Shown: in pieces, positions 1 to 64,000 of the stretch
How positions within the stretch are numbered: the first letter of the stretch is position 1
Layout of the letters: each line of letters opens with the position of its first letter
IMG/VR virus record: IMGVR_UViG_3300042891_000711
Location: 62,001 to 126,000 of that record
Strand: one strand, 5' to 3'
DNA: 64,000 nucleotides
The notes under the pieces: generated by a model
The model's input: the letters and a program-made list of their open reading frames with translations, nothing else
Databases searched by the model: none
Told to the model about the DNA's origin: nothing
Program-made: the position numbers and the translations under genes

Positions 1-1
1 T

Positions 2-232
2 GCAGATGACGATGATGACACAATGTTCAACGGTATCGAACTTGAACTAACATGGGAAGATATTGACATGTTAGAGGAAGATATCAATCAAGGTGCACTA
101 CCTGGTACAAGTGGTTTCTTCTTTGGTGATCCGGCAGACGATTATTATCGTGAAGATGACTTAAAGTTCATTAAAGAAGCACGTAGTCAATTGTTCTTAG
201 GCTTACGTGTATTTTATAATTCAAGTTGGTAA
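2..232 (+). CDS. hypothetical phage protein, 5' truncated by window edge
   Basis: Frame open from position 2 to TAA at 232; ends FYNSSW. Confidence 0.7.
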   Translation, partial: ADDDDDTMFNGIELELTWEDIDMLEEDINQGALPGTSGFFFGDPADDYYREDDLKFIKEARSQLFLGLRVFYNSSW

Positions 233-242
233 GGAGAATAGT

Positions 243-425
243 ATGGATAAGGCAATTAAAGTAATTAAAGGTATTGGTGAAGTTGGTATTGATACTGAAG
301 CAAGTCCGGGCAATGGTCCTTACTATGTTAAGCACTATCGTACAGGCTATGATGTCTGTGGTTTTGACAGTGTAGAAGAAGCACTAATGGAGTTAGAATT
401 TGTCGAAGATGGGACATTGGCTTGA
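243..425 (+). CDS. hypothetical protein
   Basis: AAGGAG RBS before ATG at 243 (MDKAIK...). Confidence 0.65.
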   Translation: MDKAIKVIKGIGEVGIDTEASPGNGPYYVKHYRTGYDVCGFDSVEEALMELEFVEDGTLA

Positions 426-649
426 TTAACCACACGCTACAATGGTTAGGCACAAGCTGTTTGATTGCTATGTATGTGATCATGAGTTTTTATCCTGAGC
501 TATATCCTGTGAACATTATCCTTGGAGTCACCGGCGGCGTGTTTTATTTTGCCTGGAGTTTCCGTGTAGCTAACAAGCCGCAGATGTTGGTTAATGCCGC
601 AGGTATATTAGTATGTTCAGCCGGATTAGTTAAATTATACTTTACCTAA
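422..649 (+). CDS. small 3-TM membrane protein
   Basis: Hydrophobic segments; overlaps upstream stop; pattern resembles 16597-16827. Confidence 0.6.
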   Translation: MINHTLQWLGTSCLIAMYVIMSFYPELYPVNIILGVTGGVFYFAWSFRVANKPQMLVNAAGILVCSAGLVKLYFT

Positions 650-689
650 CATTCGACTTAAATAAGTATATAATAAGGAAACAGCCACA

Positions 690-905
690 TTGGCAAAAGA
701 AGAAGTCTTAAAATTCAGTGGAGTAGTCGAAGAAGTACTAGGCAATTCCATGTTCAGAGTTAAATTAGAAAACAATCACACTGTAATAGCGTATATTGGC
801 GGTAAACTGCGTAAGTTTACTATTAAAATTATTCTTGGTGATAAGGTTGATGTTGAAATGTCACCTTATGACTTATCTAAAGCACGAATCGTATATAGGA
901 AATAA
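690..905 (+). CDS. infA: translation initiation factor IF-1
   Basis: MAKEE...[18 protein letters not shown]...[21 protein letters not shown], classic IF-1; TTG start after AAGGAA. Confidence 0.95.
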
Positions 906-906
906 C

Positions 907-1230
907 ATGATTACATTACAACCAACTGCTATTGCAAAACTTAAAGAATTATTTGCTGAAGAAGATAATCCAAATATAAAACTACGTGTTTTTGTACAAG
1001 GTGGTGGATGCTCGGGTTTTCAATATGGATTTACCTTTGACGAAGAAGTTAACGAAGACGACTTTGATCTAGAGTTTGATGGTGTACGTTTACTAGTAGA
1101 CAGCATGAGTTCAAGTTACTTACAAGGTGCAGAAATTGAATATGTTGAAAGCATAAATGGCAGTTCTTTTAGTATTAAAAATCCACAGGCAACAACTACT
1201 TGTGGATGTGGTAGTAGTTTTTCAGTTTAA
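907..1230 (+). CDS. erpA: A-type Fe-S cluster carrier (ErpA/IscA family)
   Basis: [16 protein letters not shown] and C-terminal TTCGCGSSF; start reassigned to ATG 907. Confidence 0.92.
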
Positions 1231-1245
1231 CTAATTTTACCCAAC

Positions 1246-1269
1246 AAGCCCGCCGAGTGCGGGTTTTTT
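1246..1269 (+). terminator. intrinsic terminator
   Basis: AAGCCCGC-CGAGT-GCGGGTTT plus T-run after erpA. Confidence 0.85.
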
Positions 1270-1305
1270 ATTGACTAGACAAATTAAACAATAATAGTTT
1301 TAACA

Positions 1306-1311
1306 TAAATA
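1306..1311 (+). promoter_or_regulatory. TAAATA late-promoter-like motif for structural operon
   Basis: Core of T4 late promoter TATAAATA; recurs intergenically at 659, 10081, 18633, 21974, 25782, 27290, 28354, 32402, 38939, 41245, 46411, 52216, 56690. Confidence 0.7.
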
Positions 1312-1338
1312 CTTAAACAAGTATATTAGAGTGAAACT

Positions 1339-3291
1339 ATGACCATAACTACAGCACAATTTATTGCAATTAATACCGGACTTGTAGCAAATGACGGAAC
1401 CGGAGATGATTTACGCACAGCGTTTACTAAAGTAAATGATGCGTTTGCTAATATTGCAGATATTGGTTTCAATGCAGCAAATATCAGTGCCAGTGGTGCT
1501 ATCGAAGTAACCGGAAATGTAACTGCTGGAAATGTTAGTGCTACAAATTTATACGGTCTTATTCAGACCCCAACACAATCACAAATTACATCACTTGGCA
1601 CATTAACTGGTGCAAATATTAGTGGCGTCACACGTATTACAAATACTACTCAATCATTACAATTTAACAGCGGTGCATTAGTAATTGATGGTGGTGTTGG
1701 TATTGCTAAAGACGTATATATTCAAGGCAATTTGTATGTTGCTAATGCACTTGCAACTAGTGTAACAACCTTAGTATCGACTAGCCCGTTGGTATTTTTT
1801 GATACTGTTCCATCATATCCGTATAACTTTGACATTGGCTTCTTTGGAAGATTTACCGGTGGCGTTGGGAATTTAAGTCAGTTAACTGGCTTTGTGCGCA
1901 ATGATGCTGACGGTAAATGGAATTTATTTAGTAATGTAGCAAATGCTACAGTTACCACACAAATGTCATTGACCAATGCCAAATATGATACGTTAGTACT
2001 AGGTAATATCGAAATTAACTCACCTACACCAACTGCAATTACCAACGGTGGTACAACTGCTACTGGTAATATTGGTGCTAGTGGTGCAACATTTAACTAT
2101 GGTTATTTTACTAATCTAGTTGGAACACTACAAACAGCGACACAAAATAATATCACATCAGCAAGTGCATTGGCTACTGTTGGTACAATTACTTCCGGAA
2201 CATGGAGTGCTTCGTTTGGAAATGTAAGTGGTGCAAACTTAACTGTATTAACTGCAGGTAATTTGATAGGTACTATACCAAGTACAGTCATGAGCAATTC
2301 AACTGTACACGTTGGTACAACTGCAATTCCGTTAGATCGTGCAAGTGCTATACAAACATTAAGTGGTGTAAGCATCGATGGTAGTGCTGGATCTGTTGCT
2401 GCCAGCGCACTTACGGGCGCAGCATTGCCAACTGCGGTCGTAGGTTCGAACTTACAATCGGTGGGTACTCTCGGGTCATTAGCAGTAACTGGTAACATAA
2501 GAACAAACGGCACGTTAATAGCCAATGGTGCTGTAGCAAGTACATCAACCGCAACTGGAGCATTACTGGTAACAGGCGGAGTTGGTGTCACTGGTAATAT
2601 TAATGCGGCCGGTAGTGTAACTGCACCAACATTTATTGGTAATGTAACTGGCAACATAACTGGTAACATAACTGGTAATACCGCAGGTACGCATATAGGT
2701 GCAGTAGTAGGCAATGTAACTGGTAATGTAAGTGGGTCAGCGTTAACAGTAACACAAGCGGCACAATCAGCAATCACATCACTAGGAACATTAACGGGAT
2801 TAACCGTAAGTGGCACAATCGCTGCTAGTACAAACAATACCATTAATATAGGTGCTGTAGGTACAACATTTGCCACAGTATTTGCTACTACATTTAGTGG
2901 TGTATCAACTACAGCAAGATATGCTGACTTAGCAGAAAATTATCTAAGTGACTCTAAATACGAAGCTGGCACGGTAGTAGTATTTGGTGGCGATAAAGAA
3001 ATTACAACTACACAATTATTTGCCGATACTGCCGTAGCTGGAGTTATATCAACTAACCCTGCATATTTGATGAACGATGCATTAGATGGGCAGCCAGTGG
3101 CATTACGCGGTCGTGTTCCAGTAAAAGTACAAGGTTTTACTAGAAAAGGTGATTTGTTAGTTACAGGTAATATTCCCGGTGTTGCAGTAAGTGTTGGCCG
3201 TGATGGCAAATACGGATATGCTGTATTTGCCAAAGCATTAGAAAATAAGACCACCACTGATGTTGGTGTTATCGAAGCAGTGATTATTTAA
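1339..3291 (+). CDS. tail fibre/baseplate-associated protein with probable C-terminal intramolecular chaperone domain
   Basis: N-terminal ANDGTGDDLRTAFTKVN (T4 gp9/gp10-like motif), GNITGNITGN and GALxVxGGVG repeats, C-terminal YADLAENY domain. Confidence 0.8.
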   Translation: MTITTAQFIAINTGLVANDGTGDDLRTAFTKVNDAFANIADIGFNAANISASGAIEVTGNVTAGNVSATNLYGLIQTPTQSQITSLGTLTGANISGVTRITNTTQSLQFNSGALVIDGGVGIAKDVYIQGNLYVANALATSVTTLVSTSPLVFFDTVPSYPYNFDIGFFGRFTGGVGNLSQLTGFVRNDADGKWNLFSNVANATVTTQMSLTNAKYDTLVLGNIEINSPTPTAITNGGTTATGNIGASGATFNYGYFTNLVGTLQTATQNNITSASALATVGTITSGTWSASFGNVSGANLTVLTAGNLIGTIPSTVMSNSTVHVGTTAIPLDRASAIQTLSGVSIDGSAGSVAASALTGAALPTAVVGSNLQSVGTLGSLAVTGNIRTNGTLIANGAVASTSTATGALLVTGGVGVTGNINAAGSVTAPTFIGNVTGNITGNITGNTAGTHIGAVVGNVTGNVSGSALTVTQAAQSAITSLGTLTGLTVSGTIAASTNNTINIGAVGTTFATVFATTFSGVSTTARYADLAENYLSDSKYEAGTVVVFGGDKEITTTQLFADTAVAGVISTNPAYLMNDALDGQPVALRGRVPVKVQGFTRKGDLLVTGNIPGVAVSVGRDGKYGYAVFAKALENKTTTDVGVIEAVII

Positions 3292-3299
3292 GGTATATT

Positions 3300-6200
3300 A
3301 TGGCATTACCAAAGTGGATTACTCCGGCAGGACAATTAGGAATCGTACCAGAAACTGAGTACTATGAATATAACTTGGATGCATACGATGCAACTGGTGG
3401 TACATTAGTTTATAGTCACATCTCAGGTAAGTTACCCTTAGGTATACAATTGATACCCACTGGTAAATTACAAGGTATTCCAATAAGTGAGTTAGGCGGC
3501 GACAGAAATGTCACCTATACATTTACCATCAGAGTAAAAAATTCTACCACAAACGGAGTGTCAGATAGAACATTTAATATTACAGTATCTAATGTTGCTC
3601 CCCCAATTATTATACCACGTGATGTTGATTTAGGTATATACTTCGATGGCACTATAGTTAATATACAATTAGAAGCAGTCGAATCTACCCCTGGCGCAAA
3701 TTTGATTTGGCGCAAAAGTAGTGGTGAATTGCCGCCGGGATTGTCCATTTCTGCGGCCGGATTAATATATGGATATATCGAACCAATCGTTGGGCCAGGT
3801 CCTGGTAGCGATCCAGGATGGGATCAAACTCCGTGGAATATACTTGGCTGGGATTTTTCATTAATAGCAATTAGTAAAGCATTTACTTTCACCGTGGAAG
3901 TTTCTGATGGTGTTAACTACGATGCAACTCCATACAGAATATTAATAGTACCACAGGATGCACTTCAAGCAGATGCTACTACAATTACAACAGATACCAC
4001 AGAAAGTGGTGGAGACGAACTTACCATTGATGTTGGTGCAAGACATGAACCAATTATAGTAACTACACAAGTCGAATTAGAACCACAGCGACAAAGCAGT
4101 TACTTTTCATTCCAAATTGTTGGATTAGATTTAAATGGTGATGTATTGCAGTATATATTGCCTGCTACCGAAACTGGCAAATTCGATGAAGAATTACTAG
4201 TCGGGCCAGAAAGTCCTTATATCAATTCAACTTTGATCGGCGGTAATTTATTTGTAGGTGTTAATTCAACTATTAATTCCACTGAGCCTGCATTATTATC
4301 AGGTGATGATATTAAGGTATTAAGTTTAACCAGCCCAGATGAATTAAATTGGTATAATGCCACCGTAAACAATTACATTAAATTAAGATTGACTGGTAAT
4401 AAAGTAATTACTGGTTCTGTTGGTAATTTTATCACACAGGCAATAAGCGGTGCCAACGCTACAATATCTAGTATTAGTACTACAACGGGTAGTATAGAAG
4501 TTGCAGGCAATGTTATTGTTGGTAGTTTAGAAATACGTGGTAATACCAACATAGGTACACTTTCAGTTTCAAACCAATTAATTACAGCAAATGTGGGCGA
4601 TTTTATTACGCAAGTTAGTGGATCTGCAAATGCCACAGTTCGAGCAAATGTAGTAAGTTCATTATCTGTACCAATTGAATTAACCTCAGGTGTATTTACT
4701 AATGGCTCCGAAAATATAAAAATTAATGGTAGTACCATTAATGCATATCCAGTATCTTCTACATTCGATGATATATTAGTCACTGCCAACATTGGCGATA
4801 TAATAACACAAACAAGTAGTGGTGCAACTGCTACTGTAACTGCAAATGTTGTATCTGTAGTCGAAATACCAGTAGTGTATACCAGCGGAACATTTACGTT
4901 TAATTCAGGCAATATACAAATTAATTCTACAAATATAAATGCGTATCCTCGTTTATTTACAGGAACCGTAAATCCAGTAGGAGTTACTGCTAATGTAGGC
5001 GATGTAATAACACAAACAAGTAGTGGTGCAACTGCTACTGTAACTGCAAATGTCGCATCAGCACTGGTTATCCCAGTAACGTTCACTTCGGGTATATTTA
5101 CTACAGGATCTGGCAATATCACAGTTGGTGCAACTAATGTACCAGCACACCCAACTAACATCGCGGCAGAAGCTGATGTGGGTATGGTATATAACAGTGC
5201 AAATAATTTTCTATTAGATTCAGCTGCCGCTTCGGCGATTGTATATATTAATTATGTTAGTACTGGGGCAACACCTACATCTGTAATCAGTGTTGGGGTA
5301 ACACTGGGATTGATATCAACTGAAGGCACTGTTGGATTTGATGAAGCTAAATTTGATCAAAGCCCGCTGGCTATTGCTGAAGGTATAACTTTAGATATAG
5401 ATTCTGGATGGTTAACTGGACGATTGCCAACTTTAACTGCCAACGAAACTAATTATCTATTTGAAGTGTTAGTGTACAAACGAGATTATCCTGCATACCA
5501 AACCAGTGGACTATTCACATTAACTGTGTTAGGCGATTTAAACAATAAAATTAACTGGATTACCCCAAGTGATTTGGGTACTATTGAGAATGGTCGTGTA
5601 AGTGATTTGTCTATTAATGCAGTATCCACCAAAGGTAAAAATGTACAATATTCATTGACACCAGCATCTGCACATCGATTGCCACAGGGACTAAAACTTA
5701 TCCCTAGTGGACTAATATCTGGCAGAGTTAGTTTTGAATTGTTTAGTTTAGATCAAGGCACTACATTCTTGGATGGAACTATACTCGGCGATGCAACTAC
5801 AACATTTGATGCTACATATACATTCACTGTCACTGCTCGTGATTATGATAACAGTATCACAGCGGATCGTACATTTACTATTCGAGTACTTAATAGAAAT
5901 ACTATGCCATATGAAGATTTATATCTTAAATCTCTGTCATCAAAAGAACAACGTGCGCAATTTACATCAATTATGCGCAACACATCTATATTTCCGCCAA
6001 ATCTAATATATCGTAATGATGATCCATATTTTGGCCTGGCGGATACTATAAAAACATTATTTTTACCAGGATTGAATCCAAGTTTATTATCAGAATATGC
6101 GGCGGCGGTATCGACTAACCACTACGAAAAAAGAATTACATTGGGTAATGTAAAAACAGCAGTTGCTCGAGATAGTAACTTTAATATCAAATATGAAGTT

Positions 6201-7310
6201 GTGTATTTAGAAGTGACTGATGATAATACAAATGCAGATGGCCAAGGGCCAGCAGATATACAATTTCCGGCCATGGCCACTCCGTATTATGATTATGAAG
6301 GAAATACTTACACTACTGCATACCCAAATTCTTTCAGTAATATGAAAGATGTTACTGTTTCGGCATTGGGATATGCTAATAAAGGGGCATTGCCTGACTG
6401 GATGACCAGTAGACAAGCAAATGGTTTCATACTTGGATTTACTCGTGCAGTAGTACTTGCGTACACTGTACCAGGTGCAAGTAGTTTAATTGCTTATAGA
6501 TTTGCGCAACAAGACTTTAATGTCAACGAAATTGACTTTACCGTTGATAGATATCAAGTTGATAATATATACACGGCTAATTACGATATTACTGCTGGTG
6601 CATTTATTACCAGTAGAGAAACAACCTTTGACCGTTATCCTGGATTATCCAGTGTGTTTGTGGCCACTGGCACAGTTGATTATGCTGTGAGTATATCATA
6701 TGAAAGTATCAACAATCGTGCAAAATCATCTATTATTAGTCTTGGTGGTTTAGATGGTATTAAGTCCTTCAAAGATGGTGAAACACTAGTATTTGCACGC
6801 CAAGAATTTAGACAAGATCAAAACGATATCGGTGATTACAACCAAGGGTGGAATGATGTTGCTACAGTGTGGGGCGGAGATTCTTGGGATTATGATAATA
6901 ACACAGCTACCTTGATAGATGATCTAGGATGGGATGCCGCTAGCGCAGTCCCTGGATATAGAGAAAATAATCTTGATCCAACGGTAGATAACGAACGTAT
7001 CGGCATATGGCGTATTAACATCGCAACTGATGGTATGGTTACCTTAACCTACCTACAAGAAGTATCATTCTATAATAAATTATACGTGAGAAATGGTTAC
7101 ACCTACGGTGCAACTAATATCTACTATGATCCAGTTATCAAACCAGGTAATTTAATACCAAATTACAGTATTATACCAGAAGAAGTAAAAATATTATCCA
7201 CACAATTTGACGGAAATGGTACACGTTTCTACAGCTATCGAGATAGTTATACTATACCTGAAGCCGGAGATAAATACATTAAATTTAGTAAACTCGGAGT
7301 ATTTAATTAA
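3300..7310 (+). CDS. large virion structural protein with putative Ig-like domains (baseplate/tail)
   Basis: Repeated LPxGL...G.ISG...YTFTV Ig-like motifs and internal ANVGDxITQ repeats; structural operon context. Confidence 0.75.
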   Translation: MALPKWITPAGQLGIVPETEYYEYNLDAYDATGGTLVYSHISGKLPLGIQLIPTGKLQGIPISELGGDRNVTYTFTIRVKNSTTNGVSDRTFNITVSNVAPPIIIPRDVDLGIYFDGTIVNIQLEAVESTPGANLIWRKSSGELPPGLSISAAGLIYGYIEPIVGPGPGSDPGWDQTPWNILGWDFSLIAISKAFTFTVEVSDGVNYDATPYRILIVPQDALQADATTITTDTTESGGDELTIDVGARHEPIIVTTQVELEPQRQSSYFSFQIVGLDLNGDVLQYILPATETGKFDEELLVGPESPYINSTLIGGNLFVGVNSTINSTEPALLSGDDIKVLSLTSPDELNWYNATVNNYIKLRLTGNKVITGSVGNFITQAISGANATISSISTTTGSIEVAGNVIVGSLEIRGNTNIGTLSVSNQLITANVGDFITQVSGSANATVRANVVSSLSVPIELTSGVFTNGSENIKINGSTINAYPVSSTFDDILVTANIGDIITQTSSGATATVTANVVSVVEIPVVYTSGTFTFNSGNIQINSTNINAYPRLFTGTVNPVGVTANVGDVITQTSSGATATVTANVASALVIPVTFTSGIFTTGSGNITVGATNVPAHPTNIAAEADVGMVYNSANNFLLDSAAASAIVYINYVSTGATPTSVISVGVTLGLISTEGTVGFDEAKFDQSPLAIAEGITLDIDSGWLTGRLPTLTANETNYLFEVLVYKRDYPAYQTSGLFTLTVLGDLNNKINWITPSDLGTIENGRVSDLSINAVSTKGKNVQYSLTPASAHRLPQGLKLIPSGLISGRVSFELFSLDQGTTFLDGTILGDATTTFDATYTFTVTARDYDNSITADRTFTIRVLNRNTMPYEDLYLKSLSSKEQRAQFTSIMRNTSIFPPNLIYRNDDPYFGLADTIKTLFLPGLNPSLLSEYAAAVSTNHYEKRITLGNVKTAVARDSNFNIKYEVVYLEVTDDNTNADGQGPADIQFPAMATPYYDYEGNTYTTAYPNSFSNMKDVTVSALGYANKGALPDWMTSRQANGFILGFTRAVVLAYTVPGASSLIAYRFAQQDFNVNEIDFTVDRYQVDNIYTANYDITAGAFITSRETTFDRYPGLSSVFVATGTVDYAVSISYESINNRAKSSIISLGGLDGIKSFKDGETLVFARQEFRQDQNDIGDYNQGWNDVATVWGGDSWDYDNNTATLIDDLGWDAASAVPGYRENNLDPTVDNERIGIWRINIATDGMVTLTYLQEVSFYNKLYVRNGYTYGATNIYYDPVIKPGNLIPNYSIIPEEVKILSTQFDGNGTRFYSYRDSYTIPEAGDKYIKFSKLGVFN
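4801..5053 (+). repeat. 49-bp exact direct repeat (4801-4849 and 5005-5053)
   Basis: TAATAACACAAACAAGTAGTGGTGCAACTGCTACTGTAACTGCAAATGT twice, 204 bp apart, in frame. Confidence 0.9.
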
Positions 7311-8828
7311 ATGTCATCAATTAACCCAAATAACATTAACGGAAGCTATCCTATTGCTGGTCAAGATAATGACTCGCAGGGATTTCGTGATAATTTCACA
7401 AACGTTAAAAACAACTTAACCTTTGCTAAGACAGAGATAGAAGATTTACAAACTAATGCTATTTTAAAAACTGGACTAGCAGGTACTACATTAAACAATG
7501 AAATGAATTATGCGCAGATTAAAGGTGCACAATTAATTAAGACAGTTGAAACAATCAAAGATTGGGCAACACAAACTTCAGTTGAAATTAGCTTTGCAGA
7601 TGGTCACTACCAAAAAGTAACTACCGGTGGCCCATTCACTATTAGTGCATTTACTGGTTGGCCAACAAGTCAATTATATGCTAAATTAAGACTTGAAATT
7701 TATATTTCTACTCCATTAACCGATACAGTAACATTGCCAAGTGCAGTTTCTGTAGGACTTACAAATATACAAGGAGCTGTTGGACAAACTATTACATTCC
7801 CAACTGCTGGTTCATATGTATTTGAATTCACAACATACAATGCAGGTACTACAATTACCATTAATGATTTAACCCGTAATTACAATATAGTATCGGGATC
7901 ATCGACATTTAGTACAATCCAAGTTAGTACATTGGCTAATATTACTAGCAATGTTATATCGACATCAACAACTACAGGTGCATTGAAAGTAGCTGGTGGT
8001 GCAGGTATTGTAGGTAATTTATATGTAGGCGGGGATCTTGTTGTTACTGGTGCATTAGTTGACCCAGCAAATATATTCGAAGTAACAGTAGATGATGATG
8101 GTTCTGGCGCGCAAGAAGTATTTTTTCTAAATGGTACAGAATTAAAAACTAATACTGGTACAGAATTTGGTCTACGTTTTTATCCCGGAAACACATATAG
8201 ATTTGATTTAAGTGATGCTACTAATTTACTTGCTCCATTAAGATTTTCCACTACTCCGGATACTGCGGTTCCTGCATCAATTACTCCGTATACTACGGGA
8301 GTAACATCGTCTGGCCTCTCAGGCAATGTAGGCGCTTATATACAAATAACCATTGAATCTGATACCCCTACGTTATATCTATACGGTGATGAAACTGGTA
8401 CTATGATGGATACTAGTTTAGTTGGTGCTGCGCTTCCTATAGGAAGTGGAATTGACGCAAATGGTGATTCAACTATCACTGGTGACTTTACTGTTACTGG
8501 TAATTTGACTGTTGGTGGTGCAAAAATTGACACCGGCTATCAATATAGTGCCGCAACGACTGGTTTTAACCAAACTGTTGGTGCTAGTGTATCGCGTGTA
8601 ATTTATAACCCAGCCGGCACATTAGCCAACGGTACATTAACTTTACCAGCAGGTAATGTTGAAGCTAAAGTTGTTACTGTATCAAGTACTGCTAATATCA
8701 CCGCATTCCAAGTATTACCGAGTGTAGGTACAACATTAGTACCAAGTGCCAACGTTACATTAACTGCTGGAACAAGTGTATCATACTTTTACCATGCATC
8801 AGAAACTAAATGGTATAAAATAGGTTAA
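7311..8828 (+). CDS. virion structural/tail protein
   Basis: N-terminal YPIAGQDNDSQGFRDNF, GALKVAGGAGIVGNLYVGG fibre repeat, Thr/Gly-rich. Confidence 0.7.
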   Translation: MSSINPNNINGSYPIAGQDNDSQGFRDNFTNVKNNLTFAKTEIEDLQTNAILKTGLAGTTLNNEMNYAQIKGAQLIKTVETIKDWATQTSVEISFADGHYQKVTTGGPFTISAFTGWPTSQLYAKLRLEIYISTPLTDTVTLPSAVSVGLTNIQGAVGQTITFPTAGSYVFEFTTYNAGTTITINDLTRNYNIVSGSSTFSTIQVSTLANITSNVISTSTTTGALKVAGGAGIVGNLYVGGDLVVTGALVDPANIFEVTVDDDGSGAQEVFFLNGTELKTNTGTEFGLRFYPGNTYRFDLSDATNLLAPLRFSTTPDTAVPASITPYTTGVTSSGLSGNVGAYIQITIESDTPTLYLYGDETGTMMDTSLVGAALPIGSGIDANGDSTITGDFTVTGNLTVGGAKIDTGYQYSAATTGFNQTVGASVSRVIYNPAGTLANGTLTLPAGNVEAKVVTVSSTANITAFQVLPSVGTTLVPSANVTLTAGTSVSYFYHASETKWYKIG

Positions 8829-8843
8829 TTTCTACCAAACCCA

Positions 8844-8872
8844 TTGACTCCTTAGCGATATTACTATATACT
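8844..8872 (+). promoter_or_regulatory. sigma70-type early promoter
   Basis: TTGACT-17 bp-TATACT. Confidence 0.8.
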
Positions 8873-8900
8873 AGTAGTATAACTAAGGAGTTTCTCATTT

Positions 8901-9335
8901 ATGCAAATTGATTTAAACAAATATTCAGACTTCGTAAAAGAAGTAACTAGCCAACCTAGTAACGACTTAACTACTTTTATGAATCGTTTAGATGACCTAG
9001 ATGGTAATTATGACCACGAAACACAATCACACGGTCCGGATGTTAATGTTTCTTTACTAATAACAGCATGCTTAGGACTAGCAGCAGAGTCCGGCGAGTT
9101 TTGCGAAATTCCAAAGAAAATGTTGTTTCAAGGTAAGCCACTTACAGAAGAAAATCTATTCCACATGAAACGTGAGCTTGGTGATATTATGTGGTATTGG
9201 GTAAATGCATGTCGTGCGTTGCGACTAGACCCTAATGATGTTGTTGCTGAAAATGTACGCAAATTAGAATCACGTTATCCTGGCGGAAGTTTTGATGCCT
9301 ACTATAGCGAGAATAGACAAGACGGAGACCTATAA
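8901..9335 (+). CDS. mazG: MazG-like nucleotide pyrophosphohydrolase
   Basis: GLAAESGEF...KRELGDIMWY...NVRKLESRYP. Confidence 0.88.
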   Translation: MQIDLNKYSDFVKEVTSQPSNDLTTFMNRLDDLDGNYDHETQSHGPDVNVSLLITACLGLAAESGEFCEIPKKMLFQGKPLTEENLFHMKRELGDIMWYWVNACRALRLDPNDVVAENVRKLESRYPGGSFDAYYSENRQDGDL

Positions 9336-9571
9336 TGCATCCACTTACACCAGACCTTTCGGGTTTATCAGATGATGAGCTACATAAAAAACGTGCCGAA
9401 TTGAGTAATCGTATGATGTTTGCTTATCGCATGGGTCATGGTGATATGATTGGTCAGATACAGATGGTCATGGGCGATTATGATATGGAAGTGCAACGCC
9501 GTAATCAAAAAATGCTCGACGATTTAGAAAAGAACAGCAAAACATTTAAAGATAAAATTGACATCAAATAA
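9335..9571 (+). CDS. hypothetical protein
   Basis: Coupled via TAATG overlaps. Confidence 0.7.
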   Translation: MHPLTPDLSGLSDDELHKKRAELSNRMMFAYRMGHGDMIGQIQMVMGDYDMEVQRRNQKMLDDLEKNSKTFKDKIDIK

Positions 9572-10083
9572 TGAAATACGATGAATATGGACAGGGTTAT
9601 ACAAACAGTACTGAATTGTGTGACCTACTGTATACCAAACCTGATTTAAATATTAACTTATTTCAAGTTGAAGATCCTCTTGAGTTTAATGCTAGTGTCG
9701 ATGCCTTGCATGCCGAAATAAACAAACTAGGCTTATACACTAGTAAGCGTATGCCTATAGACAAATATGATGATGCTATGCAGTCGCAATGGCGCATGCC
9801 CGATGAATATAAAGAATTAGACATTGCGGAATATATTTTAAGTTTGTGTTGTGAAGAGTACGAATTACAGCGTGTGGCACAAGAGTTACTACTATATCAA
9901 GAGCGTGATTTGTTTAACTTATTACGTTACTTGAAATATTTAGTAGATACACTACGTAAAAATAATTTAGTTTGGGGGGTTGGACGTGGATCAAGTGTAG
10001 CAAGTTATGTATTGTTCTTATTGGGCGTACATAAAATTAATTCCTTACATTATCAACTTGACATCACCGAATTCTTAAAGTAA
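9571..10083 (+). CDS. stand-alone DNA polymerase III alpha (DnaE) fragment
   Basis: RVAQELLLY...WGVGRGSSVASYVLFLLGVHKINS matches the DnaE GRGS region; only 170 aa. Confidence 0.8.
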   Translation: MKYDEYGQGYTNSTELCDLLYTKPDLNINLFQVEDPLEFNASVDALHAEINKLGLYTSKRMPIDKYDDAMQSQWRMPDEYKELDIAEYILSLCCEEYELQRVAQELLLYQERDLFNLLRYLKYLVDTLRKNNLVWGVGRGSSVASYVLFLLGVHKINSLHYQLDITEFLK

Positions 10084-10111
10084 ATAAGTACACATATAAT
10101 AGGAGAAAGAT

Positions 10112-10540
10112 ATGGCAACATATAAAACAGCAATGGGCAAGGCAGTTGATATCGACTCGCTTCGTGTAGCAAATGAAAATGTAATTGCAGTAGGCAATAT
10201 GCGTACTAATGCTCGTGGGGATGAGTTGGGTGCAGGCGGCAAAATATTAAAAACTCGAGCTCAGCTAATGCAGGAATATCATAAATTAAATACTCCGGTT
10301 GCATCGCACGATTATGTAGTTGCATCGACAGCCGACGCCCCAACAAAACCAGTTACAAAACTTGTTACACCAACAGCAGTTGATACACCAGTTGTTACGT
10401 CGGCTGCTGCATCAGTTGAATATACTAAACCTCGTGGTAGTTTTGCTGGTGCAGTTGCTAGTGAAACTGAAGTTAAACAAGAACTATTAACTCCGCTAAC
10501 ACCAACATCAACTACTGCACCGGGCGTTAAACGAATCTAA
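10112..10540 (+). CDS. hypothetical protein
   Basis: AGGAG RBS; TAAATA upstream. Confidence 0.75.
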   Translation: MATYKTAMGKAVDIDSLRVANENVIAVGNMRTNARGDELGAGGKILKTRAQLMQEYHKLNTPVASHDYVVASTADAPTKPVTKLVTPTAVDTPVVTSAAASVEYTKPRGSFAGAVASETEVKQELLTPLTPTSTTAPGVKRI

Positions 10541-10549
10541 AGGAATATT

Positions 10550-10906
10550 ATGGCCGCATTCGAAGCACACAAAATAAACAAGATTAGAGCACTGCAAGAT
10601 CATGTGCTAGTAACTGATATGAACTTTGATCAACGTGTTACTACCAGTGGTATTATTATACAAAACACAGACGGCAAATTAGAAGGTATACACGCACGCT
10701 GGGGTCGAGTATATGCTATTGGTACCAAGCAAAAAGATGTCAAAGTTGGACAATATGTTTTAGTTAAACACGGTCGTTGGACACGTGGTATCGAAATTGA
10801 AGATGCCGCTGGCGAACATACCTTGCGTAGAATTGATCATAATGATATTTTATTAGTTAGAGATACACCAACAGTAGACGAAATTATAGGAAGGGGTTTA
10901 ACATAA
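10550..10906 (+). CDS. groES: GroES-like co-chaperonin
   Basis: IRALQDHVLV...TTSGIII...GRVYAIG...VKVGQYVL. Confidence 0.8.
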   Translation: MAAFEAHKINKIRALQDHVLVTDMNFDQRVTTSGIIIQNTDGKLEGIHARWGRVYAIGTKQKDVKVGQYVLVKHGRWTRGIEIEDAAGEHTLRRIDHNDILLVRDTPTVDEIIGRGLT

Positions 10907-11064
10907 TGCAACATCCAGATCCATGGAAACATCAAGTAGTAAGTTTTGCCAAAAGTGGCCTGCGCATATTGGCAGGCGGCTTTTTATGTGCTAATATATT
11001 AGTAAGTGCTGGGATATTGTTTATTCTGGCAGAAATATTAGGAATCGTAGAGGAATTAGTGTGA
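10906..11064 (+). CDS. small membrane protein (52 aa, not in ORF track)
   Basis: TAATG overlap; MQHPDPWKHQVVSFAKSGLRILAGG...AEILGIVEELV. Confidence 0.7.
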   Translation: MQHPDPWKHQVVSFAKSGLRILAGGFLCANILVSAGILFILAEILGIVEELV

Positions 11065-11225
11065 ACGACTTAGATCAAGTAGTAATTGACCAACATAACC
11101 TAGCACGTCAAGTTGAAGAAGCATTTGGACAATGCAAACTTAGTATAGAAATGCGTAGAATTGCTGACACACTTTCAACTCTCAATAGTCCCTTTAAACC
11201 ATCAACAGCCAAAGGCGAACAATGA
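11061..11225 (+). CDS. small hypothetical protein (54 aa, not in ORF track)
   Basis: GAGGA RBS, GTG start overlapping TGA; MNDLDQVVIDQHNLARQVEE...; ends in ATGA overlap with next gene. Confidence 0.65.
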   Translation: MNDLDQVVIDQHNLARQVEEAFGQCKLSIEMRRIADTLSTLNSPFKPSTAKGEQ

Positions 11226-12145
11226 AACAATTATGGGTAGAAGCACACCGTCCTAAAGACGTAGACGGTTATGTATTTCGTGATGAAACACAACGTGAAC
11301 AGGTCAAGCAATGGATTAAGGAAGGTGCAATACCTCACTTACTATTCAGTGGTAGTGCAGGTATTGGTAAGACCACATTAGCTAAGATTCTTATTACAGC
11401 GTTAAACATTGATGAGTATGATATTTTACAAATCAATGCGTCACGTGATAATGGTGTGGACTTTATCAGGACACGTATCGAAGGCTTTGTGAGTACAATG
11501 CCGTTTGGTAAGTTTAAAATTGTACTATTAGATGAAGCTGATTACTTGAGCCCAGGTGCGCAGGCAGTGTTGCGTGGGCTAATGGAAACATACAGTGATA
11601 CAGCACGTTTTATTATGACCTGTAACTATCCGCACAAGATTATTCCTGCGCTACATAGTCGTTGTCAGGGTTTTCATATTGAGAAAGTTGACCACACTGA
11701 GTTTACAGCCAGGGCCGCAACTGTGTTAGTAACAGAGGGTGTAGACTTTGATTTAGATACATTGGATAGCTACGTTAAGGCAACGTATCCAGACCTGCGC
11801 AAGTGTTTAAACTTGTTACAAATGAACAGTACCGATAATAAACTTAAAGCGCCAAGCGAAACAGGCACGGGCACAAGTGATTACAAACTTGCTATGATTG
11901 ATTTGTTTAAACATGGTAAGATACGTGAAGCACGTAAACTGTTATGCGAACAAGCCCGCCCGGAGGAAATGGAAGAAATTATCTCTTGGGCATACAATAA
12001 CTTGAGCTTATGGAGCAAAACCGATGAAGGACAGGACGAAGCAATATTAATTATTCGTAAAGCCGCAGTTAATGCACCGCTTGTTGCAGATCATGAAATT
12101 AACCTCAGCGCAATGATGATTGAACTAAGTCAGGTGACACAATAA
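11222..12145 (+). CDS. clamp loader AAA+ subunit (RFC/T4 gp44-like)
   Basis: LWVEAHRP, Walker A GSAGIGKTT, INAS, LLDEAD, HSRC, YPDLRK. Confidence 0.93.
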   Translation: MKQLWVEAHRPKDVDGYVFRDETQREQVKQWIKEGAIPHLLFSGSAGIGKTTLAKILITALNIDEYDILQINASRDNGVDFIRTRIEGFVSTMPFGKFKIVLLDEADYLSPGAQAVLRGLMETYSDTARFIMTCNYPHKIIPALHSRCQGFHIEKVDHTEFTARAATVLVTEGVDFDLDTLDSYVKATYPDLRKCLNLLQMNSTDNKLKAPSETGTGTSDYKLAMIDLFKHGKIREARKLLCEQARPEEMEEIISWAYNNLSLWSKTDEGQDEAILIIRKAAVNAPLVADHEINLSAMMIELSQVTQ

Positions 12146-12444
12146 TGGCAGATTTAAGCATTTATCTAATTGCCAAATATACAGGACAACCCAAGGACCC
12201 TAAACAAACTCATAAAGCAGGATATATGAAAGATCCTGCCAATATTGAGTATGAGGAGCAAGTGTACATCACCCGTGGATTGCACAACAAACAGCTTAAA
12301 AACCAAGTGATTTTGAACCTAACCGAAGCCAAAATCATTAAAAACACCTTCAAAAATGCCAATAATTTTGAAGAGCTATTCACACACTATTATGACGGCT
12401 ACGCCGAATATATCGACGAAGCCGTTAATAGTTTAAATGAATAA
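12145..12444 (+). CDS. hypothetical protein
   Basis: Translationally coupled ORF. Confidence 0.7.
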   Translation: MADLSIYLIAKYTGQPKDPKQTHKAGYMKDPANIEYEEQVYITRGLHNKQLKNQVILNLTEAKIIKNTFKNANNFEELFTHYYDGYAEYIDEAVNSLNE

Positions 12445-13006
12445 TATGAAACAGCCAGATTGGTTTTTTAAATCAATCGATGTACCTGAACTAATTGATA
12501 TACAATTAGAACTTACAAGTATTTTACCCACATTAATTCTACCTGCTACAGAATTAACTTTCTTTTATATCAAACGAGAGCTTATACAAGACAATGTTCC
12601 AAGTTATGTAAAACTATTGGATCGGCTAAATGTTTTAGATCGATGGACTTATTCAGCCATAGTTACTACACAGGGTAATCAAGAATTTCCTATACATGTA
12701 GATGCGTTAGATTGGGAAACTAGATGTTATGGATTAAATTTGCCCATATTAAATTGCGAAGATAGTTATACAGTTTGGTATGATGCTCCTATTGATAACA
12801 CTCCTACTACATATGAAGCTGATCCAAGAAATTCTGCTAGATTTTGCAATACAGACTCAGCTGTAGAACTATGTCGAATGCCTGCAACTACGCCTGCATG
12901 GGTAAATATTTCTATTCCACACCGTCCCCAAACAAATCATACAAACTTACGAGCAATCATATCAGCTAGATTTAGCCCCGAAGTCCACGACCTAATTAAC
13001 ACTTGA
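12437..13006 (+). CDS. cupin/2OG-Fe(II) oxygenase-like protein
   Basis: PIHVD...LNLPI...IPH...R pattern. Confidence 0.55.
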   Translation: MNNMKQPDWFFKSIDVPELIDIQLELTSILPTLILPATELTFFYIKRELIQDNVPSYVKLLDRLNVLDRWTYSAIVTTQGNQEFPIHVDALDWETRCYGLNLPILNCEDSYTVWYDAPIDNTPTTYEADPRNSARFCNTDSAVELCRMPATTPAWVNISIPHRPQTNHTNLRAIISARFSPEVHDLINT

Positions 13007-13031
13007 CAAATCCTATTAATTAGTGTATACT
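13003..13031 (+). promoter_or_regulatory. sigma70-type early promoter
   Basis: TTGACA-17 bp-TATACT. Confidence 0.85.
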
Positions 13032-13057
13032 ACATATAGTTAATAAGAAAGGTAAAG

Positions 13058-13657
13058 ATGAGTTACAAAAATAAAAAAATAATATTAACGGACTGCGACG
13101 GTGTACTCTTAGACTGGGAGTATGCGTTTCATGTATGGATGCAAGAGCGTGGATATGTATTACACGAAGATGCCAAACTCACATACTACATTCATTTGAT
13201 GTACAATAACCTAGAACACGATGAAAGTAAGAAGTTAGTACGCTTGTTCAATGAAAGTGCGGCTATGGGCTTTGTACCGGCCTTGCGTGACGCTGTATAC
13301 TATGTTAAACGCTTACATGAAGAATATGGCTATGTGTTTCACTGTATCACTAGTATAAGCAAAGATGTTAATGCACAGAAGTTACGTGCAATGAATCTTA
13401 ATAAGTTGTTTGGTGCTAGTGCATTTGAAGAGATTGTTTGTTTAGATACAGGTGCGGATAAAGATGAAGCACTTGAGAAGTATAGAGCCAGTGAATTATA
13501 CTGGATCGAAGACAAACCCGAAAATGCAGACTTGGGTCATGCAATAGGATTAAAATCAATACTATTCGAACATGGGCACAACATGCATCATGAGTGCCCA
13601 TATCCTGTAGTTAAAAATTGGAAAGAAATCTTTGAGTTAATTACCCAATCGGATTAG
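13058..13657 (+). CDS. HAD-family 5'(3')-deoxyribonucleotidase-like phosphatase
   Basis: ILTDCDGVLLDW motif I, WIEDKPEN motif IV. Confidence 0.85.
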   Translation: MSYKNKKIILTDCDGVLLDWEYAFHVWMQERGYVLHEDAKLTYYIHLMYNNLEHDESKKLVRLFNESAAMGFVPALRDAVYYVKRLHEEYGYVFHCITSISKDVNAQKLRAMNLNKLFGASAFEEIVCLDTGADKDEALEKYRASELYWIEDKPENADLGHAIGLKSILFEHGHNMHHECPYPVVKNWKEIFELITQSD

Positions 13658-14420
13658 CTTCGTTCCACTGTTCTTCAGCAATAATAAATTCACGAACAAA
13701 TCCACTACGTACAATATCATCATGATTGAAGTACACACTACGGAATGATGGTATCATTGCTGCAATCTTCACAAATTTAGCAAAGCCACTGATGTCATTC
13801 TTTTTACGATGTAGGTCGTTTTGTGCAATATCACCACAATAGATAAGTTTAGAGTGTTGTCCGACACGTGTTGCTACTGTTGAAAGTTCTTCGTAGTTAG
13901 CATTTTGGAATTCATCAAAGATAACAATACTATTATCCCAGGTTACACCACGAATGTTGCCCGTAGTGTGAAATTCCACAATGCCTGCTTCTTTTAAGAA
14001 TCTATACTGGTTTGTTTTTCTGAATAAATCATTAAACAGTTGTGTATAAGGCAATTCATAAATTGCATTCTTTTCTTCTTGCGTACCTGGTACATATCCC
14101 TGCTCACGAGCTTGAACTGCACTACGTACAATAATTATTTTTTCATATCCATTAACTTTATCTAGTACATCACACAATGAAAGATATAATGCAATAAAAC
14201 TCTTACCCGACCCTGCCGACCCGGCTAATATCATGGAATAGTCATCATTCCACATATCAAAAACTCGTTCTTGGTTTGTTGTTTTGGGACTTACATTTAC
14301 TAAATCATGACTTGAAAATTTCTTTTGGTTGTATGCGGTTGGTATTGGTATTGGGTTGCTGTCTATAAATCTTACGAATTCACGTGCTTTTGTGCTGGTA
14401 CTGCTTCTGCGTTTTGTCAT
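13641..14420 (-). CDS. phoH: PhoH-like ATPase
   Basis: GSAGSGKS, IIIVRS, GYVPG, RGVT, DEFQN, TRVG, GDIAQ, DIVRSG. Confidence 0.93.
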   Translation of the reverse strand: MTKRRSSTSTKAREFVRFIDSNPIPIPTAYNQKKFSSHDLVNVSPKTTNQERVFDMWNDDYSMILAGSAGSGKSFIALYLSLCDVLDKVNGYEKIIIVRSAVQAREQGYVPGTQEEKNAIYELPYTQLFNDLFRKTNQYRFLKEAGIVEFHTTGNIRGVTWDNSIVIFDEFQNANYEELSTVATRVGQHSKLIYCGDIAQNDLHRKKNDISGFAKFVKIAAMIPSFRSVYFNHDDIVRSGFVREFIIAEEQWNEANPIG

Positions 14421-14727
14421 AGTTCACCATTGTTAGTTAATTAGTTATTAATCTTGCGGTGTGGTAAATGTTTCGCCACTGTTAATTAAAGGTTGGTTGT
14501 TAATTGATATGTGTGTTTGAATACAGTAGTGCAGAGTTTAATTGAGACTGTCCGAATATGCCTTCTTGTAGTGTCAGTGTATTAAAACCGTTGTCGTCTG
14601 AGTGTACAATTTATTAAACTTATGCTATTTCTGTATCGCTTTGTCCTCCTATGTTAAATTTATTTAACTATAAGAAACTGACTGAATGTGCTCAGTTATA
14701 TCAGAGATTTAATTACTAAATACTGAG

Positions 14728-15243
14728 CTAAGAGATCCACTCTGCATAAATTCTATTTCCAGTGTCCCACCTTGCAACAGCCATGTTATAACCAAATAGG
14801 TCAGCAAACTCTATATGTTTCTCTATAGTCCATGGATAGAAGTCTATAAATTTACATTCATCATTATTATGATCGGCTAGTCCAGGATTACAACGCCAAT
14901 AGATACGTGATTTAGGTTTAAGCGAATTAACTACTGCACTGATTTGATTTAAAATATTCTCTTCATTACCAAAATTAATACTGCCTAGACAAAATGCTAC
15001 ATCAAATTTGTTTGTGGAAGTAAATTCTTCTATAGATACTTTAACATCAGCGCAGTCGTTGGCAGGGTCAATGCCCAACAGGTTAGGCATACGTGCCCGG
15101 AATTCATTGAATCCGCACCCCACATCCAATACTAATTCATAAGGCTTTATTTTATCTACCAACTCCCACCCAGAATACTTGTATTGTTTTAGGTTGCTAC
15201 GCCACGTGGTACTAAAATAATTATTAAGTGCTGTTTGATTCAT
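14728..15243 (-). CDS. class I SAM-dependent methyltransferase
   Basis: VLDVGCG motif I, FDVAFCLGS. Confidence 0.85.
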   Translation of the reverse strand: MNQTALNNYFSTTWRSNLKQYKYSGWELVDKIKPYELVLDVGCGFNEFRARMPNLLGIDPANDCADVKVSIEEFTSTNKFDVAFCLGSINFGNEENILNQISAVVNSLKPKSRIYWRCNPGLADHNNDECKFIDFYPWTIEKHIEFADLFGYNMAVARWDTGNRIYAEWIS

Positions 15244-15255
15244 ATAATTACTTAT

Positions 15256-15840
15256 ATGAGCAATTTACCTAATCACATATTTTTTACAGGTGTACCCGGT
15301 TCACGGTGGAGTGGCATAGCACAGGTGTTGGAAACTATTCCGGGTATGAATACCAGCGATCGTACACCAGAGCGCAATTATACACATCACACCTATACAG
15401 GACATGTTGGAGCATACTTTGGCCGAGGCATGGAGTTTGATGCTATTCCTATTGCTAGTTATGTAGATCAAGCATGGACAGAATCGGGTGGGTGTAAGCT
15501 AGTTAAGAGTCATGATTGGGCATATAGATTAAATGAGCTACCTAGCTGGACTATGATGGTCTATCGTCCAGATATGTCGAGTTATGCTTGGTGGCACGAA
15601 GCAGGCGGATTTCAAATCAAATATCCCTGTTATGATGCTTATAAGGATAGTGTAGGGATGATGAATGAGATTATGGCACAGAATAAAGCCATATTAGAAT
15701 TTGGTATGATAAATAACTGTAAGTGGGAGTACTTTACATCCGGGTGGATTAAGGCTAACTTCAACGCAGATGTCAAGGTAACTAACGTCTGGCCAGATAT
15801 TCTAGTTACATTGATTAAAAATAACGTTATAGGAAAATAA
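15256..15840 (+). CDS. P-loop/sulfotransferase-like protein
   Basis: IFFTGVPGSRWSG N-terminal loop, LVKSH; start reassigned to ATG 15256. Confidence 0.55.
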   Translation: MSNLPNHIFFTGVPGSRWSGIAQVLETIPGMNTSDRTPERNYTHHTYTGHVGAYFGRGMEFDAIPIASYVDQAWTESGGCKLVKSHDWAYRLNELPSWTMMVYRPDMSSYAWWHEAGGFQIKYPCYDAYKDSVGMMNEIMAQNKAILEFGMINNCKWEYFTSGWIKANFNADVKVTNVWPDILVTLIKNNVIGK

Positions 15841-15841
15841 A

Positions 15842-16531
15842 ATGAACTCAAAACAATTTGTTGCCAAAATGGCACAAGACAATGAAGCACTATTTCAAGC
15901 AAGTGAAATGAACGTTGAAGCATACTTTGCTAGTAACCCTAGCCAAGAAGCACTAGTAGAACACTTTACTGGTCGTATGGTTAACGAACGTATGAACATG
16001 GTTGAAATCTCAACTAAAGTTGCTAATGCACCCGCTGATACATCAGTAGAAACACTAGCATTATTAAGTAAACAAGCATTAGATGAAGCTAATCACTTCC
16101 GTATGGTTAAAGAAGTTATCGAACACATCACAGGCAAAGAAGTTAATGTTGAAGCGGCTATTCAAGCCGAAGAGGCTAAACCAACTGCTAAAGGTGCTGC
16201 GTTATTAGCTAAGTATGAAGCACAAAACGATCCACTGGCACTTGCTGCATACCAATTCATTGCTGAAGGTCGTGCAGAACGGGTATGGGCTAAAATGGCT
16301 GAATGTATCCAAGACGAATTCATCTCAACTACCTACGCTAAGATTGCTAAAGATGAAGGCTTTCACAGCAACATCGGTCGTCGTAGTTTAGAGTTGTTGG
16401 CTACAGATGCTGATACACAAGCACGTATTGAAGAAATTGCGCAGACAATGCGTATGGACTTGTTTGCTATTAGCTGTATGAACACAACAGCAACAGTAGA
16501 AGCTAAAAAATTAATGGGCGTTACTCACTGA
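15842..16531 (+). CDS. ferritin-like diiron protein
   Basis: Two E...DExxH motifs (DEANH, DEGFH), all-helical. Confidence 0.75.
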   Translation: MNSKQFVAKMAQDNEALFQASEMNVEAYFASNPSQEALVEHFTGRMVNERMNMVEISTKVANAPADTSVETLALLSKQALDEANHFRMVKEVIEHITGKEVNVEAAIQAEEAKPTAKGAALLAKYEAQNDPLALAAYQFIAEGRAERVWAKMAECIQDEFISTTYAKIAKDEGFHSNIGRRSLELLATDADTQARIEEIAQTMRMDLFAISCMNTTATVEAKKLMGVTH

Positions 16532-16556
16532 GCATAATTAATTGTATAAGTTTCAG

Positions 16557-16581
16557 AAAAGGGGCTTAGGTCCCTTTTTTT
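16557..16581 (+). terminator. intrinsic terminator
   Basis: AAAAGGGGC-TTAG-GTCCCTTTT plus T-run. Confidence 0.8.
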
Positions 16582-16596
16582 ACCTCTAGGATTTCG

Positions 16597-16827
16597 ATGA
16601 AAGATTACACAAAGATAGTCAAATGGTTTTCAGCAACAATGATTTTATGTGCTATGCCTTTGCATATTTTGGGTATCACCCCTTGGAACAGTATATTACA
16701 AATTATTGGTGCCTGCGGGTGGGTCTATGTAGGTTTCAAATGGAATGAAAAAAGTTTAATCACTAACTTCTTACCGCAGATCTTTATGATCATCGCCGGT
16801 TTAATTTACTTTGCTTATTACAAATGA
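16597..16827 (+). CDS. small 3-TM membrane protein
   Basis: Hydrophobic; AGGA RBS. Confidence 0.7.
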   Translation: MKDYTKIVKWFSATMILCAMPLHILGITPWNSILQIIGACGWVYVGFKWNEKSLITNFLPQIFMIIAGLIYFAYYK

Positions 16828-17360
16828 ATATAATTATCACACAACGCCAAACTACTATTAACAACATAGTATATGATTGCTTAGATCCGAGTTGGTATAG
16901 TTTTCTCGATAATCATAATGTTATACCAATGCCCAATATTATAGAGGTAGATTTTAATGCCGACTTATTAATATTATCGGGCGGAAATGATACTACTGAT
17001 AGACTGGCAACTGAACAAAACTGTTACAACATTGCTGTAGATAAAAATATTCCAATCATTGGCATTTGTCGAGGTGCATTTGTATTAAATCAACTATACA
17101 ACGGTGCTAATAGAGAGTTACCAGGACATCGTAATGTTGATCATACTATAGAAATGGAGGGCAAAACATTTACAGTTAATAGCTATCATGATATGGGTAT
17201 ATACTTAATCGGTGACGACATAGAAGTTATTGCTGAATCCGATGACGGCATTGAAGCATTCAAGCACACATCGCTGCCCCATTGGGGAATTGTATGGCAT
17301 CCTGAGCGCATGAACAATCCCGTATTGCCCGAAGAAATAGCGGATATGCTCAATGGCTAA
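16824..17360 (+). CDS. class I glutamine amidotransferase / peptidase C26-like
   Basis: LILSGGND, GICRG, VNSYH, WHPE catalytic triad motifs. Confidence 0.9.
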   Translation: MNIIITQRQTTINNIVYDCLDPSWYSFLDNHNVIPMPNIIEVDFNADLLILSGGNDTTDRLATEQNCYNIAVDKNIPIIGICRGAFVLNQLYNGANRELPGHRNVDHTIEMEGKTFTVNSYHDMGIYLIGDDIEVIAESDDGIEAFKHTSLPHWGIVWHPERMNNPVLPEEIADMLNG

Positions 17361-17988
17361 GATGCTAATACTAACTGGTCCGCAAGGCGCTGGCAATCAC
17401 CTATGGAGTAAAATATTCAGCCTACATCCAGAAGTATACGGATGGAAAACTCTGCTAGAAAATTATTGGGAAGCTCATCGTTTTGCAGAACCCTTTGCCC
17501 GACACTGGAAGGACCACAGTCTGTTAGCTGCATTTGATTGGACTCAAAGTGACTATTATTTTACTAGTATTAGTTTACCGTTGGGTATTATTGGCAGTGA
17601 TATTAATCCTATATGGATTGCTGATGTACAAGGATTTGCAACTAATGTGTTAGCACAGGGTGTTGAAGTTGAAATAGCTGTAGTCGGCCGCGATCAAACT
17701 ATACTTGCAAATCAACAGACTCGCATTAGAACACAAAGTACCTTGCCACTGTTCTTAGAACAACTACCTAAACTATCAAATCCAACATTTCTAAGTTACG
17801 AATTATTGTATCTGTATAAACAGGATTATTTAAGAAGTTTAAAACTTAATATACCAGTGGCGCACGATAGTCCTAGACTAAGTGAAATACTAGCAGATGA
17901 TGCTAATACAAAATATGTACACAGCATAGACTATAATGAATTAGACAACGGCAACAAATTTGGAACAACATTTAAAACTAAACCATGA
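17353..17988 (+). CDS. P-loop/sulfotransferase-like protein, paralog A
   Basis: LILTGPQGAGNHLWSKIFS. Confidence 0.6.
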   Translation: MAKMLILTGPQGAGNHLWSKIFSLHPEVYGWKTLLENYWEAHRFAEPFARHWKDHSLLAAFDWTQSDYYFTSISLPLGIIGSDINPIWIADVQGFATNVLAQGVEVEIAVVGRDQTILANQQTRIRTQSTLPLFLEQLPKLSNPTFLSYELLYLYKQDYLRSLKLNIPVAHDSPRLSEILADDANTKYVHSIDYNELDNGNKFGTTFKTKP

Positions 17989-18635
17989 AAAAGTTATTAA
18001 TCATTACTGGCCCACAAGGCAGTGGCAATCATTTATTCAGCCGTATTTTAAGCACACACCCTGATGTAGGCGGCTGGAAAAGTTTACTTGAGCAATATTG
18101 GGTACCCAGCGATTTAGAACCTTTTGCTGAATATTGGGTCTATCCCGAACGTCTTACTGAATCACAGTTTACAGGACACGACTATTGGTTAGCTAATGTT
18201 AGCTGCCCATTCTTTTACGATGGTCGGCGCTACATACCTAAGATACTCGAAGTAGCCCAGCAGGCACGAGGCTTTGGTATAGATGTTAAGATTGCTATCA
18301 TAACCCGCGATAAGAATATTAATGCAGAACAACAGTTACGAGTACGTAAGGAAATAACCACTCCAATTGCGCAAGAATACTACTATAATCATCTGTTAAC
18401 CAGCGATTTTCCTATACATTTCCTGTCAAATGAATCATTATTTTTACACCGCGAGCATTACCTTAAATATATTAGTAAACTAGTAAGTTTCCCTATTGAT
18501 TACACTAATCCAGAAATATTTAAATTTATATCCGAAGATCCCAATGCCAAATATGTCAAGCATGTAGATGAATATTGGTTAGATCAGGAAGTGTGGCAAG
18601 GTGTACAATCGAAGCAAGCTCGCGGAATTGAATAA
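17985..18635 (+). CDS. P-loop/sulfotransferase-like protein, paralog B
   Basis: LIITGPQGSGNHLFSRILS; clearly homologous to upstream ORF. Confidence 0.6.
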   Translation: MKKLLIITGPQGSGNHLFSRILSTHPDVGGWKSLLEQYWVPSDLEPFAEYWVYPERLTESQFTGHDYWLANVSCPFFYDGRRYIPKILEVAQQARGFGIDVKIAIITRDKNINAEQQLRVRKEITTPIAQEYYYNHLLTSDFPIHFLSNESLFLHREHYLKYISKLVSFPIDYTNPEIFKFISEDPNAKYVKHVDEYWLDQEVWQGVQSKQARGIE

Positions 18636-18657
18636 ATAACATAAAGAACCTAATATT

Positions 18658-19224
18658 ATGACCCAAGCAATCACAGACGTTATACAAAATACTAAAGATA
18701 TATTCATGACTGACAGCAGTCTGAATACACTCTTGGACTTTGAACGAGTATTAGACGAACTTGATCTATATGTGTTTAAACATTGGAAAGAGGGTGAACT
18801 GGTGCAAGGACCTGCGTACGAAAAATACTTTGTAACCTGCACATTTATGTGGCCTGCAAAACGTATGCCGGATCCACGTGGTGGCGAGCGGTTACTAAGT
18901 TATGACTGCGAAGTTTACTACAGCAAAGATATGTTAGAATATCCAGTTAAAGTTAAAGAGCCAGATGACTTTGAACCGGGCGGCAAAATGCCTAAGATGA
19001 AAAAAGTTCCAGTCTGGCTAGTTAAAATCGTTATGCCTAAAAAGCTAATGCAAGAAATACAACAAGGTAGTTTGGAATTAGAAAGCGAAACACTGGACCT
19101 TGAGGATGTAAATCAAGCATACGAAGAAGGTGATGACGCAGCAGAAAATATGTCAAGCGAACAACAAGATAATGAGCAAGGCAATGAACAAGGTATCGCA
19201 CAAAATGCACAACAAACAGCTTAA
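18658..19224 (+). CDS. hypothetical late protein
   Basis: TAAATA upstream; LLDFERVLDELD. Confidence 0.75.
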   Translation: MTQAITDVIQNTKDIFMTDSSLNTLLDFERVLDELDLYVFKHWKEGELVQGPAYEKYFVTCTFMWPAKRMPDPRGGERLLSYDCEVYYSKDMLEYPVKVKEPDDFEPGGKMPKMKKVPVWLVKIVMPKKLMQEIQQGSLELESETLDLEDVNQAYEEGDDAAENMSSEQQDNEQGNEQGIAQNAQQTA

Positions 19225-19771
19225 CGAAAACTTAGAAGGCGGCGATTTAAAGCGTCTTGTTCACGACGAGCTACACATCGACGAATACAAAAGTAAAATG
19301 GGCGATGATGCAGATGTCTGTGTGGTCAGTTTTAAGGTAGCCGGTAAAGAACCAGCAATCGACCTAGTTAGCTTTATTGAAAAGGGCTACGATTGGGTAC
19401 TTGATGCGGATGTCAGCTCGGGTGAGAAAGAAGGTGGCGACTACTTGGTGTTTGTTGAACTAGATCGGACTGCGGCATTACCAGAACAAATTTATCAATT
19501 GATTGCAGATATAGTAAACCTAACAGAACAAGATATCACTGATTGGCGTGTGCGTTATTATAAATCCAACAACGAACATGACCTAACTGTTGAAACACTG
19601 GGACAGATTGTGCCATTGTCTCCGGAAAAATATCGTGCCAAGTACGAAAAAGATCAAGAACCGGATAGAGAATTAGATCAACTTAAAACAGCCGCAGGAG
19701 TTGATGTAACCACAACAGCGCCGATTAATGAATATACAGAAAGTTTAAGACGGGCGGCAGGAATAAAATAA
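19205..19771 (+). CDS. hypothetical protein, probably head-associated
   Basis: MHNKQLNE leader; C-terminal LKTAAGV and LRRAAGIK motifs. Confidence 0.7.
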   Translation: MHNKQLNENLEGGDLKRLVHDELHIDEYKSKMGDDADVCVVSFKVAGKEPAIDLVSFIEKGYDWVLDADVSSGEKEGGDYLVFVELDRTAALPEQIYQLIADIVNLTEQDITDWRVRYYKSNNEHDLTVETLGQIVPLSPEKYRAKYEKDQEPDRELDQLKTAAGVDVTTTAPINEYTESLRRAAGIK

Positions 19772-19789
19772 CAACAAGGATTTTCAATT

Positions 19790-20635
19790 ATGCAAATTAC
19801 AGCAGGTATAATCAAAGCAATATTTCCAAAGTACAAGCATCCAGAAGACCTAGCAGAAGTACTTACAGAGCAATTTGAAAAGTACGAGATTAACACAGTT
19901 AATCGTGCTGCAGGCTTCTTAGCACAATGCGGACATGAGTCTGCAGGCTTTACAATCTTAAAAGAAAACTTAAACTACTCAGCAGAGGGTTTAAACAAAA
20001 TCTTTAAAAAATACTTCCCTACACTAGCAAGTGCTCAACCATATCATCGTCAACCAGAAAAGATTGCTAACAAAGTCTACGGTGGACGTATGGGCAATGG
20101 ACCAGAGTCAAGCGGCGATGGATTTAAGTTCTGTGGCCGTGGTGCTATTCAACTTACAGGTCGCGATAACTATACTAAATTTGCTAATTCGGTAGGCTTA
20201 ACTGTAGAAGAAGCAGTGGCAGATTTAGAAACACTAGATGGTGCTATCGAATCAGCATGCTGGTTCTGGAAAACAAATGGCCTAAATGCTATCTGTGATA
20301 CAGATGATATTGTTAAAATGACTAAACGTATTAACGGCGGCACAATTGGCTTGGAAGACCGCACAAAACACTACAAAGAAGCTAAACACTTGTTAGGTGG
20401 CGGACACGTAGCAGAGTCACATGCGGCGCCTGCATCTACTACAGAGTACGTAACAGTGCGTGTAGGTAGCAATAACGACACAGTCAAAGCAGTACAAAAA
20501 GCATTAGGACAAACAGCAGATGGTAAGTTTGGTCCGGGTACAGAGAAAGCAGTTAAAGCATGGCAAACAGCACATGGCCTAACAGCAGATGGTATTGTTG
20601 GTCCGGCAACTATTCGTAAGATGCTAGGAGAATAA
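19790..20635 (+). CDS. endolysin, GH19 plus peptidoglycan-binding domain
   Basis: FLAQCGHES, ENLNYS, GRGAIQLTGRDNY, INGG; C-terminal ADGKFGPGT...ADGIVGPAT. Confidence 0.93.
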   Translation: MQITAGIIKAIFPKYKHPEDLAEVLTEQFEKYEINTVNRAAGFLAQCGHESAGFTILKENLNYSAEGLNKIFKKYFPTLASAQPYHRQPEKIANKVYGGRMGNGPESSGDGFKFCGRGAIQLTGRDNYTKFANSVGLTVEEAVADLETLDGAIESACWFWKTNGLNAICDTDDIVKMTKRINGGTIGLEDRTKHYKEAKHLLGGGHVAESHAAPASTTEYVTVRVGSNNDTVKAVQKALGQTADGKFGPGTEKAVKAWQTAHGLTADGIVGPATIRKMLGE

Positions 20636-20636
20636 C

Positions 20637-21089
20637 ATGTGGATGTTAACATTTATTCCGGATAGCATCTTACATGCGTTCGTTAATTCTGTATTCTATG
20701 CTGGTATCATTACTTCATTATTGGGCTTTGTATTCAATTTTAGTTATCTTAGACCCTATCGACTAATAGTACAAGTTGTAGGTATCATGCTGTTAGTAGC
20801 AGGTGTGTATTTTAAAGGCGGCTACGAAGTTGAACAACAATGGCGAGCACGTGCTGCAGAATTACAATCAAAAATAGATACTGCTGTAGTTAAAAGCCAA
20901 ACTGCTAACACAGTGATTCAAACTAAAGTAGTTACCAAAATTAAACGAGTTAAAGAAATACAGGTACAACTACAAAAAGAAATTATTGAAAAAGAAAAGA
21001 TCATCAACGGTGAATGTGTAGTGCCCAAAGAAGCTATCGAAATACTAAACAAAGCCGCTGAAGGGCCTAGCAAGGAGGAAACTAAATGA
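20637..21089 (+). CDS. i-spanin (Rz-like)
   Basis: N-terminal TM segments then coiled coil, downstream of endolysin. Confidence 0.7.
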   Translation: MWMLTFIPDSILHAFVNSVFYAGIITSLLGFVFNFSYLRPYRLIVQVVGIMLLVAGVYFKGGYEVEQQWRARAAELQSKIDTAVVKSQTANTVIQTKVVTKIKRVKEIQVQLQKEIIEKEKIINGECVVPKEAIEILNKAAEGPSKEETK

Positions 21090-21346
21090 GATATCTATTA
21101 GTAGTATTATTGCTCTCAGGATGTTCAACGCTAGTGCCAGTTCGAGCAACATTCCCAGACGTTCCTAGTGAACTTGCTATAGATTGCCCAGTTCTTAAAC
21201 AACTACCTGCAGACACAAACAAACTAAGTGATGTTGTAGGCAATGTAAGTGAAAATTACAGCACCTACTACGAGTGTCAGGCCAAACATGAAGCCTGGGG
21301 TATTTGGTATAAAGAACAACGTCGTATCTACGAGGAAATTAAATGA
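21086..21346 (+). CDS. o-spanin lipoprotein (Rz1-like)
   Basis: Lipobox LLSGC, Pro-rich, two further Cys. Confidence 0.75.
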   Translation: MRYLLVVLLLSGCSTLVPVRATFPDVPSELAIDCPVLKQLPADTNKLSDVVGNVSENYSTYYECQAKHEAWGIWYKEQRRIYEEIK

Positions 21347-21756
21347 AAAAGCTAGCCTTAGTTAGTCTAGTAGTATTATTAACTGGTTGCGCTAGTATTA
21401 ATACCATAATTGATGCTTACCGTATGGCCAAGTTCGACAGCAACGAATATAGTTTAGTCAATCAAATTCATACTCAAGCACAAGTGGGCGTGGCCAAATG
21501 TGGTACTAAAGATGTACTAGTTTATGTAGACAATGTTTATATTAAGAGCATAGAACTACGTAACTATTCAGCAAGCATTCCGCACAACAATGAAACAGTT
21601 ACAATGACTACAGAACTTGCGGCTATTACTAAAGGTCTTAAAGATCGTTATGATAGCGGTGACGAAGTTAGTAAAAAGTACTGCGAACTTAAATTTAACA
21701 ACATAGAAAACAGTTCGGGTACAATGAAAACAGTAATAGGAGCAAAACCAAGATGA
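21343..21756 (+). CDS. second lipoprotein in lysis cassette
   Basis: Signal peptide with lipobox LTGC. Confidence 0.7.
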   Translation: MKKLALVSLVVLLTGCASINTIIDAYRMAKFDSNEYSLVNQIHTQAQVGVAKCGTKDVLVYVDNVYIKSIELRNYSASIPHNNETVTMTTELAAITKGLKDRYDSGDEVSKKYCELKFNNIENSSGTMKTVIGAKPR

Positions 21757-21962
21757 GCAGTGTAGACAGTGTATTAATAGAAGTACATGCATTACAAGCA
21801 GAATTTGCTAGTGGTAAGTTATCACTAAGTGAATATAAAGAATTACTTAAAGATTTACAAAGCACTAAAGTTATCGAAGCAGCGGCTGGCGATCTAGCAA
21901 AATTAAGTCAGTTAAACGAAATAATTAATAATTTAATTGATATAGCCAGCGCAGTAAGTTAA
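21753..21962 (+). CDS. hypothetical protein
   Basis: ATGA overlap, AGGAG upstream. Confidence 0.65.
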   Translation: MSSVDSVLIEVHALQAEFASGKLSLSEYKELLKDLQSTKVIEAAAGDLAKLSQLNEIINNLIDIASAVS

Positions 21963-22008
21963 CCACAAACTAATAAATAATAATAACAATAATAATTAGG
22001 AGCATGAT

Positions 22009-22299
22009 ATGGTAACAGCAGCAGAAAAAAAATCAGAAGATTGGATGACCAGTAAATGGCGTCCACTAATGGCCGTAACATATATGGCAACAATTTGGTT
22101 TGACTTTATTGTAGGTCCAATCTTATTCAACTTACTTCAATATTGGAATCCAGGGCAGGCAGTGGGTATGTGGGTACCGTTAACATTACAGGGCGGTGGT
22201 TTATATCATATCTCTATGGGTGCTATTTTAGGTATTGCAGCATGGACACGCGGTAAAGAAAAAGTAGCAACTATCGAAGCAGGTGACTCGGGAAAGTAA
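22009..22299 (+). CDS. putative holin (3TM-holin/GTA-holin-like)
   Basis: KWRPLMAVTY...GAILGIAAWTRGKEK; follows endolysin and spanins. Confidence 0.75.
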   Translation: MVTAAEKKSEDWMTSKWRPLMAVTYMATIWFDFIVGPILFNLLQYWNPGQAVGMWVPLTLQGGGLYHISMGAILGIAAWTRGKEKVATIEAGDSGK

Positions 22300-22529
22300 C
22301 AGGGTTCGAAGACGCCCCAGTATTAAGTTCTTCGACAGAGCCTGTATGGTTAAGCCAACGCAATCCGGCAGATAATGTACCTGTAGCTAGTGTAGCACCA
22401 GTACTTAACGAACCAGAAGTTGCTGAAGGTTATGCGGCAGCAATTTCAAATGCTCCAGTTGAAGCAGAAGTTGCACCAGAACCTGTAGCAGTGGATCCTA
22501 ATAGACCGTTGCGTAGAAAGAAAACTTAA
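22290..22529 (+). other. predicted -1 programmed ribosomal frameshift site and 77-codon extension of the holin
   Basis: G GGA AAG (22290-22296) directly before TAA; -1 frame open to TAA 22527-22529 with no usable start; downstream stem TCGAAGA/TCTTCGA. Confidence 0.75.
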
Positions 22530-22553
22530 CCACAGGTAATTTCGATAGTAAAT

Positions 22554-22594
22554 AAAAAGGAGAGCTTGACAATTCTCCTTTTTTCACATACAAT
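22554..22594 (+). promoter_or_regulatory. terminator hairpin overlapping sigma70 promoter
   Basis: AAAAAGGAGA...TCTCCTTTTT hairpin with TTGACA (22566) in its loop, 17 bp, TACAAT (22589). Confidence 0.75.
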
Positions 22595-22601
22595 AACTAC
22601 T

Positions 22602-23435
22602 ATGACAGATGCATACTCAACACTAGGCGTACAACGTGGCGCCACAGACGAAGAAATTAAACGAGCTTATCGCAAGCTCGCTGCTAAACATCATCCTGAT
22701 AAAGAAGGTGGTGACACTGCTAAGTTTCAAGAGATACAGGGTGCATACGAAACGCTCTCGGATCCACAGAAACGACAACAACATGATAATCCAAATCCGT
22801 TTGCTGCAGGTGGTAATGGTGGTGGATTTGAATTTCATTTTGGCGGAGGTGGTCCTCAAGATATATTCAGCCAATTCTTTAGCCAACGTGCAGGAAATCC
22901 ATTTCATCAACAATCACAACCAAGACGTAATAAAGACCTACGTATCAATATAACTGTTACCTTAGCCGGTACGTTAAATGAACAACAAAAAACAGTAAGT
23001 GTACAGACTACTAAAAATGATAAGTTTAACGTAGATGTCAAAATACCGCGTGGTGTAAGTAACGGTACAACAATTAAATACACACAAATGGGCGATAACT
23101 TCTTCGAGTCGTTGACACGTGGTGACTTGTATGTTATTATTAATGTAATTGCTGATGCAAGGTTTGAAATACATGGTGTTAATTTAGTTAGTAATTTAGA
23201 AATTTCCTCAATTGAAGCCATGACAGGCACAGAAAAAGAAATAGAAGGCGTTGATGGTAGTACGTTCTTAATTAAGATCCCGCAAGGATGTCAATTTGGT
23301 ACTAAGTTTGGTCTACAAGGCAAAGGTCTATATCAAATGAATACAGACTATCGAGGTGATTTAATTGTTAATACAATAATTAAAACTCCAACATTAACAG
23401 CGGCACAGATAGAAATACTTAAAACAATTAACTAG
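22602..23435 (+). CDS. dnaJ: DnaJ/CbpA-class co-chaperone
   Basis: J-domain with HPD, G/F-rich linker, C-terminal domain, no Zn finger; ATG at 22602. Confidence 0.93.
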
Positions 23436-23449
23436 GCAAGGACTAAACA

Positions 23450-25759
23450 ATGGCAATAAATTCCAATCCCGAAATTGAAGAAATCATTGCGGCTGCAACT
23501 GATCTCGCACGTGATTATAGGCACGAATATGTAACACTCGAGCATTTGTTAATTGCACTCGTTGAATTTAGATCATTTAAGAAGTTGTTAACTGATTATG
23601 GCATTGACACTACACCGCTATTAGCAGACTTATACGAATACACTGCTCAACAGGATCATCTTGTTGACTTGTCGGATAAAGAAATCGTTCCACAACGTAC
23701 ACATAGTTTAGAGCGTGTGTTTAATCGTGCATTTACACAGGTGTTGTTTACAGCACGTGAGCAAATGGAGCCAGTGGATTTATTTCTAAGCATCAGTCAA
23801 GAAACTAATAGTCATGCCGCTTACTTTATGCTTAAATGGGGTATTAACCGTAAAGATCTAGTAAAATATTATGCAGATAAATTTGTCGATGGTAAAGCAG
23901 TCAAGACTAAAGATCCAAAAGTCAAACAGGATTACTCTGATGCAATATTAGAAGAATACTGTACAAATCTAAATGCCGTTGCTACAGAAGGCAAAATTGA
24001 TCCAGTTATTGGCCGTGAATACGAATTAGAAGAAATTGCACAGGTATTAGCACGTCGTCATAAATCCAACGTGCTTATGATTGGTGATCCAGGTGTGGGT
24101 AAAACTGCTATTGCAGAAGGTCTAGCATATAAAATAGTCAACGGTGAAGTGCCAGAATACTTAAAACCCTACACAGTCTATAACTTAGAGATTGGTAGCT
24201 TACTAGCAGGTAGTAAATATCGCGGCGAGTTTGAAGAAAAACTTAAAGATGTACTTGAATCACTGAACACCAAAGGCAATTGTATCTTGTTTATCGACGA
24301 AGCACATCAAATGCAAGGTGCCGGCGCAGGTAGTTCAAGCAGTGTAGATTTTGCTAATATGCTAAAACCTGCACTGGCCAAAGGTGGTATTAAAGTTATT
24401 GCATCAACTACCTACGAAGAATACACACAGTCATTCGAAAAAGACCGTGCGCTAATGCGTCGTTTCTATAAACTAAACATTGACGAGCCTAGTCCAGAAG
24501 TTGCCAAAGATATTTTACTTGGGCTTAAAGGGCACTTTGAAAAGTTCCATAATGGTGTAATCTTAGAAGAAGCAATTGAACTAGCTGTCGACCTAAGTGT
24601 ACGTTATCAAACAGACAAACGCTTACCAGATAAAGCTATTGACCTAATCGACATGAGTTGCGCACGTCTTAAAATTAATAATCCAACTTGGGTAGTTAAT
24701 GGCGATGCAATTGTTGAAACACTAGCTAAAGCAACTAAGATTCCTAAAGAGAATTTTGACAGCAAACATGCATCAACATCATTACCAAGTTTAGAAAGCA
24801 ACATTAAAGATAAACTATACGGACAAGATACCGCAGTTGATGCAGTACTTGAAAAGATTTATGTTGCTAAGGCCGGATTGAAAGCACATAACAAACCAGT
24901 AGGTAACTTTTTATTCTTAGGCCCAACTGGTACAGGTAAGACAGAGTTAGCTAAATTGCTTAGTGAAAACTTAGGTATGAAGTTAATCCGCTTTGATATG
25001 AGTGAATACCAAGAGAAGCATGCTATGGCTAAACTTATCGGCGCTCCCCCGGGCTATGTTGGCTATGAAGATGGTAACTTAGGTGGCGGCTTGCTAATTA
25101 GCGAAGTTGAGCGTAACCCACATTCAATTATCTTACTAGATGAAATTGAAAAGGCTCACCCGGACATCAGTAACTTGTTACTACAGATTATGGACGAAGG
25201 TACTATTACTGGTAGTAACGGTAAGAAAGCGGATTGCCGCAATGCTATGCTAGTATTAACTAGTAACTTAGGTTCAGCAGACAACGAGCAAAACAACATT
25301 GGCTTTGGGCGTGACTTACAAAAATCAGGCGAAGATGATAGTGCTGTTAAAAAGTTCTTCAAACCAGAGTTCCGCAATCGTTTAGATGCAGTTGTTAAAT
25401 TCAACGGACTTGATAAGATTAGCATGAAGAAGATTGTTGTTAAATTCTTAAACGAGCTTAACGAATTGCTTGCAGAGAAACAAATTAAACTACGTTCAAC
25501 AGAAGCACTAGTTGACCACTTAGTTGAAGTTGGATTCGATCGAGCAATGGGCGCACGTCCACTATCACGTAAGATCAGCGAGTTAATCAAAGTGCCGTTG
25601 AGTAAGAAAATCTTGTTTGATAACATTGCCAGTGGCAGTAGTATTACCGCAGACTATGTCAACGATGCTGTAGATTTTATAGTAGTTGATCCAATCGATG
25701 ATATGATTCTATTAGAAAATAAAACAGTTGATGACGAAGGTTTTATTATAGTAGAATAA
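23450..25759 (+). CDS. clpA: ClpA-like AAA+ unfoldase
   Basis: Clp N-domain, GDPGVGKT and [26 protein letters not shown] loop. Confidence 0.93.
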
Positions 25760-25816
25760 TTTATACCTGTATTTGCCATGATAAATAATTATATACAGCT
25801 ATTATAAGGATATATC

Positions 25817-25981
25817 ATGGCAAAGTTACAAGAAGAAGTATTAGTAATCAAAGTAAGTAAACTGTTGAAAGACAGTGAAAATTCAACAGAGATTATCAGC
25901 AATGATATATTGCATAGTCTCGAAGCAGTAGTAGAAGAGCTTGCGGGTGCAGGCACATTAGTAGAAATCGAAAGAGCATAA
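25817..25981 (+). CDS. small hypothetical protein (54 aa, not in ORF track)
   Basis: TAAATA plus AAGGA RBS; MAKLQEEVLVIKVSKLLKDSE...LVEIERA. Confidence 0.75.
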   Translation: MAKLQEEVLVIKVSKLLKDSENSTEIISNDILHSLEAVVEELAGAGTLVEIERA

Positions 25982-26007
25982 TTTAATTCAATAAAGAGAG
26001 ATTTTCA

Positions 26008-26835
26008 ATGGCAAAACGTATTAAACCTAATCAATCGGCGATTAATGCCGCACTACCACAAGCACAACAACAGCAACCAGACTTTAGCAAATATCACATT
26101 CACTTTGCTATCCCTTGTTACGGTGGGCAAATTAATGAACCTACGTTTACAAGTTTCCTACGTTTCATTCTTATGGCGCAACGTATGGGCTTGCAATGGT
26201 CATTAGACACGATGGTTAACGAATCATTGGTAACACGTGCTCGTAATAACTTAGTTGCTAAGATGATGACTAATGAAAAAGCCACACACTTTATGTTCAT
26301 CGATGCTGATATTAGATTCCAACCAGAAAGTATTTTCCAAATGTTGTTATGCGAAAAAGACATCATTGGTGGATTGTATCCTAAGAAAGCATTACCAATT
26401 AATTATGTAATTAACGTTAAGCCTGGCACACAGATTGTTAACGATATTTTCCCAGTAGATACTATGGGTACAGGCTTTATGATGTTTAAGCGTACAGTTG
26501 TTGAAAAAATGATCGAAGCCTACGGCGCTGATACAAAATACGTAGATGATGTTGGTCTCGGTAAACAATACGAGCCATACATGTATTCATTGTTTGACAC
26601 AGAAATTGATGAGAAAGGTCACTATCTAAGTGAAGACTGGACATTCTGTCGTCGTTGGTCTGCACTAGGTGGTGAGATTTATGCTCATGCCAAAGTGTTA
26701 TTGAACCATTGCGGTCACTATGAGTTTGCAGGTGATTTAAGTGTACTAACTGGTGGTAAACCAACAATGCCAGATATTACTCCAGATCAAATTGCAGCTA
26801 AAGCCGCACAAACTGCACAACATCACCCGGTATAA
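26008..26835 (+). CDS. GT-A fold glycosyltransferase-like protein
   Basis: FAIPCYGG, ESLVTRARN, FMFIDADI (DxD), LSEDWTFC. Confidence 0.8.
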   Translation: MAKRIKPNQSAINAALPQAQQQQPDFSKYHIHFAIPCYGGQINEPTFTSFLRFILMAQRMGLQWSLDTMVNESLVTRARNNLVAKMMTNEKATHFMFIDADIRFQPESIFQMLLCEKDIIGGLYPKKALPINYVINVKPGTQIVNDIFPVDTMGTGFMMFKRTVVEKMIEAYGADTKYVDDVGLGKQYEPYMYSLFDTEIDEKGHYLSEDWTFCRRWSALGGEIYAHAKVLLNHCGHYEFAGDLSVLTGGKPTMPDITPDQIAAKAAQTAQHHPV

Positions 26836-26837
26836 AA

Positions 26838-27287
26838 ATGGAACAGGAATCATTAGACTTTTCAGTTACAGTTAGCGGAACATATTGGAGTAAAAAACCA
26901 CAGTTCTCTATCTGGCTCGATAATGCAGTTATCATGCAAACTGAAATTTCTAGTGAATCTCCACAAACTCACAAGTTCACTCATACAATAGATGAAGGTG
27001 AACATACTCTTAGAATTAAATTAGAAAATAAAACTGATTATGATACACTAGTTGTTAATGATCAAGTAAGTAAAGATATGTTACTTAACATTGACGATAT
27101 TACGATTGATGATATATCTCTTGGACAATTATTATGGTCTGAATCAATATTTCAACTAGATAAACCACATGAATATCAGGGTAAAGAAATAACCGAATTA
27201 GATAATTGTGTTAATCTTGGATGGAATGGTTCATATATGCTTAAATTTACCAGTCCTTATTATATTTGGCTCTTAGAAAAATTATAA
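26838..27287 (+). CDS. hypothetical protein
   Basis: ORF in operon. Confidence 0.7.
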   Translation: MEQESLDFSVTVSGTYWSKKPQFSIWLDNAVIMQTEISSESPQTHKFTHTIDEGEHTLRIKLENKTDYDTLVVNDQVSKDMLLNIDDITIDDISLGQLLWSESIFQLDKPHEYQGKEITELDNCVNLGWNGSYMLKFTSPYYIWLLEKL

Positions 27288-27317
27288 ACTAAATATAGTA
27301 ATAGCTACAGGATTACT

Positions 27318-28034
27318 ATGTTTTTATCGCAACTCTTTGAATCAACTACTCCTAAACATGCTGCCTTTTGCTTTGGCCGTATGAATCCACCTACCGTAGG
27401 TCACGGACAATTAATCAACACAGTAGCATCAGCTAGCCAAGGTGGCGATTATTTTGTATTTGTTAGTCAGACACAAGATAAGAAAAAGAATCCTCTAAAC
27501 TATGCTACTAAAGTTAAATTTGTTCAAGCATTATTCCCAGAACATGCAGGTCATGTTGTATATGATGCTAGTATAAAAACTATTATGGATGTTATTCATT
27601 GGTTGTATGCTAATGGATATCGTAATGTAACAATGGTTGCAGGCAGTGATCGTATCAGTAGCTTTCAAGACCTATTGCCTAAATACAATGGCGTGGAAGG
27701 TGTAAACGGTGCCTACTATAAGTTTGACAGTATCAACTTTGTCAGTAGTGGCGAGCGTGACCCTGATGCAGACGGTATAGCCGGTGTTAGTGCTAGTTCA
27801 GCACGTGAAGCTGCTAGTCAAGGTAATTTAGAAGCGTTTGCACAGGCCACAGGTGCAGGTAAACTAGCTGAACCATTGTATAATGCTGTACGTAAAGGCA
27901 TGTTGTTAGAGTGTAGTGGCTATATTCCAAAGAATAAGAAAGAAGCAAAAGATCCACGCTGGAGTAATTCTCTTACTGTAGATATTAAACCAGGTGCGAT
28001 TAACAAAAATCTCAAAGCATTACGGTTAATTTAA
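27318..28034 (+). CDS. cytidyltransferase-like (HxGH) nucleotidyltransferase with leader peptide
   Basis: FGRMNPPTVGH, KNPL, AGSDR, SAS; MFLSQLFE leader. Confidence 0.85.
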   Translation: MFLSQLFESTTPKHAAFCFGRMNPPTVGHGQLINTVASASQGGDYFVFVSQTQDKKKNPLNYATKVKFVQALFPEHAGHVVYDASIKTIMDVIHWLYANGYRNVTMVAGSDRISSFQDLLPKYNGVEGVNGAYYKFDSINFVSSGERDPDADGIAGVSASSAREAASQGNLEAFAQATGAGKLAEPLYNAVRKGMLLECSGYIPKNKKEAKDPRWSNSLTVDIKPGAINKNLKALRLI

Positions 28035-28035
28035 T

Positions 28036-28356
28036 ATGACCGCATTAAATCTCACAGTTGAAGTAAACTGTCATAGACCGGCTTGGTCGATCAATAAAAA
28101 TTATCCAACCGCATATAGAATTTACAATAATAATGATTTATTGACCGAACGTACATGGATGTGGAATAATAATACCGTTATTCGAGAAAATATATGGTTA
28201 TATACAGATACCAACGTATCAAATGTACTGACTATAACTCCTGTTGTTAATATTCAAGAACAGGCTGCATTTAATCTTAACAATTTTACAGTATTAAATC
28301 ATTCAGTTAGTGCCGAACAAATCAATGAACATACCATAAGTTTTATATTACAATAA
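28036..28356 (+). CDS. hypothetical protein
   Basis: ORF track. Confidence 0.6.
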   Translation: MTALNLTVEVNCHRPAWSINKNYPTAYRIYNNNDLLTERTWMWNNNTVIRENIWLYTDTNVSNVLTITPVVNIQEQAAFNLNNFTVLNHSVSAEQINEHTISFILQ

Positions 28357-28364
28357 ATACATAT

Positions 28365-28532
28365 ATGAAAATAACCGATATTATCAAACGACCAGACTTA
28401 ACCGAAGATGCAACAGGCGGAGCAACCAGCTCTGGCGCTATTGCCACTGTACCAGGTGTTGGAACAGGTCCTAAAGTGGGCACATTGTTTGGTGGTACGT
28501 ATAAACAACCTAAAAAGAGAAAAACAAAATGA
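28365..28532 (+). CDS. small leader-bearing protein (55 aa, not in ORF track)
   Basis: MKITDIIKRPDLTE-DATGGATSSGAIA...KKRKTK; TAAATA 5 nt upstream; ATGA overlap with next gene. Confidence 0.75.
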   Translation: MKITDIIKRPDLTEDATGGATSSGAIATVPGVGTGPKVGTLFGGTYKQPKKRKTK

Positions 28533-31500
28533 GTATGATGCGAAAACTATTAGAAGCTATGACTAAATTTGCTGGTGAACCTGAGCAAAAACCGGGTGAG
28601 CAATGGAAGGGTACGGACAAAGGTACTCCAGGTAAAAAACTAGTAGGTGATAGCATCATTAAAGATCTAGTCAAGGGTCCTACTCCAAAAACTAAAGAAG
28701 AAGAATTAGCAGAGGCATACGCTAACTTTATGGAAGATGACATTGGTGTAGAACCTAAACGTCCGGGTCGTAAGAGTGATCGTCCAGCTCGTGAATATAC
28801 TAAACATGGTAAGCCAAGTAAACGTTATACTACAGTTGAAGAAGGTTGGAACACAGGCAATAACCGTGTAAGTTTACCTGATACGCCACACACTTACTGG
28901 AGTGGTACTGGAGCATTACAAAAAGAATACGATGCCTTATACGATGCACTAGTACCAAGTCAAGGTAAAGCAGATACTATTGAAGGCGAAGTATTACGTG
29001 CGTCTAGTAAAATTGTTTATCGTCACTATAACGACGGTGATGAATTTAACGAGGCTAGTTTTGATCAATTAACACCATACATCGGTACAGTTACTGGCTA
29101 CGATGATCTAGCACATAAAGCTATAGAGTTTGCTCTTAAAGCCAATGGTAACTATACTCCAAACCCAGACTGGGATAGTTTAGACGTTATGGACTACGGT
29201 CCTGCGGAAGATGACTACGAAGATGAAGATGAAGAAGATGACGATAGCTGGGATCATGATGACGACGAAGATTTATTAGGAGAAGGTATGGAAGAATTTG
29301 CCAAATCTCAAGCTAAACAACGTGCTGAAAAAAGAAAATCAATTCCTTGGCCTAAAGAAGTTCCAACTGATGCTGAACAAGAGCGCGATCGCACTCGTGA
29401 CGAAGAAGAAAACGATCCACATCCGTATGCAGACACTCCGGACTTAGATGAAGGTGCTACTGACGTTTACTCAATAACATCAGAAAGAAATGGTAGAGAG
29501 CGTAGCAAGTCTGGAACATTGGCTGAACTTATTGAATACTATAGCTACACATTAGAAACTGGTAAATCATACGAACATGAACGTGGTAACAGAAAAATCA
29601 ATCTTAACCCAAAGAGTATTGAATCATTGGTACAAAATTTAAACAATGCTAAAGACAATGCTGCAGCCAATGGTAGTAGCAACGAACGCTTTTACGTAGA
29701 TCATAGCAATATGGCAGAAGGTCGTGGTCCTAGCAAAGGTCTACACAAAAAAGTTACTATCGTTAAAGGTCGTGATGCTGGTAAAACTGGATATGTTCGT
29801 CAGATCAAAACTGACAAGTTAAGAAATCGTGTATATCTTGACCTAGACTTAGAAGATGGTGGGCAAGCAGTAGTGCTTAAACAAGATGTACGTTTAGTAA
29901 AAGACCTAGCAGAAAACTACACTGGTCGTGAAACTAAAGACGGTGTTTGGCGTGTATTTAAAGATGGTCAAGGCGGAAGTGTTGCTGGTCCATTTAAATC
30001 AGCTGAAGAAGCCAATGCATGGATTAAAAAGCAAAATCAAGGTGTGGTGGAAGCACGTACTACGTGGAACAACGATTTCTATGTGTACGATCCAGAAACT
30101 AAAACAGTTAAAAAGAAATTTCGCACACACAGAGGTGCTAAACAGTACGCAGAAGCCAACGGTTTAGCAGTAGCAAGTGCTGAATACTATCATGATTCTG
30201 TTAGTAAAGAAGTAAATGAACATGGTGACCAAGAAGGTTACGAACCGTGGGGCTCACAAGATCTAAAACCAGGTCAAAAGGCTATTCAAGGTAAACCTGT
30301 AAAGGATACTAAAAAATTCACTAAAGATTTGGCTAAAGATTTAGGCAAACAATTTAGTCAAGAACCTAAAGTTAAGGAAGGTTGGGAAAGTGGTCCTGAA
30401 GAACGTACCAGAGTTGAACGTGATCCAGACGCTGAATATGATGCACGTCGTCAAGAGAAATTAGATGCGCCTTATGCTCAAAAAGAACCAGAAGCTAAAG
30501 GATATCACGTAGTTAGCCTCGATACACGTCAGCCAGTCACCGATAAAGTGTTTCCAACTAAAGGACACGCTATGGCCTATATCCAATCTAACTACGGTAA
30601 GAACTTAGCTTATCGTGCTATCAATGAAGGTATTGAAAGCGGTGATCCAGTTGAAAGTGCTGTACTAAGTGCAGTACAAGAACTTATTCAACAAGGACAT
30701 ACAGAAGTAGCACCAGAAGTTATTACTAATATGGTAGTAGCGGCTACAAGTCAACCATTCTTACTTAAAGATCTAGTTGATTGTAACAATAATAGCCCAG
30801 CTATTCAACACTATGTTGACAGTATCAATCCTACTAAAGTTAAATTCTCTAATGAAATTTTAACTGTTAAAAATGAAGATCCTGCAAAAGATAAAAAGCA
30901 AGCACAAGCCGGTGTAAGCAGTATGGCGGCACGTGCGGCTAGTCGCAATCGTCTAGGCGAAACTAAAGCAATATCAGAATTGTCTACTGATTTAGTTACT
31001 AAAGTAGGTACTGCCAGGGCTCAACAACTTGCTCCGCATGTAGCATCTAATAGCACAAGTCCCGACAGATTGAAGTTTGCTATTAAAAAGAATAAAGCTG
31101 TAGATAATTTATTAGCAAAATCAAGAGCGGCAAACGAAATAGGTGATACAGCATCGGCACAGCACGCAGTTGCTGGTGTACGAAAAATTAAAGATACAGT
31201 TGATGGGATTAGTGAAGGCAGTGAAACTCCGTTACGTGATACAGAAGATTATCGGGCCAAACGTAGTGCATTACAACAAATTCAAATGGACCTGGATACA
31301 CATAAAGATCCACAACTTAAAGCTGAATTAACACGTAGATTGGGCAGTTTAAATCAACAATATGCAGATTTACAAAGTAAGTTACGTGAATTTAAAGAGT
31401 CTCGTGGACATAAAGTTATTGCTACCAAGTTAGGTAATATGGATCGCATGAACAATGTTCAGATTCCTACACCAGCAGAACGTCAAGAACAAATACGCTT

Positions 31501-31837
31501 ACGTAAAGAAAAGGAAGCAGGTAAAAAGCCTGTTAAAGAGTTTGCAGTTCCTGGCGCGGCTACTGTAGCTACAGCAACACCAGGTGCTAAACCAGCTGAT
31601 CCGGCGGCTGTAGCCAAAGCGGCAGCGGCAACTAATACACTAAAAGCCGCAACAGGCACTACAGTTGCTCCAGCAACATTAGATAAAGCACTCGATTCAG
31701 CTACACAAGGTACAGCAACATCAACTGATGTAAAAGCCCTTGCTCCAATAATGGGCGTACTTAATAAAGCCGCTGCAGATCCTAAACTTGCAACACAGTT
31801 TAAAACTATAGCAAATCAAGCTAAACTAACACCATAA
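28529..31837 (+). CDS. modular polyprotein-like internal head protein
   Basis: Unrelated short modules joined at (I/L/V/M/F)-x-E sites. Confidence 0.65.
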   Translation: MSMMRKLLEAMTKFAGEPEQKPGEQWKGTDKGTPGKKLVGDSIIKDLVKGPTPKTKEEELAEAYANFMEDDIGVEPKRPGRKSDRPAREYTKHGKPSKRYTTVEEGWNTGNNRVSLPDTPHTYWSGTGALQKEYDALYDALVPSQGKADTIEGEVLRASSKIVYRHYNDGDEFNEASFDQLTPYIGTVTGYDDLAHKAIEFALKANGNYTPNPDWDSLDVMDYGPAEDDYEDEDEEDDDSWDHDDDEDLLGEGMEEFAKSQAKQRAEKRKSIPWPKEVPTDAEQERDRTRDEEENDPHPYADTPDLDEGATDVYSITSERNGRERSKSGTLAELIEYYSYTLETGKSYEHERGNRKINLNPKSIESLVQNLNNAKDNAAANGSSNERFYVDHSNMAEGRGPSKGLHKKVTIVKGRDAGKTGYVRQIKTDKLRNRVYLDLDLEDGGQAVVLKQDVRLVKDLAENYTGRETKDGVWRVFKDGQGGSVAGPFKSAEEANAWIKKQNQGVVEARTTWNNDFYVYDPETKTVKKKFRTHRGAKQYAEANGLAVASAEYYHDSVSKEVNEHGDQEGYEPWGSQDLKPGQKAIQGKPVKDTKKFTKDLAKDLGKQFSQEPKVKEGWESGPEERTRVERDPDAEYDARRQEKLDAPYAQKEPEAKGYHVVSLDTRQPVTDKVFPTKGHAMAYIQSNYGKNLAYRAINEGIESGDPVESAVLSAVQELIQQGHTEVAPEVITNMVVAATSQPFLLKDLVDCNNNSPAIQHYVDSINPTKVKFSNEILTVKNEDPAKDKKQAQAGVSSMAARAASRNRLGETKAISELSTDLVTKVGTARAQQLAPHVASNSTSPDRLKFAIKKNKAVDNLLAKSRAANEIGDTASAQHAVAGVRKIKDTVDGISEGSETPLRDTEDYRAKRSALQQIQMDLDTHKDPQLKAELTRRLGSLNQQYADLQSKLREFKESRGHKVIATKLGNMDRMNNVQIPTPAERQEQIRLRKEKEAGKKPVKEFAVPGAATVATATPGAKPADPAAVAKAAAATNTLKAATGTTVAPATLDKALDSATQGTATSTDVKALAPIMGVLNKAAADPKLATQFKTIANQAKLTP

Positions 31838-31838
31838 G

Positions 31839-31860
31839 ATTAAAGGGGCAACCCTTTAAT
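31839..31860. terminator. bidirectional hairpin between convergent genes
   Basis: ATTAAAGGG-GCAA-CCCTTTAAT, GNRA loop. Confidence 0.8.
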
Positions 31861-32302
31861 CGTCCAGTGCTTCTGGCTCTTGTCCGTCTGTTTGTAAATC
31901 CAAGTCTAATTTCTTTAGATACACTTTAACAGCCGACAGTTTACCAAACATACGGCTAGCACGTTTCTTATTAAGATACACACAGAACTTACCGGCTAGA
32001 TCTCGTTTAACTTCAGCTAAGGTATCACGTTTGAATCCAATGTTTGCTGTGTACACAGGCTCAATGTCAGCCATTGTGTCAAAGCCAAGTAATATACTAT
32101 CACCCTTGTTGCCCACCTTGACTAACTTAGTATCAAAGTATCCACTACTATTTGCTCGACGCATGATTATAGCCGCTAACTTAACATTGTTCTCAGCTAC
32201 TTGTATTGTACCGTCGGCGTCAATCCAGTAATCCTCGCCTTCATATGGTCCGTTAATTGGATCACCGATAATTTCATTTAATAGTTCTGCTACTTGTGTC
32301 AT
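31856..32302 (-). CDS. hypothetical early protein
   Basis: ORF with own sigma70 promoter. Confidence 0.7.
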   Translation of the reverse strand: MTQVAELLNEIIGDPINGPYEGEDYWIDADGTIQVAENNVKLAAIIMRRANSSGYFDTKLVKVGNKGDSILLGFDTMADIEPVYTANIGFKRDTLAEVKRDLAGKFCVYLNKKRASRMFGKLSAVKVYLKKLDLDLQTDGQEPEALDD

Positions 32303-32336
32303 TGAGTTTACTCATAGGTTGATTAAAGACATAGCT

Positions 32337-32365
32337 ATTATACTATCTTTTGCTAATAAAGTCAA
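32337..32365 (-). promoter_or_regulatory. sigma70-type early promoter
   Basis: On minus strand TTGACT-17 bp-TATAAT. Confidence 0.85.
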
Positions 32366-32435
32366 GTCTTTTTATAAGTTTTACTTAGAATTAAATTAGC
32401 ATAAATATCTTATATGAGTCAGTCTGAGAACAAAT

Positions 32436-33128
32436 ATGAGAATATATGATTTAAATCCCGTAGTTAACGAAGATAATGAAATGTCAGATGTCATTACTGC
32501 TCGCGGACTAGTAAATAGAGCATTAGATAATCCCGCTGCACGTCAGGAATACTTTGATTACATGACGCATCTGCGTAATAAACACGGTAAAGAATACAGC
32601 ACACGTATACATCAAAAAGCCACATCATTTGCTAAATCAGTAGACGAAACAATTAAAAAAGTAGGCAGCCAATACGAACTTGTTAGTAAATCGGGTAAGA
32701 ACCTAGGCAAGTATCCTACTAGAGCTGGTGCTGAGAAACGTGAGCAACAGGTTAATTATTTTAAACACGTTAAAGAAGATGCGTGGACTGGTGAAAATCC
32801 ACCGTGGCATAACGGTAATGATCAATGGAATGATGGTACTGACCAATGGCATAGTGCAGATGATGGTGCAGGTAGCAGTGCTGCAACTCCATCATCTGCA
32901 GGTCCGCTAACTGGTGAGATACCAGTTAAAGAAGAGTTTAATGCACAAGATGTTGTTAGTGTTGATGTTCCACTATTAATACGCTTACTTGAATATGCTC
33001 GCGAAGATGCTAAAACAGACATGGATTTACACACAGTAGCTGAACGATTAATTGATCTCAGTCAAGAAGGCGTTACACTAACAATGCAAGATTACGACAC
33101 AATTTGCAACACCAAGGAAACTGATTAA
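32436..33128 (+). CDS. modular putative internal head protein
   Basis: MRIYDLNPVVNE leader; modules after VDE, VKE, VKE. Confidence 0.65.
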   Translation: MRIYDLNPVVNEDNEMSDVITARGLVNRALDNPAARQEYFDYMTHLRNKHGKEYSTRIHQKATSFAKSVDETIKKVGSQYELVSKSGKNLGKYPTRAGAEKREQQVNYFKHVKEDAWTGENPPWHNGNDQWNDGTDQWHSADDGAGSSAATPSSAGPLTGEIPVKEEFNAQDVVSVDVPLLIRLLEYAREDAKTDMDLHTVAERLIDLSQEGVTLTMQDYDTICNTKETD

Positions 33129-35911
33129 TGAGTCTTATAAGTCAAACCAATTCATACACTACACCCGGAACATATACATACACTATTCCTCAAGGAGTAG
33201 GGTCGCTTGAATTTCATATATGGGGTGCAGGTGGAGCTGCAGGTGCATCTGGACCAGCTATTCAGGTACAAAGTGGCACGACTACAGCTCGAATACCAAG
33301 TGGTTCAGAACAAGTTCAAAGTGGAACGACTCGAGTTGAATCTGGTGTAGCACAAATACAAACTGGAACAACACAGGTACAAACTGGCACAACACAAGAA
33401 GCCTATACAGTTACTACTACTTGTTTTCTTGGTAATGCATTAATAAGCACACCATCCGGTCTTGTTGCTATCGAATCGCTGGCAATCGGTGATTTGGTGT
33501 ATGGGTTCGATGCATATAGCGAAACGGGTGAAGTAGTCTATGATGCAGAATTAGTAACATCACCAGTGACTAAATTGTTTAAACATACCTGGGAAGAAGC
33601 TGATGAATTTTCGTATTTGTTAGTAATTACACACGAACAAGGTGTATTAACTGTAACAGGCGGACACGAAATATTAACATCATCAAGAAAAGACACAACC
33701 TGTTATGATGGTTTCGTACGTGCAGAAAATTTAAGAGTAGGCGATGTACTTTATACTGAAGACGGTACTGCTTCTGTAATACAAAACATTATCCGTGGTG
33801 GCGAATATGAGATGGTATACAATCTTGAAATTGATGGTGTACACACATACGTTGCTGATGGCATTCGTGTTCATAATGGTATTATTAATAATAACAATAC
33901 TACCAACACCAAAGGACAATCTACTACTAATACCAAATTCAATAAAGGAACAACAACAAAAACATTGTATCGAGATGTTCCAGTATACGCAACTGTTCCT
34001 GTGTACACTACTGTACCAACTTATAGTGATGTTCCGACATATACTACACAAACTACATTTACTACAGTATATAATCCTGTATATGAATCAGTTTCCGGCG
34101 GTAGTGGTGCCAGCGGTGGGGCAGGCGGTTATGCATCGAGAAAAATCCAAGTTACTGCTGGCGATGTAATCGTAATTTCAGTTGGTAGTGCAGGAGTTGG
34201 ATCCATAGGTGGACAAAGTTCGTCATCAATTGGTTTCAACGGCGGCAATGGCGGAGTATCATCAAACGGTGGACGTGGAGGCGGTGGCGGTGCTGCCACC
34301 GTGATTACTGTAAATGGAACTATTGTTGCAGTTGCCGCAGGCGGCGCCGGTGGTGGCGGTGGCGGAACATCTGGATCGGCAGGTACTGCGGGAACAGCTG
34401 CATCCATTTCAGGAATTGGATCAGGTACACAAGGTGCCGGTCTATCGTCGGTTGCTGGTCCAGCAACAGGTGGCGGAGGCGGTGGTGGTTTTTATAGCGG
34501 ACTTGCTGGTGCAAGCGGTAATGCCGGCGGAGGTGGACAAGGCGGAGTAAGTTTCGGCACAGTAATTTATGGTGGTAGCGGAACAACTCCTGGAGGCAAC
34601 AACATATCAGTTTATCCAGGAAGAAATGTTGGTGCTGCAGCATTTGGTGGTGCAGCTTTATTAATATTCAATAAATCATTTAATATAAATGTAAAACGTG
34701 CTGGAACTTGGAATCCAGTTAACAGTGCCTGGGTTAAAGTCGGTGGTTCATGGAAAGAACTATTAAATGGATGGACTAAAGTTAGTGGTGTATGGAAACC
34801 ATTGATTTCTGCAGATGCTGTAGTTGGTTCTGAAAATTTAACAACTCCTGCTATAACATATTCGTTATCTGCAGATTCAGCAAGTATTACCGAAGGTGAT
34901 TCAGTGGTATTTACACTAGCAACCACAGGTATTGCCGCAGGTACATCGATTCCGTATACTGCTACAGGTATTGCGGCAGCCGATTTATCAGCCGGCGCAT
35001 TAACAGGCAATTTTATTGTTGGCACAACCGATACTATCACATTTACTCCTAGAGAGAATAATACCACAAATGGTACCAGAACATTACGTGTATCTATTGA
35101 TAATTCTACTGCGGCTGCAACTTGTACAGTATTAGACACATCATTGACTCCAGTGTATTCACTTGTCGGCAATGTTGCAACAATAAACGAGGGTGGATCA
35201 GTTACATTTACTTTATCAACTAGTTATGTTGATTCAGGCACAGTAATTCCATATTCAGTTAGTGGCATTAGTGCTGCAGACTTATCATCTGGATCGATGA
35301 CTGGCAATTTTATAGTCGGAAATGTAACCACTGCAGCATTTACTTTAGCATCAGATTCACTCACAGAAGGTGCTGAACGAATAACTATTACCTTACACAG
35401 TGTACCAGGAAGTGCAAGTTGCGCTATAGCTGATACATCGACTACACCTTATGTAGCATTTAGTGGCTCAATTACATTAAGTGGTAATGGTACATGGACT
35501 GTGCCAGATTATGTAACTTCGTTATCTGTTTCAGTAATAGGCGGTGGCGGCGGTGGTGGTGGCAACCACAACAATTGTGGTAACCGAGCACATGCTGGTG
35601 GTGCTGGTGGCGGTGGTTATACAAATTCAGACACACTATCAGTTTCCCCAGGACAAAAATTTACATATCGAGTAGGTGTCGGTGGAGCAGGTGGTGCGGC
35701 TAGTGCATTAGGTGGTACTGGTGTATCTACATTCTTTGGTTCAGTTTCGGCCGCTGGCGGCGGTGGTGGTGGTGGTGGTACGAAAGGCACGGCGGGTGTC
35801 GGTGGAGCAGGCACCAATGGTGGTATAGGCGGCTTATATACAGATAACTTAGGTAAAGCAGGTGGTAGTGGATCCATTAGTCTTTCTTGGACAGGATCAA
35901 GACCAGGATAA
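33128..35911 (+). CDS. glycine-rich tail fibre/adhesin with inserted Hint domain and Calx-beta/Ig-like repeats
   Basis: WGAGG/GGGGG glycine-rich domains, SITEGDSVVFTL repeats, Hint motifs. Confidence 0.8.
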   Translation: MSLISQTNSYTTPGTYTYTIPQGVGSLEFHIWGAGGAAGASGPAIQVQSGTTTARIPSGSEQVQSGTTRVESGVAQIQTGTTQVQTGTTQEAYTVTTTCFLGNALISTPSGLVAIESLAIGDLVYGFDAYSETGEVVYDAELVTSPVTKLFKHTWEEADEFSYLLVITHEQGVLTVTGGHEILTSSRKDTTCYDGFVRAENLRVGDVLYTEDGTASVIQNIIRGGEYEMVYNLEIDGVHTYVADGIRVHNGIINNNNTTNTKGQSTTNTKFNKGTTTKTLYRDVPVYATVPVYTTVPTYSDVPTYTTQTTFTTVYNPVYESVSGGSGASGGAGGYASRKIQVTAGDVIVISVGSAGVGSIGGQSSSSIGFNGGNGGVSSNGGRGGGGGAATVITVNGTIVAVAAGGAGGGGGGTSGSAGTAGTAASISGIGSGTQGAGLSSVAGPATGGGGGGGFYSGLAGASGNAGGGGQGGVSFGTVIYGGSGTTPGGNNISVYPGRNVGAAAFGGAALLIFNKSFNINVKRAGTWNPVNSAWVKVGGSWKELLNGWTKVSGVWKPLISADAVVGSENLTTPAITYSLSADSASITEGDSVVFTLATTGIAAGTSIPYTATGIAAADLSAGALTGNFIVGTTDTITFTPRENNTTNGTRTLRVSIDNSTAAATCTVLDTSLTPVYSLVGNVATINEGGSVTFTLSTSYVDSGTVIPYSVSGISAADLSSGSMTGNFIVGNVTTAAFTLASDSLTEGAERITITLHSVPGSASCAIADTSTTPYVAFSGSITLSGNGTWTVPDYVTSLSVSVIGGGGGGGGNHNNCGNRAHAGGAGGGGYTNSDTLSVSPGQKFTYRVGVGGAGGAASALGGTGVSTFFGSVSAAGGGGGGGGTKGTAGVGGAGTNGGIGGLYTDNLGKAGGSGSISLSWTGSRPG
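33422..33877 (+). other. Hint (intein-like/BIL) domain
   Basis: CFLGNALI (block A), LTVTGGHEI (block B), VYNLEIDGVHTYVADGIRVHN (blocks F/G); +1 residue is Gly. Confidence 0.88.
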
Positions 35912-35917
35912 TAATTT

Positions 35918-35939
35918 TATAGTAGCACAGGCTACTATA
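35918..35939. other. intergenic hairpin
   Basis: TATAGTAGC-ACAG-GCTACTATA, followed by TAAGTA motif. Confidence 0.55.
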
Positions 35940-35976
35940 TAAGTAACAGTAACATCAATTAACTAAGGAAAGTTCA

Positions 35977-36315
35977 ATGTCAAAAATTACAATTAAAATT
36001 ATCGATATAGATCGTACGTCAAATAATATCATAGTAAAATATGCCAGTGAGGCAAGTGCAAAACCAATTGATGAATATTCAGCTATGGGTTTTCAAATAA
36101 CCGATACATCAATTCTAACACCAGAACAGTTTGTCGAATCTATTAGATACGAAGTATCACAGCACGTCGCAGTTAGAGATGCATTAGAAGCGCACACATC
36201 GGCACTAGATTTTAGTGCATGGAGTGGATATACAACTGAAGTCGATGCTAGTGTACTTGTAGCGTCAGCACCACCAGTAATAGATGCACTAGCGACCCCT
36301 GAAGTAGTCCTATGA
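35977..36315 (+). CDS. hypothetical protein (tail-fibre associated)
   Basis: AAGGAA RBS; follows fibre gene. Confidence 0.7.
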   Translation: MSKITIKIIDIDRTSNNIIVKYASEASAKPIDEYSAMGFQITDTSILTPEQFVESIRYEVSQHVAVRDALEAHTSALDFSAWSGYTTEVDASVLVASAPPVIDALATPEVVL

Positions 36316-36824
36316 TTTTAAATAATGCCCTCAATGCTGGTAACTTTGTTTACTGCATGATACACTGGAGCCCGCACGAAGAAATTGAATATTTCAACGA
36401 CGGTGATGGCCACTATCATCCATCTGTGTATGTTTTAGAGGGCAAGGGGTGGGCTGAATTTAAAACACCAGAAGGTGAAATATACATAAGTGAAGCCACT
36501 GGCGCTCCAGGAACAATTGTAGATACAAGTCATAGCAAGGGTAATTATCAAATTATCCGTACCATGGATAGTGGACTTACATTGTTTCACATAAACCCTG
36601 TACCAGCAACTAGAAATTTGCACACAGAAATAGTAAACGGTCCCATCACTCGCACAATTACTGCTGGTGATAAACGAGTAGTCGTTGTGGTTATTACGGG
36701 TCCAATTACTGCTAACGGTAAACAACTATCTAGTCTACAACATAGTAAAGTATTTCCCAGCAAGTCAGTAGAATTGATAATTCCAGAGCATGCAATATGC
36801 GCATTAGTGACCGAAATAAACTAG
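36312..36824 (+). CDS. cupin-like hypothetical protein
   Basis: HYH...YVLEGKG beta-rich pattern. Confidence 0.55.
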   Translation: MILNNALNAGNFVYCMIHWSPHEEIEYFNDGDGHYHPSVYVLEGKGWAEFKTPEGEIYISEATGAPGTIVDTSHSKGNYQIIRTMDSGLTLFHINPVPATRNLHTEIVNGPITRTITAGDKRVVVVVITGPITANGKQLSSLQHSKVFPSKSVELIIPEHAICALVTEIN

Positions 36825-37591
36825 CTATTAATCTACTAAATCCCTTTAGACAATTTGCTACGATATTACAACTGCTTTTGCCAGTTAGTATCTATCTTGG
36901 TATAACATCTGATGCAGGTGCAATGTGGTGGCTAGTTGCTGTTTTCTTTTACCTAGTAATCTACACAATGATTGGAAATAATATTGCACTGCATCGTTAT
37001 TTCACGCACGGACACTTTACAGTAGCAAAACCTGTTGAATACTTCTTTTTATGGTGCGGATCTATGATAGGCATGGGCGATCCGTTGAGCTATGCAATGA
37101 CGCATACTGTACATCACAATCCAAAATACACCGATACTCCTTTAGATCCACACGGCCCATCATGCGGACTACGTTCAATTCTATTTTGTTTTCAACGCCC
37201 GATTAATCCCAACATAACTCCTGTATTCAATAGACATGTTTTAGAATTAAGTAAAAGGTATTGGTGGTTACATAGATACTATGTTCCTATTATACTAGCC
37301 AATGCCGCACTTTTATGGATGATTGATTATAAAATATTCTTATTCTGCTGGTTAATCCCTGTGTCATTATCAATTTGGGGTATTGGGTTTGCTGTCTTAA
37401 GACAACATTGGCCAATGAAAGCTAATAACTGCCGTACACATTTAATTGAACCTTGGTACGAAGGTCTGCATTTAAATCATCACAATTGGCCAATGGCTCC
37501 GAATACTGCGATATATACTAATGAAATCGATTACACTTATCAATTTAGTAAAATATTTTTTCCTAAATTTAATACCAAAGGGCAACCGTGA
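36797..37591 (+). CDS. membrane fatty acid desaturase-like protein 1
   Basis: His boxes HRYFTH, HTVHH, HLNHH; DPHGP. Confidence 0.88.
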   Translation: MRISDRNKLAINLLNPFRQFATILQLLLPVSIYLGITSDAGAMWWLVAVFFYLVIYTMIGNNIALHRYFTHGHFTVAKPVEYFFLWCGSMIGMGDPLSYAMTHTVHHNPKYTDTPLDPHGPSCGLRSILFCFQRPINPNITPVFNRHVLELSKRYWWLHRYYVPIILANAALLWMIDYKIFLFCWLIPVSLSIWGIGFAVLRQHWPMKANNCRTHLIEPWYEGLHLNHHNWPMAPNTAIYTNEIDYTYQFSKIFFPKFNTKGQP

Positions 37592-38355
37592 ACAAATTTA
37601 TCAAATGGCTTATTCAACCTAATTATTTTTGGATGACTCTAATGCAGGTTATGTTGCCTGTATATCTATATCTAGCTGTTACCAGTGGTGCAGATTGGCT
37701 GTGGTGGATGGGTAGTTTTATCTTTTACTTCTTATATCTAGCTATCGGTAATAATATTGGCATGCACCGTTATTACTGTCATCATTACTTTACTATGAAC
37801 AGGTCCACAGAATGGTTTGTTGCTTGGTGTGCTATGATGGGCGGCATGGGCAGTCCAATATGCTATGCTAGTATTCATCAAGTACATCATAGAATACACG
37901 ATACTGAACAGGATCCGCATGGTCTAAATCGAGGATGGCGTAGCGTGCTGTACTATTTCCACAGACAAATAGATCAAAAAGAAATTAAATTTAATAGAAA
38001 CATGGCAGAATTAACAAAACGTTACGGATTTGTACATCAATTCTACTGGCCAGTTGTATTTGCTAACGCGGCTATATTTTATTTAATTAGTTGGAAAGCA
38101 TTGCTATTCTTATGGTTAATTCCTTGCAGTTTAACCTTGTGGGCAGTAGCATTAGTATTGTTAATGCAACACGACCAAGATGGTCCAAACAACAGTAGAA
38201 GTTATATGTGGTTTGGCTGGGGCGAAACATGGCATAAAAATCATCACGAAGACCAAAGTCTGGCAGATCATAGTCTAGGCAAGGGCGTCGACTGGACTTA
38301 CCAATTATCCAGATTATTAGCAAATGACCAATCCAATACAAACAAAAACAATTAA
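37588..38355 (+). CDS. membrane fatty acid desaturase-like protein 2
   Basis: HRYYCH, HQVHH, GETWHKNHH; DPHG. Confidence 0.9.
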   Translation: MNKFIKWLIQPNYFWMTLMQVMLPVYLYLAVTSGADWLWWMGSFIFYFLYLAIGNNIGMHRYYCHHYFTMNRSTEWFVAWCAMMGGMGSPICYASIHQVHHRIHDTEQDPHGLNRGWRSVLYYFHRQIDQKEIKFNRNMAELTKRYGFVHQFYWPVVFANAAIFYLISWKALLFLWLIPCSLTLWAVALVLLMQHDQDGPNNSRSYMWFGWGETWHKNHHEDQSLADHSLGKGVDWTYQLSRLLANDQSNTNKNN

Positions 38356-38941
38356 TCTAGATCTGGATCGACTTAAACGCGATGCCAGACGTATTAATAA
38401 TAAAATTATCAAAGCCTATAGTAACTTAGCGGTGCCTGATAATAAGTACTATCAAAACGAGCTAGCTAAACAGTTAGAAGGTGTGCCTATGAGTAGTAAA
38501 TATCATGACTACTATAATGCATTGACCTTTCCTTATCAAGAAATACATCAACTATACCGAGAAGCCTGTACATTCTTTAAGGAAGTTAATCAATATGATC
38601 AACCTTACTGTGTACATGCTTGGTTAAACTATTTAGAAAAAGGCGACAGTATTCCATGGCATAATCATTGGGGTGCCTTAAGTGGCTTGCACGAAACTTA
38701 TGTTTGTAGTTATTACATTAATGCAGAATCTAGCACCACTATATACAAATTCCCCAACGAAACCTACAATGTAGCTTGCAAAAACAACACTATTAACATG
38801 TACGAAGATGTAGGTGATGTTCACATGGTAGAGCCGTGGCAAGGTAATGAGCCGCGCATTAGTATTAGTATGGACTTTGTACCGTTAAAATACGTACATG
38901 CTACACCGTTTGTCTTAAATACTTGGATGCCGGTTGTATAA
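38324..38941 (+). CDS. 2OG-Fe(II) oxygenase-like protein
   Basis: AWLNY...WHNH...SYYI...HMV...RISISMD. Confidence 0.7.
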   Translation: MTNPIQTKTINLDLDRLKRDARRINNKIIKAYSNLAVPDNKYYQNELAKQLEGVPMSSKYHDYYNALTFPYQEIHQLYREACTFFKEVNQYDQPYCVHAWLNYLEKGDSIPWHNHWGALSGLHETYVCSYYINAESSTTIYKFPNETYNVACKNNTINMYEDVGDVHMVEPWQGNEPRISISMDFVPLKYVHATPFVLNTWMPVV

Positions 38942-38974
38942 ATAAACATAGTATATAATTAAGGAAGATTTTCA

Positions 38975-39688
38975 ATGAAAAAACTAGTATTATTAGTAGG
39001 TCTATTATTAAGCGTAAATGCTTATGCAGGCATCAATCAAGAGTGCCCTACACTAACAGCCGCAGGTGCAGCTACATACGCTGCCAAACCAGGCGATCAA
39101 GAAATTTGTCATAAGAACTACGCTGTTATCCATAGCTGTGCAGTTAAAGCACCTATTGCAGTATTTGAACGGTTGTCATTAGAAGACATGACAGGTCCTG
39201 CAAAACGTAAAGACGACTTCCGACCAGATCCAAAAGTTACTCCGGCATGTTCAGCTACCCTAGCTGACTATGCTACTGTAGGTCGTACACATGACCGTGG
39301 ACATATGAGCCCGGCTGGTAACAACACACAAGATCCAGCAATCATGAGTGAAAGTTTCTTCCTAAGCAATATGGAGCCACAAATTGCTAATAACAATCGT
39401 GGTATATGGAAACAGTTAGAAACATACGAACGTGAATGGGCTAAACAACCAGGTACAGATTATTACATTATTAGTGGTGGTATCTTTGATGCAGGCCATC
39501 AAAAAACAGGCAACGGCTTAGGTATTCCTACACGTTTATACAAGATTATTATTGAAAAGAATAGTAAGAAAGTTAAGGCTTACTTGATGCCAAACACAGC
39601 ATTACCTGTAGCAGACTTACCCAAATATGAAACTACAATAGCTAATGTAGAATCAGCAACTGGTCTTAAGTTTGCCCTACCTAAATAA
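38975..39688 (+). CDS. DNA/RNA non-specific endonuclease (NucA/EndA family) with signal peptide
   Basis: DRGHMSPA, SFFLSNMEPQ, NRGIWKQLE; MKKLVLL...NAYA signal. Confidence 0.92.
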   Translation: MKKLVLLVGLLLSVNAYAGINQECPTLTAAGAATYAAKPGDQEICHKNYAVIHSCAVKAPIAVFERLSLEDMTGPAKRKDDFRPDPKVTPACSATLADYATVGRTHDRGHMSPAGNNTQDPAIMSESFFLSNMEPQIANNNRGIWKQLETYEREWAKQPGTDYYIISGGIFDAGHQKTGNGLGIPTRLYKIIIEKNSKKVKAYLMPNTALPVADLPKYETTIANVESATGLKFALPK

Positions 39689-39690
39689 TA

Positions 39691-40455
39691 TTATTTTGCA
39701 GCTAATTTAAAAAATACTCTAACAAAATAATATTGAGGATTTATATACCTAACCCACGTGGGGCCTTTAAATATATGGCTCCACGTGGTATATTTTTCTC
39801 TGAAATCTTGATGATGTTCGTAATGCCACGCTTGATTTAAATTAAGTGGAAACAACCACGGATATGTTTTTTCTCCGTAGTGCAGAAGATAATAATCGTG
39901 TTGTACTTCTAATATAACTTTAAACAATATAGGTAATACGATTATATAGAAGTAATAATCAATACCAAATAATAATATAAAAATAATAGATAGTATCAGC
40001 TCTAGTTCTCGTAGATATTTAATTATAAATGGAAATTCTGTATATTGTTGTAATAAGATATTCATATTATCTATAGATGGCTTGCTAAATGGATTTAATC
40101 CAATCCAAAAATAGAAAATACCTTTATGCAATGTTGTTGTAAATATATCTTTGTCTGTTTTCCAATACAAATGATGATACCAGTGTGTTTTGATAGATGA
40201 CGATTTATCTGCATAAGTGTCCGGACTGACAATATAGATAAAACAATCAATTATATACCTAAAAAAAGTATTTTTTGGAAGTATATATCGATGTTCCACA
40301 TAATCATGGCCTATGATTTCCGCAAACATCCATACTATGTACGTAACAAGTAATGAGATTGTTAATAAATGCCAATTATTAAAATATAATAACCCGCTAA
40401 CGGCTATTATAATATAAGCATGCTGTTTAATAAATTCTATTAGAGTTTGTTTCAT
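39691..40455 (-). CDS. divergent desaturase-like membrane protein 3
   Basis: HDYVEH, HWYHH, HYEHH plus TM helices. Confidence 0.72.
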   Translation of the reverse strand: MKQTLIEFIKQHAYIIIAVSGLLYFNNWHLLTISLLVTYIVWMFAEIIGHDYVEHRYILPKNTFFRYIIDCFIYIVSPDTYADKSSSIKTHWYHHLYWKTDKDIFTTTLHKGIFYFWIGLNPFSKPSIDNMNILLQQYTEFPFIIKYLRELELILSIIFILLFGIDYYFYIIVLPILFKVILEVQHDYYLLHYGEKTYPWLFPLNLNQAWHYEHHQDFREKYTTWSHIFKGPTWVRYINPQYYFVRVFFKLAAK

Positions 40456-41233
40456 TTTTGGTAAATGCTATTAAAAATATCCAATACTGTAAGTTGATAT
40501 ATTTCCACCATTTACTGCCAAAATATAATTTATTTGGATTTTTATGATGACTAACGTGATATGCTGTATTAAACCAAATTGGTAACATCCATGGTAAATC
40601 TTTACAAGGTCGTTTACTTGTATGAAAAAAGATATCAGGGCCTGCACAATATACTATTACTATATATGTAAGAGGTAATACATAAAAAGATATGTAATTA
40701 GCAACGCCGAATAACAATATGTATACCACACTACATATTGTTAGTATCGTAAATCGATAGTTAACCAACCAATCAGGATAGTACCAAGTTGGCTGATACC
40801 TCGACACATCAATATCTAACATCATTGATGGTGTTGTTTTTTTATCAATCATGGTAAATGTATTACAAAAAAACATAAAGGTATTTTCATTGACTGCCGC
40901 TGTAACTGGATCTTGATTGATAAACCAAAATTTATGATGTATTATATGGCCGACAATATAACCTTTTTGATTTTTGGCCGATACAAATGGGGAATATATA
41001 TACGCTATCACTAAAAATAAATATCGTGTCAGTGAATGTTTAAATGTAATTATATTGTGTTGAGCATACTCATGAACAAATAATGTCAACATTGCGCATA
41101 TAACATATGAAAATATAAATCCCGATACCAGATTAACATAACCTAAATATGTCATTATGCTTAAAAATATAAGCAATAAAAGATAATAATAATCAACAAT
41201 TTTTATTTTAATAAAATTTAATAAGTTTAACAT
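40427..41233 (-). CDS. divergent desaturase-like membrane protein 4
   Basis: HEYAQH, HIIHH, HVSHH; start reassigned to ATG 41233 (MLNLLNF). Confidence 0.72.
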   Translation of the reverse strand: MLNLLNFIKIKIVDYYYLLLLIFLSIMTYLGYVNLVSGFIFSYVICAMLTLFVHEYAQHNIITFKHSLTRYLFLVIAYIYSPFVSAKNQKGYIVGHIIHHKFWFINQDPVTAAVNENTFMFFCNTFTMIDKKTTPSMMLDIDVSRYQPTWYYPDWLVNYRFTILTICSVVYILLFGVANYISFYVLPLTYIVIVYCAGPDIFFHTSKRPCKDLPWMLPIWFNTAYHVSHHKNPNKLYFGSKWWKYINLQYWIFLIAFTKNETNSNRIY

Positions 41234-41238
41234 AGTAA

Positions 41239-41250
41239 TATTTATAAATA
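41239..41250. promoter_or_regulatory. bidirectional late-promoter palindrome
   Basis: TATTTATAAATA gives TATAAATA on both strands between divergent genes. Confidence 0.75.
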
Positions 41251-41279
41251 CTAATTGTAAACAAAAATAAAGGTCCGGT

Positions 41280-42017
41280 ATGAAAATAACTGAAGGTGGG
41301 AATGTATTTAAACTAGCTGATGGTAGCGAAGCAACCGGACGTATCAATCGTGCAGATGTCATTCCTACAGTTAAATGGTTAGAGCAATTAACAGGACTTA
41401 ATCTAGTAGACAATATGCTAGGGTCAACTGGCTACAAAGAAACAAGTGGCGACCTAGACCTAGCAGTTGATGTAAGTAAAATCAGCAAAGATGTACTGGT
41501 ACAACAACTATTAAAGAAAGGCATTGAACCTACTGACATTAAAAAGACAGGCGACAGCGTACATTTTAAAACACCCATCAACGGTGAAGCAAAGAACGGC
41601 TACGTACAAACTGACTTTATGTTTGGTGATCCAAACTTCCAACGTTTTAGTATGACAGGTAGTCCAGAAGGTAGCCCATTCAAAGGCATGCATCGTCATG
41701 TATTACTTGCTAGTATTGCTAAAGCACAGGGCATGAAATGGTCATACAAGAATGGCCTAATGGACCGTACTACAAACGAAGTTATTTCAAAAGATCCAAG
41801 TGAAATTGCACACAAACTATTCAATGGTAGTGCCGCTGATCTAGCATCAGTTGAAACTATCGTTGCTAAGATTAAAAATCTACCTAACTACAATGCCTTA
41901 GTAGCAGATGCACGTGAAACATTAGGCAAGGAAAATGTACAACTACCGGAATCACAGCAGGCAATAGTAGGCGAAGGTTCGGCAGCATGGTTTAAGAACT
42001 GGAAGTCAGTGCTGTGA
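41280..42017 (+). CDS. Pol-beta superfamily nucleotidyltransferase with leader
   Basis: MKITE leader; LGSTG...SGDLDLAVD...VQTDFM. Confidence 0.8.
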   Translation: MKITEGGNVFKLADGSEATGRINRADVIPTVKWLEQLTGLNLVDNMLGSTGYKETSGDLDLAVDVSKISKDVLVQQLLKKGIEPTDIKKTGDSVHFKTPINGEAKNGYVQTDFMFGDPNFQRFSMTGSPEGSPFKGMHRHVLLASIAKAQGMKWSYKNGLMDRTTNEVISKDPSEIAHKLFNGSAADLASVETIVAKIKNLPNYNALVADARETLGKENVQLPESQQAIVGEGSAAWFKNWKSVL

Positions 42018-42955
42018 GAGCTAAGGAGTTTATCTTAGAAGGCGGTTGGGCAAGTACTTTAACACAAGGTACACATATCACACCTGCACTAGTTGATGTT
42101 GTTGTACAATCATTACCTGCATTTGAACAAGCATTAAATGCTTTCTTAAAAACCAAAGACCTAGCACCAGTTAAGATAGGCACGCCAGTTGGTAGTACAA
42201 CATACTACAAACGCGACCTTGCACAAAATCCTCAACGTGAATACGGTGACATTGATGTTAACTTCTTTGTGCCACGCTTGTCTGATATGTCGGACAATGC
42301 TAACGAACAAACATACAGTTCAGCTATTAAAGAGTTTTGCGACAGTAACCCTAACTACTCAACTAACAACGGCACAAATGTTATAATTAAAGTAGGCGAC
42401 GAATATGTACAAGTTGACTTTGTTACAGCATACTATGAGAACGAACAGTGGAGTCGTGCCTTAGGACCAGAGTACAATGTTAAAGGTGTACTAAGCGCAA
42501 GTTTATACTCATCACTAGCAGAAGCATTAAATCTCAGCTTTGGTGGACGTGGAGTACAGGTTAAATTACAAAATGGTGTGCCAGTTAGTTTTAGACAAAC
42601 TAAAGATACAGAGCTTAAAACCATAACAAATAATCCCGACACATGGGCAGTTGATATTGCTACATTCCTTGGTGCTAAAACTATCAGCGCACGTTTAGCC
42701 AAGTATCCAGGTATGGGTGACGAAATAAAAACTTCAAATACTATTAACAGTATTGTTGGCATTGCTGAAAGTTTAGGCCGTCCTGAGTTAATAGAACAAG
42801 TGAAAGCAATTTACATAAGTAAAATAAGCAAGGCAGTTAATAGCAGTAAGTTTGATAAAGCTGTGACATCAGAAGCTAAGAAAAAAGCTGAAGATACCAA
42901 AGCATTATTAACAAGAGAAGCACAGCGTATATTAGGACAGTTTGATGCGATTTAA
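42014..42955 (+). CDS. Pol-beta superfamily nucleotidyltransferase with leader
   Basis: MRAKEFILE leader; VGSTTY...YGDIDV...VQVDFV. Confidence 0.78.
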   Translation: MRAKEFILEGGWASTLTQGTHITPALVDVVVQSLPAFEQALNAFLKTKDLAPVKIGTPVGSTTYYKRDLAQNPQREYGDIDVNFFVPRLSDMSDNANEQTYSSAIKEFCDSNPNYSTNNGTNVIIKVGDEYVQVDFVTAYYENEQWSRALGPEYNVKGVLSASLYSSLAEALNLSFGGRGVQVKLQNGVPVSFRQTKDTELKTITNNPDTWAVDIATFLGAKTISARLAKYPGMGDEIKTSNTINSIVGIAESLGRPELIEQVKAIYISKISKAVNSSKFDKAVTSEAKKKAEDTKALLTREAQRILGQFDAI

Positions 42956-44297
42956 AGAATTTTTAAGAGAATACAGCAGAGAGAAAACAGTCAATGTCTT
43001 TGGCAACAAACTTGTTGCGGCATTAGGCAAGGATAAGAGCCACACTCTTTCTGGTACACAGTTAGGCACGGATCGTGCGTTCATTGATCAAAAGATCAAA
43101 GTTAATGATATGATTACAGCAGAACAACGTCAAATAATTATCGATCACATCATGGTTGTAATTGAAAATTCTGACCCTACAGCAAACAAAGAGTATGTAC
43201 AGTGGTTGACTAAAGTATATGCTAACCAAGGTATTAAACTAGAAGATATAATAAGTCGTGGTAACAGTGCGCTTAAAATGTATCACGAATTCAAAGTTAA
43301 AAAAATATTACCAGCAGAATATAGAGACATTGGTCGCATTGACTTTGCTGGCTTAGAAGCAATAGCACAAAATCTTGACCTACGTAATGCCTTAGCCGCT
43401 AAAGAAGAACAAGAAGCCGCTAAGACTGTAGACAAGGGCGAAGCTGAAACTGTATTTGAAAATGCTGCAGTGCGTATCATTGTACCCAAGAATGAAGCAG
43501 CATCCGGTTACTATGGACAAGGTACACGTTGGTGTACTGCTGGACGTGACAACAATATGTACGATCGTTATGCTCGTGATGGTGACTTGTATATCTTACT
43601 ACCTAAGAAACCCGACTACGAAGGTGAGAAATATCAACTACACTTTAGTAGCAATCAGTTTATGGACGAAGGTGATAACTACGTAGACAGCGTAAAAGAC
43701 CTAATAACTAAACGCTTTGGCAATTTATTACCATTCTTTATGGAGCGCGAGCCTTCACTTAAAGATTGGTTAGTGTTTACTCCAGATGAGGTATTAAAAC
43801 CATTATTGGCTAAAATTAAAACAGCCGTAAACGACCACGTAAGCGAAATAGTCAACGACTGGGAAGTACAAGACGACTACTGGTGGGATCACCTACGCAG
43901 TGAAGGATATGTATATCCAGAAGGTCACGACGAAGAAGGCGAGATTGACTTTGATGCTGCGGCAGATGCCGATCTAAGTTACACTGATTGGAACTACGAA
44001 GCCAGCGACTTTATTCGAACAATTAATAATGCTGTAGATCTAACGCCAGAAGAAGTGCGCGAAATTGCCCAAGAGGAAGAAGATGATTACAACGGAGATG
44101 TGGGTGTTAATGACCTTGATACTATCATAGAACGCAGTATATCAAAAAATATTGGTAGAAATAGTAGTGACGGTGGTGTGATAGAATGGATTAAAGATCA
44201 CATTTATATTAAGAAAACTGGTGGTGATGGAGCATGGGACGTTAGTTTGCTGTACACAGACAAAGAAGGAAAGCGTGCAGAATACGCAATACACTAA
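42945..44297 (+). CDS. PcfJ-like domain protein with leader
   Basis: MRFKEFLRE leader; YGQGTRWCTA...KYQLHF. Confidence 0.65.
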   Translation: MRFKEFLREYSREKTVNVFGNKLVAALGKDKSHTLSGTQLGTDRAFIDQKIKVNDMITAEQRQIIIDHIMVVIENSDPTANKEYVQWLTKVYANQGIKLEDIISRGNSALKMYHEFKVKKILPAEYRDIGRIDFAGLEAIAQNLDLRNALAAKEEQEAAKTVDKGEAETVFENAAVRIIVPKNEAASGYYGQGTRWCTAGRDNNMYDRYARDGDLYILLPKKPDYEGEKYQLHFSSNQFMDEGDNYVDSVKDLITKRFGNLLPFFMEREPSLKDWLVFTPDEVLKPLLAKIKTAVNDHVSEIVNDWEVQDDYWWDHLRSEGYVYPEGHDEEGEIDFDAAADADLSYTDWNYEASDFIRTINNAVDLTPEEVREIAQEEEDDYNGDVGVNDLDTIIERSISKNIGRNSSDGGVIEWIKDHIYIKKTGGDGAWDVSLLYTDKEGKRAEYAIH

Positions 44298-44298
44298 T

Positions 44299-45000
44299 AT
44301 GAGAGCTAGAGACTTTACAAAGAACAACGTTGCTTATAACAAACAACTAAATCCAGTGGCCTGGGACAATAATCAATTAAACGATGAAGTGCGAGATCGA
44401 CTACTAGAGATTGCTGAACGTTTTGTCAGCTACTTAGAGATTCCTAATTTTAAAGTAGAAGATGTTGTACTCACAGGTAGTATGGCCAACTACAACTGGA
44501 CTAAGTTTAGTGATTTTGATGTGCATGTTGTTACTAACTACAGTGACCTACAATGTGATGATATTGCCGAAGCGTTCTATCGTGCCAAGAAACAAATTTG
44601 GAATGACGGGCACGATATTACTATCTACGGTTATGATGTAGAATTGTATGTAGAAGATGTTGCGCAACCTCCAGTTAGCGAAGGTGTATATAGTTTGTTA
44701 AACAATAAGTGGCTTAAAACTCCCGACTTTAAAGTGCCATCAATCGATCGTGCTAGTGTTAATGCCAAAGTATTAGATCTACGTAGCCAAATTGATCATG
44801 CTATTGTAGCCGCTGATGATCCAGAAGATATTAAACGTATATCAGAAAAGATTCGTAAAATGCGCCGTGCAGGATTAGATGCTGGCGGCGAATTCAGCAC
44901 AGAAAATCTAGCATTTAAAATCCTACGTAATATGAAGTACATGGATAAATTAAGTAAAGCATATCGTCAACAACAAGACGATGATTTGAGTTTAAAATAA
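44299..45000 (+). CDS. Pol-beta superfamily nucleotidyltransferase with leader
   Basis: MRARDF leader; LTGSMANYNWTKFSDFDVH...DVELYVED; start reassigned to 44299. Confidence 0.82.
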   Translation: MRARDFTKNNVAYNKQLNPVAWDNNQLNDEVRDRLLEIAERFVSYLEIPNFKVEDVVLTGSMANYNWTKFSDFDVHVVTNYSDLQCDDIAEAFYRAKKQIWNDGHDITIYGYDVELYVEDVAQPPVSEGVYSLLNNKWLKTPDFKVPSIDRASVNAKVLDLRSQIDHAIVAADDPEDIKRISEKIRKMRRAGLDAGGEFSTENLAFKILRNMKYMDKLSKAYRQQQDDDLSLK

Positions 45001-46004
45001 TGAGAGCACGTGAATTTATAACTGAAGCTATTAGCAACAAGCGAGTAATTCAGTATATTAAACAACATCACCCTAGAGGCGAATGGACTGCGGTTGCTAA
45101 TAACATGGTTATGAAATACCCAAAATACGAATTATCGTGGGTTCCTGTTAGCCAACTTAAAATAGATGGTGACGAGCCAATTGAAGATCCGTATAGTCGT
45201 GTTATTGACGTAGATCAAAGTTATGCAAGCAGACTTTCTACACAAGATATTGAAGATAATCCTATTGTCATAGACGCACAAGGACATATCTTAGATGGTA
45301 ATCATCGTGCTTGGCAAGCAAAACAATTAGGCATGGATATGATACCAGCGTATGTGCCTGTTAAAGAATTAACTGAATCACTAGATCTTGAAGTTGAAGA
45401 ATTTTTAAATAATCTAACACCGGAAGATGTTGGTGTAGACGAAGTAGGCGATTACCGTGTACACTTTGAAGGCTTTACTGATGACTGCCAATCCAGCAGA
45501 GATTACTGTCGTAATCCAAAAAAAGTGTTTCAAGAAGTATTTGCTGATTTTATCCGCCGTGAGGGTGGACAACAACCTGTAGCGTCAGGTATGGTAGGTG
45601 ATGATGACTACCCTATTCTATACAGCGTGTTTAAGGACACAGTTAGAAAAAATGTGCCGTTAACTCCAGAAAAAGCATACCAAATAGCATATAATAAAAA
45701 GAAACCGTGGCCTACAGGCAGTGCTGAAGAGCAACTAATTCGTAGTGATTTCCAATTAAGTGATTTGTATGATAGGTATGTGTTGAATCAGACCGATATG
45801 AGAGCAAATGAATTTATAAGCGAAGACGAAGGATTAAGCTATCAAGGTAATTGTACCGATGATGATGTTATTGAATATATTTTCGGTGATGCCACTACGT
45901 TTGCGCAGTTGGTTGACGAATACGGCGATGAGTTTGTATTAGACGATTTAGTAGTAAAGTATAATCCAGAAGAAGATATACACTACTTCTATTATAAGAG
46001 CTAA
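45000..46004 (+). CDS. ParB/Srx-like domain fusion protein with leader
   Basis: MRAREFITE leader; PIVIDAQGHILDGNHR; second in-frame leader MRANEFISE at 45798. Confidence 0.75.
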   Translation: MRAREFITEAISNKRVIQYIKQHHPRGEWTAVANNMVMKYPKYELSWVPVSQLKIDGDEPIEDPYSRVIDVDQSYASRLSTQDIEDNPIVIDAQGHILDGNHRAWQAKQLGMDMIPAYVPVKELTESLDLEVEEFLNNLTPEDVGVDEVGDYRVHFEGFTDDCQSSRDYCRNPKKVFQEVFADFIRREGGQQPVASGMVGDDDYPILYSVFKDTVRKNVPLTPEKAYQIAYNKKKPWPTGSAEEQLIRSDFQLSDLYDRYVLNQTDMRANEFISEDEGLSYQGNCTDDDVIEYIFGDATTFAQLVDEYGDEFVLDDLVVKYNPEEDIHYFYYKS

Positions 46005-46005
46005 T

Positions 46006-46314
46006 ATGAGAGCCAATGAATTCTTAACCGAGTCGTACGAGTTTTTTGATACTATAGTAGATCAAATCAAAGCTCAAGTGCCAGCAGAAGAAATATGGTT
46101 TCACGGTAGCAGGGTAATTGGAACTGAACACGATGAAAGTGACTGGGATATCTTAGTTATTGTTCCTGATAACATAGTAGGTGATGAGTATATCAATGTT
46201 ACTAGGATATTACAATCTATAGCAAGAAGATACGAAAATTTTGATATACAACCTGCTCGTGCGTCAAACAATATTGCCCGTATAGCAAGAGAAGAAGGCG
46301 AACGAATAGATTAA
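46006..46314 (+). CDS. minimal nucleotidyltransferase (MNT-like) with leader
   Basis: MRANEFLTE leader; IWFHGSRVIG...SDWDILV. Confidence 0.85.
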   Translation: MRANEFLTESYEFFDTIVDQIKAQVPAEEIWFHGSRVIGTEHDESDWDILVIVPDNIVGDEYINVTRILQSIARRYENFDIQPARASNNIARIAREEGERID

Positions 46315-46316
46315 AG

Positions 46317-46395
46317 AACACCTACCTTAGGCCCATACTCGTTATGGTGTTTGGTGTGGCCGGCTGCTGGCCTGGAGGGATGCCAAAAGTGAGCA
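46317..46395 (+). ncRNA. candidate structured RNA (family not identified)
   Basis: GC-rich intergenic island with stems ACACC/GGTGT, CCATA/TATGG, GGCCGG/CTGGCC. Confidence 0.5.
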
Positions 46396-46422
46396 AGATT
46401 AAACAAGCGATAAATACTTAAT

Positions 46423-49400
46423 ATGCGATATAGTCAAATTAAACAAGCCTTAAAAGAAGCAGAGATCATTGATGAAGTATCAATGAGTCCTTCCAGCCTA
46501 GAAGCGTTCGCTAACAGTCCGGAAGCTGATGGTATGCTTATGGGTATTGAATTTGAAATGTGCGTACCCAATGCCAGCTCAGGTGACTATGAGCCTGAGT
46601 GGGAATACGATTACGAATACAACGAAAGCGCCTACAATATTGATGATATTCTTAACTTCTTCCGCAACGGTGATTTCAGTAACATGAGTCGTAGTGACTC
46701 TGAGCGTTATCGTAGTGAACTATATGACGAATACCTAGACTGGACTAATGAAGCATCTAATCGCTATATAGACGATAACGTAGATGAATTAGACAGCCTT
46801 ATCCGAGATCAACTTGAAGGCGAAATTGATCGTGATGATGTCAAAGATGCGGCACGTACTCGCTGGATAGAAGCAAACCCTGACGAAGATCCCGACAGTG
46901 ACGATGCTGATGCAGAAATTCGTGTCATAACATTAGAAATGATCGAAGATCGAGTAGATGAATTAATGGCAGATACCAGCGGTAGAGAGTATCAATATGC
47001 CTACGACCAAGCACGTCAAGAAATGGAAGATGACTTCCGTAACGGTGGTGATGGCGATGAAGGTGCTTGGTTAAGCGACATTGGCATTGGTGATATGCAG
47101 GACGCTGAACGTCATTGGGGCTTTGATTGGCCTCACATGTATGACGCTAACGAAGGCAATGATGGTGGTGATGCAGACATAGATCAAGTAGCAGATGACT
47201 TTTATGGTGCTACTGGATATGAAGCACGCGGGTTTAGTAATTACCACAGTGGCAATCGTAGTCAGCAACAACAAGAAGGTTACTTTATTATTGAACCCGA
47301 TGCTTCAATTGATGCTGAACAAGGTGATGCAGGCTTAGAGTTTATCAGTCCAGCTATGCCACTTAAAGATGGCTTGACTATGTTGAAAAAAGTTAAACAA
47401 TGGGCTAAGTTGGCAGGTTGTTATACTAACAAATCAACGGGCCTACACATGAACATCAGTGTGCCTAACATGACCACTGATAATCTAGACTATGTTAAAC
47501 TAGCATTATTCCTAGGTGACGAATACGTACTTCAAGAGTTTGGTCGTCAGTACAATACCTATGCTAAAAGTGCCATGAAGATTGTTAAAGAAAAGATTCA
47601 GGCCAATCCAGAAAACGCCACAGAATTGTTGGCCAAGATGAAAGAACATCTTGGAGCGGCAGCTAGTAAACTAGTACACAGTGGCGTTACACAAAAGTAT
47701 ACAAGTATCAATACCAAAGGCAACTACGTAGAATTCCGTGGTCCAGGTGGTGATTATCTAAACGAAGACATACCTAAACTTGTTAATACTGCTCTACGCC
47801 TAGCACAAAGCCTACGTATTGCCACAGACGAGTCAGCATACAAACAAGAATACGCTAAGAAATTATACAAACTAATCAGCCCAGAAGGCGAGTGGACTGA
47901 TCCTAATAACTCAGTAGCATTGTTCAGTCGCTATGCTCTAGGACAGATCAACAAATCAGAATTAGTAAGTAATGTTCGTCAAGCACAAACAGCTCGTAAA
48001 GAGAAGAAAGGCGAAGAAGTACAGTACTGGGTAATGAATAAAGATGGCACTGGTGGTAAGCAAATGGTATTTGCCGCTAGTGAAACAGCCGCTATCATCC
48101 TAGGCGGTAAACAAATGGGCATGAACCGTGAACAAAGTATCAGCAAACTTAAAGCTGAATTGTTTGTAGATACTAACAAAGAAAATACACCGCCAGCATC
48201 AGTACCACTTAGTTGGATTGATTGGATAACAGATACACTACCTACGGTTACTGTAGATACAGCAAATTCTGTAAGAGAAAGAATAAAAGATGGCAGAGAT
48301 AATTTAGATGCAGATGCCAATGGTTGGATAGTTAGACAGATTGACAACGAACTACGCAGTAGAATGGATCAAGGAGTAGTCGACGGCAATGAAACACGCT
48401 GGAAGGTTTATTTTGCTCGTGGTAGACATGTAGATCAAGACCCGGTATTCGTCGATGCTGATAGTCCTCGTCAGGCTAAACTTAAAGCCGCAGATATATT
48501 CATGCGAGAGCAACGGATATCAGTGGGCCTACACGATTTAGAAGCCATTGCTACCACACAAGATGCTGGCCGTCCAGAAGTAACTTGGAATATTATAAAC
48601 GGTCTAGGTGAACCTGCTGGTACTGTTAACGCAAGAACCAGTGACGAAGCACTACATGTATACGGTAGTGTTAATAATGTCGATACTAGATACTATAGAG
48701 CAACACCAGTTGAAACAACGCCAAGTGCAGGCACGTACACTAGTTTCGCAGATGCGCAGGCTGCGGCAGATAGAGCAAACGCTGGTAATACCACTAACAG
48801 AGAAGTGTTTGACGGTTTAGCCAATAACTGGCAAGAGTGGCTTCAGGGTGTTGGTAGACATACCGACGGTAATCTACAGCGTATACTTGATAATATGGCC
48901 CAGGGTGTTAATGCTCACTATACCAACTTAACTCTTGACGAGAAAGACTTTATTATTAATACTGTTAATCAAGAAATACGCCGCCGTAGTAGTAATAACG
49001 AATTAGCTGCCAACGCAGGTGGTGCCGAAAACGCAGTGCGTGATAGTTTGCCCCAAGCACATCGTGAGTGGTTAGACAATGTAGCCGATAAGAGTGACAT
49101 GGATCTAATCAACGTATTCCGTAATGTCAGCACAACCGCAGTATTAAATGATCAACAGACTGCTTACTTTAGAGTTATTATTAAACGTGAACTACGTCGT
49201 CGTGGTATCAGCGACAGTGAGCGCGATGCTAGCGAACAAGGCGCAACTCCAGTACCTAATTATGAGATATATGCGCCAGACAGCGGAGTAGTAGTACACC
49301 AATTCCACGCCGACAACGAAACAGACGCAAATAGAAAGTTCAGTGAATTTGAACAGAATTACGAATCAGATTACGATTTCCATCACGAGTATCGCAGAAT

Positions 49401-49650
49401 TGGCCCTGCACAACAGGAATTACCATTGGAACCCGCAGTGCCACAGACCACTGCTACAGATTTTGAAGTAGTTAAAGCTGATGGTAGTGTGGTGTCAAAC
49501 ATACGAGGTGCTGATATGGTCTATGCTCATCGTAAAGCACGTGAATTAGAACAAGACCTGGGCTTAGAAAGTGGTGCGTTAACAGTTAGAGCATTACCAA
49601 CAACAAACGAATCTATAAAACAATTACGCCGATTGGCAGGATTAGTATAA
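46423..49650 (+). CDS. putative amidoligase (COOH-NH2 ligase) multidomain protein
   Basis: GIEFEM, IEPDASI, GLEFISP, TNKSTGLHMNIS, KYTSIN, VEFRGPGG; leader ending LKE; C-terminal LRRLAGLV. Confidence 0.82.
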   Translation: MRYSQIKQALKEAEIIDEVSMSPSSLEAFANSPEADGMLMGIEFEMCVPNASSGDYEPEWEYDYEYNESAYNIDDILNFFRNGDFSNMSRSDSERYRSELYDEYLDWTNEASNRYIDDNVDELDSLIRDQLEGEIDRDDVKDAARTRWIEANPDEDPDSDDADAEIRVITLEMIEDRVDELMADTSGREYQYAYDQARQEMEDDFRNGGDGDEGAWLSDIGIGDMQDAERHWGFDWPHMYDANEGNDGGDADIDQVADDFYGATGYEARGFSNYHSGNRSQQQQEGYFIIEPDASIDAEQGDAGLEFISPAMPLKDGLTMLKKVKQWAKLAGCYTNKSTGLHMNISVPNMTTDNLDYVKLALFLGDEYVLQEFGRQYNTYAKSAMKIVKEKIQANPENATELLAKMKEHLGAAASKLVHSGVTQKYTSINTKGNYVEFRGPGGDYLNEDIPKLVNTALRLAQSLRIATDESAYKQEYAKKLYKLISPEGEWTDPNNSVALFSRYALGQINKSELVSNVRQAQTARKEKKGEEVQYWVMNKDGTGGKQMVFAASETAAIILGGKQMGMNREQSISKLKAELFVDTNKENTPPASVPLSWIDWITDTLPTVTVDTANSVRERIKDGRDNLDADANGWIVRQIDNELRSRMDQGVVDGNETRWKVYFARGRHVDQDPVFVDADSPRQAKLKAADIFMREQRISVGLHDLEAIATTQDAGRPEVTWNIINGLGEPAGTVNARTSDEALHVYGSVNNVDTRYYRATPVETTPSAGTYTSFADAQAAADRANAGNTTNREVFDGLANNWQEWLQGVGRHTDGNLQRILDNMAQGVNAHYTNLTLDEKDFIINTVNQEIRRRSSNNELAANAGGAENAVRDSLPQAHREWLDNVADKSDMDLINVFRNVSTTAVLNDQQTAYFRVIIKRELRRRGISDSERDASEQGATPVPNYEIYAPDSGVVVHQFHADNETDANRKFSEFEQNYESDYDFHHEYRRIGPAQQELPLEPAVPQTTATDFEVVKADGSVVSNIRGADMVYAHRKARELEQDLGLESGALTVRALPTTNESIKQLRRLAGLV

Positions 49651-50315
49651 TGAACTTATTTGAAATGTTTGAACAAGGGCCACCTAAGCCAACGCTGATA
49701 GATGCATTGCGTGATTTTTTGCCCATCGCAGTTCAACATTTAAAATTAGATCACATTCCTAAAATTCGTTTAGTTAAATCATTAGATGATACAACATTTG
49801 GTCGTTATGTCAATGATGAGCAAGTAATTTATGTAGTTGTTGATAATCGCAATCCTGTAGATATCTTGCGTACACTAGCACACGAAATGGTACATTATGC
49901 GCAGGGTCAAGATGATCAACTTGATAGCACTTCCGGCGAAACAGGCAGTCCAATTGAGAACGAAGCCAACGCAGAAGCAGGTGTTATTATGCGGTTGTTT
50001 AATCAAAAACATCCTAGCTATATGCAGGCCGATCCAATAGCATTACCTGAAGCATGGAGTGCAAAATACAAAAAGAGTATTAATTGCAGTAACCCAAAAG
50101 GATTCAGTCAAAAGGCGCACTGTGCCGGACGTAAGAAAACTGATGAGAACTTTGCAGATGGTAAGAAGCCAGGCCGTAAAGGACTAGCCAAACGTTCAGG
50201 TGTTGACTGTGGTCAAAGCATAAGTAAATTAAGAAGCGTTGCAAAAAATAGCAGTGGCGAAAAGCAACGTATGGCACACTGGTGCGCTAATATGAAATCA
50301 GGGAGAAGTAAATGA
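49650..50315 (+). CDS. zincin-like (HEXXH) protein plus basic Cys-pair modules
   Basis: MNLFEMFE leader; LRTLAHEMVH...ENEAN. Confidence 0.72.
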   Translation: MNLFEMFEQGPPKPTLIDALRDFLPIAVQHLKLDHIPKIRLVKSLDDTTFGRYVNDEQVIYVVVDNRNPVDILRTLAHEMVHYAQGQDDQLDSTSGETGSPIENEANAEAGVIMRLFNQKHPSYMQADPIALPEAWSAKYKKSINCSNPKGFSQKAHCAGRKKTDENFADGKKPGRKGLAKRSGVDCGQSISKLRSVAKNSSGEKQRMAHWCANMKSGRSK

Positions 50316-50989
50316 AGTCAAATGAATTTTTATCAGAATCTGAAAAGCAAAAAGGTGTTGACGGTAAAGCCTGCTGGGATGGTTATAAGCGCATGGGCAC
50401 TAAGAAGAAAGGTGGCAAGACTGTTGACAACTGTGTTAAGATGGAAGAATCCATTGATGAGTACGATGACGAAGCCGGCATGGTTGACAGTAATTTAGAA
50501 ACAATTAAACGTGCTGCTGAAGAATTAGATCAAGTGTTAGGCCAAGATGACAACATGGCTGAATGGGCACAGGAAAAACTAGCAGTAGTTAAGAGCATGT
50601 TAGTTGCTGTTAAAGACTATGTAGTTAGTCAAAAATCTACAGGCATCGATCCACAAATAGACGAAGAACTAGAAGAAACATACCACGGTGATGAGTTCTT
50701 CGAAGCCTACGGCGAAATGTGGTTTAACGAAGATGAACAATTAGACGAAGCTGAATATCACGGACGTAAAGTTCCCCTAGGTAAACCAATGCAGGGTGAT
50801 GTTAAGAAGTTTAAAGTATATGTTAAAGATCCTAGCACAGGTAACATCAAAAAAGTAAACTTTGGTGATCCTAATATGCGTATTAAGAAGTCAAACCCTG
50901 CGAGACGTAAATCATTTAGAGCACGTCACAACTGTGCAAACCCGGGTCCACGCACTAAAGCACGTTACTGGTCATGCCGCAAGTGGTAA
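50312..50989 (+). CDS. modular basic internal head-like protein
   Basis: MKSNEFLSE leader; ACWDGYK...DNCVK; RKSFRARHNC...YWSCRKW. Confidence 0.72.
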   Translation: MKSNEFLSESEKQKGVDGKACWDGYKRMGTKKKGGKTVDNCVKMEESIDEYDDEAGMVDSNLETIKRAAEELDQVLGQDDNMAEWAQEKLAVVKSMLVAVKDYVVSQKSTGIDPQIDEELEETYHGDEFFEAYGEMWFNEDEQLDEAEYHGRKVPLGKPMQGDVKKFKVYVKDPSTGNIKKVNFGDPNMRIKKSNPARRKSFRARHNCANPGPRTKARYWSCRKW

Positions 50990-50990
50990 T

Positions 50991-51410
50991 ATGACCAACT
51001 GGGAAACTTACGTTAAAGAATCCTATGAGCTTATTAAAGAAGCTGAAACTGCACTATCAATCACATTAGAACACAATGTTGAAGCATACGTTGTACACTT
51101 GTTCGCACACTTCCTAGACAAACCCAATGTCAATACAGAACCTGTGGGCATTAAACTAATGGCCAGTACCAATCTACCCGTAGCACAACGTAAGATATTA
51201 CTCAAAGATGTAGGCGATGAATGCTTGTTAATCAATGCTATGGAATGGAACCGACGTCGTTGGCCTACTGATACCTACTATGCTGAAATGGGGCAATCTG
51301 CTTATGTTACACGTGCTGTTGTGGCTAGGCCTGTAGAAGATATCTACGACGATTTGGCTATGGAATTTACTACAGTTACACAGGTTCTACGTAGATGTAG
51401 AATTAGTTAA
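50991..51410 (+). CDS. hypothetical protein
   Basis: ATG 50991 (MTNWETY); EAYVVHL...LKDVGDECLL...MGQSAY. Confidence 0.7.
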   Translation: MTNWETYVKESYELIKEAETALSITLEHNVEAYVVHLFAHFLDKPNVNTEPVGIKLMASTNLPVAQRKILLKDVGDECLLINAMEWNRRRWPTDTYYAEMGQSAYVTRAVVARPVEDIYDDLAMEFTTVTQVLRRCRIS

Positions 51411-52139
51411 TTTCATTAATTTCATTGCTATTAACACCCTGCAATACAACCAACTAGTATCAATTTCCCACCAATACCGATTGAAGTACGGAGTAGTTGT
51501 ATCATTATGATGATGCGCATGCAATACTTCACCGCCGCCGAATATACCCGGAAAAAATATTTTTGATTTATCCTTGCCACTATTGCCTGCATAGGTAAAC
51601 CCAATTTTATGATAGCCATAGTTTGATAATATTACAGCACAGGGATTAAAGACATAAAGAAAAAATGCGCCTATTACTGCACCAGGCACGCCAAATAATA
51701 TAGTCAGCACAGCCCACAATATAATTGTTCCCAATCTTGGATATTTACTATATAGATTAAGTTCAATCCAATCAATGGCAGTTATGATATCTGGTGCATA
51801 TAATTTCATTTCCTCGTCGCTGATATAATAAGGACGGCCTAGTTCATTGTGTTTATAGTCAAGCATCTGCGTAAATGTTAATTGATAAGGACTATGTGGG
51901 TCTAGCTCAGTATCACTATACTTGTGATGTTTTCTGTGTTGGGCGGCATAGTGTTGCATCCAATTGGGCCAAGAATACTGCATGGTAATCCATACCCAAA
52001 ATCTAAAAAAATGTTCTAGTCCAGGTGCAAAGCTAAAATAATGATGGCCTTTACCTCGATGTATGTAGATGGAAAATACCACAAATGTTACATGCATTAT
52101 TATTAAAAATGTAATTATAGCTGCGGTTAACCCAAACAT
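51387..52139 (-). CDS. membrane fatty acid desaturase-like protein 5 (delta-9-like)
   Basis: HRGKGH, HRKHH, DPHSP, GEVLHAHHH, WWEID. Confidence 0.9.
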   Translation of the reverse strand: MFGLTAAIITFLIIMHVTFVVFSIYIHRGKGHHYFSFAPGLEHFFRFWVWITMQYSWPNWMQHYAAQHRKHHKYSDTELDPHSPYQLTFTQMLDYKHNELGRPYYISDEEMKLYAPDIITAIDWIELNLYSKYPRLGTIILWAVLTILFGVPGAVIGAFFLYVFNPCAVILSNYGYHKIGFTYAGNSGKDKSKIFFPGIFGGGEVLHAHHHNDTTTPYFNRYWWEIDTSWLYCRVLIAMKLMKLTNSTST

Positions 52140-52201
52140 TGTGCGCCTCTTTGTATTATCATACTTATATATCAGCGTCGGTAATAATAAATTTTATAGT
52201 G

Positions 52202-52230
52202 TTGACATGGAGATGTAAATAGTATATAAT
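52202..52230 (+). promoter_or_regulatory. sigma70 promoter with nested TAAATA
   Basis: TTGACA-17 bp-TATAAT; TAAATA at 52216. Confidence 0.88.
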
Positions 52231-52256
52231 ATATTTTTAACTAAAGGAATGACATC

Positions 52257-52514
52257 ATGGCATTAATGTTTTCAGCTGAACAAAAGGCAAAACTTATTCA
52301 AATTGTTAACGAAGGCGTACAAGTACTACAAGAAGTAGAAGATTTAAGTGCCGGCCTTAGTGATACTATCAAAGCAGTAGCAGAAGAATTAGAAATTAAA
52401 CCTGGCCTACTTAAAAAAGCAATTAAGATTGCACAAAAAAGTAAATTCGGCGAGACAAACGAAGATCACGAAACTGTTACTGATATTTTAGAAACAGTTG
52501 GCCGCACACTTTGA
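52257..52514 (+). CDS. small dsDNA-binding protein (T4 DsbA/GapR-like)
   Basis: Helical ...DTIKAVAEELEIKPGLLKKAIKIA; upstream of polymerase. Confidence 0.55.
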   Translation: MALMFSAEQKAKLIQIVNEGVQVLQEVEDLSAGLSDTIKAVAEELEIKPGLLKKAIKIAQKSKFGETNEDHETVTDILETVGRTL

Positions 52515-52801
52515 TTGATTGGCACAAGACTGCGGAATTCATTCGTCGAGATTGGCACAGTCATCCAATACGACTAATATTAGAAACAGTCAACTGGGCA
52601 TTGAATTTTGTAATAGCTATGTTGTTTACACTAACAGTGCCCGATGTGCCATTACTGGTAATTTATCCATTGTTTTTCACAGCATTGGGTATCAGTATGT
52701 ATTCTGCAGCTAGTCGAGGCAGTTTTGGTTTATTAATGACCAGCGTAACTATATTTTTAATCGATTTAGTAGGCTATTACCGGCTATTAATGTTACAATA
52801 A
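52511..52801 (+). CDS. small membrane protein
   Basis: Three hydrophobic segments. Confidence 0.65.
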   Translation: MIDWHKTAEFIRRDWHSHPIRLILETVNWALNFVIAMLFTLTVPDVPLLVIYPLFFTALGISMYSAASRGSFGLLMTSVTIFLIDLVGYYRLLMLQ

Positions 52802-52862
52802 AAGAGTCGTACACTTTACGTACAAGCACAAGGTTAACCGGCCACAAGCGGTAGGAGAGTAA
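52801..52862 (+). promoter_or_regulatory. structured 5' leader of the DNA polymerase gene
   Basis: GTAC/GTAC hairpin; ACCG/CGGT stem abutting AGGAG RBS. Confidence 0.5.
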
Positions 52863-55526
52863 ATGAGTTATGTTGACGCACTGTTTGACAGGGCAAAAGA
52901 TCGTATCTACGTTGTAGAAAGAAAAGAAGGCATGCGCGAGTATGTCGAATACCCAGCAAATTATGTCATGTACATTGATGACCCTAAGGGTAAGTATCGC
53001 ACAGTATATGACACTCCAGTAAGTCGTTTCAGCACACGTGTTGGCAAGGAATTCCACAAAGAAACACGTATTCAATCGGGCAAGCGTATATGGGAAAGTG
53101 ATATCAATCCTGTGTTCCGTTGTTTATCAGATAACTATCTTGGTATTGATTCACCTAAACTACAAACTGCGTTTTGGGATATTGAAACAGACTTTGACCC
53201 AGCACGTGGGTATGCTCCTACCAGCGATCCGTTTAATCCTATTACAGCTATATCAGTTTACTTAGATTGGCTAGACAAGTTAGTTACCTTAGTTATTCCG
53301 CCCAAGAGCTATAGTTGGGAAACTGCACAGGAAATATGTGACCAGTATGAAAACTGTTTTATGTTTGAACGTGAAGCAGACATGTTGGATACATTCCTTA
53401 ATCTAATTGATGATGCAGATGTCTTAAGTGGCTGGAACAGTGAGGGCTATGATATTCCATATACTATTGGGCGTGTTACACGTGTGTTAAGCAAAGATGA
53501 CACTAGACGCTTTTGTCTATGGGGTCAGTATCCAAAACAGCGTGAATTTGAACGTTTTGGTGCCGCAAACATCACTTTTGACCTCATTGGCAGGGTTCAT
53601 TTAGACTACATGCAGTTGTACCGCAAATACACCTATGAAGAGCGACATAGTTATAGTTTAGATGCTATTGGTGAATATGAATTAGATGAGCGTAAGGTTG
53701 CCTATGAAGGTACATTGGATCAACTGTACAACAAAGACTTTCCTAAGTTCATTGACTATAACCGTCAGGATACTATGTTGCTAGGAAAACTAGATAAGAA
53801 GTTACGCTTCTTAGACTTAGCCAATGAACTTGCGCATGATAACACAGTGTTGCTACAGACTACAATGGGTGCTGTAGCAGTTACAGAGCAGGCTATCATC
53901 AATGAAGCACATCAACAAGGGTTAATTGTTCCTAATCGTAAGAATAGAGATGACATGGGCGATACACAAGCGGCAGGTGCTTATGTAGCCACTCCAAAAG
54001 CAGGCATGCATGATTGGATTGGTTCGGTTGATATTAACTCCCTGTATCCTAGTGCAATTCGTGCGCTTAACATGGGACCAGAAACTATTATTGGACAGAT
54101 ACGTCCAATTATGACAGACCATTATATCAATGAAAAGATGGCCAATAAGTCAAGTTTTGCAGATGCTTGGGAGGGCTTGTTCGCTACCCTAGAGTATACT
54201 GCGGTTATGGAAAGTAAACCCGGTGTTGAACTTACAATCGATTGGGAGGCTTCGGGAGAAAGTACTGTACACAGTGCGGCAGAAGTATGGACACTAATCT
54301 TCGATAGCAATCAACCATGGATACTCAGTGCTAATGGTACCATCTTTAGCTTTGAGAAAGAAGCAGTTGTTCCGGGTTTGCTAAAACGTTGGTATGCCGA
54401 ACGTAAAGAACTACAGGCTAAGATGCGTTCATGTACAGATCCAGAAGAGATTGCGTTCTGGGATAAGCGTCAGTTAGTTAAGAAGATTAACTTGAATAGC
54501 TTGTATGGTGCCTTATTGAATCCGGGCTGTCGTTTCTTTGATAAGCGTATTGGACAATCAACTACACTAACTGGTCGTACTATTGCTCGACACATGGATG
54601 CGTTTATTAATGAATGCTTCACTGGTGTATATGATCACACTGGTGATGCTATTATCTATGGTGATACAGACTCATGTTATTTTAGTGCTTGGCCTATGAT
54701 CAAAGATGAAGTTGAAGCTGGTAACATGGAGTGGAATGCCAGTATTGCTATTAAGCTGTATGACGATATTTCGGACCAGGTCAATGAAAGTTTTCCCGCA
54801 ATGATGGAACGTAGCTTTCACGTGCCACGCAGTATGGGCAGTGTGATCAAAGGCGGGCGTGAACTGGTTGCAAGTAAAGGCTTATTCATTAAGAAGAAAC
54901 GCTATGCTGTGCTGATTACAGACTTAGATGGCAAACGCATGGATACCCACGGCAAGCCTGGCAAGGTTAAGGCTATGGGCCTAGACTTGAAACGCAGTGA
55001 TACTCCAAAAGTAGTGCAGGATTTCTTAAGTGAGATTTTACTAGCGGCACTTACTGGTGTAGACAAAACTGCTATTATTGACATGGTGCGCGAGTTTAAG
55101 ATTGCGTTCCAAGATAGACCTGCTTGGGAGAAAGGTACACCCAAACGTGTAAACAATCTAACCAAGTTTACCAAAGCAGAAGAACGTGAAGGTCGTGCCA
55201 ATATGCCCGGACATGTACGTGCGGCTATGAACTGGAATAACCTAAAACGCATGCACGGTGATAACTATTCAATTAACATTGTCGATGGTATGAAAACTAT
55301 TGTGTGTAAGTTAAAAGATAATCCAATTGGATTTACCAGTGTGGGCTATCCAACAGATGGCACTCATATTCCGCAATGGTTCAAAGACTTACCTTTCGAC
55401 AATGACCTAATGGAGTCGACAATTGTTGATCAAAAAGTAGAAAACTTACTCGGTGTGCTTAAATGGAACATTACAGAAAGCACAGACATTAAAACTACAT
55501 TTGATGCATTGTTTAGTTTTGATTAA
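52863..55526 (+). CDS. family B DNA polymerase
   Basis: Exo DIET, GWNSEGYD; pol DINSLYPS, KINLNSLYG, YGDTDS, KKRY. Confidence 0.97.
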   Translation: MSYVDALFDRAKDRIYVVERKEGMREYVEYPANYVMYIDDPKGKYRTVYDTPVSRFSTRVGKEFHKETRIQSGKRIWESDINPVFRCLSDNYLGIDSPKLQTAFWDIETDFDPARGYAPTSDPFNPITAISVYLDWLDKLVTLVIPPKSYSWETAQEICDQYENCFMFEREADMLDTFLNLIDDADVLSGWNSEGYDIPYTIGRVTRVLSKDDTRRFCLWGQYPKQREFERFGAANITFDLIGRVHLDYMQLYRKYTYEERHSYSLDAIGEYELDERKVAYEGTLDQLYNKDFPKFIDYNRQDTMLLGKLDKKLRFLDLANELAHDNTVLLQTTMGAVAVTEQAIINEAHQQGLIVPNRKNRDDMGDTQAAGAYVATPKAGMHDWIGSVDINSLYPSAIRALNMGPETIIGQIRPIMTDHYINEKMANKSSFADAWEGLFATLEYTAVMESKPGVELTIDWEASGESTVHSAAEVWTLIFDSNQPWILSANGTIFSFEKEAVVPGLLKRWYAERKELQAKMRSCTDPEEIAFWDKRQLVKKINLNSLYGALLNPGCRFFDKRIGQSTTLTGRTIARHMDAFINECFTGVYDHTGDAIIYGDTDSCYFSAWPMIKDEVEAGNMEWNASIAIKLYDDISDQVNESFPAMMERSFHVPRSMGSVIKGGRELVASKGLFIKKKRYAVLITDLDGKRMDTHGKPGKVKAMGLDLKRSDTPKVVQDFLSEILLAALTGVDKTAIIDMVREFKIAFQDRPAWEKGTPKRVNNLTKFTKAEEREGRANMPGHVRAAMNWNNLKRMHGDNYSINIVDGMKTIVCKLKDNPIGFTSVGYPTDGTHIPQWFKDLPFDNDLMESTIVDQKVENLLGVLKWNITESTDIKTTFDALFSFD

Positions 55527-56665
55527 TGAATGATGTTCAGAAAAAATTAGATGAACTGATCTCACTACGAGAACAATTAGTTCATCTAACTAACAATTTT
55601 GAATTGGCAGGTATAAAAAATATCAGCGGTACATCCAATTATGTTAGTAAGGTGCAGGTTATTGCTGAACAATATCAAGATCGTCAGCTGGAAAATAAAA
55701 CAAATTTTAATAATGCAACTAATAAAGTTCGAAATAAGATTAAAGAAAGCCAACGATTGGCTAGAGAAAGTCAGTTGGCGGCTAGAGAAAGTCAACGTTT
55801 AGCTAACGAAAATATTAAAAATTTTAATAAATTAAATTTAGCTGGTACTAAACAATGTGTTAGTTCTATAGAAAGCCTAATAGGTACAATTGACGTAGAT
55901 ATTATTAACACAACTAAAGAGTTAACTAGACTAAAAACTTTAGATAAAATATATAATCAATGTAATACAGATGAATATTTAAAACATTTTTTAATAGAAT
56001 ATTTGAATAGTGACATTGTAGAAACTGTTGATGATGCACTATCAATAACTACATTTAAAATTAAATCACACTGCGATTGGAAATACCCAGGATTGCAGTT
56101 GCATCCTATGTCAGAAGAATGGATTAATTGTATGATAACAGCCGATCCATTGTATCTTACCTATCACACCGATATATCTATATATAATAAAAATTTATCA
56201 GCATTACCTGAAATTCCCGTTGCAGAATCAATTTCGACATTTACAATTGATTATCAACGACGATTAAGAATATACAACATAAAGAATCAAGATTTTTCTG
56301 CACTACCACAAGAATCATTTGGCTGTATTTCATGTTGTAATTTTTTAAATCAGTTTACTTTAGCAGATATCGAACATTATCTACGTAGGTGTTTTGAATT
56401 ATTGAAGCCGGGTGGTACTTTAATATGTACACTTAATTTTAATTATGTAATGGCGTCTGTCAACTTGGTTGAGTATGACTATTTTAAATATGCAGTTGAT
56501 AGAGTAATAGTTAAGTTTTTTGAAAATAATAGATATAAAATTATATCAACTGTTGATTTATCTGCAGGTGAATGGTCATCTGCAATATTAATAGAAGCAC
56601 AAAAACCCGGAGAATTAACTACCTCTAAGGCGCATCAGGTATTGGGTTCAATAATTGAAAAATAA
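55526..56665 (+). CDS. coiled-coil plus methyltransferase-like protein
   Basis: C-terminal LPQESFGCI...LLKPGGTLI; N-terminal coiled coil. Confidence 0.6.
   Translation: MNDVQKKLDELISLREQLVHLTNNFELAGIKNISGTSNYVSKVQVIAEQYQDRQLENKTNFNNATNKVRNKIKESQRLARESQLAARESQRLANENIKNFNKLNLAGTKQCVSSIESLIGTIDVDIINTTKELTRLKTLDKIYNQCNTDEYLKHFLIEYLNSDIVETVDDALSITTFKIKSHCDWKYPGLQLHPMSEEWINCMITADPLYLTYHTDISIYNKNLSALPEIPVAESISTFTIDYQRRLRIYNIKNQDFSALPQESFGCISCCNFLNQFTLADIEHYLRRCFELLKPGGTLICTLNFNYVMASVNLVEYDYFKYAVDRVIVKFFENNRYKIISTVDLSAGEWSSAILIEAQKPGELTTSKAHQVLGSIIEK
55745..55807 (+). repeat. 3 x 21-bp imperfect tandem repeat
   Basis: Encodes ESQRLAR-ESQLAAR-ESQRLAN. Confidence 0.85.
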
Positions 56666-56679
56666 TTTTACCATATCTC

Positions 56680-56708
56680 TTGCATTTTCTAAATACATCA
56701 TATACAAT
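56680..56708 (+). promoter_or_regulatory. sigma70-like promoter with nested TAAATA
   Basis: TTGCAT-17 bp-TACAAT; TAAATA at 56690. Confidence 0.65.
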
Positions 56709-56737
56709 ACATTATAACACTTTATTAGGAGAACTAC

Positions 56738-57469
56738 ATGCGTGATCATTTATTAGACATCGTTAAAAATACTTATGGCTTAGGTATTATTGATTTAGTT
56801 AAGGTAACAGGTACAGACACAGAAACAAATATAGAAGCAATTGCTGAAGATCGGTCAGTTATTGTGCAGGCAAAAATTAACAACCCGGTGCCAGAGTTTG
56901 TTGGTACGTTTGGTATGCCAAATTTAAGCAAACTAAGCACTATTCTTAACATTCCAGAATACAAAGACGATGCTAAGATTAGCTTAACTAAACAAGATCG
57001 CAACGGTGAATCAGTTCCAGTGGGCCTACACTTTGAAAACAAAGCAGGTGACTTTAAAAACGATTATCGTTTTATGAGTTCAGAAATTGTTAACGACAAA
57101 CTTAAAACAGTTAAGTTCAAAGGTGTTAGATGGAATGTTGAATTTCAACCAACCGTTGCTAACATTCTACGTTTGAAATTCCAAGCAAGTGCCAACAGTG
57201 ACGAAACTACGTTTACTGCAAAAACAGAAGGTACAGACTTAAAATTGTTCTTTGGTGATCACAGTAGCCACGCAGGTAACTTTGTATTCCAAAGCGATGT
57301 TGCTGGTACATTAACTAAAGGTTGGTCATGGCCAGTTGCGGCAGTTATTAGTATTCTTAACTTGCCAGGTGATAAAACATTCCGTATCAGTGATGAAGGC
57401 GCGGCGCAGATTACTGTTGACAGCGGTATGGCAACTTACAACTACATCTTACCTGCACAAAGCAAATAA
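56738..57469 (+). CDS. probable sliding clamp (gp45/PCNA-like)
   Basis: 243 aa, near PolB, alternating beta/alpha pattern, C-terminal YNYILPA; clamp loader present. Confidence 0.6.
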   Translation: MRDHLLDIVKNTYGLGIIDLVKVTGTDTETNIEAIAEDRSVIVQAKINNPVPEFVGTFGMPNLSKLSTILNIPEYKDDAKISLTKQDRNGESVPVGLHFENKAGDFKNDYRFMSSEIVNDKLKTVKFKGVRWNVEFQPTVANILRLKFQASANSDETTFTAKTEGTDLKLFFGDHSSHAGNFVFQSDVAGTLTKGWSWPVAAVISILNLPGDKTFRISDEGAAQITVDSGMATYNYILPAQSK

Positions 57470-57811
57470 ATGATTAAAAACTTAGATATTACTAGTCCGC
57501 ATTTAACTGGCAACTTCATCAGTACTCCCTACGTTAACAACAATGGACAGAGTGCTGGTAGTGTGCGCTGGAATATGATGACACAACAAATGGAAGTGTC
57601 AGACGGTAATAACTGGATTAACATTAGTCAAAATGCTAGTATCGGCTTAAGCTGGACTGCCAACGAAGCTATACAATGGGTACAGGAAAAGATGAAGGAA
57701 GAGTCTGCGCTTAAAGCTAAGTTGGAGAAATACCCATCACTTAAACATGCATACGAGCAATACAAAATAATAGAAGCATTGGTACATGAGGAAGAAACAA
57801 GTGGCACATGA
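57470..57811 (+). CDS. hypothetical protein
   Basis: ORF in operon. Confidence 0.7.
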   Translation: MIKNLDITSPHLTGNFISTPYVNNNGQSAGSVRWNMMTQQMEVSDGNNWINISQNASIGLSWTANEAIQWVQEKMKEESALKAKLEKYPSLKHAYEQYKIIEALVHEEETSGT

Positions 57812-59474
57812 AATAGATAATTTAACCGCAAAACAACTAGACTATGCAGTGTTCTTACCAGCACTTAGTGGTTTCTATGCTACATACGTAGGCAAACAAC
57901 GTTTTCCAGATCCTGTAAAAGGTTTGTATGTTGATTCTACTCGTATGCCGACAGACTTTGAAAATGGTATGGAAGGTCTTAACTGGCTTAATCCAGATGC
58001 GGCATACTTTCCTTATCAATGGAGTCTATATTCAGCAGGGCATGCTGAGTTAGATGTTAATAAGTTTAGTCCTAAAGAAGATATGGTTCGTAATCGTGAT
58101 AGATCACGTAGTTTTATCCTAGGTGACTCTGGTGGTTTCCAAATTGGTAAAGGTGTTTGGGAAGGTGATTGGAAGAATCCTAACTGTCCTAAAGCACAAA
58201 AGAAACGTGAGCTAGTTCTTACTTGGATGGACGCCTACATGGACTATGGTATGTGTTTGGATATTCCAGCTTGGGTAGCTCGTAGTCCGAATGGTCGAAA
58301 AGCAACTGGTATTAATACATACGAAGAAGCTGTACAGGGCACTTATATTAATAACGATTGGTTTATTAACAATCGTAATGGTAACTGTAAGTTCTTAAAC
58401 GTATTACAGGGTGAGAATCACGCAGACGCAGACGATTGGTATGATCGTATGAAGAAGTATTGTGATCCTAAACAGTATCCGGGTCGTCATTTTAATGGCT
58501 GGGCCATGGGTGGGCAGAACATGTGTGATGTACACTTGGTATTGCGCAGACTTGTTGCCTTACGTTTTGATGGCCTATTAGAAGAAGGTCTACATGATTG
58601 GATGCACTTCTTGGGTACAAGTAAACTAGAGTGGGCATGCTTATTGACTGACATCCAACGTGCTGTGCGTAAGTATCATAATCCTAACTTTACAATCAGC
58701 TTTGACTGTGCAAGTCCATTCCTTGCTAGTGCAAACGGGCAAATTTATACCCAGACTGAAGTTGAAGATGGTAAGAAATGGGTATATCGTATGGTACCTA
58801 GTGTAGACAATAAGAAGTATGCATTAGATACACGTAGTTTCCGTGATGCTGTATTACAAGATGGTAAATTTAAATCTTTTACAGAAAGTCCTGTTAGCGC
58901 ACGTATTAAAATTAATGATGTTTGTGTATATCACGATGGTGTACGCAAAACTGCTGCAGAATTGAACGGTGAGACATTTGATGTAACTAATCAAGATCAT
59001 TATAGCACGCCGCCTGCACTTAATAAGATTAACAAGGTTGGTAAGACTAGTTGGGATAGCTTTGCCTATGCCATACAAATGGGTCATAATGTTTGGAGTC
59101 ATTTAACTAGTGTGCAAGAAGCAAATAGACAATATGACCAAGGTATTCGTCCAGCGATGCTGTCAGCTATTACTGCTGATAAAAAATCACACAGAGCATA
59201 TGATTTAATTTACTTTAGAGATATCGTTGATGCTATATTTGCTATTGATAATAGAGCAGATGCAGAAGCAATGGTAGAACATTATAATCAATATTGGATG
59301 AATATCCCAGGTTCGCGTGGTGCAGTTGGTAAGAAGACTATGAATACCAGTACTACATTTGGTAATTTATTTGAAGAAGTAGCGGCGCCCGAAGTTGAAG
59401 AAGAACATCATATAGATGATAGCGGACTCGACGAAACAAATCTTAATAACTTAGAAGCAGGATTGGAGGACTAG
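57801..59474 (+). CDS. TGT/DpdA-like guanine transglycosylase
   Basis: LGDSGGFQI, MCLDIP, NVLQG, GWAMGG, HFLGT, SFDCASP; GTG start after GAGGA. Confidence 0.8.
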   Translation: MAHEIDNLTAKQLDYAVFLPALSGFYATYVGKQRFPDPVKGLYVDSTRMPTDFENGMEGLNWLNPDAAYFPYQWSLYSAGHAELDVNKFSPKEDMVRNRDRSRSFILGDSGGFQIGKGVWEGDWKNPNCPKAQKKRELVLTWMDAYMDYGMCLDIPAWVARSPNGRKATGINTYEEAVQGTYINNDWFINNRNGNCKFLNVLQGENHADADDWYDRMKKYCDPKQYPGRHFNGWAMGGQNMCDVHLVLRRLVALRFDGLLEEGLHDWMHFLGTSKLEWACLLTDIQRAVRKYHNPNFTISFDCASPFLASANGQIYTQTEVEDGKKWVYRMVPSVDNKKYALDTRSFRDAVLQDGKFKSFTESPVSARIKINDVCVYHDGVRKTAAELNGETFDVTNQDHYSTPPALNKINKVGKTSWDSFAYAIQMGHNVWSHLTSVQEANRQYDQGIRPAMLSAITADKKSHRAYDLIYFRDIVDAIFAIDNRADAEAMVEHYNQYWMNIPGSRGAVGKKTMNTSTTFGNLFEEVAAPEVEEEHHIDDSGLDETNLNNLEAGLED

Positions 59475-59475
59475 C

Positions 59476-59664
59476 ATGGACGCAGACAAATTACCTCATC
59501 ATATTGCACAGTTAGAAGAAAAACACCGTGTAATCAAACAACAAATTGCTGAAGGGTACACTCATTATTTAGATGATGCACATCTAGGCAAAATGAAGTT
59601 AGAAAAATTAATAATCAAACGTCAAATCGTAGAAGCAAAAACAAAACTTAAGGCACAACAATGA
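59476..59664 (+). CDS. small coiled-coil protein (DUF465/YdcH-like)
   Basis: LEEKHRVI...KLEKLIIKRQI; GGAGG RBS. Confidence 0.6.
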   Translation: MDADKLPHHIAQLEEKHRVIKQQIAEGYTHYLDDAHLGKMKLEKLIIKRQIVEAKTKLKAQQ

Positions 59665-60548
59665 AAAGTTTAATCGTAGGTATGGGTATTGGTAACTTGT
59701 ATAATGAAGTATTGACTAACTTAGGTCATGAGATTGTAACAGTTGACTTAGACCCAAGTAAAGCAATGTACACAAATGTGGAAGATGCTATTGCGGCACA
59801 TGAATATTTTGATACTGTACATATTTGTACCCCAAATTTTACACATGAACCTATTGCTAGAGCTGTCGCGCCATATGCCAAGATTGTGTTTGTAGAAAAA
59901 CCAGGATTTAAAACTTGGTTAGAATGGAAGTCTACTTGCGAAGCATTTCCACACACACGCTTTATGATGGTTAAGAATAATCAATGGCGTGACAACATTA
60001 AAGAGTTACGCAGACTTGCTAGTAATTCCGTTACTATTAACTTATGTTGGATTAACAAGAATCGCGTACCTAGTCCTGGTACATGGTTTACCACTAAAGA
60101 ACTAGCCTACGGTGGAGTTAGTCGTGATTTAATGACACACTTACTAAGTTTATTCCAAGCACTTAACTATTCATACAAGTCCACACCACTTATCAGCGCC
60201 AGTGCAGAACAACGTTATAGCTTAGAAGATGTTAGCGATACAGAATACGGCGCAGTTAAAGCAGATGGCATCTACGACGTAGACGATGTATGTAAGTTCA
60301 TATTCCAAGGTCCGCAACGTACATGGAATTTAATTGCTGACTGGCGCAGTACTAGTATTGAAGAACGTGCTATTACTTTTAAAATGGTAGATGGTACAAC
60401 TGAACGATTTGAGCTAGGTCTGTGCCCAGCAGAAGCATATCAGGCAATGATTGCGGATGCAGTAGCAAACGTAGACAACGATACGTTTTGGGCAAACCAA
60501 CTTGAATTAGATGTATGGATTCATGACATGGTTGAAGTGCAACTTTGA
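59661..60548 (+). CDS. Gfo/Idh/MocA family oxidoreductase
   Basis: IVGMGIG, ICTPNFTH, VFVEKP, GGVSRDLMTH. Confidence 0.88.
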   Translation: MKSLIVGMGIGNLYNEVLTNLGHEIVTVDLDPSKAMYTNVEDAIAAHEYFDTVHICTPNFTHEPIARAVAPYAKIVFVEKPGFKTWLEWKSTCEAFPHTRFMMVKNNQWRDNIKELRRLASNSVTINLCWINKNRVPSPGTWFTTKELAYGGVSRDLMTHLLSLFQALNYSYKSTPLISASAEQRYSLEDVSDTEYGAVKADGIYDVDDVCKFIFQGPQRTWNLIADWRSTSIEERAITFKMVDGTTERFELGLCPAEAYQAMIADAVANVDNDTFWANQLELDVWIHDMVEVQL

Positions 60549-61726
60549 GTTTGACAAGAAATGTTATAATTAGAAATACCCTAGCAGGAGTCACTACAAG
60601 TTTGGCTATGGTGCCAGAAGTAGTGGCTTTTGCTTTATTAGCACATGTTAATCCTCTAGTAGGGTTGTATGCCGCATTTATACTAGGCTTAGTAGCTGCC
60701 GTGTTTGGCGGCAGGCCAGGTTTAATTAGCGGCGGCGCAGGTAGTCTTGCAGTAGTCAGCGTAGCACTTGTGGTAACACACGGTGTTGAATACCTATTTG
60801 CCTGTATAGTACTCATGGGTATACTGCAACTGGCATTTGGTTATTTTAGATTGGGTAAGTTGATTAAATTAGTCAGTCCTACTGTAATGACTGGCTTTGT
60901 TAATGGACTTGCGTTGGTTATTTTTCTTGCGCAGTTTCATCAGCTTAAAACGAATGGAATGTGGCTACAAGGACTGCAATTATATACTACTGTAGGATTA
61001 GTAGCATTAACAGTATTGGCAGTATTGTTAGCTACAAAACTTATTAAACGTATTCCGGCAAGTTTAGTCGGTATTGTTGTTGCCACTACAGCGGCATTAA
61101 CATTTAATCTAGACACACATTATGTCAAGGATATTGCAACTATATCTGGTGCATTTCCTAGTTTTCATATACCTAATGTGCCATTTACATGGCAAACCTT
61201 AGCTATCATTGCTCCATACTCGTTTATACTTGCATCCATTGGTTTAATAGAAACATTACTAACTGCACAATTAGTAGATGATTATGTGCATCAGCATAAA
61301 CCCATTGGTAAAACGCACCCAAACAAAGAAAGTATGGCACAAGGCGCAGGCAACTTACTTACTGGATTATTTGGCGGCATGGGCGGCTGTGCTATGATTG
61401 GGCAAACTGTAATTAACTTGGAAGCTGGCGGCTTCGATAGATTAGCTGGCATAGTGCAATCGCTGTGTATACTTGCTTATATTCTATTTGCTAGTTTTAT
61501 AATTGAAAATATACCAATAGCGGCATTAGTCGGTGTAATGTTTGTTGTTTGCTATCATACGTTTGACTGGAAAAGTCTAACTCTTAATCAACCTAAAGAA
61601 AATATCTTATTGATATTGACAGTGACCACGCTAACTGTTATACTTAATTTAGCTTATGCAGTTTTAATAGGTATCGCATTAACTAGTTTAATACATTATT
61701 GGCAACATGTTAACACAAAGGAATAG
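60545..61726 (+). CDS. SulP/SLC26 anion transporter lacking STAS domain
   Basis: LAGVTTSLAMVPEVVAFA, GGRPGLISG, NKESMAQGAGN, GGCAMIGQT. Confidence 0.9.
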   Translation: MSLTRNVIIRNTLAGVTTSLAMVPEVVAFALLAHVNPLVGLYAAFILGLVAAVFGGRPGLISGGAGSLAVVSVALVVTHGVEYLFACIVLMGILQLAFGYFRLGKLIKLVSPTVMTGFVNGLALVIFLAQFHQLKTNGMWLQGLQLYTTVGLVALTVLAVLLATKLIKRIPASLVGIVVATTAALTFNLDTHYVKDIATISGAFPSFHIPNVPFTWQTLAIIAPYSFILASIGLIETLLTAQLVDDYVHQHKPIGKTHPNKESMAQGAGNLLTGLFGGMGGCAMIGQTVINLEAGGFDRLAGIVQSLCILAYILFASFIIENIPIAALVGVMFVVCYHTFDWKSLTLNQPKENILLILTVTTLTVILNLAYAVLIGIALTSLIHYWQHVNTKE

Positions 61727-61728
61727 CA

Positions 61729-62625
61729 GTGAACGTAAAACTATTATCTACAGATGGTAAAGGTACATTCCAAGAAATGGATTGGGATAAACCAGCAATT
61801 ACCGACGACGAAATTGAAGTGCGGGCAGTATTAACAGGTGTATGCCGCAGTGACATTGATATGATGCAGGGTGAGTTTGGTCCATTACCTATTAGTATGC
61901 ACGGACACGAAGGACTTGGACAAGTTACTAACGTTGGCGCCAATATTAAAGATGTCAGCATTGGTGATTACGTAGCCACCCGCGGTGAGCCTGCTTATGC
62001 AGATATGTACAATGTTAGGGCACGAGAATATGTCAGTGTGCCCACAGCAGAACCTAAATACATATTAGAACCTGTTGCTTGTGGTATTAATGTAGTCTAT
62101 CAAAACTTGCGCGAAGTTGCCGAACGTTCTGGTGAAGGTCGTCGCTTGTTAATATTGGGCAGTGGCTTCCTTGCATGGGTAGCGTATAACACCTTGTTAA
62201 TTAATCATTTAGAGTTTGATATCACAGTAATTGGTCGCAGTAATCAAGACTTGTGGCAGGGTAAATTATCTCAAGAAATTACTGGTGTTTATGATGTTAT
62301 TATTGATTTAACTGAACGCACTGATTATCTACAAGGCGACTGTGTTGCAAATAATGGTTTAATCATTATTGGTACTGACAAACATATTAATCAAACATTT
62401 GGACAATTGATTTGGAAAGCCGTTACTATTAGTTTCCCAAGCCCACGAACACCACGCTTTTATGAAGCAATGGTGTTAGCACGTGATTGGGTTGCTTCTG
62501 GTCAATTAACCGTTGACAAGTTCTGGACAAAGTCGTATAATAGAAAGATAGAGTGGCAATCTGCATTTGCAGATGGCGTTAATAGACCAGCAGGCTACAG
62601 TAGAGGATACATTAAGTGGGATTAA
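61729..62625 (+). CDS. zinc-dependent MDR alcohol/sugar dehydrogenase
   Basis: GVCRSD, GHEGLG, LEPVAC, ILGSG. Confidence 0.88.
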   Translation: MNVKLLSTDGKGTFQEMDWDKPAITDDEIEVRAVLTGVCRSDIDMMQGEFGPLPISMHGHEGLGQVTNVGANIKDVSIGDYVATRGEPAYADMYNVRAREYVSVPTAEPKYILEPVACGINVVYQNLREVAERSGEGRRLLILGSGFLAWVAYNTLLINHLEFDITVIGRSNQDLWQGKLSQEITGVYDVIIDLTERTDYLQGDCVANNGLIIIGTDKHINQTFGQLIWKAVTISFPSPRTPRFYEAMVLARDWVASGQLTVDKFWTKSYNRKIEWQSAFADGVNRPAGYSRGYIKWD

Positions 62626-63134
62626 ACACAGAAGAACGTCAGGAAGTAGTATATTTTACAGGATATGAAGTAGAGCATACAATATGTTATGGTATGAAAA
62701 CATTGTTTGTAGTGGGCACTCCACCTGTAGAAGAAATATTTGAAAAAGCTCGGGCAAATGAATGTAGTCACATTTACTTTGGTACTAGTCAAAGTTTTAA
62801 TCCGCAAGCAATGACCTATGAAGAATACAAGCCCTGGGATGATGTTATTCTTGAATGTTTAAAGAATGACTACTGGGTCAGCTTAGACTTTGGTGTAGAA
62901 CACATCGAAGGTGTTATTGAAAGCGGGTATTCTGAATACGCTAGATTTGTTCCTATGATCAGTGTTAAATTACCCTACATTAATCAACTTAACTACAATG
63001 CTACACTTAAACTTGATGACATTACGTGGGGTAAAACTAATCCTGGCGTGTGGACACATCATTTACAAACGCTAATGGGTAAAGATAAATTTACCTATTG
63101 GGATCAATATACTCAAGATACAGAGATCAAATAA
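62616..63134 (+). CDS. hypothetical protein
   Basis: YFTGYEVEHT...TLFVVG...HIYFG; GAGGA RBS. Confidence 0.7.
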   Translation: MGLNTEERQEVVYFTGYEVEHTICYGMKTLFVVGTPPVEEIFEKARANECSHIYFGTSQSFNPQAMTYEEYKPWDDVILECLKNDYWVSLDFGVEHIEGVIESGYSEYARFVPMISVKLPYINQLNYNATLKLDDITWGKTNPGVWTHHLQTLMGKDKFTYWDQYTQDTEIK

Positions 63135-63154
63135 TCAAATACAGAAAGGTTGAT

Positions 63155-63643
63155 ATGAACTTACAATTAGTTACAGAAATCTTAAAAAGCAAACATAATA
63201 ATTTAATGAAATTAGTACCAACATCTGCTAAACTTACTAGTCGAGATTATAATGAAGTTTTTGAAACTAACTATCCATGGTATCAAGTAGTCATCGGACT
63301 AAGCGGAAAATGCACTGACAGTAAAAAAAGAGCAGCCAAAATGGGATTTGACTATAATTTAGATTTAAGATATATGACAGATCTATGGATTAAACAAAAA
63401 GGACGATGTCAATTAACTGGTCAAATTATGAGTTTTCAACCAGGAAACCAATGGAATAAAAACCCGCTATCGTGTTCAATTGACCGAATTGATAACAGCC
63501 AAGGGTATATCAAAGGTAATGTTAGATTACTCACTCACTGGGCTAACAATGCTAAAAGCACATGGGATTTTAATGTCTTTGAGAGTATGATTAAAAGTTC
63601 TTCAATAAATTTGGGATTAATAAATGATACAAGCAGAACGTGA
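63155..63643 (+). CDS. HNH-like (homing-type) endonuclease
   Basis: KQKGRCQLTG...SIDRIDNSQGYIKGNVRL...AN.AK; start reassigned to 63155. Confidence 0.75.
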   Translation: MNLQLVTEILKSKHNNLMKLVPTSAKLTSRDYNEVFETNYPWYQVVIGLSGKCTDSKKRAAKMGFDYNLDLRYMTDLWIKQKGRCQLTGQIMSFQPGNQWNKNPLSCSIDRIDNSQGYIKGNVRLLTHWANNAKSTWDFNVFESMIKSSSINLGLINDTSRT

Positions 63644-64000
63644 ACAACTAGAACGTATTAAGTCCAATGGAATACGTACAACTTATATTAAAGTTAGAAC
63701 TGAATTTGAAGGGTTTCATTACTACCCTAACGCAGGTACTATTGATTCGCGTATCAAATTTCTTGAGAATGAACATCGACATATATTCAAAGTTGAGGTG
63801 AAAATATCAGTTACGCACCTCGACCGTGAATTAGAATTTTTCTTAGTTAAATGGGCTTTACAAGAATTTATTAAAGCAGGTAATCAAAATCACAAATCGT
63901 GTGAAATGATTGCTGTTAACATTTTAGAAAATCATTTAATACCATTGTATGGTAATAGATCTTATACTGTAGTAGTATCCGAGGATGGGGAATCAGATGG
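63624..64000 (+). CDS. QueD/PTPS-like protein, 3' truncated (not in ORF track)
   Basis: MIQAERE...FEGFHYYP...EHRHIFKVEV...SCEMIA...VSEDGE. Confidence 0.65.
   Translation, partial: MIQAEREQLERIKSNGIRTTYIKVRTEFEGFHYYPNAGTIDSRIKFLENEHRHIFKVEVKISVTHLDRELEFFLVKWALQEFIKAGNQNHKSCEMIAVNILENHLIPLYGNRSYTVVVSEDGESD

What the first reader, a model, noticed from the sequence alone, without database searches (positions are those of the whole stretch)
28529..31837. 1102-aa 'string of beads' polyprotein punctuated by prohead-protease-like sites
Seen: unrelated 30-140 aa modules joined at VEE/G, LGE/G, LDE/G, MAE/G, LAE/N, VVE/A, VNE/H, VKE/G, INE/G, ISE/L, ISE/G, FKE/S, VKE/F. One module is KOW/SH3-like (VTIVKGRDAGKTGYVRQI). 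Established: T4 gp21 cleaves after Glu in (I/L/V)-x-E. Inference: one ORF releases a dozen or more small proteins inside the head, an expandable cargo cassette that could gain modules by recombination.
Basis: partly seen in the sequence, partly recalled or inferred. Interest (0 to 1): 0.78.

Follow-up and report, generated by a model that had tools for sequence, protein, structure and literature searches.

The report
Expandable phage polyprotein with protease-site joints
A lake-water jumbo phage related to T4 encodes one 1102-residue protein built from about 14 unrelated small modules, each joint carrying the cutting motif of the phage's own head protease, and related phages add, drop and reshuffle whole modules exactly at those joints, which points to one gene loading many small proteins into the virus head, although the cutting itself has not been shown.

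Summary
The ORF is real: window 28529..31837, + strand, 1102 aa. The plain motif count is not above chance: [ILVMF]-x-E occurs 23 times against 17±3.6 in shuffles. The sharper motif h-x-E followed by G/A/S is enriched, 13 against 4.7±2.1.

The decisive evidence is comparative. About 1,190 representative relatives exist in metagenomes. Whole modules are gained, lost, reordered and moved between two genes. In 181 distinct joints where a different, non-homologous module lies upstream, Glu is at P1 in 88% and h-x-E sits exactly at the joint in 77% (background 2.3%).

Lake-water assemblies hold variants lacking exactly module E (46 aa), G (53 aa) or J (85 aa). A fixed frame of short leader, N-terminal modules and C-terminal module brackets cargo, giving proteins of 215 to 1435 aa.

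The genome encodes a T4-type prohead protease (Peptidase_S77). A near-identical relative's capsid protein has the same motif in its propeptide.

ISE/L and VKE/F are not, and LGE/T at residue 811 was missed.

Cleavage and head location remain inferred. I rate it a new variant of T4 internal-protein loading, interest about 0.75.

The parts
28529..28555 (+). Leader, residues 1-9 (MSMMRKLLE), ending in L-L-E before Ala. Candidate capsid-targeting propeptide. The true start could be Met3 or Met4.
   Evidence: The leader is conserved as M(D)M[KR]KLLE in dozens of relatives. 125 of 157 family proteins have h-x-E within their first 22 aa, against 35% of random windows.
28556..28843 (+). N-terminal frame modules N1 (residues 10-62) and N2 (63-105). 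N2 ends VEE before G.
   Evidence: N-terminal in 78 of 79 family proteins that have them. N2 is followed by more than 30 different downstream modules.
28844..29284 (+). Module A, residues 106-252 (GWNTG...): a compact helical domain of about 120 aa plus a 24-aa acidic disordered tail ending LGE before G.
   Evidence: AF2 on alignment A3 gives pLDDT 83.7, with residues 5-123 above 90 and the tail 124-147 below 50. It has about 25 distinct upstream contexts, nearly all ending in h-x-E. It occurs as a stand-alone ORF in Pseudoalteromonas phage XG4 and in a 484-kb uncultured phage. No solved-structure match.
29285..29452 (+). Module B, residues 253-308 (GMEEFAK...), ends LDE before G.
   Evidence: Absent from L009, where A joins D directly at VDE/G.
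29453..29719 (+). Module C, residues 309-397 (GATDVYSITSERNG...), alpha/beta, ends MAE before G.
   Evidence: Folded in the AF2 model, residues 327-380. Exists as stand-alone 93-122-aa proteins both with and without a leader: P0143, P0145, P0150, P0146.
29720..29914 (+). Module D, residues 398-462, basic beta-barrel (KOW/SH3-like), ends LAE before N.
   Evidence: Pfam KOW E=0.039, below cut-off. AF2 shows strands 408-460. Best PDB matches, all weak, are uL24m, Spt5 and eS4.
29915..30052 (+). Module E, residues 463-508 (NYTGRETKDGVW...), three strands plus a helix, ends VVE before A.
   Evidence: A natural variant lacks exactly 46 codons here: joint 29904 to 30050 with 7 nt between.
30053..30220 (+). 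Module F, residues 509-564 (ARTTWNNDFYVY...), beta-beta-alpha, ends VNE before H.
30221..30379 (+). Module G, residues 565-617 (HGDQEGYEPWG...), ends VKE before G. Present in this phage, absent from close relatives.
   Evidence: Missing in L002, L003, L005 and L006. Joint 30214 to 30377 with GAA between, a net loss of 53 codons, is seen in all four runs laid.
30380..30628 (+). Module H, residues 618-700 (GWESGPEE...), ends INE before G.
   Evidence: 40 distinct upstream 8-mers, every one ending in Glu. Homology also breaks at residues 659-669 without an h-x-E, which is unexplained.
30629..30961 (+).
   Evidence: Alignment A4 has 44 sequences and 34 invariant columns. Folded in AF2, residues 702-768. 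It is the first module after the alternative leader MRAKQF..E in L007, L009 and G007. More than 35 different downstream contexts follow RLGE.
30962..31216 (+). Module J, residues 812-896 (TKAISELSTD...), helical hairpin, ends ISE before G.
   Evidence: Absent from L003, L005 and L006. A natural variant skips exactly 255 nt, 85 codons: joint 30956 to 31212.
31217..31399 (+). Module K, residues 897-957 (GSETPLRD...), helical, ends FKE before S.
31400..31837 (+). C-terminal frame module Z, residues 958-1102, basic (pI 10.1), Ala/Thr/Lys-rich, helical. Includes the stop codon.
   Evidence: C-terminal in 76 of 76 family proteins that have it. pI. Helices.
28365..28532 (+). 55-aa upstream ORF overlapping the polyprotein start by ATGA. 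It has a leader-like N-terminus (MKITDIIKRPDLTE) and a basic tail. Possibly co-translated, role unknown.
   Evidence: 96-98% identical in L002, L003, L006 and L010, and always adjacent to the polyprotein gene.

Best explanation
The gene encodes a polyprotein precursor of internal head proteins in a freshwater T4-like jumbo phage.

Anatomy. A 9-residue leader ending in L-L-E, two conserved N-terminal modules (N1, N2) and a conserved basic C-terminal module (Z) form a fixed frame. Eleven unrelated small modules of 5-16.5 kDa lie between N2 and Z. Each joint reads [V/L/I]-x-E followed by a small residue, mostly Gly or Ser.

Proposed mechanism (inferred).
1. The leader and N-terminal part take the whole chain into the assembling prohead core, as T4 capsid-targeting sequences do.
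2. The phage's T4-type serine prohead protease (Peptidase_S77) cuts after each joint Glu.
3. This frees about 14 small proteins inside the head in equal numbers from a single targeting signal.
4. Some fragments probably stay with the DNA and enter the host, as T4 IPI, IPII, IPIII and Alt do. This last step is the most speculative.

Evolution (shown). Because each joint is a self-contained cleavage site, any module can be inserted, deleted or moved without harming its neighbours. That is what the family does.
For: **Shown**
- The ORF is intact, and h-x-E-[GAS] is enriched: 13 against 4.7±2.1, the top z-score among 98 large ORFs of the contig.
- The family is large: 1186 representative proteins at E<=1e-3. 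Their matched stretches begin and end at the module edges.
- Of 181 distinct joints with a non-homologous upstream neighbour, 88% have Glu at P1 and 77% have h-x-E exactly at the joint, against a 2.3% background. P3 is V 53, L 44, I 30.
- In an analysis that did not use the query's sites, sharp homology breakpoints (identity at least 75%) lie within 3 aa of an h-x-E in 45-64% of cases, against 15% at random.
- Architectures differ by whole modules: L002 lacks G, L003 lacks G and J, L006 has an extra 67-aa block. L005, L007, L009 and G007 split the cargo into a second gene with its own leader and a different order, for example I-J-A-B-C-D.
- Contigs from lake-water libraries hold variants lacking exactly E (46 aa), G (53 aa) or J (85 aa).
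- The frame is fixed: N1N2 is N-terminal in 78/79 and Z is C-terminal in 76/76. Complete proteins run from 215 to 1435 aa, and site number correlates with length at r=0.92.
- Modules also occur as stand-alone small proteins.
- Peptidase_S77 is present in this contig. It is also present in the complete 329-kb relative G006, in G007, and in both outside phages that carry module A.
- In a relative with 97% portal identity (L028), the Gp23-family capsid protein has LLE/G, LLE/G, ILE/N and LTE/N in the 53 residues before the Pfam Gp23 match. The small core proteins there begin MNLLE and MNKYEQLIE.
- Ten of the 12 inter-module joints lie in low-confidence segments of the AF2 model, whereas most non-joint h-x-E motifs lie inside predicted helices. 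Module A folds as a domain spanning residues 5-123, with a disordered tail that carries the site.
- Distant members (P0107, P0101) sit among gp13, sheath and terminase genes.

**Established knowledge**
- T4 gp21 cleaves after Glu in L/I-x-E, and 10-19-residue N-terminal propeptides target internal proteins to the head (PMC9026906).
Against: - No proteomic or biochemical evidence shows that the protein is cut, or that it is in virions.
- There is no cultured relative: tblastn against 50,697 phage records finds only module A.
- The plain motif count is not significant.
- The gene lies about 122 kb from the head-morphogenesis cluster.
- P3 is most often Val, whereas T4 has Leu/Ile.
- About 12% of heterologous joints lack Glu at the extrapolated position.
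- Homology also breaks at residues 659-669 without a motif.
- Joints 462 and 957 are not in low-confidence regions of the model.
- No module has a recognised function, so 'cargo that acts in the host' is conjecture.
Confidence: 0.7

Rival explanations
1. Sacrificial prohead core or filler protein. The chain is cut at the same sites by the same protease, but the fragments are expelled from the head, as with T4 gp22, gp67 and gp68. On this view the protein serves assembly or head-size control rather than delivery, and the modules have no function after cleavage.
For: T4 core proteins are cut into multiple fragments that mostly leave the head (PMC9026906). Several modules end in long acidic, disordered tails, like the acidic 260-266-aa core protein beside the protease.
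Against: - The head cluster already has its own scaffold (366 aa) and small core proteins.
- The modules are conserved folded domains with invariant residues.
- They exist as stand-alone genes elsewhere.
- Their presence varies within natural populations, which fits accessory functions better than an assembly-critical scaffold.
Confidence: 0.12
2. An uncut multidomain ('polyvalent'-type) protein. On this view h-x-E-G is only a favoured helix-end or linker motif at domain borders, conserved because it makes good linkers, and the protein acts as one long chain.
For: No cleavage data exist. Multidomain phage proteins with 2-15 domains are known (PMC5512222). P1' Gly/Ser and a preceding acidic stretch are also common features of linkers.
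Against: - The motif equals the known specificity class of the co-encoded protease.
- It also ends the N-terminal leaders, at residues 5-14 in most family members, and recurs in the capsid-protein propeptide. A linker rule does not explain either.
- P1 Glu is kept in 88% of joints whose upstream module is unrelated.
- When Glu is lost at the aligned position, a new h-x-E often appears 2-4 residues later, for example VKADE/GWG and VKDVEE/GWESG.
Confidence: 0.1
3. A polyprotein processed outside the head by another glutamyl-specific protease, phage or host, releasing cytoplasmic early proteins rather than head cargo.
For: The gene lies among non-structural genes: a ClpA/B-like ATPase, a glycosyltransferase-like ORF and a cytidylyltransferase-like ORF. 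No T4 late-promoter motif is nearby.
Against: - No other protease candidate was seen near the gene.
- The S77 protease is the only enzyme in the clade known to have this specificity.
- The leader resembles capsid-targeting propeptides.
- Distant members lie inside virion and packaging gene clusters.
Confidence: 0.05

Closest known systems
T4 internal proteins IPI, IPII, IPIII and Alt, with their capsid-targeting sequences, processed by gp21 (PMC9026906)
   Same: - A short N-terminal propeptide ending in hydrophobic-x-Glu.
- A co-encoded Peptidase_S77 prohead protease.
- Small products of about 5-20 kDa, some of them basic.
- Genes located away from the head-morphogenesis cluster.
- Highly variable cargo between related phages.
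   Different: - T4 has one cargo per gene, each with its own targeting sequence. Here one leader precedes about 14 cargo modules joined by internal cleavage motifs.
- Variation is by shuffling of modules inside one ORF.
- There is no sequence similarity to the T4 proteins.
- Cleavage and packaging are not shown.
Multi-site processing of head and ejection proteins in phiKZ-like giant phages (SPN3US gp245; PMC10052503, PMC5694885)
   Same: A related protease cuts after Glu at a three-residue motif. Several motifs occur in one substrate, and many proteins are packaged with the DNA.
   Different: - There the extra cuts chop a long N-terminal propeptide, leaving one mature C-terminal protein. Here every segment looks like an independent conserved domain.
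- The motif there is A/S/G-x-E, not V/L/I-x-E.
- It is a different phage lineage.
Polyvalent proteins of phages and conjugative elements (Iyer et al. 2017, PMC5512222)
   Same: Many unrelated domains in a single polypeptide of a phage. They are thought to be packaged and delivered with the DNA, and processing into separate domains has been proposed, by analogy with RNA-virus polyproteins.
   Different: - Polyvalent proteins are defined by recognisable conflict-related enzymatic domains and often carry their own peptidase domain.
- This protein has no recognisable domain and no peptidase.
- Its joints carry the motif of a protease encoded elsewhere in the genome.
- It has a fixed N- and C-terminal frame.
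T4 prohead core proteins gp22, gp67 and gp68
   Same: Cut at several L/I-x-E sites by gp21, and rich in acidic stretches.
   Different: Those genes sit next to the protease gene and their fragments are mostly expelled. This gene is about 122 kb away, and the clade has separate scaffold and core genes.

Membership tests
T4-type capsid-targeted internal head proteins (prohead-protease substrates) | Genome encodes a T4-type prohead protease (Peptidase_S77) | tested here: met
   PF03420 matches at G000:C1:218560-218901 with E=1.3e-20, cut off by the contig end. The full 213-aa ortholog is in L028. The family is also present in G006, G007 and both outside phages that carry module A.
T4-type capsid-targeted internal head proteins (prohead-protease substrates) | Short N-terminal propeptide (about 7-20 aa) ending in hydrophobic-x-Glu | tested here: met
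   MSMMRKLLE followed by A. 125 of 157 family proteins have the motif in their first 22 aa, against 35% of random windows. This is a sequence-level test only.
T4-type capsid-targeted internal head proteins (prohead-protease substrates) | Cleaved after Glu by the prohead protease | not testable with these tools
   Needs virion proteomics or an in vitro cleavage assay.
T4-type capsid-targeted internal head proteins (prohead-protease substrates) | Present inside proheads and virions | not testable with these tools
   There is no cultured member of the clade. The only data are metagenomes and metatranscriptome libraries.
T4-type capsid-targeted internal head proteins (prohead-protease substrates) | Sequence homology to T4 IPI, IPII, IPIII or Alt | tested here: not met
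   No Pfam or PHROG family reaches significance.
Polyvalent proteins (Iyer et al. 2017) | Many unrelated domains in one phage polypeptide | tested here: met
   About 14 modules with no internal similarity.
Polyvalent proteins (Iyer et al. 2017) | Recognisable conflict-related enzymatic or anti-restriction domains | tested here: not met
   Pfam finds only sub-threshold KOW in this protein and nothing significant in seven large relatives.
Polyvalent proteins (Iyer et al. 2017) | Embedded peptidase domain for self-processing | tested here: not met
   No peptidase family matches in the protein.
Prohead scaffold or core proteins (T4 gp22/gp67/gp68 type) | Gene adjacent to the portal, protease and capsid genes | tested here: not met
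   The polyprotein is at C1:90529-93837 and the portal at C1:215762-217129. Separate core and scaffold genes exist.
Prohead scaffold or core proteins (T4 gp22/gp67/gp68 type) | Several protease motifs along the chain | tested here: met
KOW / SH3-like barrel (module D only) | Match to the KOW profile above its curated threshold | tested here: inconclusive
   14.2 bits against a 22.3-bit cut-off in this protein; 16.2 bits in P0005. The AF2 model shows a beta-barrel, and the best Foldseek matches are KOW proteins, but at E=5e-3 to 8e-2.

The most novel reading that the evidence does not exclude
T4-like jumbo phages of lakes use single-leader polyproteins as plug-and-play loaders. One targeting signal and the head protease package an arbitrary, rapidly changing set of small effector proteins in equal numbers. 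These are delivered with the DNA to counter host defences or take over the cell. The protease-site joints make the gene an evolvable cassette whose content differs between co-occurring strains. This would be a general, previously unrecognised way for DNA phages to diversify injected cargo.
Probability: 0.35. Interest if true: 0.85.

Novelty: new variant of a known kind. Interest (0 to 1): 0.75.

Why it matters
Packaging of proteins into T4 heads by a short targeting peptide, followed by protease release, is a classic mechanism. It is known only as one cargo per gene.

Here the comparative record shows a whole family, about 1,190 representative clusters, in which the protease motif appears to serve as a universal connector. 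Cargo modules can then be strung together, swapped and lost without redesigning anything else.

If cleavage is confirmed, three things follow:
- It explains how large phages can carry many small internal proteins at fixed ratios.
- It supplies a catalogue of dozens of orphan small domains that are prime candidates for injected anti-defence or take-over factors.
- It offers a natural design rule for multi-cargo protein delivery with engineered T4-type capsids.

It also gives a sequence-only way to predict the specificity of uncultured phage head proteases: [V/L/I]-x-E followed by G or S.

Tried and rejected
- **Family scans of the whole protein.** Pfam and PHROGs found only sub-threshold KOW and DUF7491. 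Pfam on seven large relatives found nothing significant.
- **DNA and protein searches of 50,697 phage records.** The only hits were a low-complexity acidic stretch and module A.
- **Paralogs in the own contig.** None found by phmmer over all ORFs or by the genome search.
- **Raw all-against-all HSP ends.** Only 1.6-2-fold enriched near motifs, because ends fade with divergence. This was replaced by high-identity sharp breakpoints and module-anchored joints.
- **MAFFT alignment of 141 fragments to the full protein (A1).** Most fragments were misplaced. It was rebuilt as A2 from the rows that aligned well.
- **Clustering of non-query segments to count module families.** Single linkage merged multi-module segments, so no reliable count was obtained.
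- **T4 late promoter TATAAATA.** Three matches against 10.8 expected, none near the gene, so not informative for this clade.
- **ESM Atlas look-alikes for modules A, I and C.** Only unnamed viral clusters, all scores below 0.8.
- **Profile searches of modules A and I against PDB sequences.** Nothing.
- **Fold searches of module A.** No solved-structure match: Foldseek E>=2.7, VIA Z<=4.4. The only matches were uncharacterised AFDB and BFVD proteins.
- **Peptidase_S77 in five short relative contigs.** No match, but these are 7-40% fragments lacking the head region, so this is uninformative.
- **DNA at the joints.** Only GAAGGT recurs, in 6 of 14 joints. That is too short to argue for a recombination signal.


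Full report
**What is there**

Window 28529..31837 (+) is an uninterrupted 1102-aa ORF of 121.7 kDa. The window is bases 62001-126000 of a 218.9-kb IMG/VR viral contig estimated to be 62% complete. The phage has a T4-like family B DNA polymerase, nearest to Sinorhizobium phage Phosso and Agrobacterium phage Atu_ph07 at 46-51% identity. It has a T4-type portal. At the very end of the contig lies a T4-type prohead protease, Peptidase_S77. The sequence is found in at least 20 lake-water metagenome runs and in freshwater metatranscriptome libraries. A complete relative of 329 kb with terminal repeats (G006) also exists. This is therefore a freshwater T4-like jumbo phage. It may belong to the aquatic lineage described in PMC12619734, whose core genes include ClpA and a prohead core protease. 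That paper does not mention a polyprotein.

**Is the motif pattern more than chance?**

[ILVMF]-x-E occurs 23 times against 17.0±3.6 in shuffles, because the protein is rich in Glu. With a small residue at P1' the pattern is real. h-x-E-[GAS] occurs 13 times against 4.7±2.1 (P=6e-4), and h-x-E-G 7 times against 1.4. This ORF ranks first among the 98 large ORFs of the contig. Motifs followed by a bulky hydrophobic residue are not enriched. In the structure model those mostly sit inside helices of folded modules.

**The comparative evidence**

A HMMER scan of 1.84 billion representative proteins found 1186 relatives at E<=1e-3. They range from 93 to 1595 aa, and their matched stretches start and stop at recurring query positions: 4-105, 102-249, 306-397, 394-463, 461-511, 560-669, 612-708, 696-812 and 896-1100. 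Nine IMG/VR loci include close relatives.

Using the joints as borders I named the parts as follows:

| Part | Residues |
|---|---|
| Leader | 1-9 |
| N1 | 10-62 |
| N2 | 63-105 |
| A | 106-252 |
| B | 253-308 |
| C | 309-397 |
| D | 398-462 |
| E | 463-508 |
| F | 509-564 |
| G | 565-617 |
| H | 618-700 |
| I | 701-811 |
| J | 812-896 |
| K | 897-957 |
| Z | 958-1102 |

The syntenic orthologs differ by whole parts:
- L002 lacks G.
- L003 lacks G and J.
- L006 lacks G and J and has an extra 67-aa block after A.
- L010 has an extra block of about 107 aa between N2 and A.
- The complete genome G006 has N1-N2-x-C-x-F-I-x-K-Z, 960 aa.

In L005, L007, L009 and G007 the orthologous site holds only a short gene of 222-302 aa with the frame N1-N2-(x)-Z. 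The cargo sits about 6 kb downstream in a second gene with a different short leader, MRFGEIKKQLAE or MRAKQFTRKVYE. Its order also differs: I-J-A-B-C-D in L007, I-A-D-E-F-H in L009, and I-G-x in G007.

The junctions are exact. Module A (GWNTG...) is preceded by TTVEE, KKQLAE, DGISE, ESVSE or SRFNE in five different contexts.

**Statistics of the joints**

Across the 150 best representatives plus the loci, module H (GWESG...) has 40 distinct upstream 8-mers, and every one ends in Glu.

Pooling all modules, there are 181 distinct joints whose upstream 10 residues are not homologous to the query's:
- Glu is at P1 in 159 (88%).
- h-x-E sits exactly at the joint in 139 (77%). A random position does so 2.3% of the time.
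- P3 is V 53, L 44, I 30, T 10, M 7, F 7.
- P1' is G 105, S 38. P1' belongs to the conserved downstream module, so it is not independent evidence.

A test that does not use the query's sites gives the same direction. Sharp ends of high-identity local alignments lie within 3 aa of an h-x-E in 45% (starts) to 64% (ends) of cases, against 15% at random.

Where Glu is lost at the aligned position, a new motif often appears a few residues on, for example VKADE/GWG and VKDVEE/GWESG.

**Natural populations**

I laid contigs of three metatranscriptome libraries and one DNA library from lakes on window 27300-32400. Three joints appeared:

| Joint | Detail | Net loss | Runs | Matching module |
|---|---|---|---|---|
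| 30214 to 30377 | GAA between | 159 nt = 53 codons | all four | G (53 aa) |
| 29904 to 30050 | 7 nt between | 138 nt = 46 codons | X23 | E (46 aa) |
| 30956 to 31212 | clean skip | 255 nt = 85 codons | X21, X22 | J (85 aa) |

Presence or absence of single modules is therefore a standing polymorphism. Coverage in RNA libraries is consistent with expression but does not prove it.

**The frame**

N1N2 is N-terminal in 78 of 79 proteins that have it. Z is C-terminal in 76 of 76. The 62 proteins with both ends range almost continuously from 215 to 1435 aa. The number of h-x-E-[small] sites rises with length at r=0.92, roughly one per 80 aa.

Modules also occur alone. Module C exists as 93-122-aa proteins with a leader (P0146) or without one (P0143, P0145, P0150). 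Module I occurs with the leaders MRARDF...LRE or MKISE. Module A's core is a stand-alone ORF in Pseudoalteromonas phage XG4 and in a 484-kb uncultured phage. Both encode Peptidase_S77. In XG4 that ORF and its upstream neighbour share the N-terminus MMILFDIIESSN, much as T4 IPII and IPIII share one targeting sequence.

**Link to the protease**

T4 gp21 cuts after Glu in L/I-x-E, and 10-19-residue N-terminal propeptides target the internal proteins to the prohead core (PMC9026906).

This protein begins MSMMRKLLE followed by A. Of the family proteins, 125 of 157 have h-x-E within their first 22 residues, against 35% of random windows. The leaders fall into a few families: M(D)M[KR]KLLE, MRAKQF..K..E, and MDL[KR]NLLGKLDLIE.

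In L028, whose portal is 97% identical, the head cluster reads as follows:
- portal;
- a 74-aa protein beginning MNLLE;
- an acidic 266-aa protein beginning MNKYEQLIE;
- the 213-aa protease;
- a 366-aa scaffold rich in the motif;
- a Gp23-family capsid protein. Its first 53 residues, ahead of the Pfam match, contain LLE/G, LLE/G, ILE/N and LTE/N.

The motif at the polyprotein joints is therefore the one seen where this clade's protease is expected to act.

**Structure**

AlphaFold2 on the whole protein (alignment A2, 63 rows) gave a mean pLDDT of 54.8, with confident blocks inside modules:
- C: 327-380
- D plus E: 406-503, where D is a beta-barrel
- F: 516-550
- I: 702-768
- J: 853-891
- K and Z: 899-996 and 1024-1097

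Ten of the 12 inter-module joints (105, 252, 308, 397, 508, 564, 617, 700, 811, 896) lie in segments with pLDDT below 50. Such segments make up 48% of the chain. Low confidence partly reflects shallow alignment.

Module A predicted alone from 35 sequences is confident: pLDDT 83.7, residues 5-123 above 90. Its 24-residue acidic tail carrying the site is disordered. So the domain begins a few residues after one joint and ends a flexible tail before the next.

Fold searches:
- The whole model's best PDB matches, all weak, are uL24m, Spt5, eS4, Tudor and eIF5A.
- Module A has no solved-structure counterpart. It matches only uncharacterised proteins.

**Interpretation**

Shown: the ORF, the motif enrichment, the module borders, the fixed frame, gain, loss and shuffling at the joints, the co-encoded S77 protease, and the same motif in leaders and in the capsid-protein propeptide.

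Inferred: that the protease cuts these joints, that this happens inside the prohead, and that the leader and N-terminal part act as the targeting signal.

More speculative: that the fragments stay in the head and act in the host.

I put 0.7 on the cleaved head-polyprotein model. The rivals are:
- same cleavage, but fragments discarded as core filler (0.12);
- not cleaved at all (0.10);
- cleaved elsewhere by another enzyme (0.05).

**Comparison with what is known**

It works like T4's CTS-plus-gp21 loading of internal proteins, but with many cargoes behind one leader and internal release sites. phiKZ-like phages show several cuts in one substrate, but those cuts trim a propeptide from a single mature protein. 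Polyvalent proteins share the many-domains-in-one-chain idea and a proposed processing step, but they are defined by recognisable enzymatic domains and embedded peptidases, which are absent here. Searches of the held literature found no description of such a T4-type polyprotein. I therefore rate it a new variant of a known kind.

Noticed in passing
window 28365-28532 (+): A 55-aa ORF overlaps the polyprotein start by ATGA. It reads MKITDIIKRPDLTE, then a Gly/Thr-rich stretch, then a basic tail KKRKTK. It is 96-98% identical in four relatives and always adjacent to the polyprotein gene. It could be a co-translated small head peptide with its own leader-like start.
   Followed up: partly
window 32436-33128 (+): A 230-aa ORF, syntenic with the polyprotein, starts MRIYDLNPVVNE. 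It has further h-x-E motifs (VDE/T, VKE/D, VKE/E) between short conserved blocks. It may be a second, smaller protein of the same kind. No Pfam family matches.
   Followed up: partly
window 23450-25759 (+): A 769-aa ClpA/ClpB-type double AAA+ ATPase (Clp_N, AAA, AAA_2, ClpB_D2-small) lies five genes upstream and is conserved in synteny at 77-98% identity. No partner peptidase was seen nearby.
   Followed up: partly
window 33128-35911 (+): A 927-aa glycine-rich protein carries a Hint / pretoxin-HINT domain at residues about 96-253 and a Gly_rich_2 domain at its C-terminal end. The region between residues about 93 and 477 is replaced or absent in relatives, so the Hint insert looks mobile.
   Followed up: partly
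window 60545-61726 (+): A phage-encoded sulfate permease family (SulP) protein: PF00916, E=5e-49, covering nearly the whole profile. This is an unusual auxiliary transporter gene for a phage.
   Followed up: no
window 46423-49650 (+): A 1075-aa ORF with an Amidoligase_2 domain (residues 277-459). The rest of the protein has no family match.
   Followed up: no
window 26838-27284 and 27318-28034 (+): A CBM60-like carbohydrate-binding ORF (149 aa) and a weak cytidylyltransferase-like ORF (238 aa) lie just upstream, next to a 275-aa ORF with no Pfam match that looks like a glycosyltransferase by eye only.
   Followed up: no
whole window: The T4 late-promoter octamer TATAAATA is depleted: 3 matches against 10.8±2.7 expected. 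This clade probably does not use the T4 late-promoter sequence.
   Followed up: partly
polyprotein residues 659-669 (window about 30503-30535): Several relatives lose homology inside module H, after GWESGPEE...RRQEK, at a place without an h-x-E motif. The first 40 or so residues of H may be a separate, widely reused charged adapter. This is unexplained.
   Followed up: partly
L011 3096-4230 (G000:C1 about 217357-218491, outside the window): Between the portal and protease genes lie a 74-aa ORF starting MNLLE and a very acidic 260-aa ORF starting MNKYEQLIE. These are likely counterparts of the T4 prohead core proteins, with leader-like starts.
   Followed up: partly
L101 2432-3510 (Pseudoalteromonas phage vB_Psh_XG4, PP712099.1): Two adjacent ORFs (157 and 193 aa) share the N-terminal 12 residues MMILFDIIESSN, which end in I-I-E. 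The second ORF carries the module A core. The record is unannotated and the phage encodes Peptidase_S77. It is a cultured system in which head targeting of this module could be tested.
   Followed up: partly
L103 and L105 (contigs encoding P0107 and P0101): Distant family members of 1071, 778 and 1595 aa lie among neck gp13, tail sheath and large terminase genes of another T4-like lineage. One variant of module A there is followed by a CxxC...CxxC zinc-ribbon-like insert.
   Followed up: partly

Follow-up and report, generated by a model that had tools for sequence, protein, structure and literature searches.

A candidate self-processing Hint domain of the A-type bacterial intein-like kind on a predicted hairpin stalk in a glycine-rich, putatively fibre-like phage protein

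The window analyzed here is a stretch of 64,000 nt (positions 62,001 to 126,000) of the IMG/VR virus record IMGVR_UViG_3300042891_000711, and the features of the gene under study are collected in Table 1. From the N- to the C-terminus, its 927-aa product consists of a glycine-rich (TNF-like plus GlyR) domain 1 that carries the stalk and the Hint domain, a W-rich repeat linker, two Calx-beta-like repeats and a glycine-rich domain 2, and it is probably a multi-domain protein of the adhesin or fibre type, encoded by a jumbo phage. Its matches to 'tail fiber' PHROGs were weak (phrog_863, E 4e-10; phrog_6202, E 1e-3), and the label 'tail fibre' is weakly supported. The neighbouring genes encode a ClpA-like ATPase, a cytidylyltransferase, oxygenase or desaturase-like proteins and a nuclease, with no recognisable structural module among the genes adjoining it. 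Orthologs were located at matching gene order in three other loci (L002, L004, and L085), and no partner gene restricted to Hint-bearing loci was seen when these were compared. Among GenBank phages, the gene had no megablast match and its product gave partial tblastn matches of low identity (coverage ≤ 20%), and a PDB sequence search with residues 251–927 returned nothing significant.

Table 1. Features of the gene and its product, in window positions
Feature	Residues	Positions	Strand	Basis
Whole gene	927 aa	33128..35911	+	Open reading frame list and translation; Pfam and PHROG scans
N-terminal beta strands and first glycine-rich motif (HIWGAGGAAG) of glycine-rich domain 1	1–43	33128..33256	+	
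Stalk N arm, ~8 heptads xVQ(S/T)GTx, ending QEAYTVTTT	44–98	33257..33421	+	Sequence; AlphaFold2 strand 45–98
Mini Hint, A-type BIL / PT-HINT kind, 152 aa	99–250	33422..33877	+	Pfam PF07591; boundaries; AlphaFold2; Foldseek
Gly251 (+1) and N/T/K/G-rich distal stalk loop GIINNNNTTNTKGQSTTNTKFNKG	251–274	33878..33949	+	Sequence
Stalk C arm, ~8 hexads, aromatic residue at every sixth position	275–322	33950..34093	+	Sequence; AlphaFold2 strand 275–322
Remainder of glycine-rich domain 1 (GGAGGY... to ...LLIFNKSFNI), polyglycine motifs	323–520	34094..34687	+	
Glycine-rich domain 2 (Pfam Gly_rich_2)	785–915	35480..35872	+	PF21722, E 3.8e-9, above cut-off

Both glycine-rich domains belong to the TG / Gly_rich_2 / gp38 type, the C-terminal copy by passing PF21722 (its location was also recovered by genome search) and the N-terminal copy by alignment and fold. 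In the AlphaFold2 model of domain 1, the first 43 residues form strands 5–10, 14–19, and 24–32 (pLDDT ≥ 90) and the part that follows the stalk lies mostly above pLDDT 90; the domain aligns to about 55–56 family members, with whose insert-free representatives residues 1–43 align from the start (W32, G35, and G36 invariant). Residues 1–45 of these insert-free relatives align to query residues 5–44 and their residues 39–260 to query residues 323–519, and the break between query 44 and 323 therefore leaves ~279 aa extra in the window protein, in agreement with an earlier note, made from the letters of the window, in which a long insert was proposed to interrupt the glycine-rich domain. The best Foldseek matches of domain 1 were the TG domains of the LTK/ALK ectodomains (probability 0.9–1.0, E 2e-3 to 2e-2), with the fibre of cyanophage Pam3 further down the list; the low TM scores and modest E (2e-3) arise because the model contains the stalk and a badly modelled Hint. 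Relatives match Pfam GP38 and Gly_rich_2. In Pam3 and S16 the receptor-binding tip is made of variable loops between glycine motifs (PMC9608196), and in none of the solved TG examples (ALK/LTK ectodomain, Pam3 gp24 fibre, S16 gp38 adhesin) does a loop bear a hairpin stalk made of repeats, a nested domain or a Hint. At the position equivalent to the stalk of domain 1, domain 2 of the window protein has only an 11-aa loop (NHNNCGNRAHA).

The N arm of the stalk is composed of heptads such as QVQSGTT, QIQTGTT, and QVQTGTT and the C arm of hexads such as VPVYAT, VPVYTT, VPTYSD, and VPTYTT, so that every repeat unit named in the earlier note was recovered in residues 44–98 and 275–322. Tandem Repeats Finder detected both arrays in the DNA, with periods of 21 (N arm) and 18 (C arm). 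They are not a product of chance, because both are kept in at least 16 homologs with co-varying lengths: among 17 homologs the N arm changes in steps of 7 residues and the C arm in steps of 6, and the lengths of the two arms are correlated (r = 0.97) with a slope of 0.83, near 6/7. AlphaFold2 predicted the arms as paired strands (45–98 and 275–322, pLDDT ~77–93), with low pLDDT in the intervening residues 251–274. When residues 1–98 and 251–520, the halves of one domain, were given to ESMFold2 as two separate chains, residues 2–98 paired with 274–365 (ipSAE 0.90, with the best control at 0.00), with ~515 confident contacts, a pLDDT of 87 for the partner and an agreement between runs of 97% or more of the contacts. 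The ipSAE mark that this model passed was reached by 51 of 78 solved complexes and by 2 of 108 mismatched pairs, but here the pass was expected and is nearly a tautology, because one domain had been split in two, and it supports the pairing of the arms only.

The models and the co-variation of arm lengths together support pairing of the two arrays as a beta-hairpin with ~50 residues per strand, in which one heptad faces one hexad. This bears out the long hairpin that the earlier note had expected the arrays to zip into, with the correction that the register is one of repeat units and not residue for residue. The stalk would leave domain 1 through the loop after the first glycine motif, its outward strand made of heptads and its return strand of hexads that match them one to one, and from the usual rise per residue we infer a length of ~15–18 nm. 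Both predictors treated the protein as a monomer, and a two-stranded ribbon of 50 residues may need oligomerisation.

The comparison of homologs with and without the insert, which had been proposed together with structure prediction as a check, separated the stalk from the Hint. Fourteen of the 17 close orthologs analyzed have the stalk without a Hint, and the Hint is known in three alleles of the stalk family, that of the window included. The stalk predates the Hint, whose 152 aa are the sole addition, made in the distal stalk loop; the stalk does not belong to a Hint insert, as the earlier note had it. The insertion is clean and the host sequence complete: the tip flanking the window Hint (35 aa) matches in size the 27–46 aa of the homologous low-complexity loops in Hint-less orthologs. 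The loop where the window protein has the Hint holds an entire nested glycine-rich domain in 14 or more other relatives. The distal end of the stalk would act as a display site, occupied by a short K/N/G-rich loop, a nested glycine-rich domain or the 152-aa Hint.

The Hint itself was confirmed at exactly the coordinates first proposed for it, as an endonuclease-free domain ending in HN-G. It has Cys99 as its nucleophile, the TxxH motif of block B at Thr177 to His180 (VTGGHE), block F as VYNLEIDGVHTY and the C-terminal pair His249-Asn250, and its end (...IRVHN) is followed by Gly251, i.e., glycine at +1. PF07591 (PT-HINT) matched with E 8e-11 and 42.7 bits against a cut-off of 27.7 in the whole protein, and with 46.5 bits in the insert alone. 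In the window protein, Hint_2 also lay above its Pfam cut-off, Hint and Intein_splicing lay below theirs, and the intein C-terminal motif TIGR01443 gave a match. No endonuclease family matched within the Hint, which leaves no room for one because it is only 152 aa long. In the whole-domain AlphaFold2 model the Hint was badly modelled, because only three sequences covered its columns, and the model does not give its placement on the stalk; the Hint was therefore folded on its own (pLDDT 88, pTM 0.83). The top Foldseek match of that model was 2LWY (TM 0.85, target-normalised, 30% identity), followed by Tetrahymena BIL2 6Y75 (TM 0.77, target-normalised, 18–19% identity), and 2LWY, 6Y75 and the mini-inteins were all assigned a probability of 1.0. 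The structure 2LWY was also the top phmmer match of the Hint against PDB (E 2e-6). A Hedgehog Hog domain, which would call for a sterol-recognition region behind a Hint at the C-terminal end of the signalling domain, was considered and rejected, as the window Hint has an HN end with another 677 aa of host protein behind it and scored 26.4 with Pfam Hint against a cut-off of 29.7.

Bacterial intein-like (BIL) domains have been described from variable secreted proteins of bacteria (and of ciliates), and those of the A type were reportedly described by Amitai in 2003 and by Dassa in 2004. By its sequence and its model, the window Hint is an A-type BIL / PT-HINT domain: it passes the family cut-off, has the HINT fold, a Cys/Ser nucleophile with TxxH, a C-terminal His-Asn and no nucleophile at +1, and its site is no conserved enzyme site but a distal loop, of varying length and content, in a protein that is not conserved. 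With C. thermocellum BIL4 (2LWY), its best match by sequence and by structure at ~30% identity, it has in common the HINT fold, Cys1, TxxH, the block F pattern VYNxxVxxxHTY and the C-terminal His-Asn. Like the A-type BILs, it has neither a +1 nucleophile nor an endonuclease and occupies a variable part of a surface-type protein that is itself not conserved, while it differs from them in its phage host protein, its position at the tip of a beta-hairpin within a glycine-rich domain, and a +1 residue that is mostly G, A or K in its relatives. For BILs, the branched intermediate is out of reach and cleavage is the main outcome; those of type A have a C-terminal His-Asn and yield mostly cleavage products, splicing being possible through attack of a freed amine on the thioester (PMC4031507). 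The general statement of the earlier note that Hints without a +1 nucleophile cleave rather than splice canonically agrees with that review.

Relatives of the window Hint were gathered by pattern scans of viral and genome contigs (a word-based search with 5-mer seeding gave three proteins) and form a clade whose members come mostly from viral contigs and whose host proteins are glycine-rich and fibre-like or, with the Hint at their N-terminus, gpJ tail-tip proteins. The 94 members are 31–59% identical to the window Hint. All of them end in HN, and the first residue is Cys in 93 of them, Ser in the remaining one. TxxH, YN..HT of block F and RVHN are conserved across the clade, TxxH and RVHN being invariant in an alignment of 36 Hint sequences. 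The +1 residue is A in 49 members, G in 26, K in 18 and I in one, with C, S and T in none, and it often leads into polyglycine, within flanks that are rich in G and K. Cellular PT-HINT relatives are at most 38% identical to the window Hint (43% in one MAG contig) and, among the examples inspected, have the VHN end followed by a variable residue, often with Cys next.

Against this background, it is highly improbable that the Hint is a canonical mini-intein with four-step splicing or a pretoxin module of a polymorphic toxin. The match to TIGR01443, the weak matches to Intein_splicing and the name of the best Pfam family ('pretoxin HINT') point in these directions, and class 1 mini-inteins (Ssp/Npu DnaB, gp41-1) have the fold and blocks A, B, F, and G in common with the window Hint. 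However, the +1 residue is Gly, and C, S and T are missing from this position in all 94 clade members, which precludes the branched intermediate, and a class 1 intein was rejected on this ground; the Hint also sits in a variable loop instead of the conserved site of an essential replication or repair enzyme. A homing endonuclease was found neither inside the Hint nor nearby, which does not by itself exclude an intein since mini-inteins lack one too. A polymorphic-toxin module was likewise rejected, as residues 251–927 match only Gly_rich_2 and glycine-rich fibre-type PHROGs, the parts downstream of the Hint are glycine-rich and Calx-like domains with no toxin family among them, and the cellular PT-HINT relatives are distant.

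The Hint is under purifying selection, with dN/dS of 0.09–0.22 at dS 0.5–1.0. The retention of the catalytic positions across 94 divergent sequences would not be expected of a pure scaffold, and for this reason and on these dN/dS values we consider it very unlikely that the Hint is an inactive structural tip that acts solely as a folded knob or binding module, although the nested glycine-rich domain that other alleles show at the same place would suit such a role.

The genealogy of the Hint conflicts with that of its host gene. In the host-gene tree, a single clade of Hint-bearing genes was rejected (AU p = 9e-7), whereas in the Hint tree the Hints of the Hint-bearing stalk genes form one clade (support 100/98), and because of this conflict the Hint is taken to move between alleles. 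In the comparison of P0003 with P0004, dN is 0.05 and dS 0.54 for the Hint, whereas the flanks show dN 0.28–0.37 and dS 0.9–1.5, a relation that is reversed between the window and P0003. The Hint of P0040 groups within the C-terminal-site Hints despite its own different site. No homing endonuclease that would explain the mobility was recognisable near the gene, the sole neighbour on the opposite strand (31856–32302) having no Pfam match, and the GC content of the Hint (0.36–0.42) equals that of its surroundings and is uninformative on a foreign origin. The Hint may spread by recombination between alleles and between the loops of glycine-rich and tail proteins, and the discordant genealogies could in part result from ordinary mosaic recombination with break points near the Hint. 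Its patchy distribution across orthologs and its conflict with the genealogy of the host gene are features that it shares with mobile inteins.

These patterns also bear on the suggestion of the earlier note that autocleavage matures the fibre tip. In a programmed maturation, cleavage at both ends of the Hint would be required and would open the stalk tip or release the Hint, thereby activating the fibre. Strictly conserved catalytic residues under purifying selection, and the clade-wide lack of a +1 nucleophile, which favours cleavage over canonical splicing, are consistent with such a role, and in gpJ tail-tip proteins the related N-terminal Hint could serve to cut off a short leader. Yet 14 of the 17 close orthologs have stalk and tip but no Hint, so the fibre does not need one, nothing is missing from the host sequence on either side of the Hint, and the genealogy resembles that of a mobile element. 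An essential maturation step is for these reasons unlikely.

The reading that we prefer, with a probability of roughly 0.6, is that of an active A-type BIL Hint on a display stalk that excises itself and leaves the stalk either ligated or nicked, as its sequence, its model and the analogy with characterised BILs suggest. After folding, an N-S acyl shift would link Cys99 and Thr98 through a thioester, Asn250 would cyclise and free Gly251, and the Hint would depart. The host pieces would then either be re-joined, through attack of the free Gly251 amine on the thioester, or remain as a nicked two-chain protein, whose parts would hold together because residues 1–98 are integral to both the domain and the hairpin. 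With either outcome, the product would resemble the Hint-less orthologs. Whereas the anatomy of the protein, the fold and family of the Hint, its conserved catalytic residues, the purifying selection on it and its mobility were shown by the analysis, the processing and its products are inferred from published BIL chemistry. The strong conservation of G, A or K at +1 and the glycine-rich flanks could reflect a selected function beyond selfish persistence.

A different fate of the thioester is suggested by the second-best structural match. BIL2 of Tetrahymena thermophila BUBL (6Y75 / 6TMM) resolves its thioester with an amine and not with a +1 side chain, making lysine isopeptide bonds to other proteins without ATP (PMC8616854), and is a precedent for the idea of the earlier note that the fibre tip might be coupled to another molecule. 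By analogy, the Cys99 thioester could be taken by an outside amine or hydroxyl (a lysine of a virion protein or of the K-rich loop, or a host-surface molecule), so that residues 1–98 would be bound covalently by their C-terminus, at the distal tip of the stalk, much as Hedgehog transfers to cholesterol and BIL2 passes a ubiquitin-like domain to lysines. The Hint is predicted to lie at the most exposed point of the stalk, four lysines follow it in the loop, and Lys at +1 in 18 of the 94 clade members, together with G/K-rich flanks, would suit such a coupling. But the Hint-less orthologs have K/N/G-rich loops as well, and lysines there do not mark the presence of a Hint; BUBL BIL2 has ubiquitin-like flanks and a lysine isopeptide product, a substrate context that the window protein lacks; most alleles dispense with the Hint, whose mobile-like genealogy does not fit an adapted tip function; no gene is confined to Hint-bearing loci; and nothing indicates an acceptor. 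Covalent coupling is therefore rather improbable. It is still less probable, again by analogy, that the Hint would be a one-shot warhead at the end of the ~15–18 nm stalk, in which an amine of the host surface or of a virion partner captures the Cys99 thioester and anchors the phage protein. If this were true, the N-terminal Hints of gpJ would act alike within the tail tip, and it would be a first covalent, Hint-driven step in phage adsorption or assembly.

A literature search found no description of the phage Hint clade or of the 7:6 repeat hairpin, which is not proof of absence. The hairpin, with its 7:6 pairing of repeats, would be a simple, length-tunable display scaffold in domains of the receptor-binding type, with possible use in phage host-range engineering and protein design. 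The Hints constitute a coherent BIL clade in phage structural-type proteins, with a fixed catalytic set, never a nucleophile at +1, and movement between alleles without an endonuclease. As such, the clade would offer a tractable natural system for studying the role of BILs, the spread of endonuclease-free Hints, and the possibility that the amine of a +1 glycine re-joins the chain.

The coordinates that the earlier note had assigned to the Hint, and the glycine that directly follows its terminal Asn (position +1), matched the translation of the ORF exactly. Its genome is recorded as a viral contig of 219 kb with an estimated completeness of 62%, so the source virus is a jumbo phage, and the gene is the only one in this record to encode a Hint as well as the only one with a Gly_rich_2 domain.

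Features of the Hint-bearing gene, of other genes and of the contexts of related Hints (P, relatives of the window protein; L, related loci or contigs, viral or prokaryotic)
Feature	Position	Strand	Size, basis or remark
Whole ORF	window 33128-35911	+	927 aa
Heptad arm (QVQSGTT, QIQTGTT, QVQTGTT)	residues 44-98		sequence; DNA repeat of period 21
Hint (Cys99-Asn250), then Gly251	window 33422-33877	+	152 aa
Hexad arm (VPVYAT, VPVYTT, VPTYSD, VPTYTT)	residues 275-322		sequence; DNA repeat of period 18
Repeated W-x-K-x-x-G-x-W motif (WNPVNSAWVKVGGSWKELLNGWTKVSGVWKPL)	window 34688-34966, residues 521-613		phrog_25859; joins first glycine-rich domain to two Calx-beta-like repeats
Second domain, Gly_rich_2 (PF21722)	residues 785-915		Pfam scan
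DnaJ	window 22566-23435		DnaJ and DnaJ_C domains
ClpA/ClpB-like double AAA+ ATPase	window 23450-25759		769 aa; phrog_4871, E 2e-240
Genes resembling fatty-acid desaturases or 2OG oxygenases	window 36797-41413		weak FA_desaturase and phrog_81 matches
Non-specific nuclease	window 38975-39688		Endonuclease_NS; conserved
Additional ketoacyl synthase and three desaturase genes	L002:9752-13270		orthologous locus without Hint
Hint context 1: stalk tip as in the window	3 genes		
Hint context 2: GP38-like glycine-rich proteins	L005-L012, L015, L019 (e.g., L005:3482-4801)		~430 aa
Hint context 3: other loops of two-domain glycine-rich proteins	P0034-P0055		
Hint context 4: gpJ-type tip attachment proteins	L013, L016-L018, L020-L084 (e.g., L020:167-3919, L026:3938-8329)		1250-1530 aa; PF24801 FNIII-A_GpJ, PF13550

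The domain matched PT-HINT in Pfam (PF07591; E 8e-11, 42.7 bits vs. a cut-off of 27.7); Hint_2 also scored above its own cut-off, Hint (Hog) and Intein_splicing remained below theirs, and an intein C-terminal motif was the sole addition from NCBIfam. The best solved relative by sequence was the bacterial intein-like domain (BIL) of C. thermocellum (2LWY, E 2e-6), which shares the block F/G pattern VYNxxVxxxHTY...VHN with the window Hint. It was also the top Foldseek match (TM 0.85 normalised to the target, 30% identity) of the Hint folded alone with 36 sequences (pLDDT 88, pTM 0.83), followed by Tetrahymena BUBL BIL2, and then by mini-inteins and Hedgehog. BILs have no +1 nucleophile and cannot form a branched intermediate; those of type A end in His-Asn and may splice when the Asn-cyclisation amine attacks the N-terminal thioester, although cleavage products dominate (PMC4031507). 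The regions that harbour BILs are hypervariable and belong to non-conserved proteins (PMC7765530). Each testable defining feature of A-type BILs was found in the window Hint, and this published chemistry agrees with the claim that a Hint without a +1 nucleophile cleaves instead of splicing canonically, the processing here being predicted. For the rival assignments to canonical inteins or pretoxin modules, and likewise for Hog domains, a defining feature does not hold. The most likely reading of the Hint is an active, mobile BIL of type A with a putative processing chemistry, one that both tolerates exposed loop tips in glycine-rich and tail proteins of phages and is tolerated there.

The proposal that the heptad and hexad arrays zip into a beta-hairpin was upheld by three independent approaches, namely AlphaFold2, ESMFold2 and arm-length covariation, both predictors pairing the arms. 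In the AlphaFold2 model (residues 1-520, 56-row alignment), DSSP assigned strands to residues 45-98 and to residues 275-322 (block-mean pLDDT ~77-93), and the glycine-rich core exceeded 90. ESMFold2 was run without alignments, with residues 1-98 and 251-520 given as two separate chains, which docked at an ipSAE of 0.90 (best of three controls 0.00; 51 of 78 solved complexes attain the mark of this tool, as do 2 of 108 mismatched pairs), with ~515 confident contacts, a partner pLDDT of 87 and at least 97% of contacts common between runs, through an interface of residues 2-98 with 274-365. Such docking is expected, each chain being half of a single domain; the model shows arms predicted to pair even without a covalent tip. 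Among 17 homologs, the N-arm changed in length by sevens and the C-arm by sixes, with (N, C) lengths of (57, 52), (64, 58), (71, 64), (85, 76), (92, 82), and (105, 93), a Pearson r of 0.97 and a slope of 0.83, near 6/7; these homologs are kin, so the p-value overstates their independence, although they fall into six length classes. The single outlier, P0005, is explained by extra hexads upstream of the anchor used. Each step of stalk growth therefore adds one heptad and one hexad, and the structure is a regularly bulged ribbon rather than a strict residue-for-residue hairpin, probably ~15-18 nm long at ~50 residues per strand.

A word-based protein search with residues 1-520 returned 125 relatives, and for most of the family (P0065-P0122) an initial stretch of ~45 residues aligns to query positions 5-44 and the next residues straight to 323-519, so that ~279 query residues are an elaboration of one loop; the equivalent loop in the C-terminal glycine-rich copy has 11 residues. 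Among close orthologs (MSLISQT... proteins, 50-80% identical), the Hint is common to the window protein, P0003, and P0004 only, and P0005 to P0019 and others are without it but have the two repeat arrays and, distally, an N/S/K/G-rich loop of 27-46 aa. It is placed directly after ...QEAYTV(S/T)xT, ahead of the distal loop, and Hint-bearing alleles retain a 35-aa tip, i.e., the Hint is a clean addition to the stalk tip. The compared genes are true orthologs, since the gene order of the window recurs at L002 (without Hint), L004 and L085 (both with Hint). The stalk predates the Hint. The earlier description of an insert interrupting the Gly-rich domain thus holds for the elaborated loop, but the stalk, kept in Hint-less orthologs, is not part of the Hint insert; the Hint alone was added. 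At least 14 further relatives (P0026-P0033, P0036, P0048, P0057-P0063) have a complete nested glycine-rich domain in the same loop, resembling the C-terminal domain of the query (E down to 5e-28) and surrounded by arms of widely differing length (~25 to 120 aa), which is a domain-within-domain display architecture. Given loop, nested-domain and Hint alleles, the stalk tip is therefore a display site with one of three cargoes. Another ~130-aa insert (…SAGSAKPLVE…WTAFRTQWPNRKFY…) occurs in the orthologs P0017, P0021, and P0023-P0025 in a different core loop, at query position 363/364.

Between the three Hint-bearing genes, the dN/dS of the Hint was 0.09-0.22 at dS 0.5-1.0, so the domain is maintained by selection, a result against which the rival of an inert knob has to be weighed. 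For P0003 vs. P0004, the Hint had dN 0.049 and dS 0.54, and the arms, glycine-rich core and linker dN 0.28-0.37 and dS 0.9-1.5; for the window protein vs. P0003 this was reversed (Hint dN 0.198, dS 0.93; flanks dN 0.08-0.14, dS 0.42-0.63). In a host-gene tree made without stalk and Hint, P0004 grouped with the Hint-less P0011 (support 99), and the window protein and P0003 fell with P0005 and P0006, which likewise have no Hint; constraining the three Hint-bearing genes to one group cost 77 log-likelihood units (AU p = 9e-7). The Hint was therefore exchanged between diverged alleles, or repeatedly gained and lost. No endonuclease was evident in the neighbourhood of the gene, no compositional signature of the Hint was found, and our guess is that it moves by recombination in glycine-codon-rich flanks during co-infection. 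A built-in maturation device, as first suggested, or the rival of obligatory maturation, is at odds with a Hint that looks optional and mobile, with Hint-less orthologs that keep the stalk and with a discordant host-gene tree.

When IMG/VR was pattern-scanned with the Hint alignment, 524 relatives emerged, the best 80 of which, together with protein-search matches, made up a set of 94 Hints. In this set, position 1 was Cys in 93 and Ser in one, all 94 ended in VHN, and +1 was Ala (49), Gly (26), Lys (18), or Ile (1), with Cys, Ser, or Thr in 0/94. The clade is located mainly in viral contigs, and the 94 Hints occupy the four contexts of the table. Those of the ~430-aa proteins are nearest to the window Hint within the set (40-59% identity), and are flanked by GGGYSSTSST before their first Cys and by a run of 7-10 glycines after their terminal HN (GGGYSSTSST|C...HN|GGGGGGG). 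In gpJ-type proteins from dozens of IMG/VR contigs, a 129-163-aa Hint occupies residues ~20-165 between polyglycine flanks (GGGGGG, then C...RVHN, then A/K/G and GGG), leaving an N-extein of merely ~20-35 aa; no description of a Hint near the N-terminus of such proteins was found in the literature searched. In the tree of Hints, the three from stalk tips group as one clade (100/98), sister (100/98) to those of the ~430-aa proteins, Hints of glycine-rich proteins all nest inside gpJ Hints, and that of P0040, at a different protein site, nests with C-terminal-site Hints. With one genome per prokaryotic species searched, the nearest prokaryotic relative was 43% identical (17-kb contig of a Saccharibacteria MAG) and the others at most 38%. 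Among the matches listed, cellular PT-HINT-type relatives (L087-L099; ~28-38% identical, many in Ruminococcus and Clostridia) have VHN and a variable residue, often then Cys, whereas the phage clade has VHN, G/A/K, and glycines.

The best PDB matches of the host-domain model were the TNF-like plus glycine-rich (TG) ectodomains of LTK and ALK (Foldseek probability 0.9-1.0, E 2e-3 to 2e-2), with the cyanophage Pam3 fibre lower in the ranking, and relatives of the window protein matched Pfam GP38. In Pam3 gp24 and S16 gp38, TG-like domains make up the tail fibre end that binds the receptor, and the loop tips between their glycine motifs are variable (PMC9608196). The label adhesin- or fibre-like is therefore reasonable; direct evidence for tail fibre identity is weak, PHROG matches having E-values of 4e-10 and 1e-3. 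Neighbouring genes encode DnaJ, a ClpA-like ATPase, a cytidylyltransferase, oxygenase- or desaturase-like proteins, and a non-specific nuclease. The DnaJ gene adjoins that of the ATPase, a pair that is, to our knowledge, unusual in phage, and the desaturase/oxygenase-like genes may be a lipid-modifying auxiliary module. The W-x-K-x-x-G-x-W motif is also found C-terminal of the glycine-rich domain in many relatives, and this linker may be an oligomerisation element.

The adjacent N- and C-termini of the Hint would suit a hairpin end. Once folded, it would remove itself through a Thr98-Cys99 thioester and Asn250 cyclisation, and the host protein should stay assembled because residues 1-98 are integral to the domain (>500 predicted contacts); the Gly251 amine would re-join the host chain, or the chain would remain nicked. 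That +1 is confined to G, A or K, in many cases with polyglycine after it, would fit a need for an unhindered amine. In the rival of external coupling, the Hint thioester would be captured by an outside molecule, with a precedent in BUBL BIL2, which makes Lys isopeptide bonds (PMC8616854). For a Hint on a repeat-built stalk that cleaves and matures or couples a fibre tip, the observation in the earlier note is confirmed and its interpretation partly supported. The domain is a phage-borne BIL, sits at a site of a new type, and belongs to a viral-contig clade for which no description was found in the literature searched.

What the first reader, a model, noticed from the sequence alone, without database searches (positions are those of the whole stretch)
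36797..41233. Expansion of membrane desaturase-like genes next to the tail fibre (five in the window)
Seen: four His-box proteins here plus a fifth at 51387-52139, with cupin and 2OG-Fe(II) neighbours, preceded by TAAATA/TAAGTA motifs. The two minus-strand copies are more AT-rich with altered first boxes (HDYVEH, HEYAQH). Established: fatty acid desaturases are known phage auxiliary genes, usually in low copy. Inference: late remodelling of host lipids (lysis, exclusion) or modification of a non-lipid substrate such as virion fibres.
Basis: partly seen in the sequence, partly recalled or inferred. Interest (0 to 1): 0.62.

Follow-up and report, generated by a model that had tools for sequence, protein, structure and literature searches.

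The report
Five membrane desaturase genes in lake phage
A large phage from lake water carries five intact genes for small membrane fatty-acid-desaturase-type enzymes, all behind late-gene promoter motifs. This probably lets it alter host membrane lipids late in infection. Phages with five such genes have been reported before.

Summary
The window lies in a 219 kb jumbo-phage record from lake water, estimated 62% complete. That record holds exactly five ORFs of 250-268 aa with the three-box, eight-histidine signature of membrane di-iron desaturases.

They are not a recent burst. They fall into three deep lineages: A (D1, D2), B (D3, D4) and C (D5). Lineages A and C match SCD1 and DesA-type delta-9 desaturases by sequence. 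Lineage B escapes Pfam, but its model folds like SCD1 (Z 11) and a profile comparison links it to A.

All five are under purifying selection (dN/dS 0.10-0.27). Each transcription unit follows a TATAA[AG]TA motif that also precedes the portal, baseplate and tail genes, so it is a T4-type late promoter motif.

D1 and D2 sit in a conserved operon with a cupin-fold protein and a 2OG oxygenase. In nine sister phage contigs this operon also carries a FabF-like ketoacyl-ACP synthase, which points to fatty-acyl substrates.

The D3-D4 pair varies: one close relative lacks it, and others carry a 400-aa version in the D4 slot.

The most likely function is late, oxygen-dependent desaturation of host membrane acyl chains, with a different specificity in each lineage. 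No expression data exist. Two Arctic brine viruses with five desaturase copies each are already published, so novelty is modest.

The parts
33128..35911 (+). Upstream neighbour: 927-aa glycine-rich protein with an internal HINT domain; a possible fibre
   Evidence: Pfam PT-HINT 8.3e-11 and Gly_rich_2 3.8e-9. Weak phrog_863 'tail fiber assembly' hit at 4e-10.
35938..35945 (+). Late-type promoter motif TATAAGTA, 31 nt upstream of the p112 start; heads the p112-cupin-D1-D2-2OG unit
   Evidence: Conserved in L016, L064 and L017.
35977..36315 (+). p112, first gene of the operon; function unknown
   Evidence: ORF. Conserved with the module in 8 or more viral contigs. dN/dS 0.09.
36312..36824 (+). 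p170, a cupin-fold protein with a conserved GHxH...EG motif; overlaps D1 by 28 nt
   Evidence: Alignment A5. Model at pLDDT 73. Foldseek top hits are cupins and bicupins.
36797..37591 (+). D1, lineage A desaturase, 264 aa; boxes HRYFTH, HTVHH followed by DPH, and HLNHH
   Evidence: The family profile hits SCD1 (4ZYO) at 8.9e-10. dN/dS 0.10.
37588..38355 (+). D2, lineage A desaturase, 255 aa, 41% identical to D1; its GTG start overlaps the D1 stop by 4 nt
   Evidence: dN/dS 0.11.
38324..38941 (+). 2OG-Fe(II) oxygenase-like protein, 205 aa; overlaps D2 by 32 nt
   Evidence: phrog_81 at 5.7e-14. PF13759 at 19.7 bits, below the 27-bit cut-off. dN/dS 0.03.
38937..38944 (+). Late-type promoter motif TATAAATA, 30 nt upstream of the nuclease gene
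   Evidence: Conserved in L016, L064, L012 and L017.
38975..39688 (+). Endonuclease (Endonuclease_NS family), probably secreted, interposed between the two desaturase pairs; probably not part of the lipid function
   Evidence: Pfam PF01223 at 1.5e-35. phrog_14168 at 1.8e-44. The hydrophobic N-terminus that suggests a signal peptide is visible.
39691..40455 (-). D3, lineage B desaturase, 254 aa; boxes HDYVEH, HWYHH, HYEHH
   Evidence: AF2 model at pLDDT 87.9. Best PDB matches are SCD1, Z 11.0 and 10.8. dN/dS 0.11.
40427..41233 (-). D4, lineage B desaturase, 268 aa; boxes HEYAQH, HIIHH, HVSHH; overlaps the D3 start by 29 nt. The longer TTG-initiated ORF reaching 41413 is probably spurious
   Evidence: Pfam FA_desaturase at 22.4 bits, below threshold. 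dN/dS 0.27. The start is conserved in L016 and L064.
41239..41250 (.). Palindromic TATTTATAAATA holding TATAAATA on both strands: a divergent late-type promoter motif for D4-D3 (minus strand, ending 5 nt before the ATG) and for the 245-aa gene (plus strand)
   Evidence: Conserved in L016 and L064.
51387..52139 (-). D5, lineage C desaturase, 250 aa; boxes HRGKGH, HRKHH followed by DPH, and HAHHH; syntenic with DNA polymerase B
   Evidence: NCBIfam DesA_fam_desat at 2.9e-42. Pfam at 26.2 bits, below threshold. An ortholog sits beside PolB in L004. dN/dS 0.18.
52162..52169 (-). Late-type promoter motif TATAAGTA, 22 nt upstream of D5
   Evidence: Conserved in L153 and, as TATAAATA, in L004.

Best explanation
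The five ORFs encode intact, minimal membrane di-iron oxygenases of the stearoyl-CoA / acyl-lipid delta-9 desaturase type. Each is 250-268 aa, with four transmembrane helices and nine conserved histidines. They belong to three old, mainly virus-borne lineages: A (D1, D2), B (D3, D4) and C (D5). They are arranged as three units: p112-cupin-D1-D2-2OG, D4-D3, and D5 alone. Each unit follows a T4-type late promoter motif. The inferred mechanism is as follows. Late in infection the enzymes insert into the host cytoplasmic membrane. They use O2 and electrons from a host carrier, since none is encoded in the 219 kb held. They then introduce double bonds, or possibly hydroxyl groups, into fatty-acyl chains of host lipids. 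The lineages probably differ in position, chain length, carrier or head-group specificity rather than simply adding dosage. What is shown: family, fold, conserved ligand residues, selection, promoter-motif placement, and the gene-order link to fatty-acid synthesis in sister phages. What is inferred: timing, substrate, product and the benefit to the phage.
For: Eight histidines in three boxes are invariant across the five proteins. A ninth histidine in or after TM4 is conserved within each lineage. In D5 the N-x3-H aligns with the same motif of SCD1. The lineage A profile finds only SCD1 in the PDB (4ZYO 8.9e-10, 4YMK 5e-8), with all three boxes and the DPH motif aligned. D5 matches NCBIfam DesA-family desaturase at 2.9e-42. 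The D3 model (pLDDT 87.9) is closest to SCD1, with Z 11.0 and 10.8 over 217-226 residues. Profile comparison of B against A gives probability 95.6% and E 1.2e-8 across all three boxes. Of 47 sampled B-type representatives, 26 pass E 0.01 to PF00487. dN/dS is 0.10, 0.11, 0.11, 0.27 and 0.18 for D1-D5. TATAA[AG]TA is depleted in the genome (23 hits against about 58 expected from composition). Sixteen of the 23 lie 3-45 nt upstream of an ATG opening an ORF of 60 aa or more, against a 12.5% background (P 3.5e-10). The same motif precedes the portal, baseplate hub and tail genes and is conserved before the orthologous units in relatives. The cupin-D1-D2-2OG module is conserved at 42-65% identity in 8 or more viral contigs. 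Nine contigs also carry a FabF-like ketoacyl-ACP synthase II between the cupin and D1. Cyanophage desaturases of the same superfamily were shown to be delta-9 C16 desaturases in yeast ole1 (PMC5776448).
Against: None of the five reaches Pfam's gathering score on its own. D5 scores 145 bits against a 400-bit DesA cut-off and covers only positions 9-241 of 385. The B lineage lacks the HRxxxH and DPH motifs of delta-9 enzymes. The superfamily also includes hydroxylases and ketolases, so the chemistry is not fixed by the fold. No ferredoxin, cytochrome b5 or rubredoxin motif was found in the 219 kb. This phage itself has no ketoacyl synthase, ACP or FabH. No RNA run holds the sequence, so timing rests on a motif alone. 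The host is unknown. Co-transcription with a cupin and a 2OG oxygenase fits a dedicated pathway as well as it fits bulk membrane remodelling.
Confidence: 0.6

Rival explanations
1. The D1-D2 operon is a dedicated tailoring pathway. Together with the cupin and the 2OG oxygenase, and in sister phages a FabF-like synthase and an SDR, it makes or destroys one particular lipid-like molecule. Candidates are a poly-unsaturated or oxygenated fatty acid, an oxylipin or fatty-acid signal, or an alkyl-polyketide lipid. On this view it does not tune bulk membrane fluidity.
For: Overlapping start and stop codons link cupin, D1, D2 and the 2OG gene. This gene order is conserved in 8 or more diverged contigs. 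FabF-like and SDR-like genes lie inside the module in relatives. A distant viral contig (L150) has an SDR, a type III PKS/FabH-like gene, three tandem desaturases and two 2OG oxygenases. D1 and D2 have been kept as a pair since before phages now 58-60% identical diverged.
Against: No ACP, thioesterase or transporter was seen in the window's genome. D3-D4 and D5 are separate units, and D5 lies 10 kb away. The cupin model is of only moderate confidence. No product can be predicted.
Confidence: 0.25
2. The enzymes modify envelope lipids that act as receptors or barriers, such as lipid A acyl chains, ornithine lipids or sphingolipids. This would exclude superinfecting phages or prepare lysis.
For: A His-box enzyme paired with a 2OG oxygenase recalls the bacterial pairs that hydroxylate ornithine lipid or lipid A (OlsE with OlsC or LpxO). 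This comes from general knowledge and was not tested here. The genes sit in a late, variable accessory region next to a fibre-like gene. Cellular homologues nested in lineage A come from Sphingomonadales MAGs.
Against: The sequence affinities are to SCD1 and DesA-type desaturases, not to the FA_hydroxylase family. One of 47 B-type relatives hit PF04116, weakly. Scs7p gave only Z 3.7. Late expression is poorly timed for exclusion. The host is unknown.
Confidence: 0.08
3. The proteins act on a non-lipid substrate such as virion fibres, as the first reader suggested as an alternative.
For: Only the proximity to the glycine-rich, fibre-like gene and the shared late promoter motif.
Against: All five are predicted integral membrane proteins with the SCD1 architecture. 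The linked gene in sister phages is a fatty-acid synthase component. D5 and its orthologs sit beside DNA polymerase, not a fibre gene.
Confidence: 0.03
4. Some of the copies are decaying or non-catalytic membrane proteins, or are ORF artefacts.
For: Pfam scores are below threshold. D4 has the highest dN/dS (0.27), has lost the N-terminal domain present in its 400-aa relatives, and its ninth histidine is shifted. One close relative lacks D3 and D4 altogether.
Against: All the histidine ligands are kept and there are no stops. dN/dS is well below 1 for all five. Identical D3-D4 sequence is recovered from independent lake metagenomes. Orthologs are widespread.
Confidence: 0.04

Closest known systems
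Virus-encoded fatty acid desaturases of Arctic cryopeg-brine viruses (Zhong et al. 2020, mSystems; PMC7300359)
   Same: Two viruses carry five FAD copies each. The proteins have three histidine motifs, were modelled on SCD1 (4ZYO), fall in clades without microbial members, and come from a cold habitat.
   Different: Those viruses come from marine-derived permafrost brine; this one comes from lake water. Sequence relatedness could not be tested because their sequences are not held here. That paper proposes expression on entry and host-to-virus transfers. Here the promoter motif is late-type and the copies are old viral lineages. The operon with a cupin and a 2OG oxygenase (and FabF in sister phages), and the D3-D4 polymorphism, are not described there.
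Cyanophage vFAD-I and vFAD-II (Roitman et al. 2018, ISME J; PMC5776448)
   Same: Phage-borne membrane delta-9-type desaturases with three histidine boxes. Activity was shown experimentally (C16 delta-9) in yeast ole1.
   Different: Those are a single gene per phage, close to the host DesC clades. tblastn with D1 and D5 finds nothing in 50,697 deposited phage records at E 1e-3, so the present genes are not members of those clades.
Mammalian stearoyl-CoA desaturase 1 (PDB 4ZYO, 4YMK)
   Same: The only solved structures found by the lineage A profile, and the best structural match of the D3 model. Box 1, box 2 with DPH, and box 3 align, and in D5 the N-x3-H of TM4 aligns as well.
   Different: The phage proteins are about 250-268 aa, against chains of 318-339 aa. 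They lack the N-terminal extension and share 10-13% identity. The acyl-CoA head-group site and a cytochrome b5 partner are not evident.
Bacterial DesA-family phospholipid desaturase (NCBIfam NF049918)
   Same: D5 matches at 2.9e-42 over profile positions 9-241.
   Different: The score of 145 bits is far below the 400-bit equivalog cut-off, and the C-terminal third of the 385-position model is absent. D1 and D2 match only marginally, and D3 and D4 not at all.
T4-type late promoter (TATAAATA)
   Same: An eight-base motif, depleted genome-wide, placed just upstream of the portal, baseplate, tail and desaturase units.
   Different: A G is tolerated at position 6. No gp55-type late sigma factor was looked for. 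In two cases the motif ends only 5 nt before the ATG.

Membership tests
Membrane-bound fatty acid desaturase superfamily (Pfam PF00487) | Three histidine boxes, HX(3-4)H, HX(2-3)HH and HX(2-3)HH, giving eight ligand histidines | tested here: met
   Invariant in all five proteins and across 47 diverse B-type relatives.
Membrane-bound fatty acid desaturase superfamily (Pfam PF00487) | Score at or above Pfam's gathering threshold (29.7 bits) | tested here: not met
   D4 scores 22.4 bits and D5 26.2 bits; D1-D3 have no hit. Homologs at 50-60% identity, the 379-aa B-type protein of L004 (36.5 bits) and 26 of 47 B-type representatives do match, so membership is by transitive homology.
Membrane-bound fatty acid desaturase superfamily (Pfam PF00487) | Four transmembrane helices in two hairpins with an SCD1-like fold | tested here: met
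   Shown for D3. The model has helices 5-25, 28-54, 148-163 and 165-192. SCD1 gives Z 11.0 and 10.8 over 217-226 aligned residues. Hydropathy of the other four is consistent, but they were not modelled.
Membrane-bound fatty acid desaturase superfamily (Pfam PF00487) | O2-dependent desaturation or hydroxylation of an acyl chain | not testable with these tools
   Needs expression and lipid analysis.
Delta-9 (SCD / DesC / DesA, 'first') desaturases | Box 1 HRxxxH; box 2 HxxHH followed by (S/T)(D/E)TxxDPH; box 3 HxxHH | tested here: met
   Met for D1, D2 and D5 (aligned to SCD1). Not met for D3 and D4, which have HDYVEH and HEYAQH and no DPH.
Delta-9 (SCD / DesC / DesA, 'first') desaturases | Significant sequence match to a characterised delta-9 enzyme | tested here: met
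   The lineage A profile hits SCD1 at 8.9e-10. D5 hits the DesA family at 2.9e-42. For lineage B the sequence test fails, with no PDB hit; only fold and profile-profile links exist.
NCBIfam DesA_fam_desat equivalog (NF049918) | Score of at least 400 bits over the full 385-position model | tested here: not met
   D5 scores 145 bits over positions 9-241. D1 scores 16.9 and D2 12.7. D3 and D4 have no hit.
Cyanophage vFAD-I / vFAD-II clades | Close sequence similarity to cyanophage and picocyanobacterial DesC | tested here: not met
   tblastn of D1 and D5 against 50,697 phage records gives no match at E 1e-3.
Multi-copy virus-encoded FAD sets (as in PMC7300359) | Several FAD genes on one viral genome, with SCD-like predicted fold, in virus-only clades | tested here: met
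   There are five copies in 219 kb. The D3 model has the SCD1-like fold. Clades A, B and C are dominated by metagenomic and viral sequences, with cellular relatives at 36% identity or less. Direct relatedness to the published sequences was not tested.
T4-type late transcription unit | TATAAATA-like motif shortly upstream of the gene, shared with virion structural genes | tested here: met
T4-type late transcription unit | Late timing of transcripts; a gp55-type sigma factor encoded | not tested
   No RNA run holds the sequence. The sigma factor was not searched for.

The most novel reading that the evidence does not exclude
This clade of lake jumbo phages carries its own multi-enzyme lipid-tailoring pathway. 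It would comprise a cupin, two or more non-redundant desaturases and a 2OG oxygenase, plus a FabF-like condensing enzyme and a reductase in sister phages. Late in infection it would make a lipid the host cannot make, such as a poly-unsaturated or oxygenated acyl chain. The B-lineage enzymes, some with an extra 120-aa N-terminal domain of unknown fold, would be a new functional class within the desaturase superfamily.
Probability: 0.2. Interest if true: 0.7.

Novelty: new member of a known kind. Interest (0 to 1): 0.42.

Why it matters
Phage desaturases are usually treated as single host-derived auxiliary genes for membrane fluidity. This case suggests otherwise for one group of freshwater jumbo phages. 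They maintain several anciently diverged, virus-specific desaturase lineages behind late-type promoter motifs. Some sit in a conserved operon with other oxygenases, and in sister phages with a fatty-acid condensing enzyme. If the lineages differ in specificity, the phage would be doing more than adjusting fluidity and would be rewriting the acyl composition of the host membrane. The minimal enzymes of about 250 aa would also be compact models for SCD-type catalysis. The presence or absence of D3-D4, and the allele swap in the D4 slot among near-identical phages, offer a natural experiment on the fitness value of these genes.

Tried and rejected
**Searches that found nothing**
- Megablast of the 6 kb region, and tblastn of D1 and D5, against deposited phage genomes gave no match.
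- The lineage B profile has no sequence hit in the PDB. Foldseek's own E-value for SCD1 was only 0.09; the structural re-alignment gave Z 11.
- A motif scan for ferredoxin, cytochrome b5 or rubredoxin in the 219 kb found nothing, only one glutaredoxin-like CPFC ORF. Such a scan is crude.
- No ketoacyl synthase, ACP or FabH was found in the held part of the genome. About 38% of the genome is missing.

**Ideas considered and rejected**
- Recent tandem duplication. D2 branches at the base of clade A with orthologs from other phages. Tandem D1-type plus D2-type pairs occur in phages 58-60% identical. D3 and D4 are only 26% identical.
- Recent foreign origin of D3-D4, inferred from low GC. The deficit lies in codon positions 1 and 2. 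GC3 is within about one sd of the genome mean, and B-type genes are AT-rich in all relatives.
- Insertion of D3-D4 in the window's lineage. A distant relative (L017) has a D3-type gene in the same slot, so loss in L012 is the more parsimonious reading.

**Steps that could not be run**
- Searching the whole 205 kb relative (L004's record) for further copies: the record is not held.
- A viral-contig scan with the broad B alignment: no stretch was conserved enough.
- Expression: no RNA run holds the sequence. Laying contigs from four lake metagenomes showed presence only.

**Not attempted**
- No complex prediction was run, because no binding claim is made.
- Host identity was not pursued.

Full report
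**Context.** The window is bases 62,001-126,000 of a 218,902-base IMG/VR virus record that CheckV estimates to be 62% complete. Its family-B DNA polymerase is 43-51% identical to those of jumbo myoviruses such as Sinorhizobium phage Phosso, Agrobacterium phage Atu_ph07 and the PBECO4-like phages. Near-identical DNA occurs in 24 lake-water metagenome runs, and none of them is RNA. The object is therefore an uncultured freshwater jumbo phage with an unknown host.

**The observation.**
- D1, 36797-37591 (+), 264 aa
- D2, 37588-38355 (+), 255 aa
- D3, 39691-40455 (-), 254 aa
- D4, 40427-41233 (-), 268 aa
- D5, 51387-52139 (-), 250 aa

Aligned, they share only 20-41% identity. They nevertheless keep eight invariant histidines in three boxes, HxxxxH, HxxHH and HxxHH. 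A profile built from the five finds exactly these five places in the whole record. The altered first boxes of D3 (HDYVEH) and D4 (HEYAQH) are as reported. The AT-richness of D3 and D4 is also real (GC 0.28 and 0.27). The deficit sits mainly in codon positions 1 and 2, so it reflects a composition rich in Ile, Phe, Tyr, Lys and Asn. Their GC3 is within about one standard deviation of the genome's long ORFs, and B-type genes are AT-rich in every relative examined. Low GC is therefore not evidence of recent foreign origin.

**Family and fold.** Taken alone, none of the five reaches Pfam's threshold for FA_desaturase. D4 scores 22.4 bits, D5 scores 26.2, and D1-D3 score nothing. Other evidence settles the assignment.
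- D5 matches the NCBIfam DesA-family desaturase model at 2.9e-42. The score is 145 bits, below the equivalog cut-off of 400, and covers only positions 9-241 of 385.
- D1 has 96 metagenomic homologs. Many of them carry PF00487, and JGI names some of them stearoyl-CoA desaturase.
- A profile of this lineage finds only SCD1 in the PDB (4ZYO at 8.9e-10, 4YMK at 5e-8). Box 1, box 2 with its trailing DPH motif, and box 3 all align.
- D3 and D4 belong to a lineage with no precomputed Pfam hit among its first eight homologs and no sequence hit in the PDB.
- A confident AlphaFold model of D3 (pLDDT 87.9) has two helical hairpins and is closest to SCD1. The scores are Z 11.0 and 10.8 with 217-226 residues aligned, and the yeast hydroxylase Scs7p scores only 3.7.
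- A profile-profile comparison links lineage B to lineage A across all three boxes, at probability 95.6% and E 1.2e-8.
- An exhaustive profile search finds 289 B-type clusters. Of 47 sampled, 26 match PF00487. Across these 47, the eight box histidines and one aspartate are invariant, and a ninth histidine is nearly so.

A ninth conserved histidine in or after the fourth helix is also present in lineage A. In D5 it aligns, together with the asparagine four residues before it, to the same N-x3-H motif of SCD1. The proteins are thus minimal SCD-type enzymes that lack the N-terminal extension of the mammalian protein.

**Three old lineages, not a recent burst.** BLAST groups D1 with D2 (41% identity, E 2e-66) and D3 with D4 (26%, E 2e-20). 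D5 is linked only weakly to D1 and D2 (E 6e-7). A maximum-likelihood tree of 108 sequences gives three well-supported clades, with SH-aLRT of 97-100.
- In clade A, the D2 lineage branches at the base together with orthologs from other contigs.
- In clade B, the D4 lineage, the D3 lineage and a 379-aa protein from a relative are separate deep branches.

Synteny agrees with the tree. A tandem D1-type plus D2-type pair occurs in phages only 58-60% identical. A distant relative (L017) has one A-type and one D3-type gene in the same positions. The D5 ortholog sits beside DNA polymerase in a 205 kb relative, where a 379-aa B-type gene is adjacent to it. Cellular relatives of lineage A are at most 36% identical. 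The closest are four genes on high-GC contigs of Sphingomonadales MAGs that nest inside the viral clade on a long branch.

**Selection and population variation.** Against a relative with flanking genes 93-97% identical (L016), dN/dS is 0.10 for D1, 0.11 for D2, 0.11 for D3 and 0.27 for D4. D5 against a 94% identical copy gives 0.18.

The B pair is nevertheless variable. An IMG/VR relative with 91-98% identical flanking proteins (L012) has no D3 or D4. In it, the nuclease gene is followed by a terminator-like hairpin and then the 245-aa gene. In other relatives (L064, L065) the D4 slot holds a 400-aa protein. That protein is only 44% identical to D4 and has an extra N-terminal domain of about 120 aa, while the flanking genes are 86-96% identical. 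About half of all B-type clusters have this extra domain, and it matches no Pfam family. Contigs from independent lake metagenomes carry the window's D3-D4 sequence unchanged.

**Transcription signals.** It occurs 6 times in the window against 17.5 +/- 4.2 expected from shuffles. The six sites lie upstream of:
- the p112-cupin-D1-D2-2OG unit (35938)
- the nuclease gene (38937)
- D4-D3 and, on the other strand, the 245-aa gene, both within one palindrome (41239-41250)
- D5 (52162)
- one unrelated gene (15249)

Genome-wide there are 23 sites, against about 58 expected from base composition. Sixteen of them lie 3-45 nt upstream of an ATG that opens an ORF of 60 aa or more, against a background of 12.5% (P 3.5e-10). 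Other genes behind the motif include the portal (phrog_213, 3e-103), a baseplate hub, a tail lysin or tape-measure-like protein and tail-fibre-like proteins. The motif is conserved before the orthologous units in relatives down to about 50% protein identity. This is the pattern of T4-type late promoters, whose consensus TATAAATA I cite from established knowledge. Late timing is an inference, because no transcript data exist. Overlapping starts and stops (28, 4 and 32 nt in the plus-strand unit; 29 nt between D4 and D3) argue for co-transcription within each unit.

**Neighbours and the link to fatty-acid metabolism.** The 170-aa protein before D1 has no family hit. It has a conserved GHxH...EG motif and a moderately confident model that matches cupins and bicupins. 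The 205-aa protein after D2 is a 2OG-Fe(II) oxygenase-like protein. The order p112, cupin, D1-type, D2-type, 2OG, nuclease is conserved at 42-65% identity in at least eight IMG/VR contigs. In nine contigs a 412-aa FabF-like beta-ketoacyl-ACP synthase II lies between the cupin and the D1-type gene. It matches PF00109 at 2.5e-35, PF02801 at 5.9e-24 and TIGR03150 at 8e-79, below the equivalog cut-off. One of these contigs also has an SDR-like gene after the D2-type gene. The window's genome has no such synthase, no ACP and no FabH in the part that is held. A more distant viral contig carries an SDR, a type III PKS/FabH-like gene, three tandem desaturases and two 2OG oxygenases. This gene-order evidence favours fatty-acyl substrates. 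It leaves open whether the target is bulk membrane lipid or a special product.

**How common, and how new.** Other IMG/VR records hold 1-5 copies. A 90.9 kb fragment (26% complete) has five: D1-type, D5-type, a long B-type and two further lineages. Tandem pairs or triples are frequent among the viral loci fetched.

In the literature, cyanophage desaturases are single genes shown to be delta-9 C16 desaturases in yeast (PMC5776448). Lake Baikal viruses carry an acyl-CoA desaturase (PMC7678222). Most relevant here, two Arctic cryopeg-brine viruses were reported to carry five FAD copies each, in clades without microbial members and modelled on 4ZYO (PMC7300359). Searches pairing 'jumbo phage' or 'huge phage' with 'desaturase' found nothing relevant. 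The multi-copy phenomenon is therefore known. The following appear to be additions to it:
- the three-lineage anatomy
- the late-type promoter motifs
- the conserved oxygenase operon and its FabF link
- the B lineage with its extra domain
- the D3-D4 polymorphism

**Verdict.** The best-supported mechanism is late, oxygen-dependent modification, most likely desaturation, of host fatty-acyl chains by five non-redundant enzymes that depend on host electron donors (confidence about 0.6). The main rival is a dedicated lipid-tailoring pathway built around the D1-D2 operon (about 0.25). Modification of virion fibres is disfavoured. I rate this a new member of a known kind, of moderate interest.

Noticed in passing
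window 42014-46314 and 50312-50989: Six ORFs, five consecutive at 42014-46314 and one at 50312, begin with a shared N-terminal motif: MRAKEFILE, MMRFKEFLRE, MRARDFTKN (an internal ATG near 44299), MRAREFITE, MRANEFLTE and MKSNEFLSE. From memory, this resembles the capsid-targeting sequence of T4 internal proteins, with an I/L-x-E prohead-protease site. The ORFs may be an array of packaged, ejected proteins.
   Followed up: no
window 33128-35911 (residues about 96-253): The glycine-rich, fibre-like 927-aa protein contains a HINT / pretoxin-HINT domain (PF07591 at 8.3e-11). Its orthologs vary in length: 923, 794 and 861 aa.
   Followed up: partly
L064:9758-10960 and L065:10847-12049, against window 40427-41233: In phages whose flanking genes are 86-96% identical, the D4 slot holds a 400-aa protein only 44% identical to D4. 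It has an extra N-terminal domain of about 120 aa with no Pfam match. About half of the 150 best B-type clusters have this longer form.
   Followed up: partly
L012:2557-2672, against window 39689-41279: A close relative (91-98% identical flanking proteins) lacks D3 and D4 altogether. It has a terminator-like hairpin in their place.
   Followed up: yes
window 39003-39714: The nuclease gene, probably secreted, recruits contigs at 10-25 times the summed depth of its neighbours in four lake metagenomes, with many variant positions. The gene is therefore shared by many more lake phages than the desaturase genes are.
   Followed up: no
window 41234-41246 and 15244-15256 (minus strand): In two cases the TATAA[AG]TA motif ends only 5 nt before the ATG and there is no Shine-Dalgarno sequence. 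This spacing is conserved for D4 in L016 and L064. The transcripts may be leaderless, or the true starts may lie elsewhere.
   Followed up: no
L018-L021 (Sphingomonadales MAG contigs): Four short desaturase genes on contigs of 56-62% GC nest inside the otherwise viral clade A on a long branch. This suggests transfer between phage and bacterium, but the direction is unresolved.
   Followed up: partly
L150 (IMGVR_UViG_3300006926_001567), 296-6340: A viral contig carries an SDR-like gene, a type III PKS/FabH-like gene, three tandem desaturases and two 2OG-Fe(II) oxygenases in a row. It looks like a phage-borne lipid or polyketide tailoring cluster.
   Followed up: partly
window 40427-41413 (minus strand): The longest ORF for D4 starts at a TTG and overlaps the 245-aa gene on the other strand. 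Orthologs and the promoter motif indicate that the ATG at 41233 is the real start.
   Followed up: yes
window 23450-25759, 26008-28034 and 46423-49650: Other accessory genes in the window: a ClpB-like two-domain AAA+ ATPase (phrog_4871 at 1.8e-240), a glycosyltransferase-like protein and a cytidylyltransferase. There is also a 1075-aa protein whose ortholog in L004 carries Amidoligase_2.
   Followed up: no
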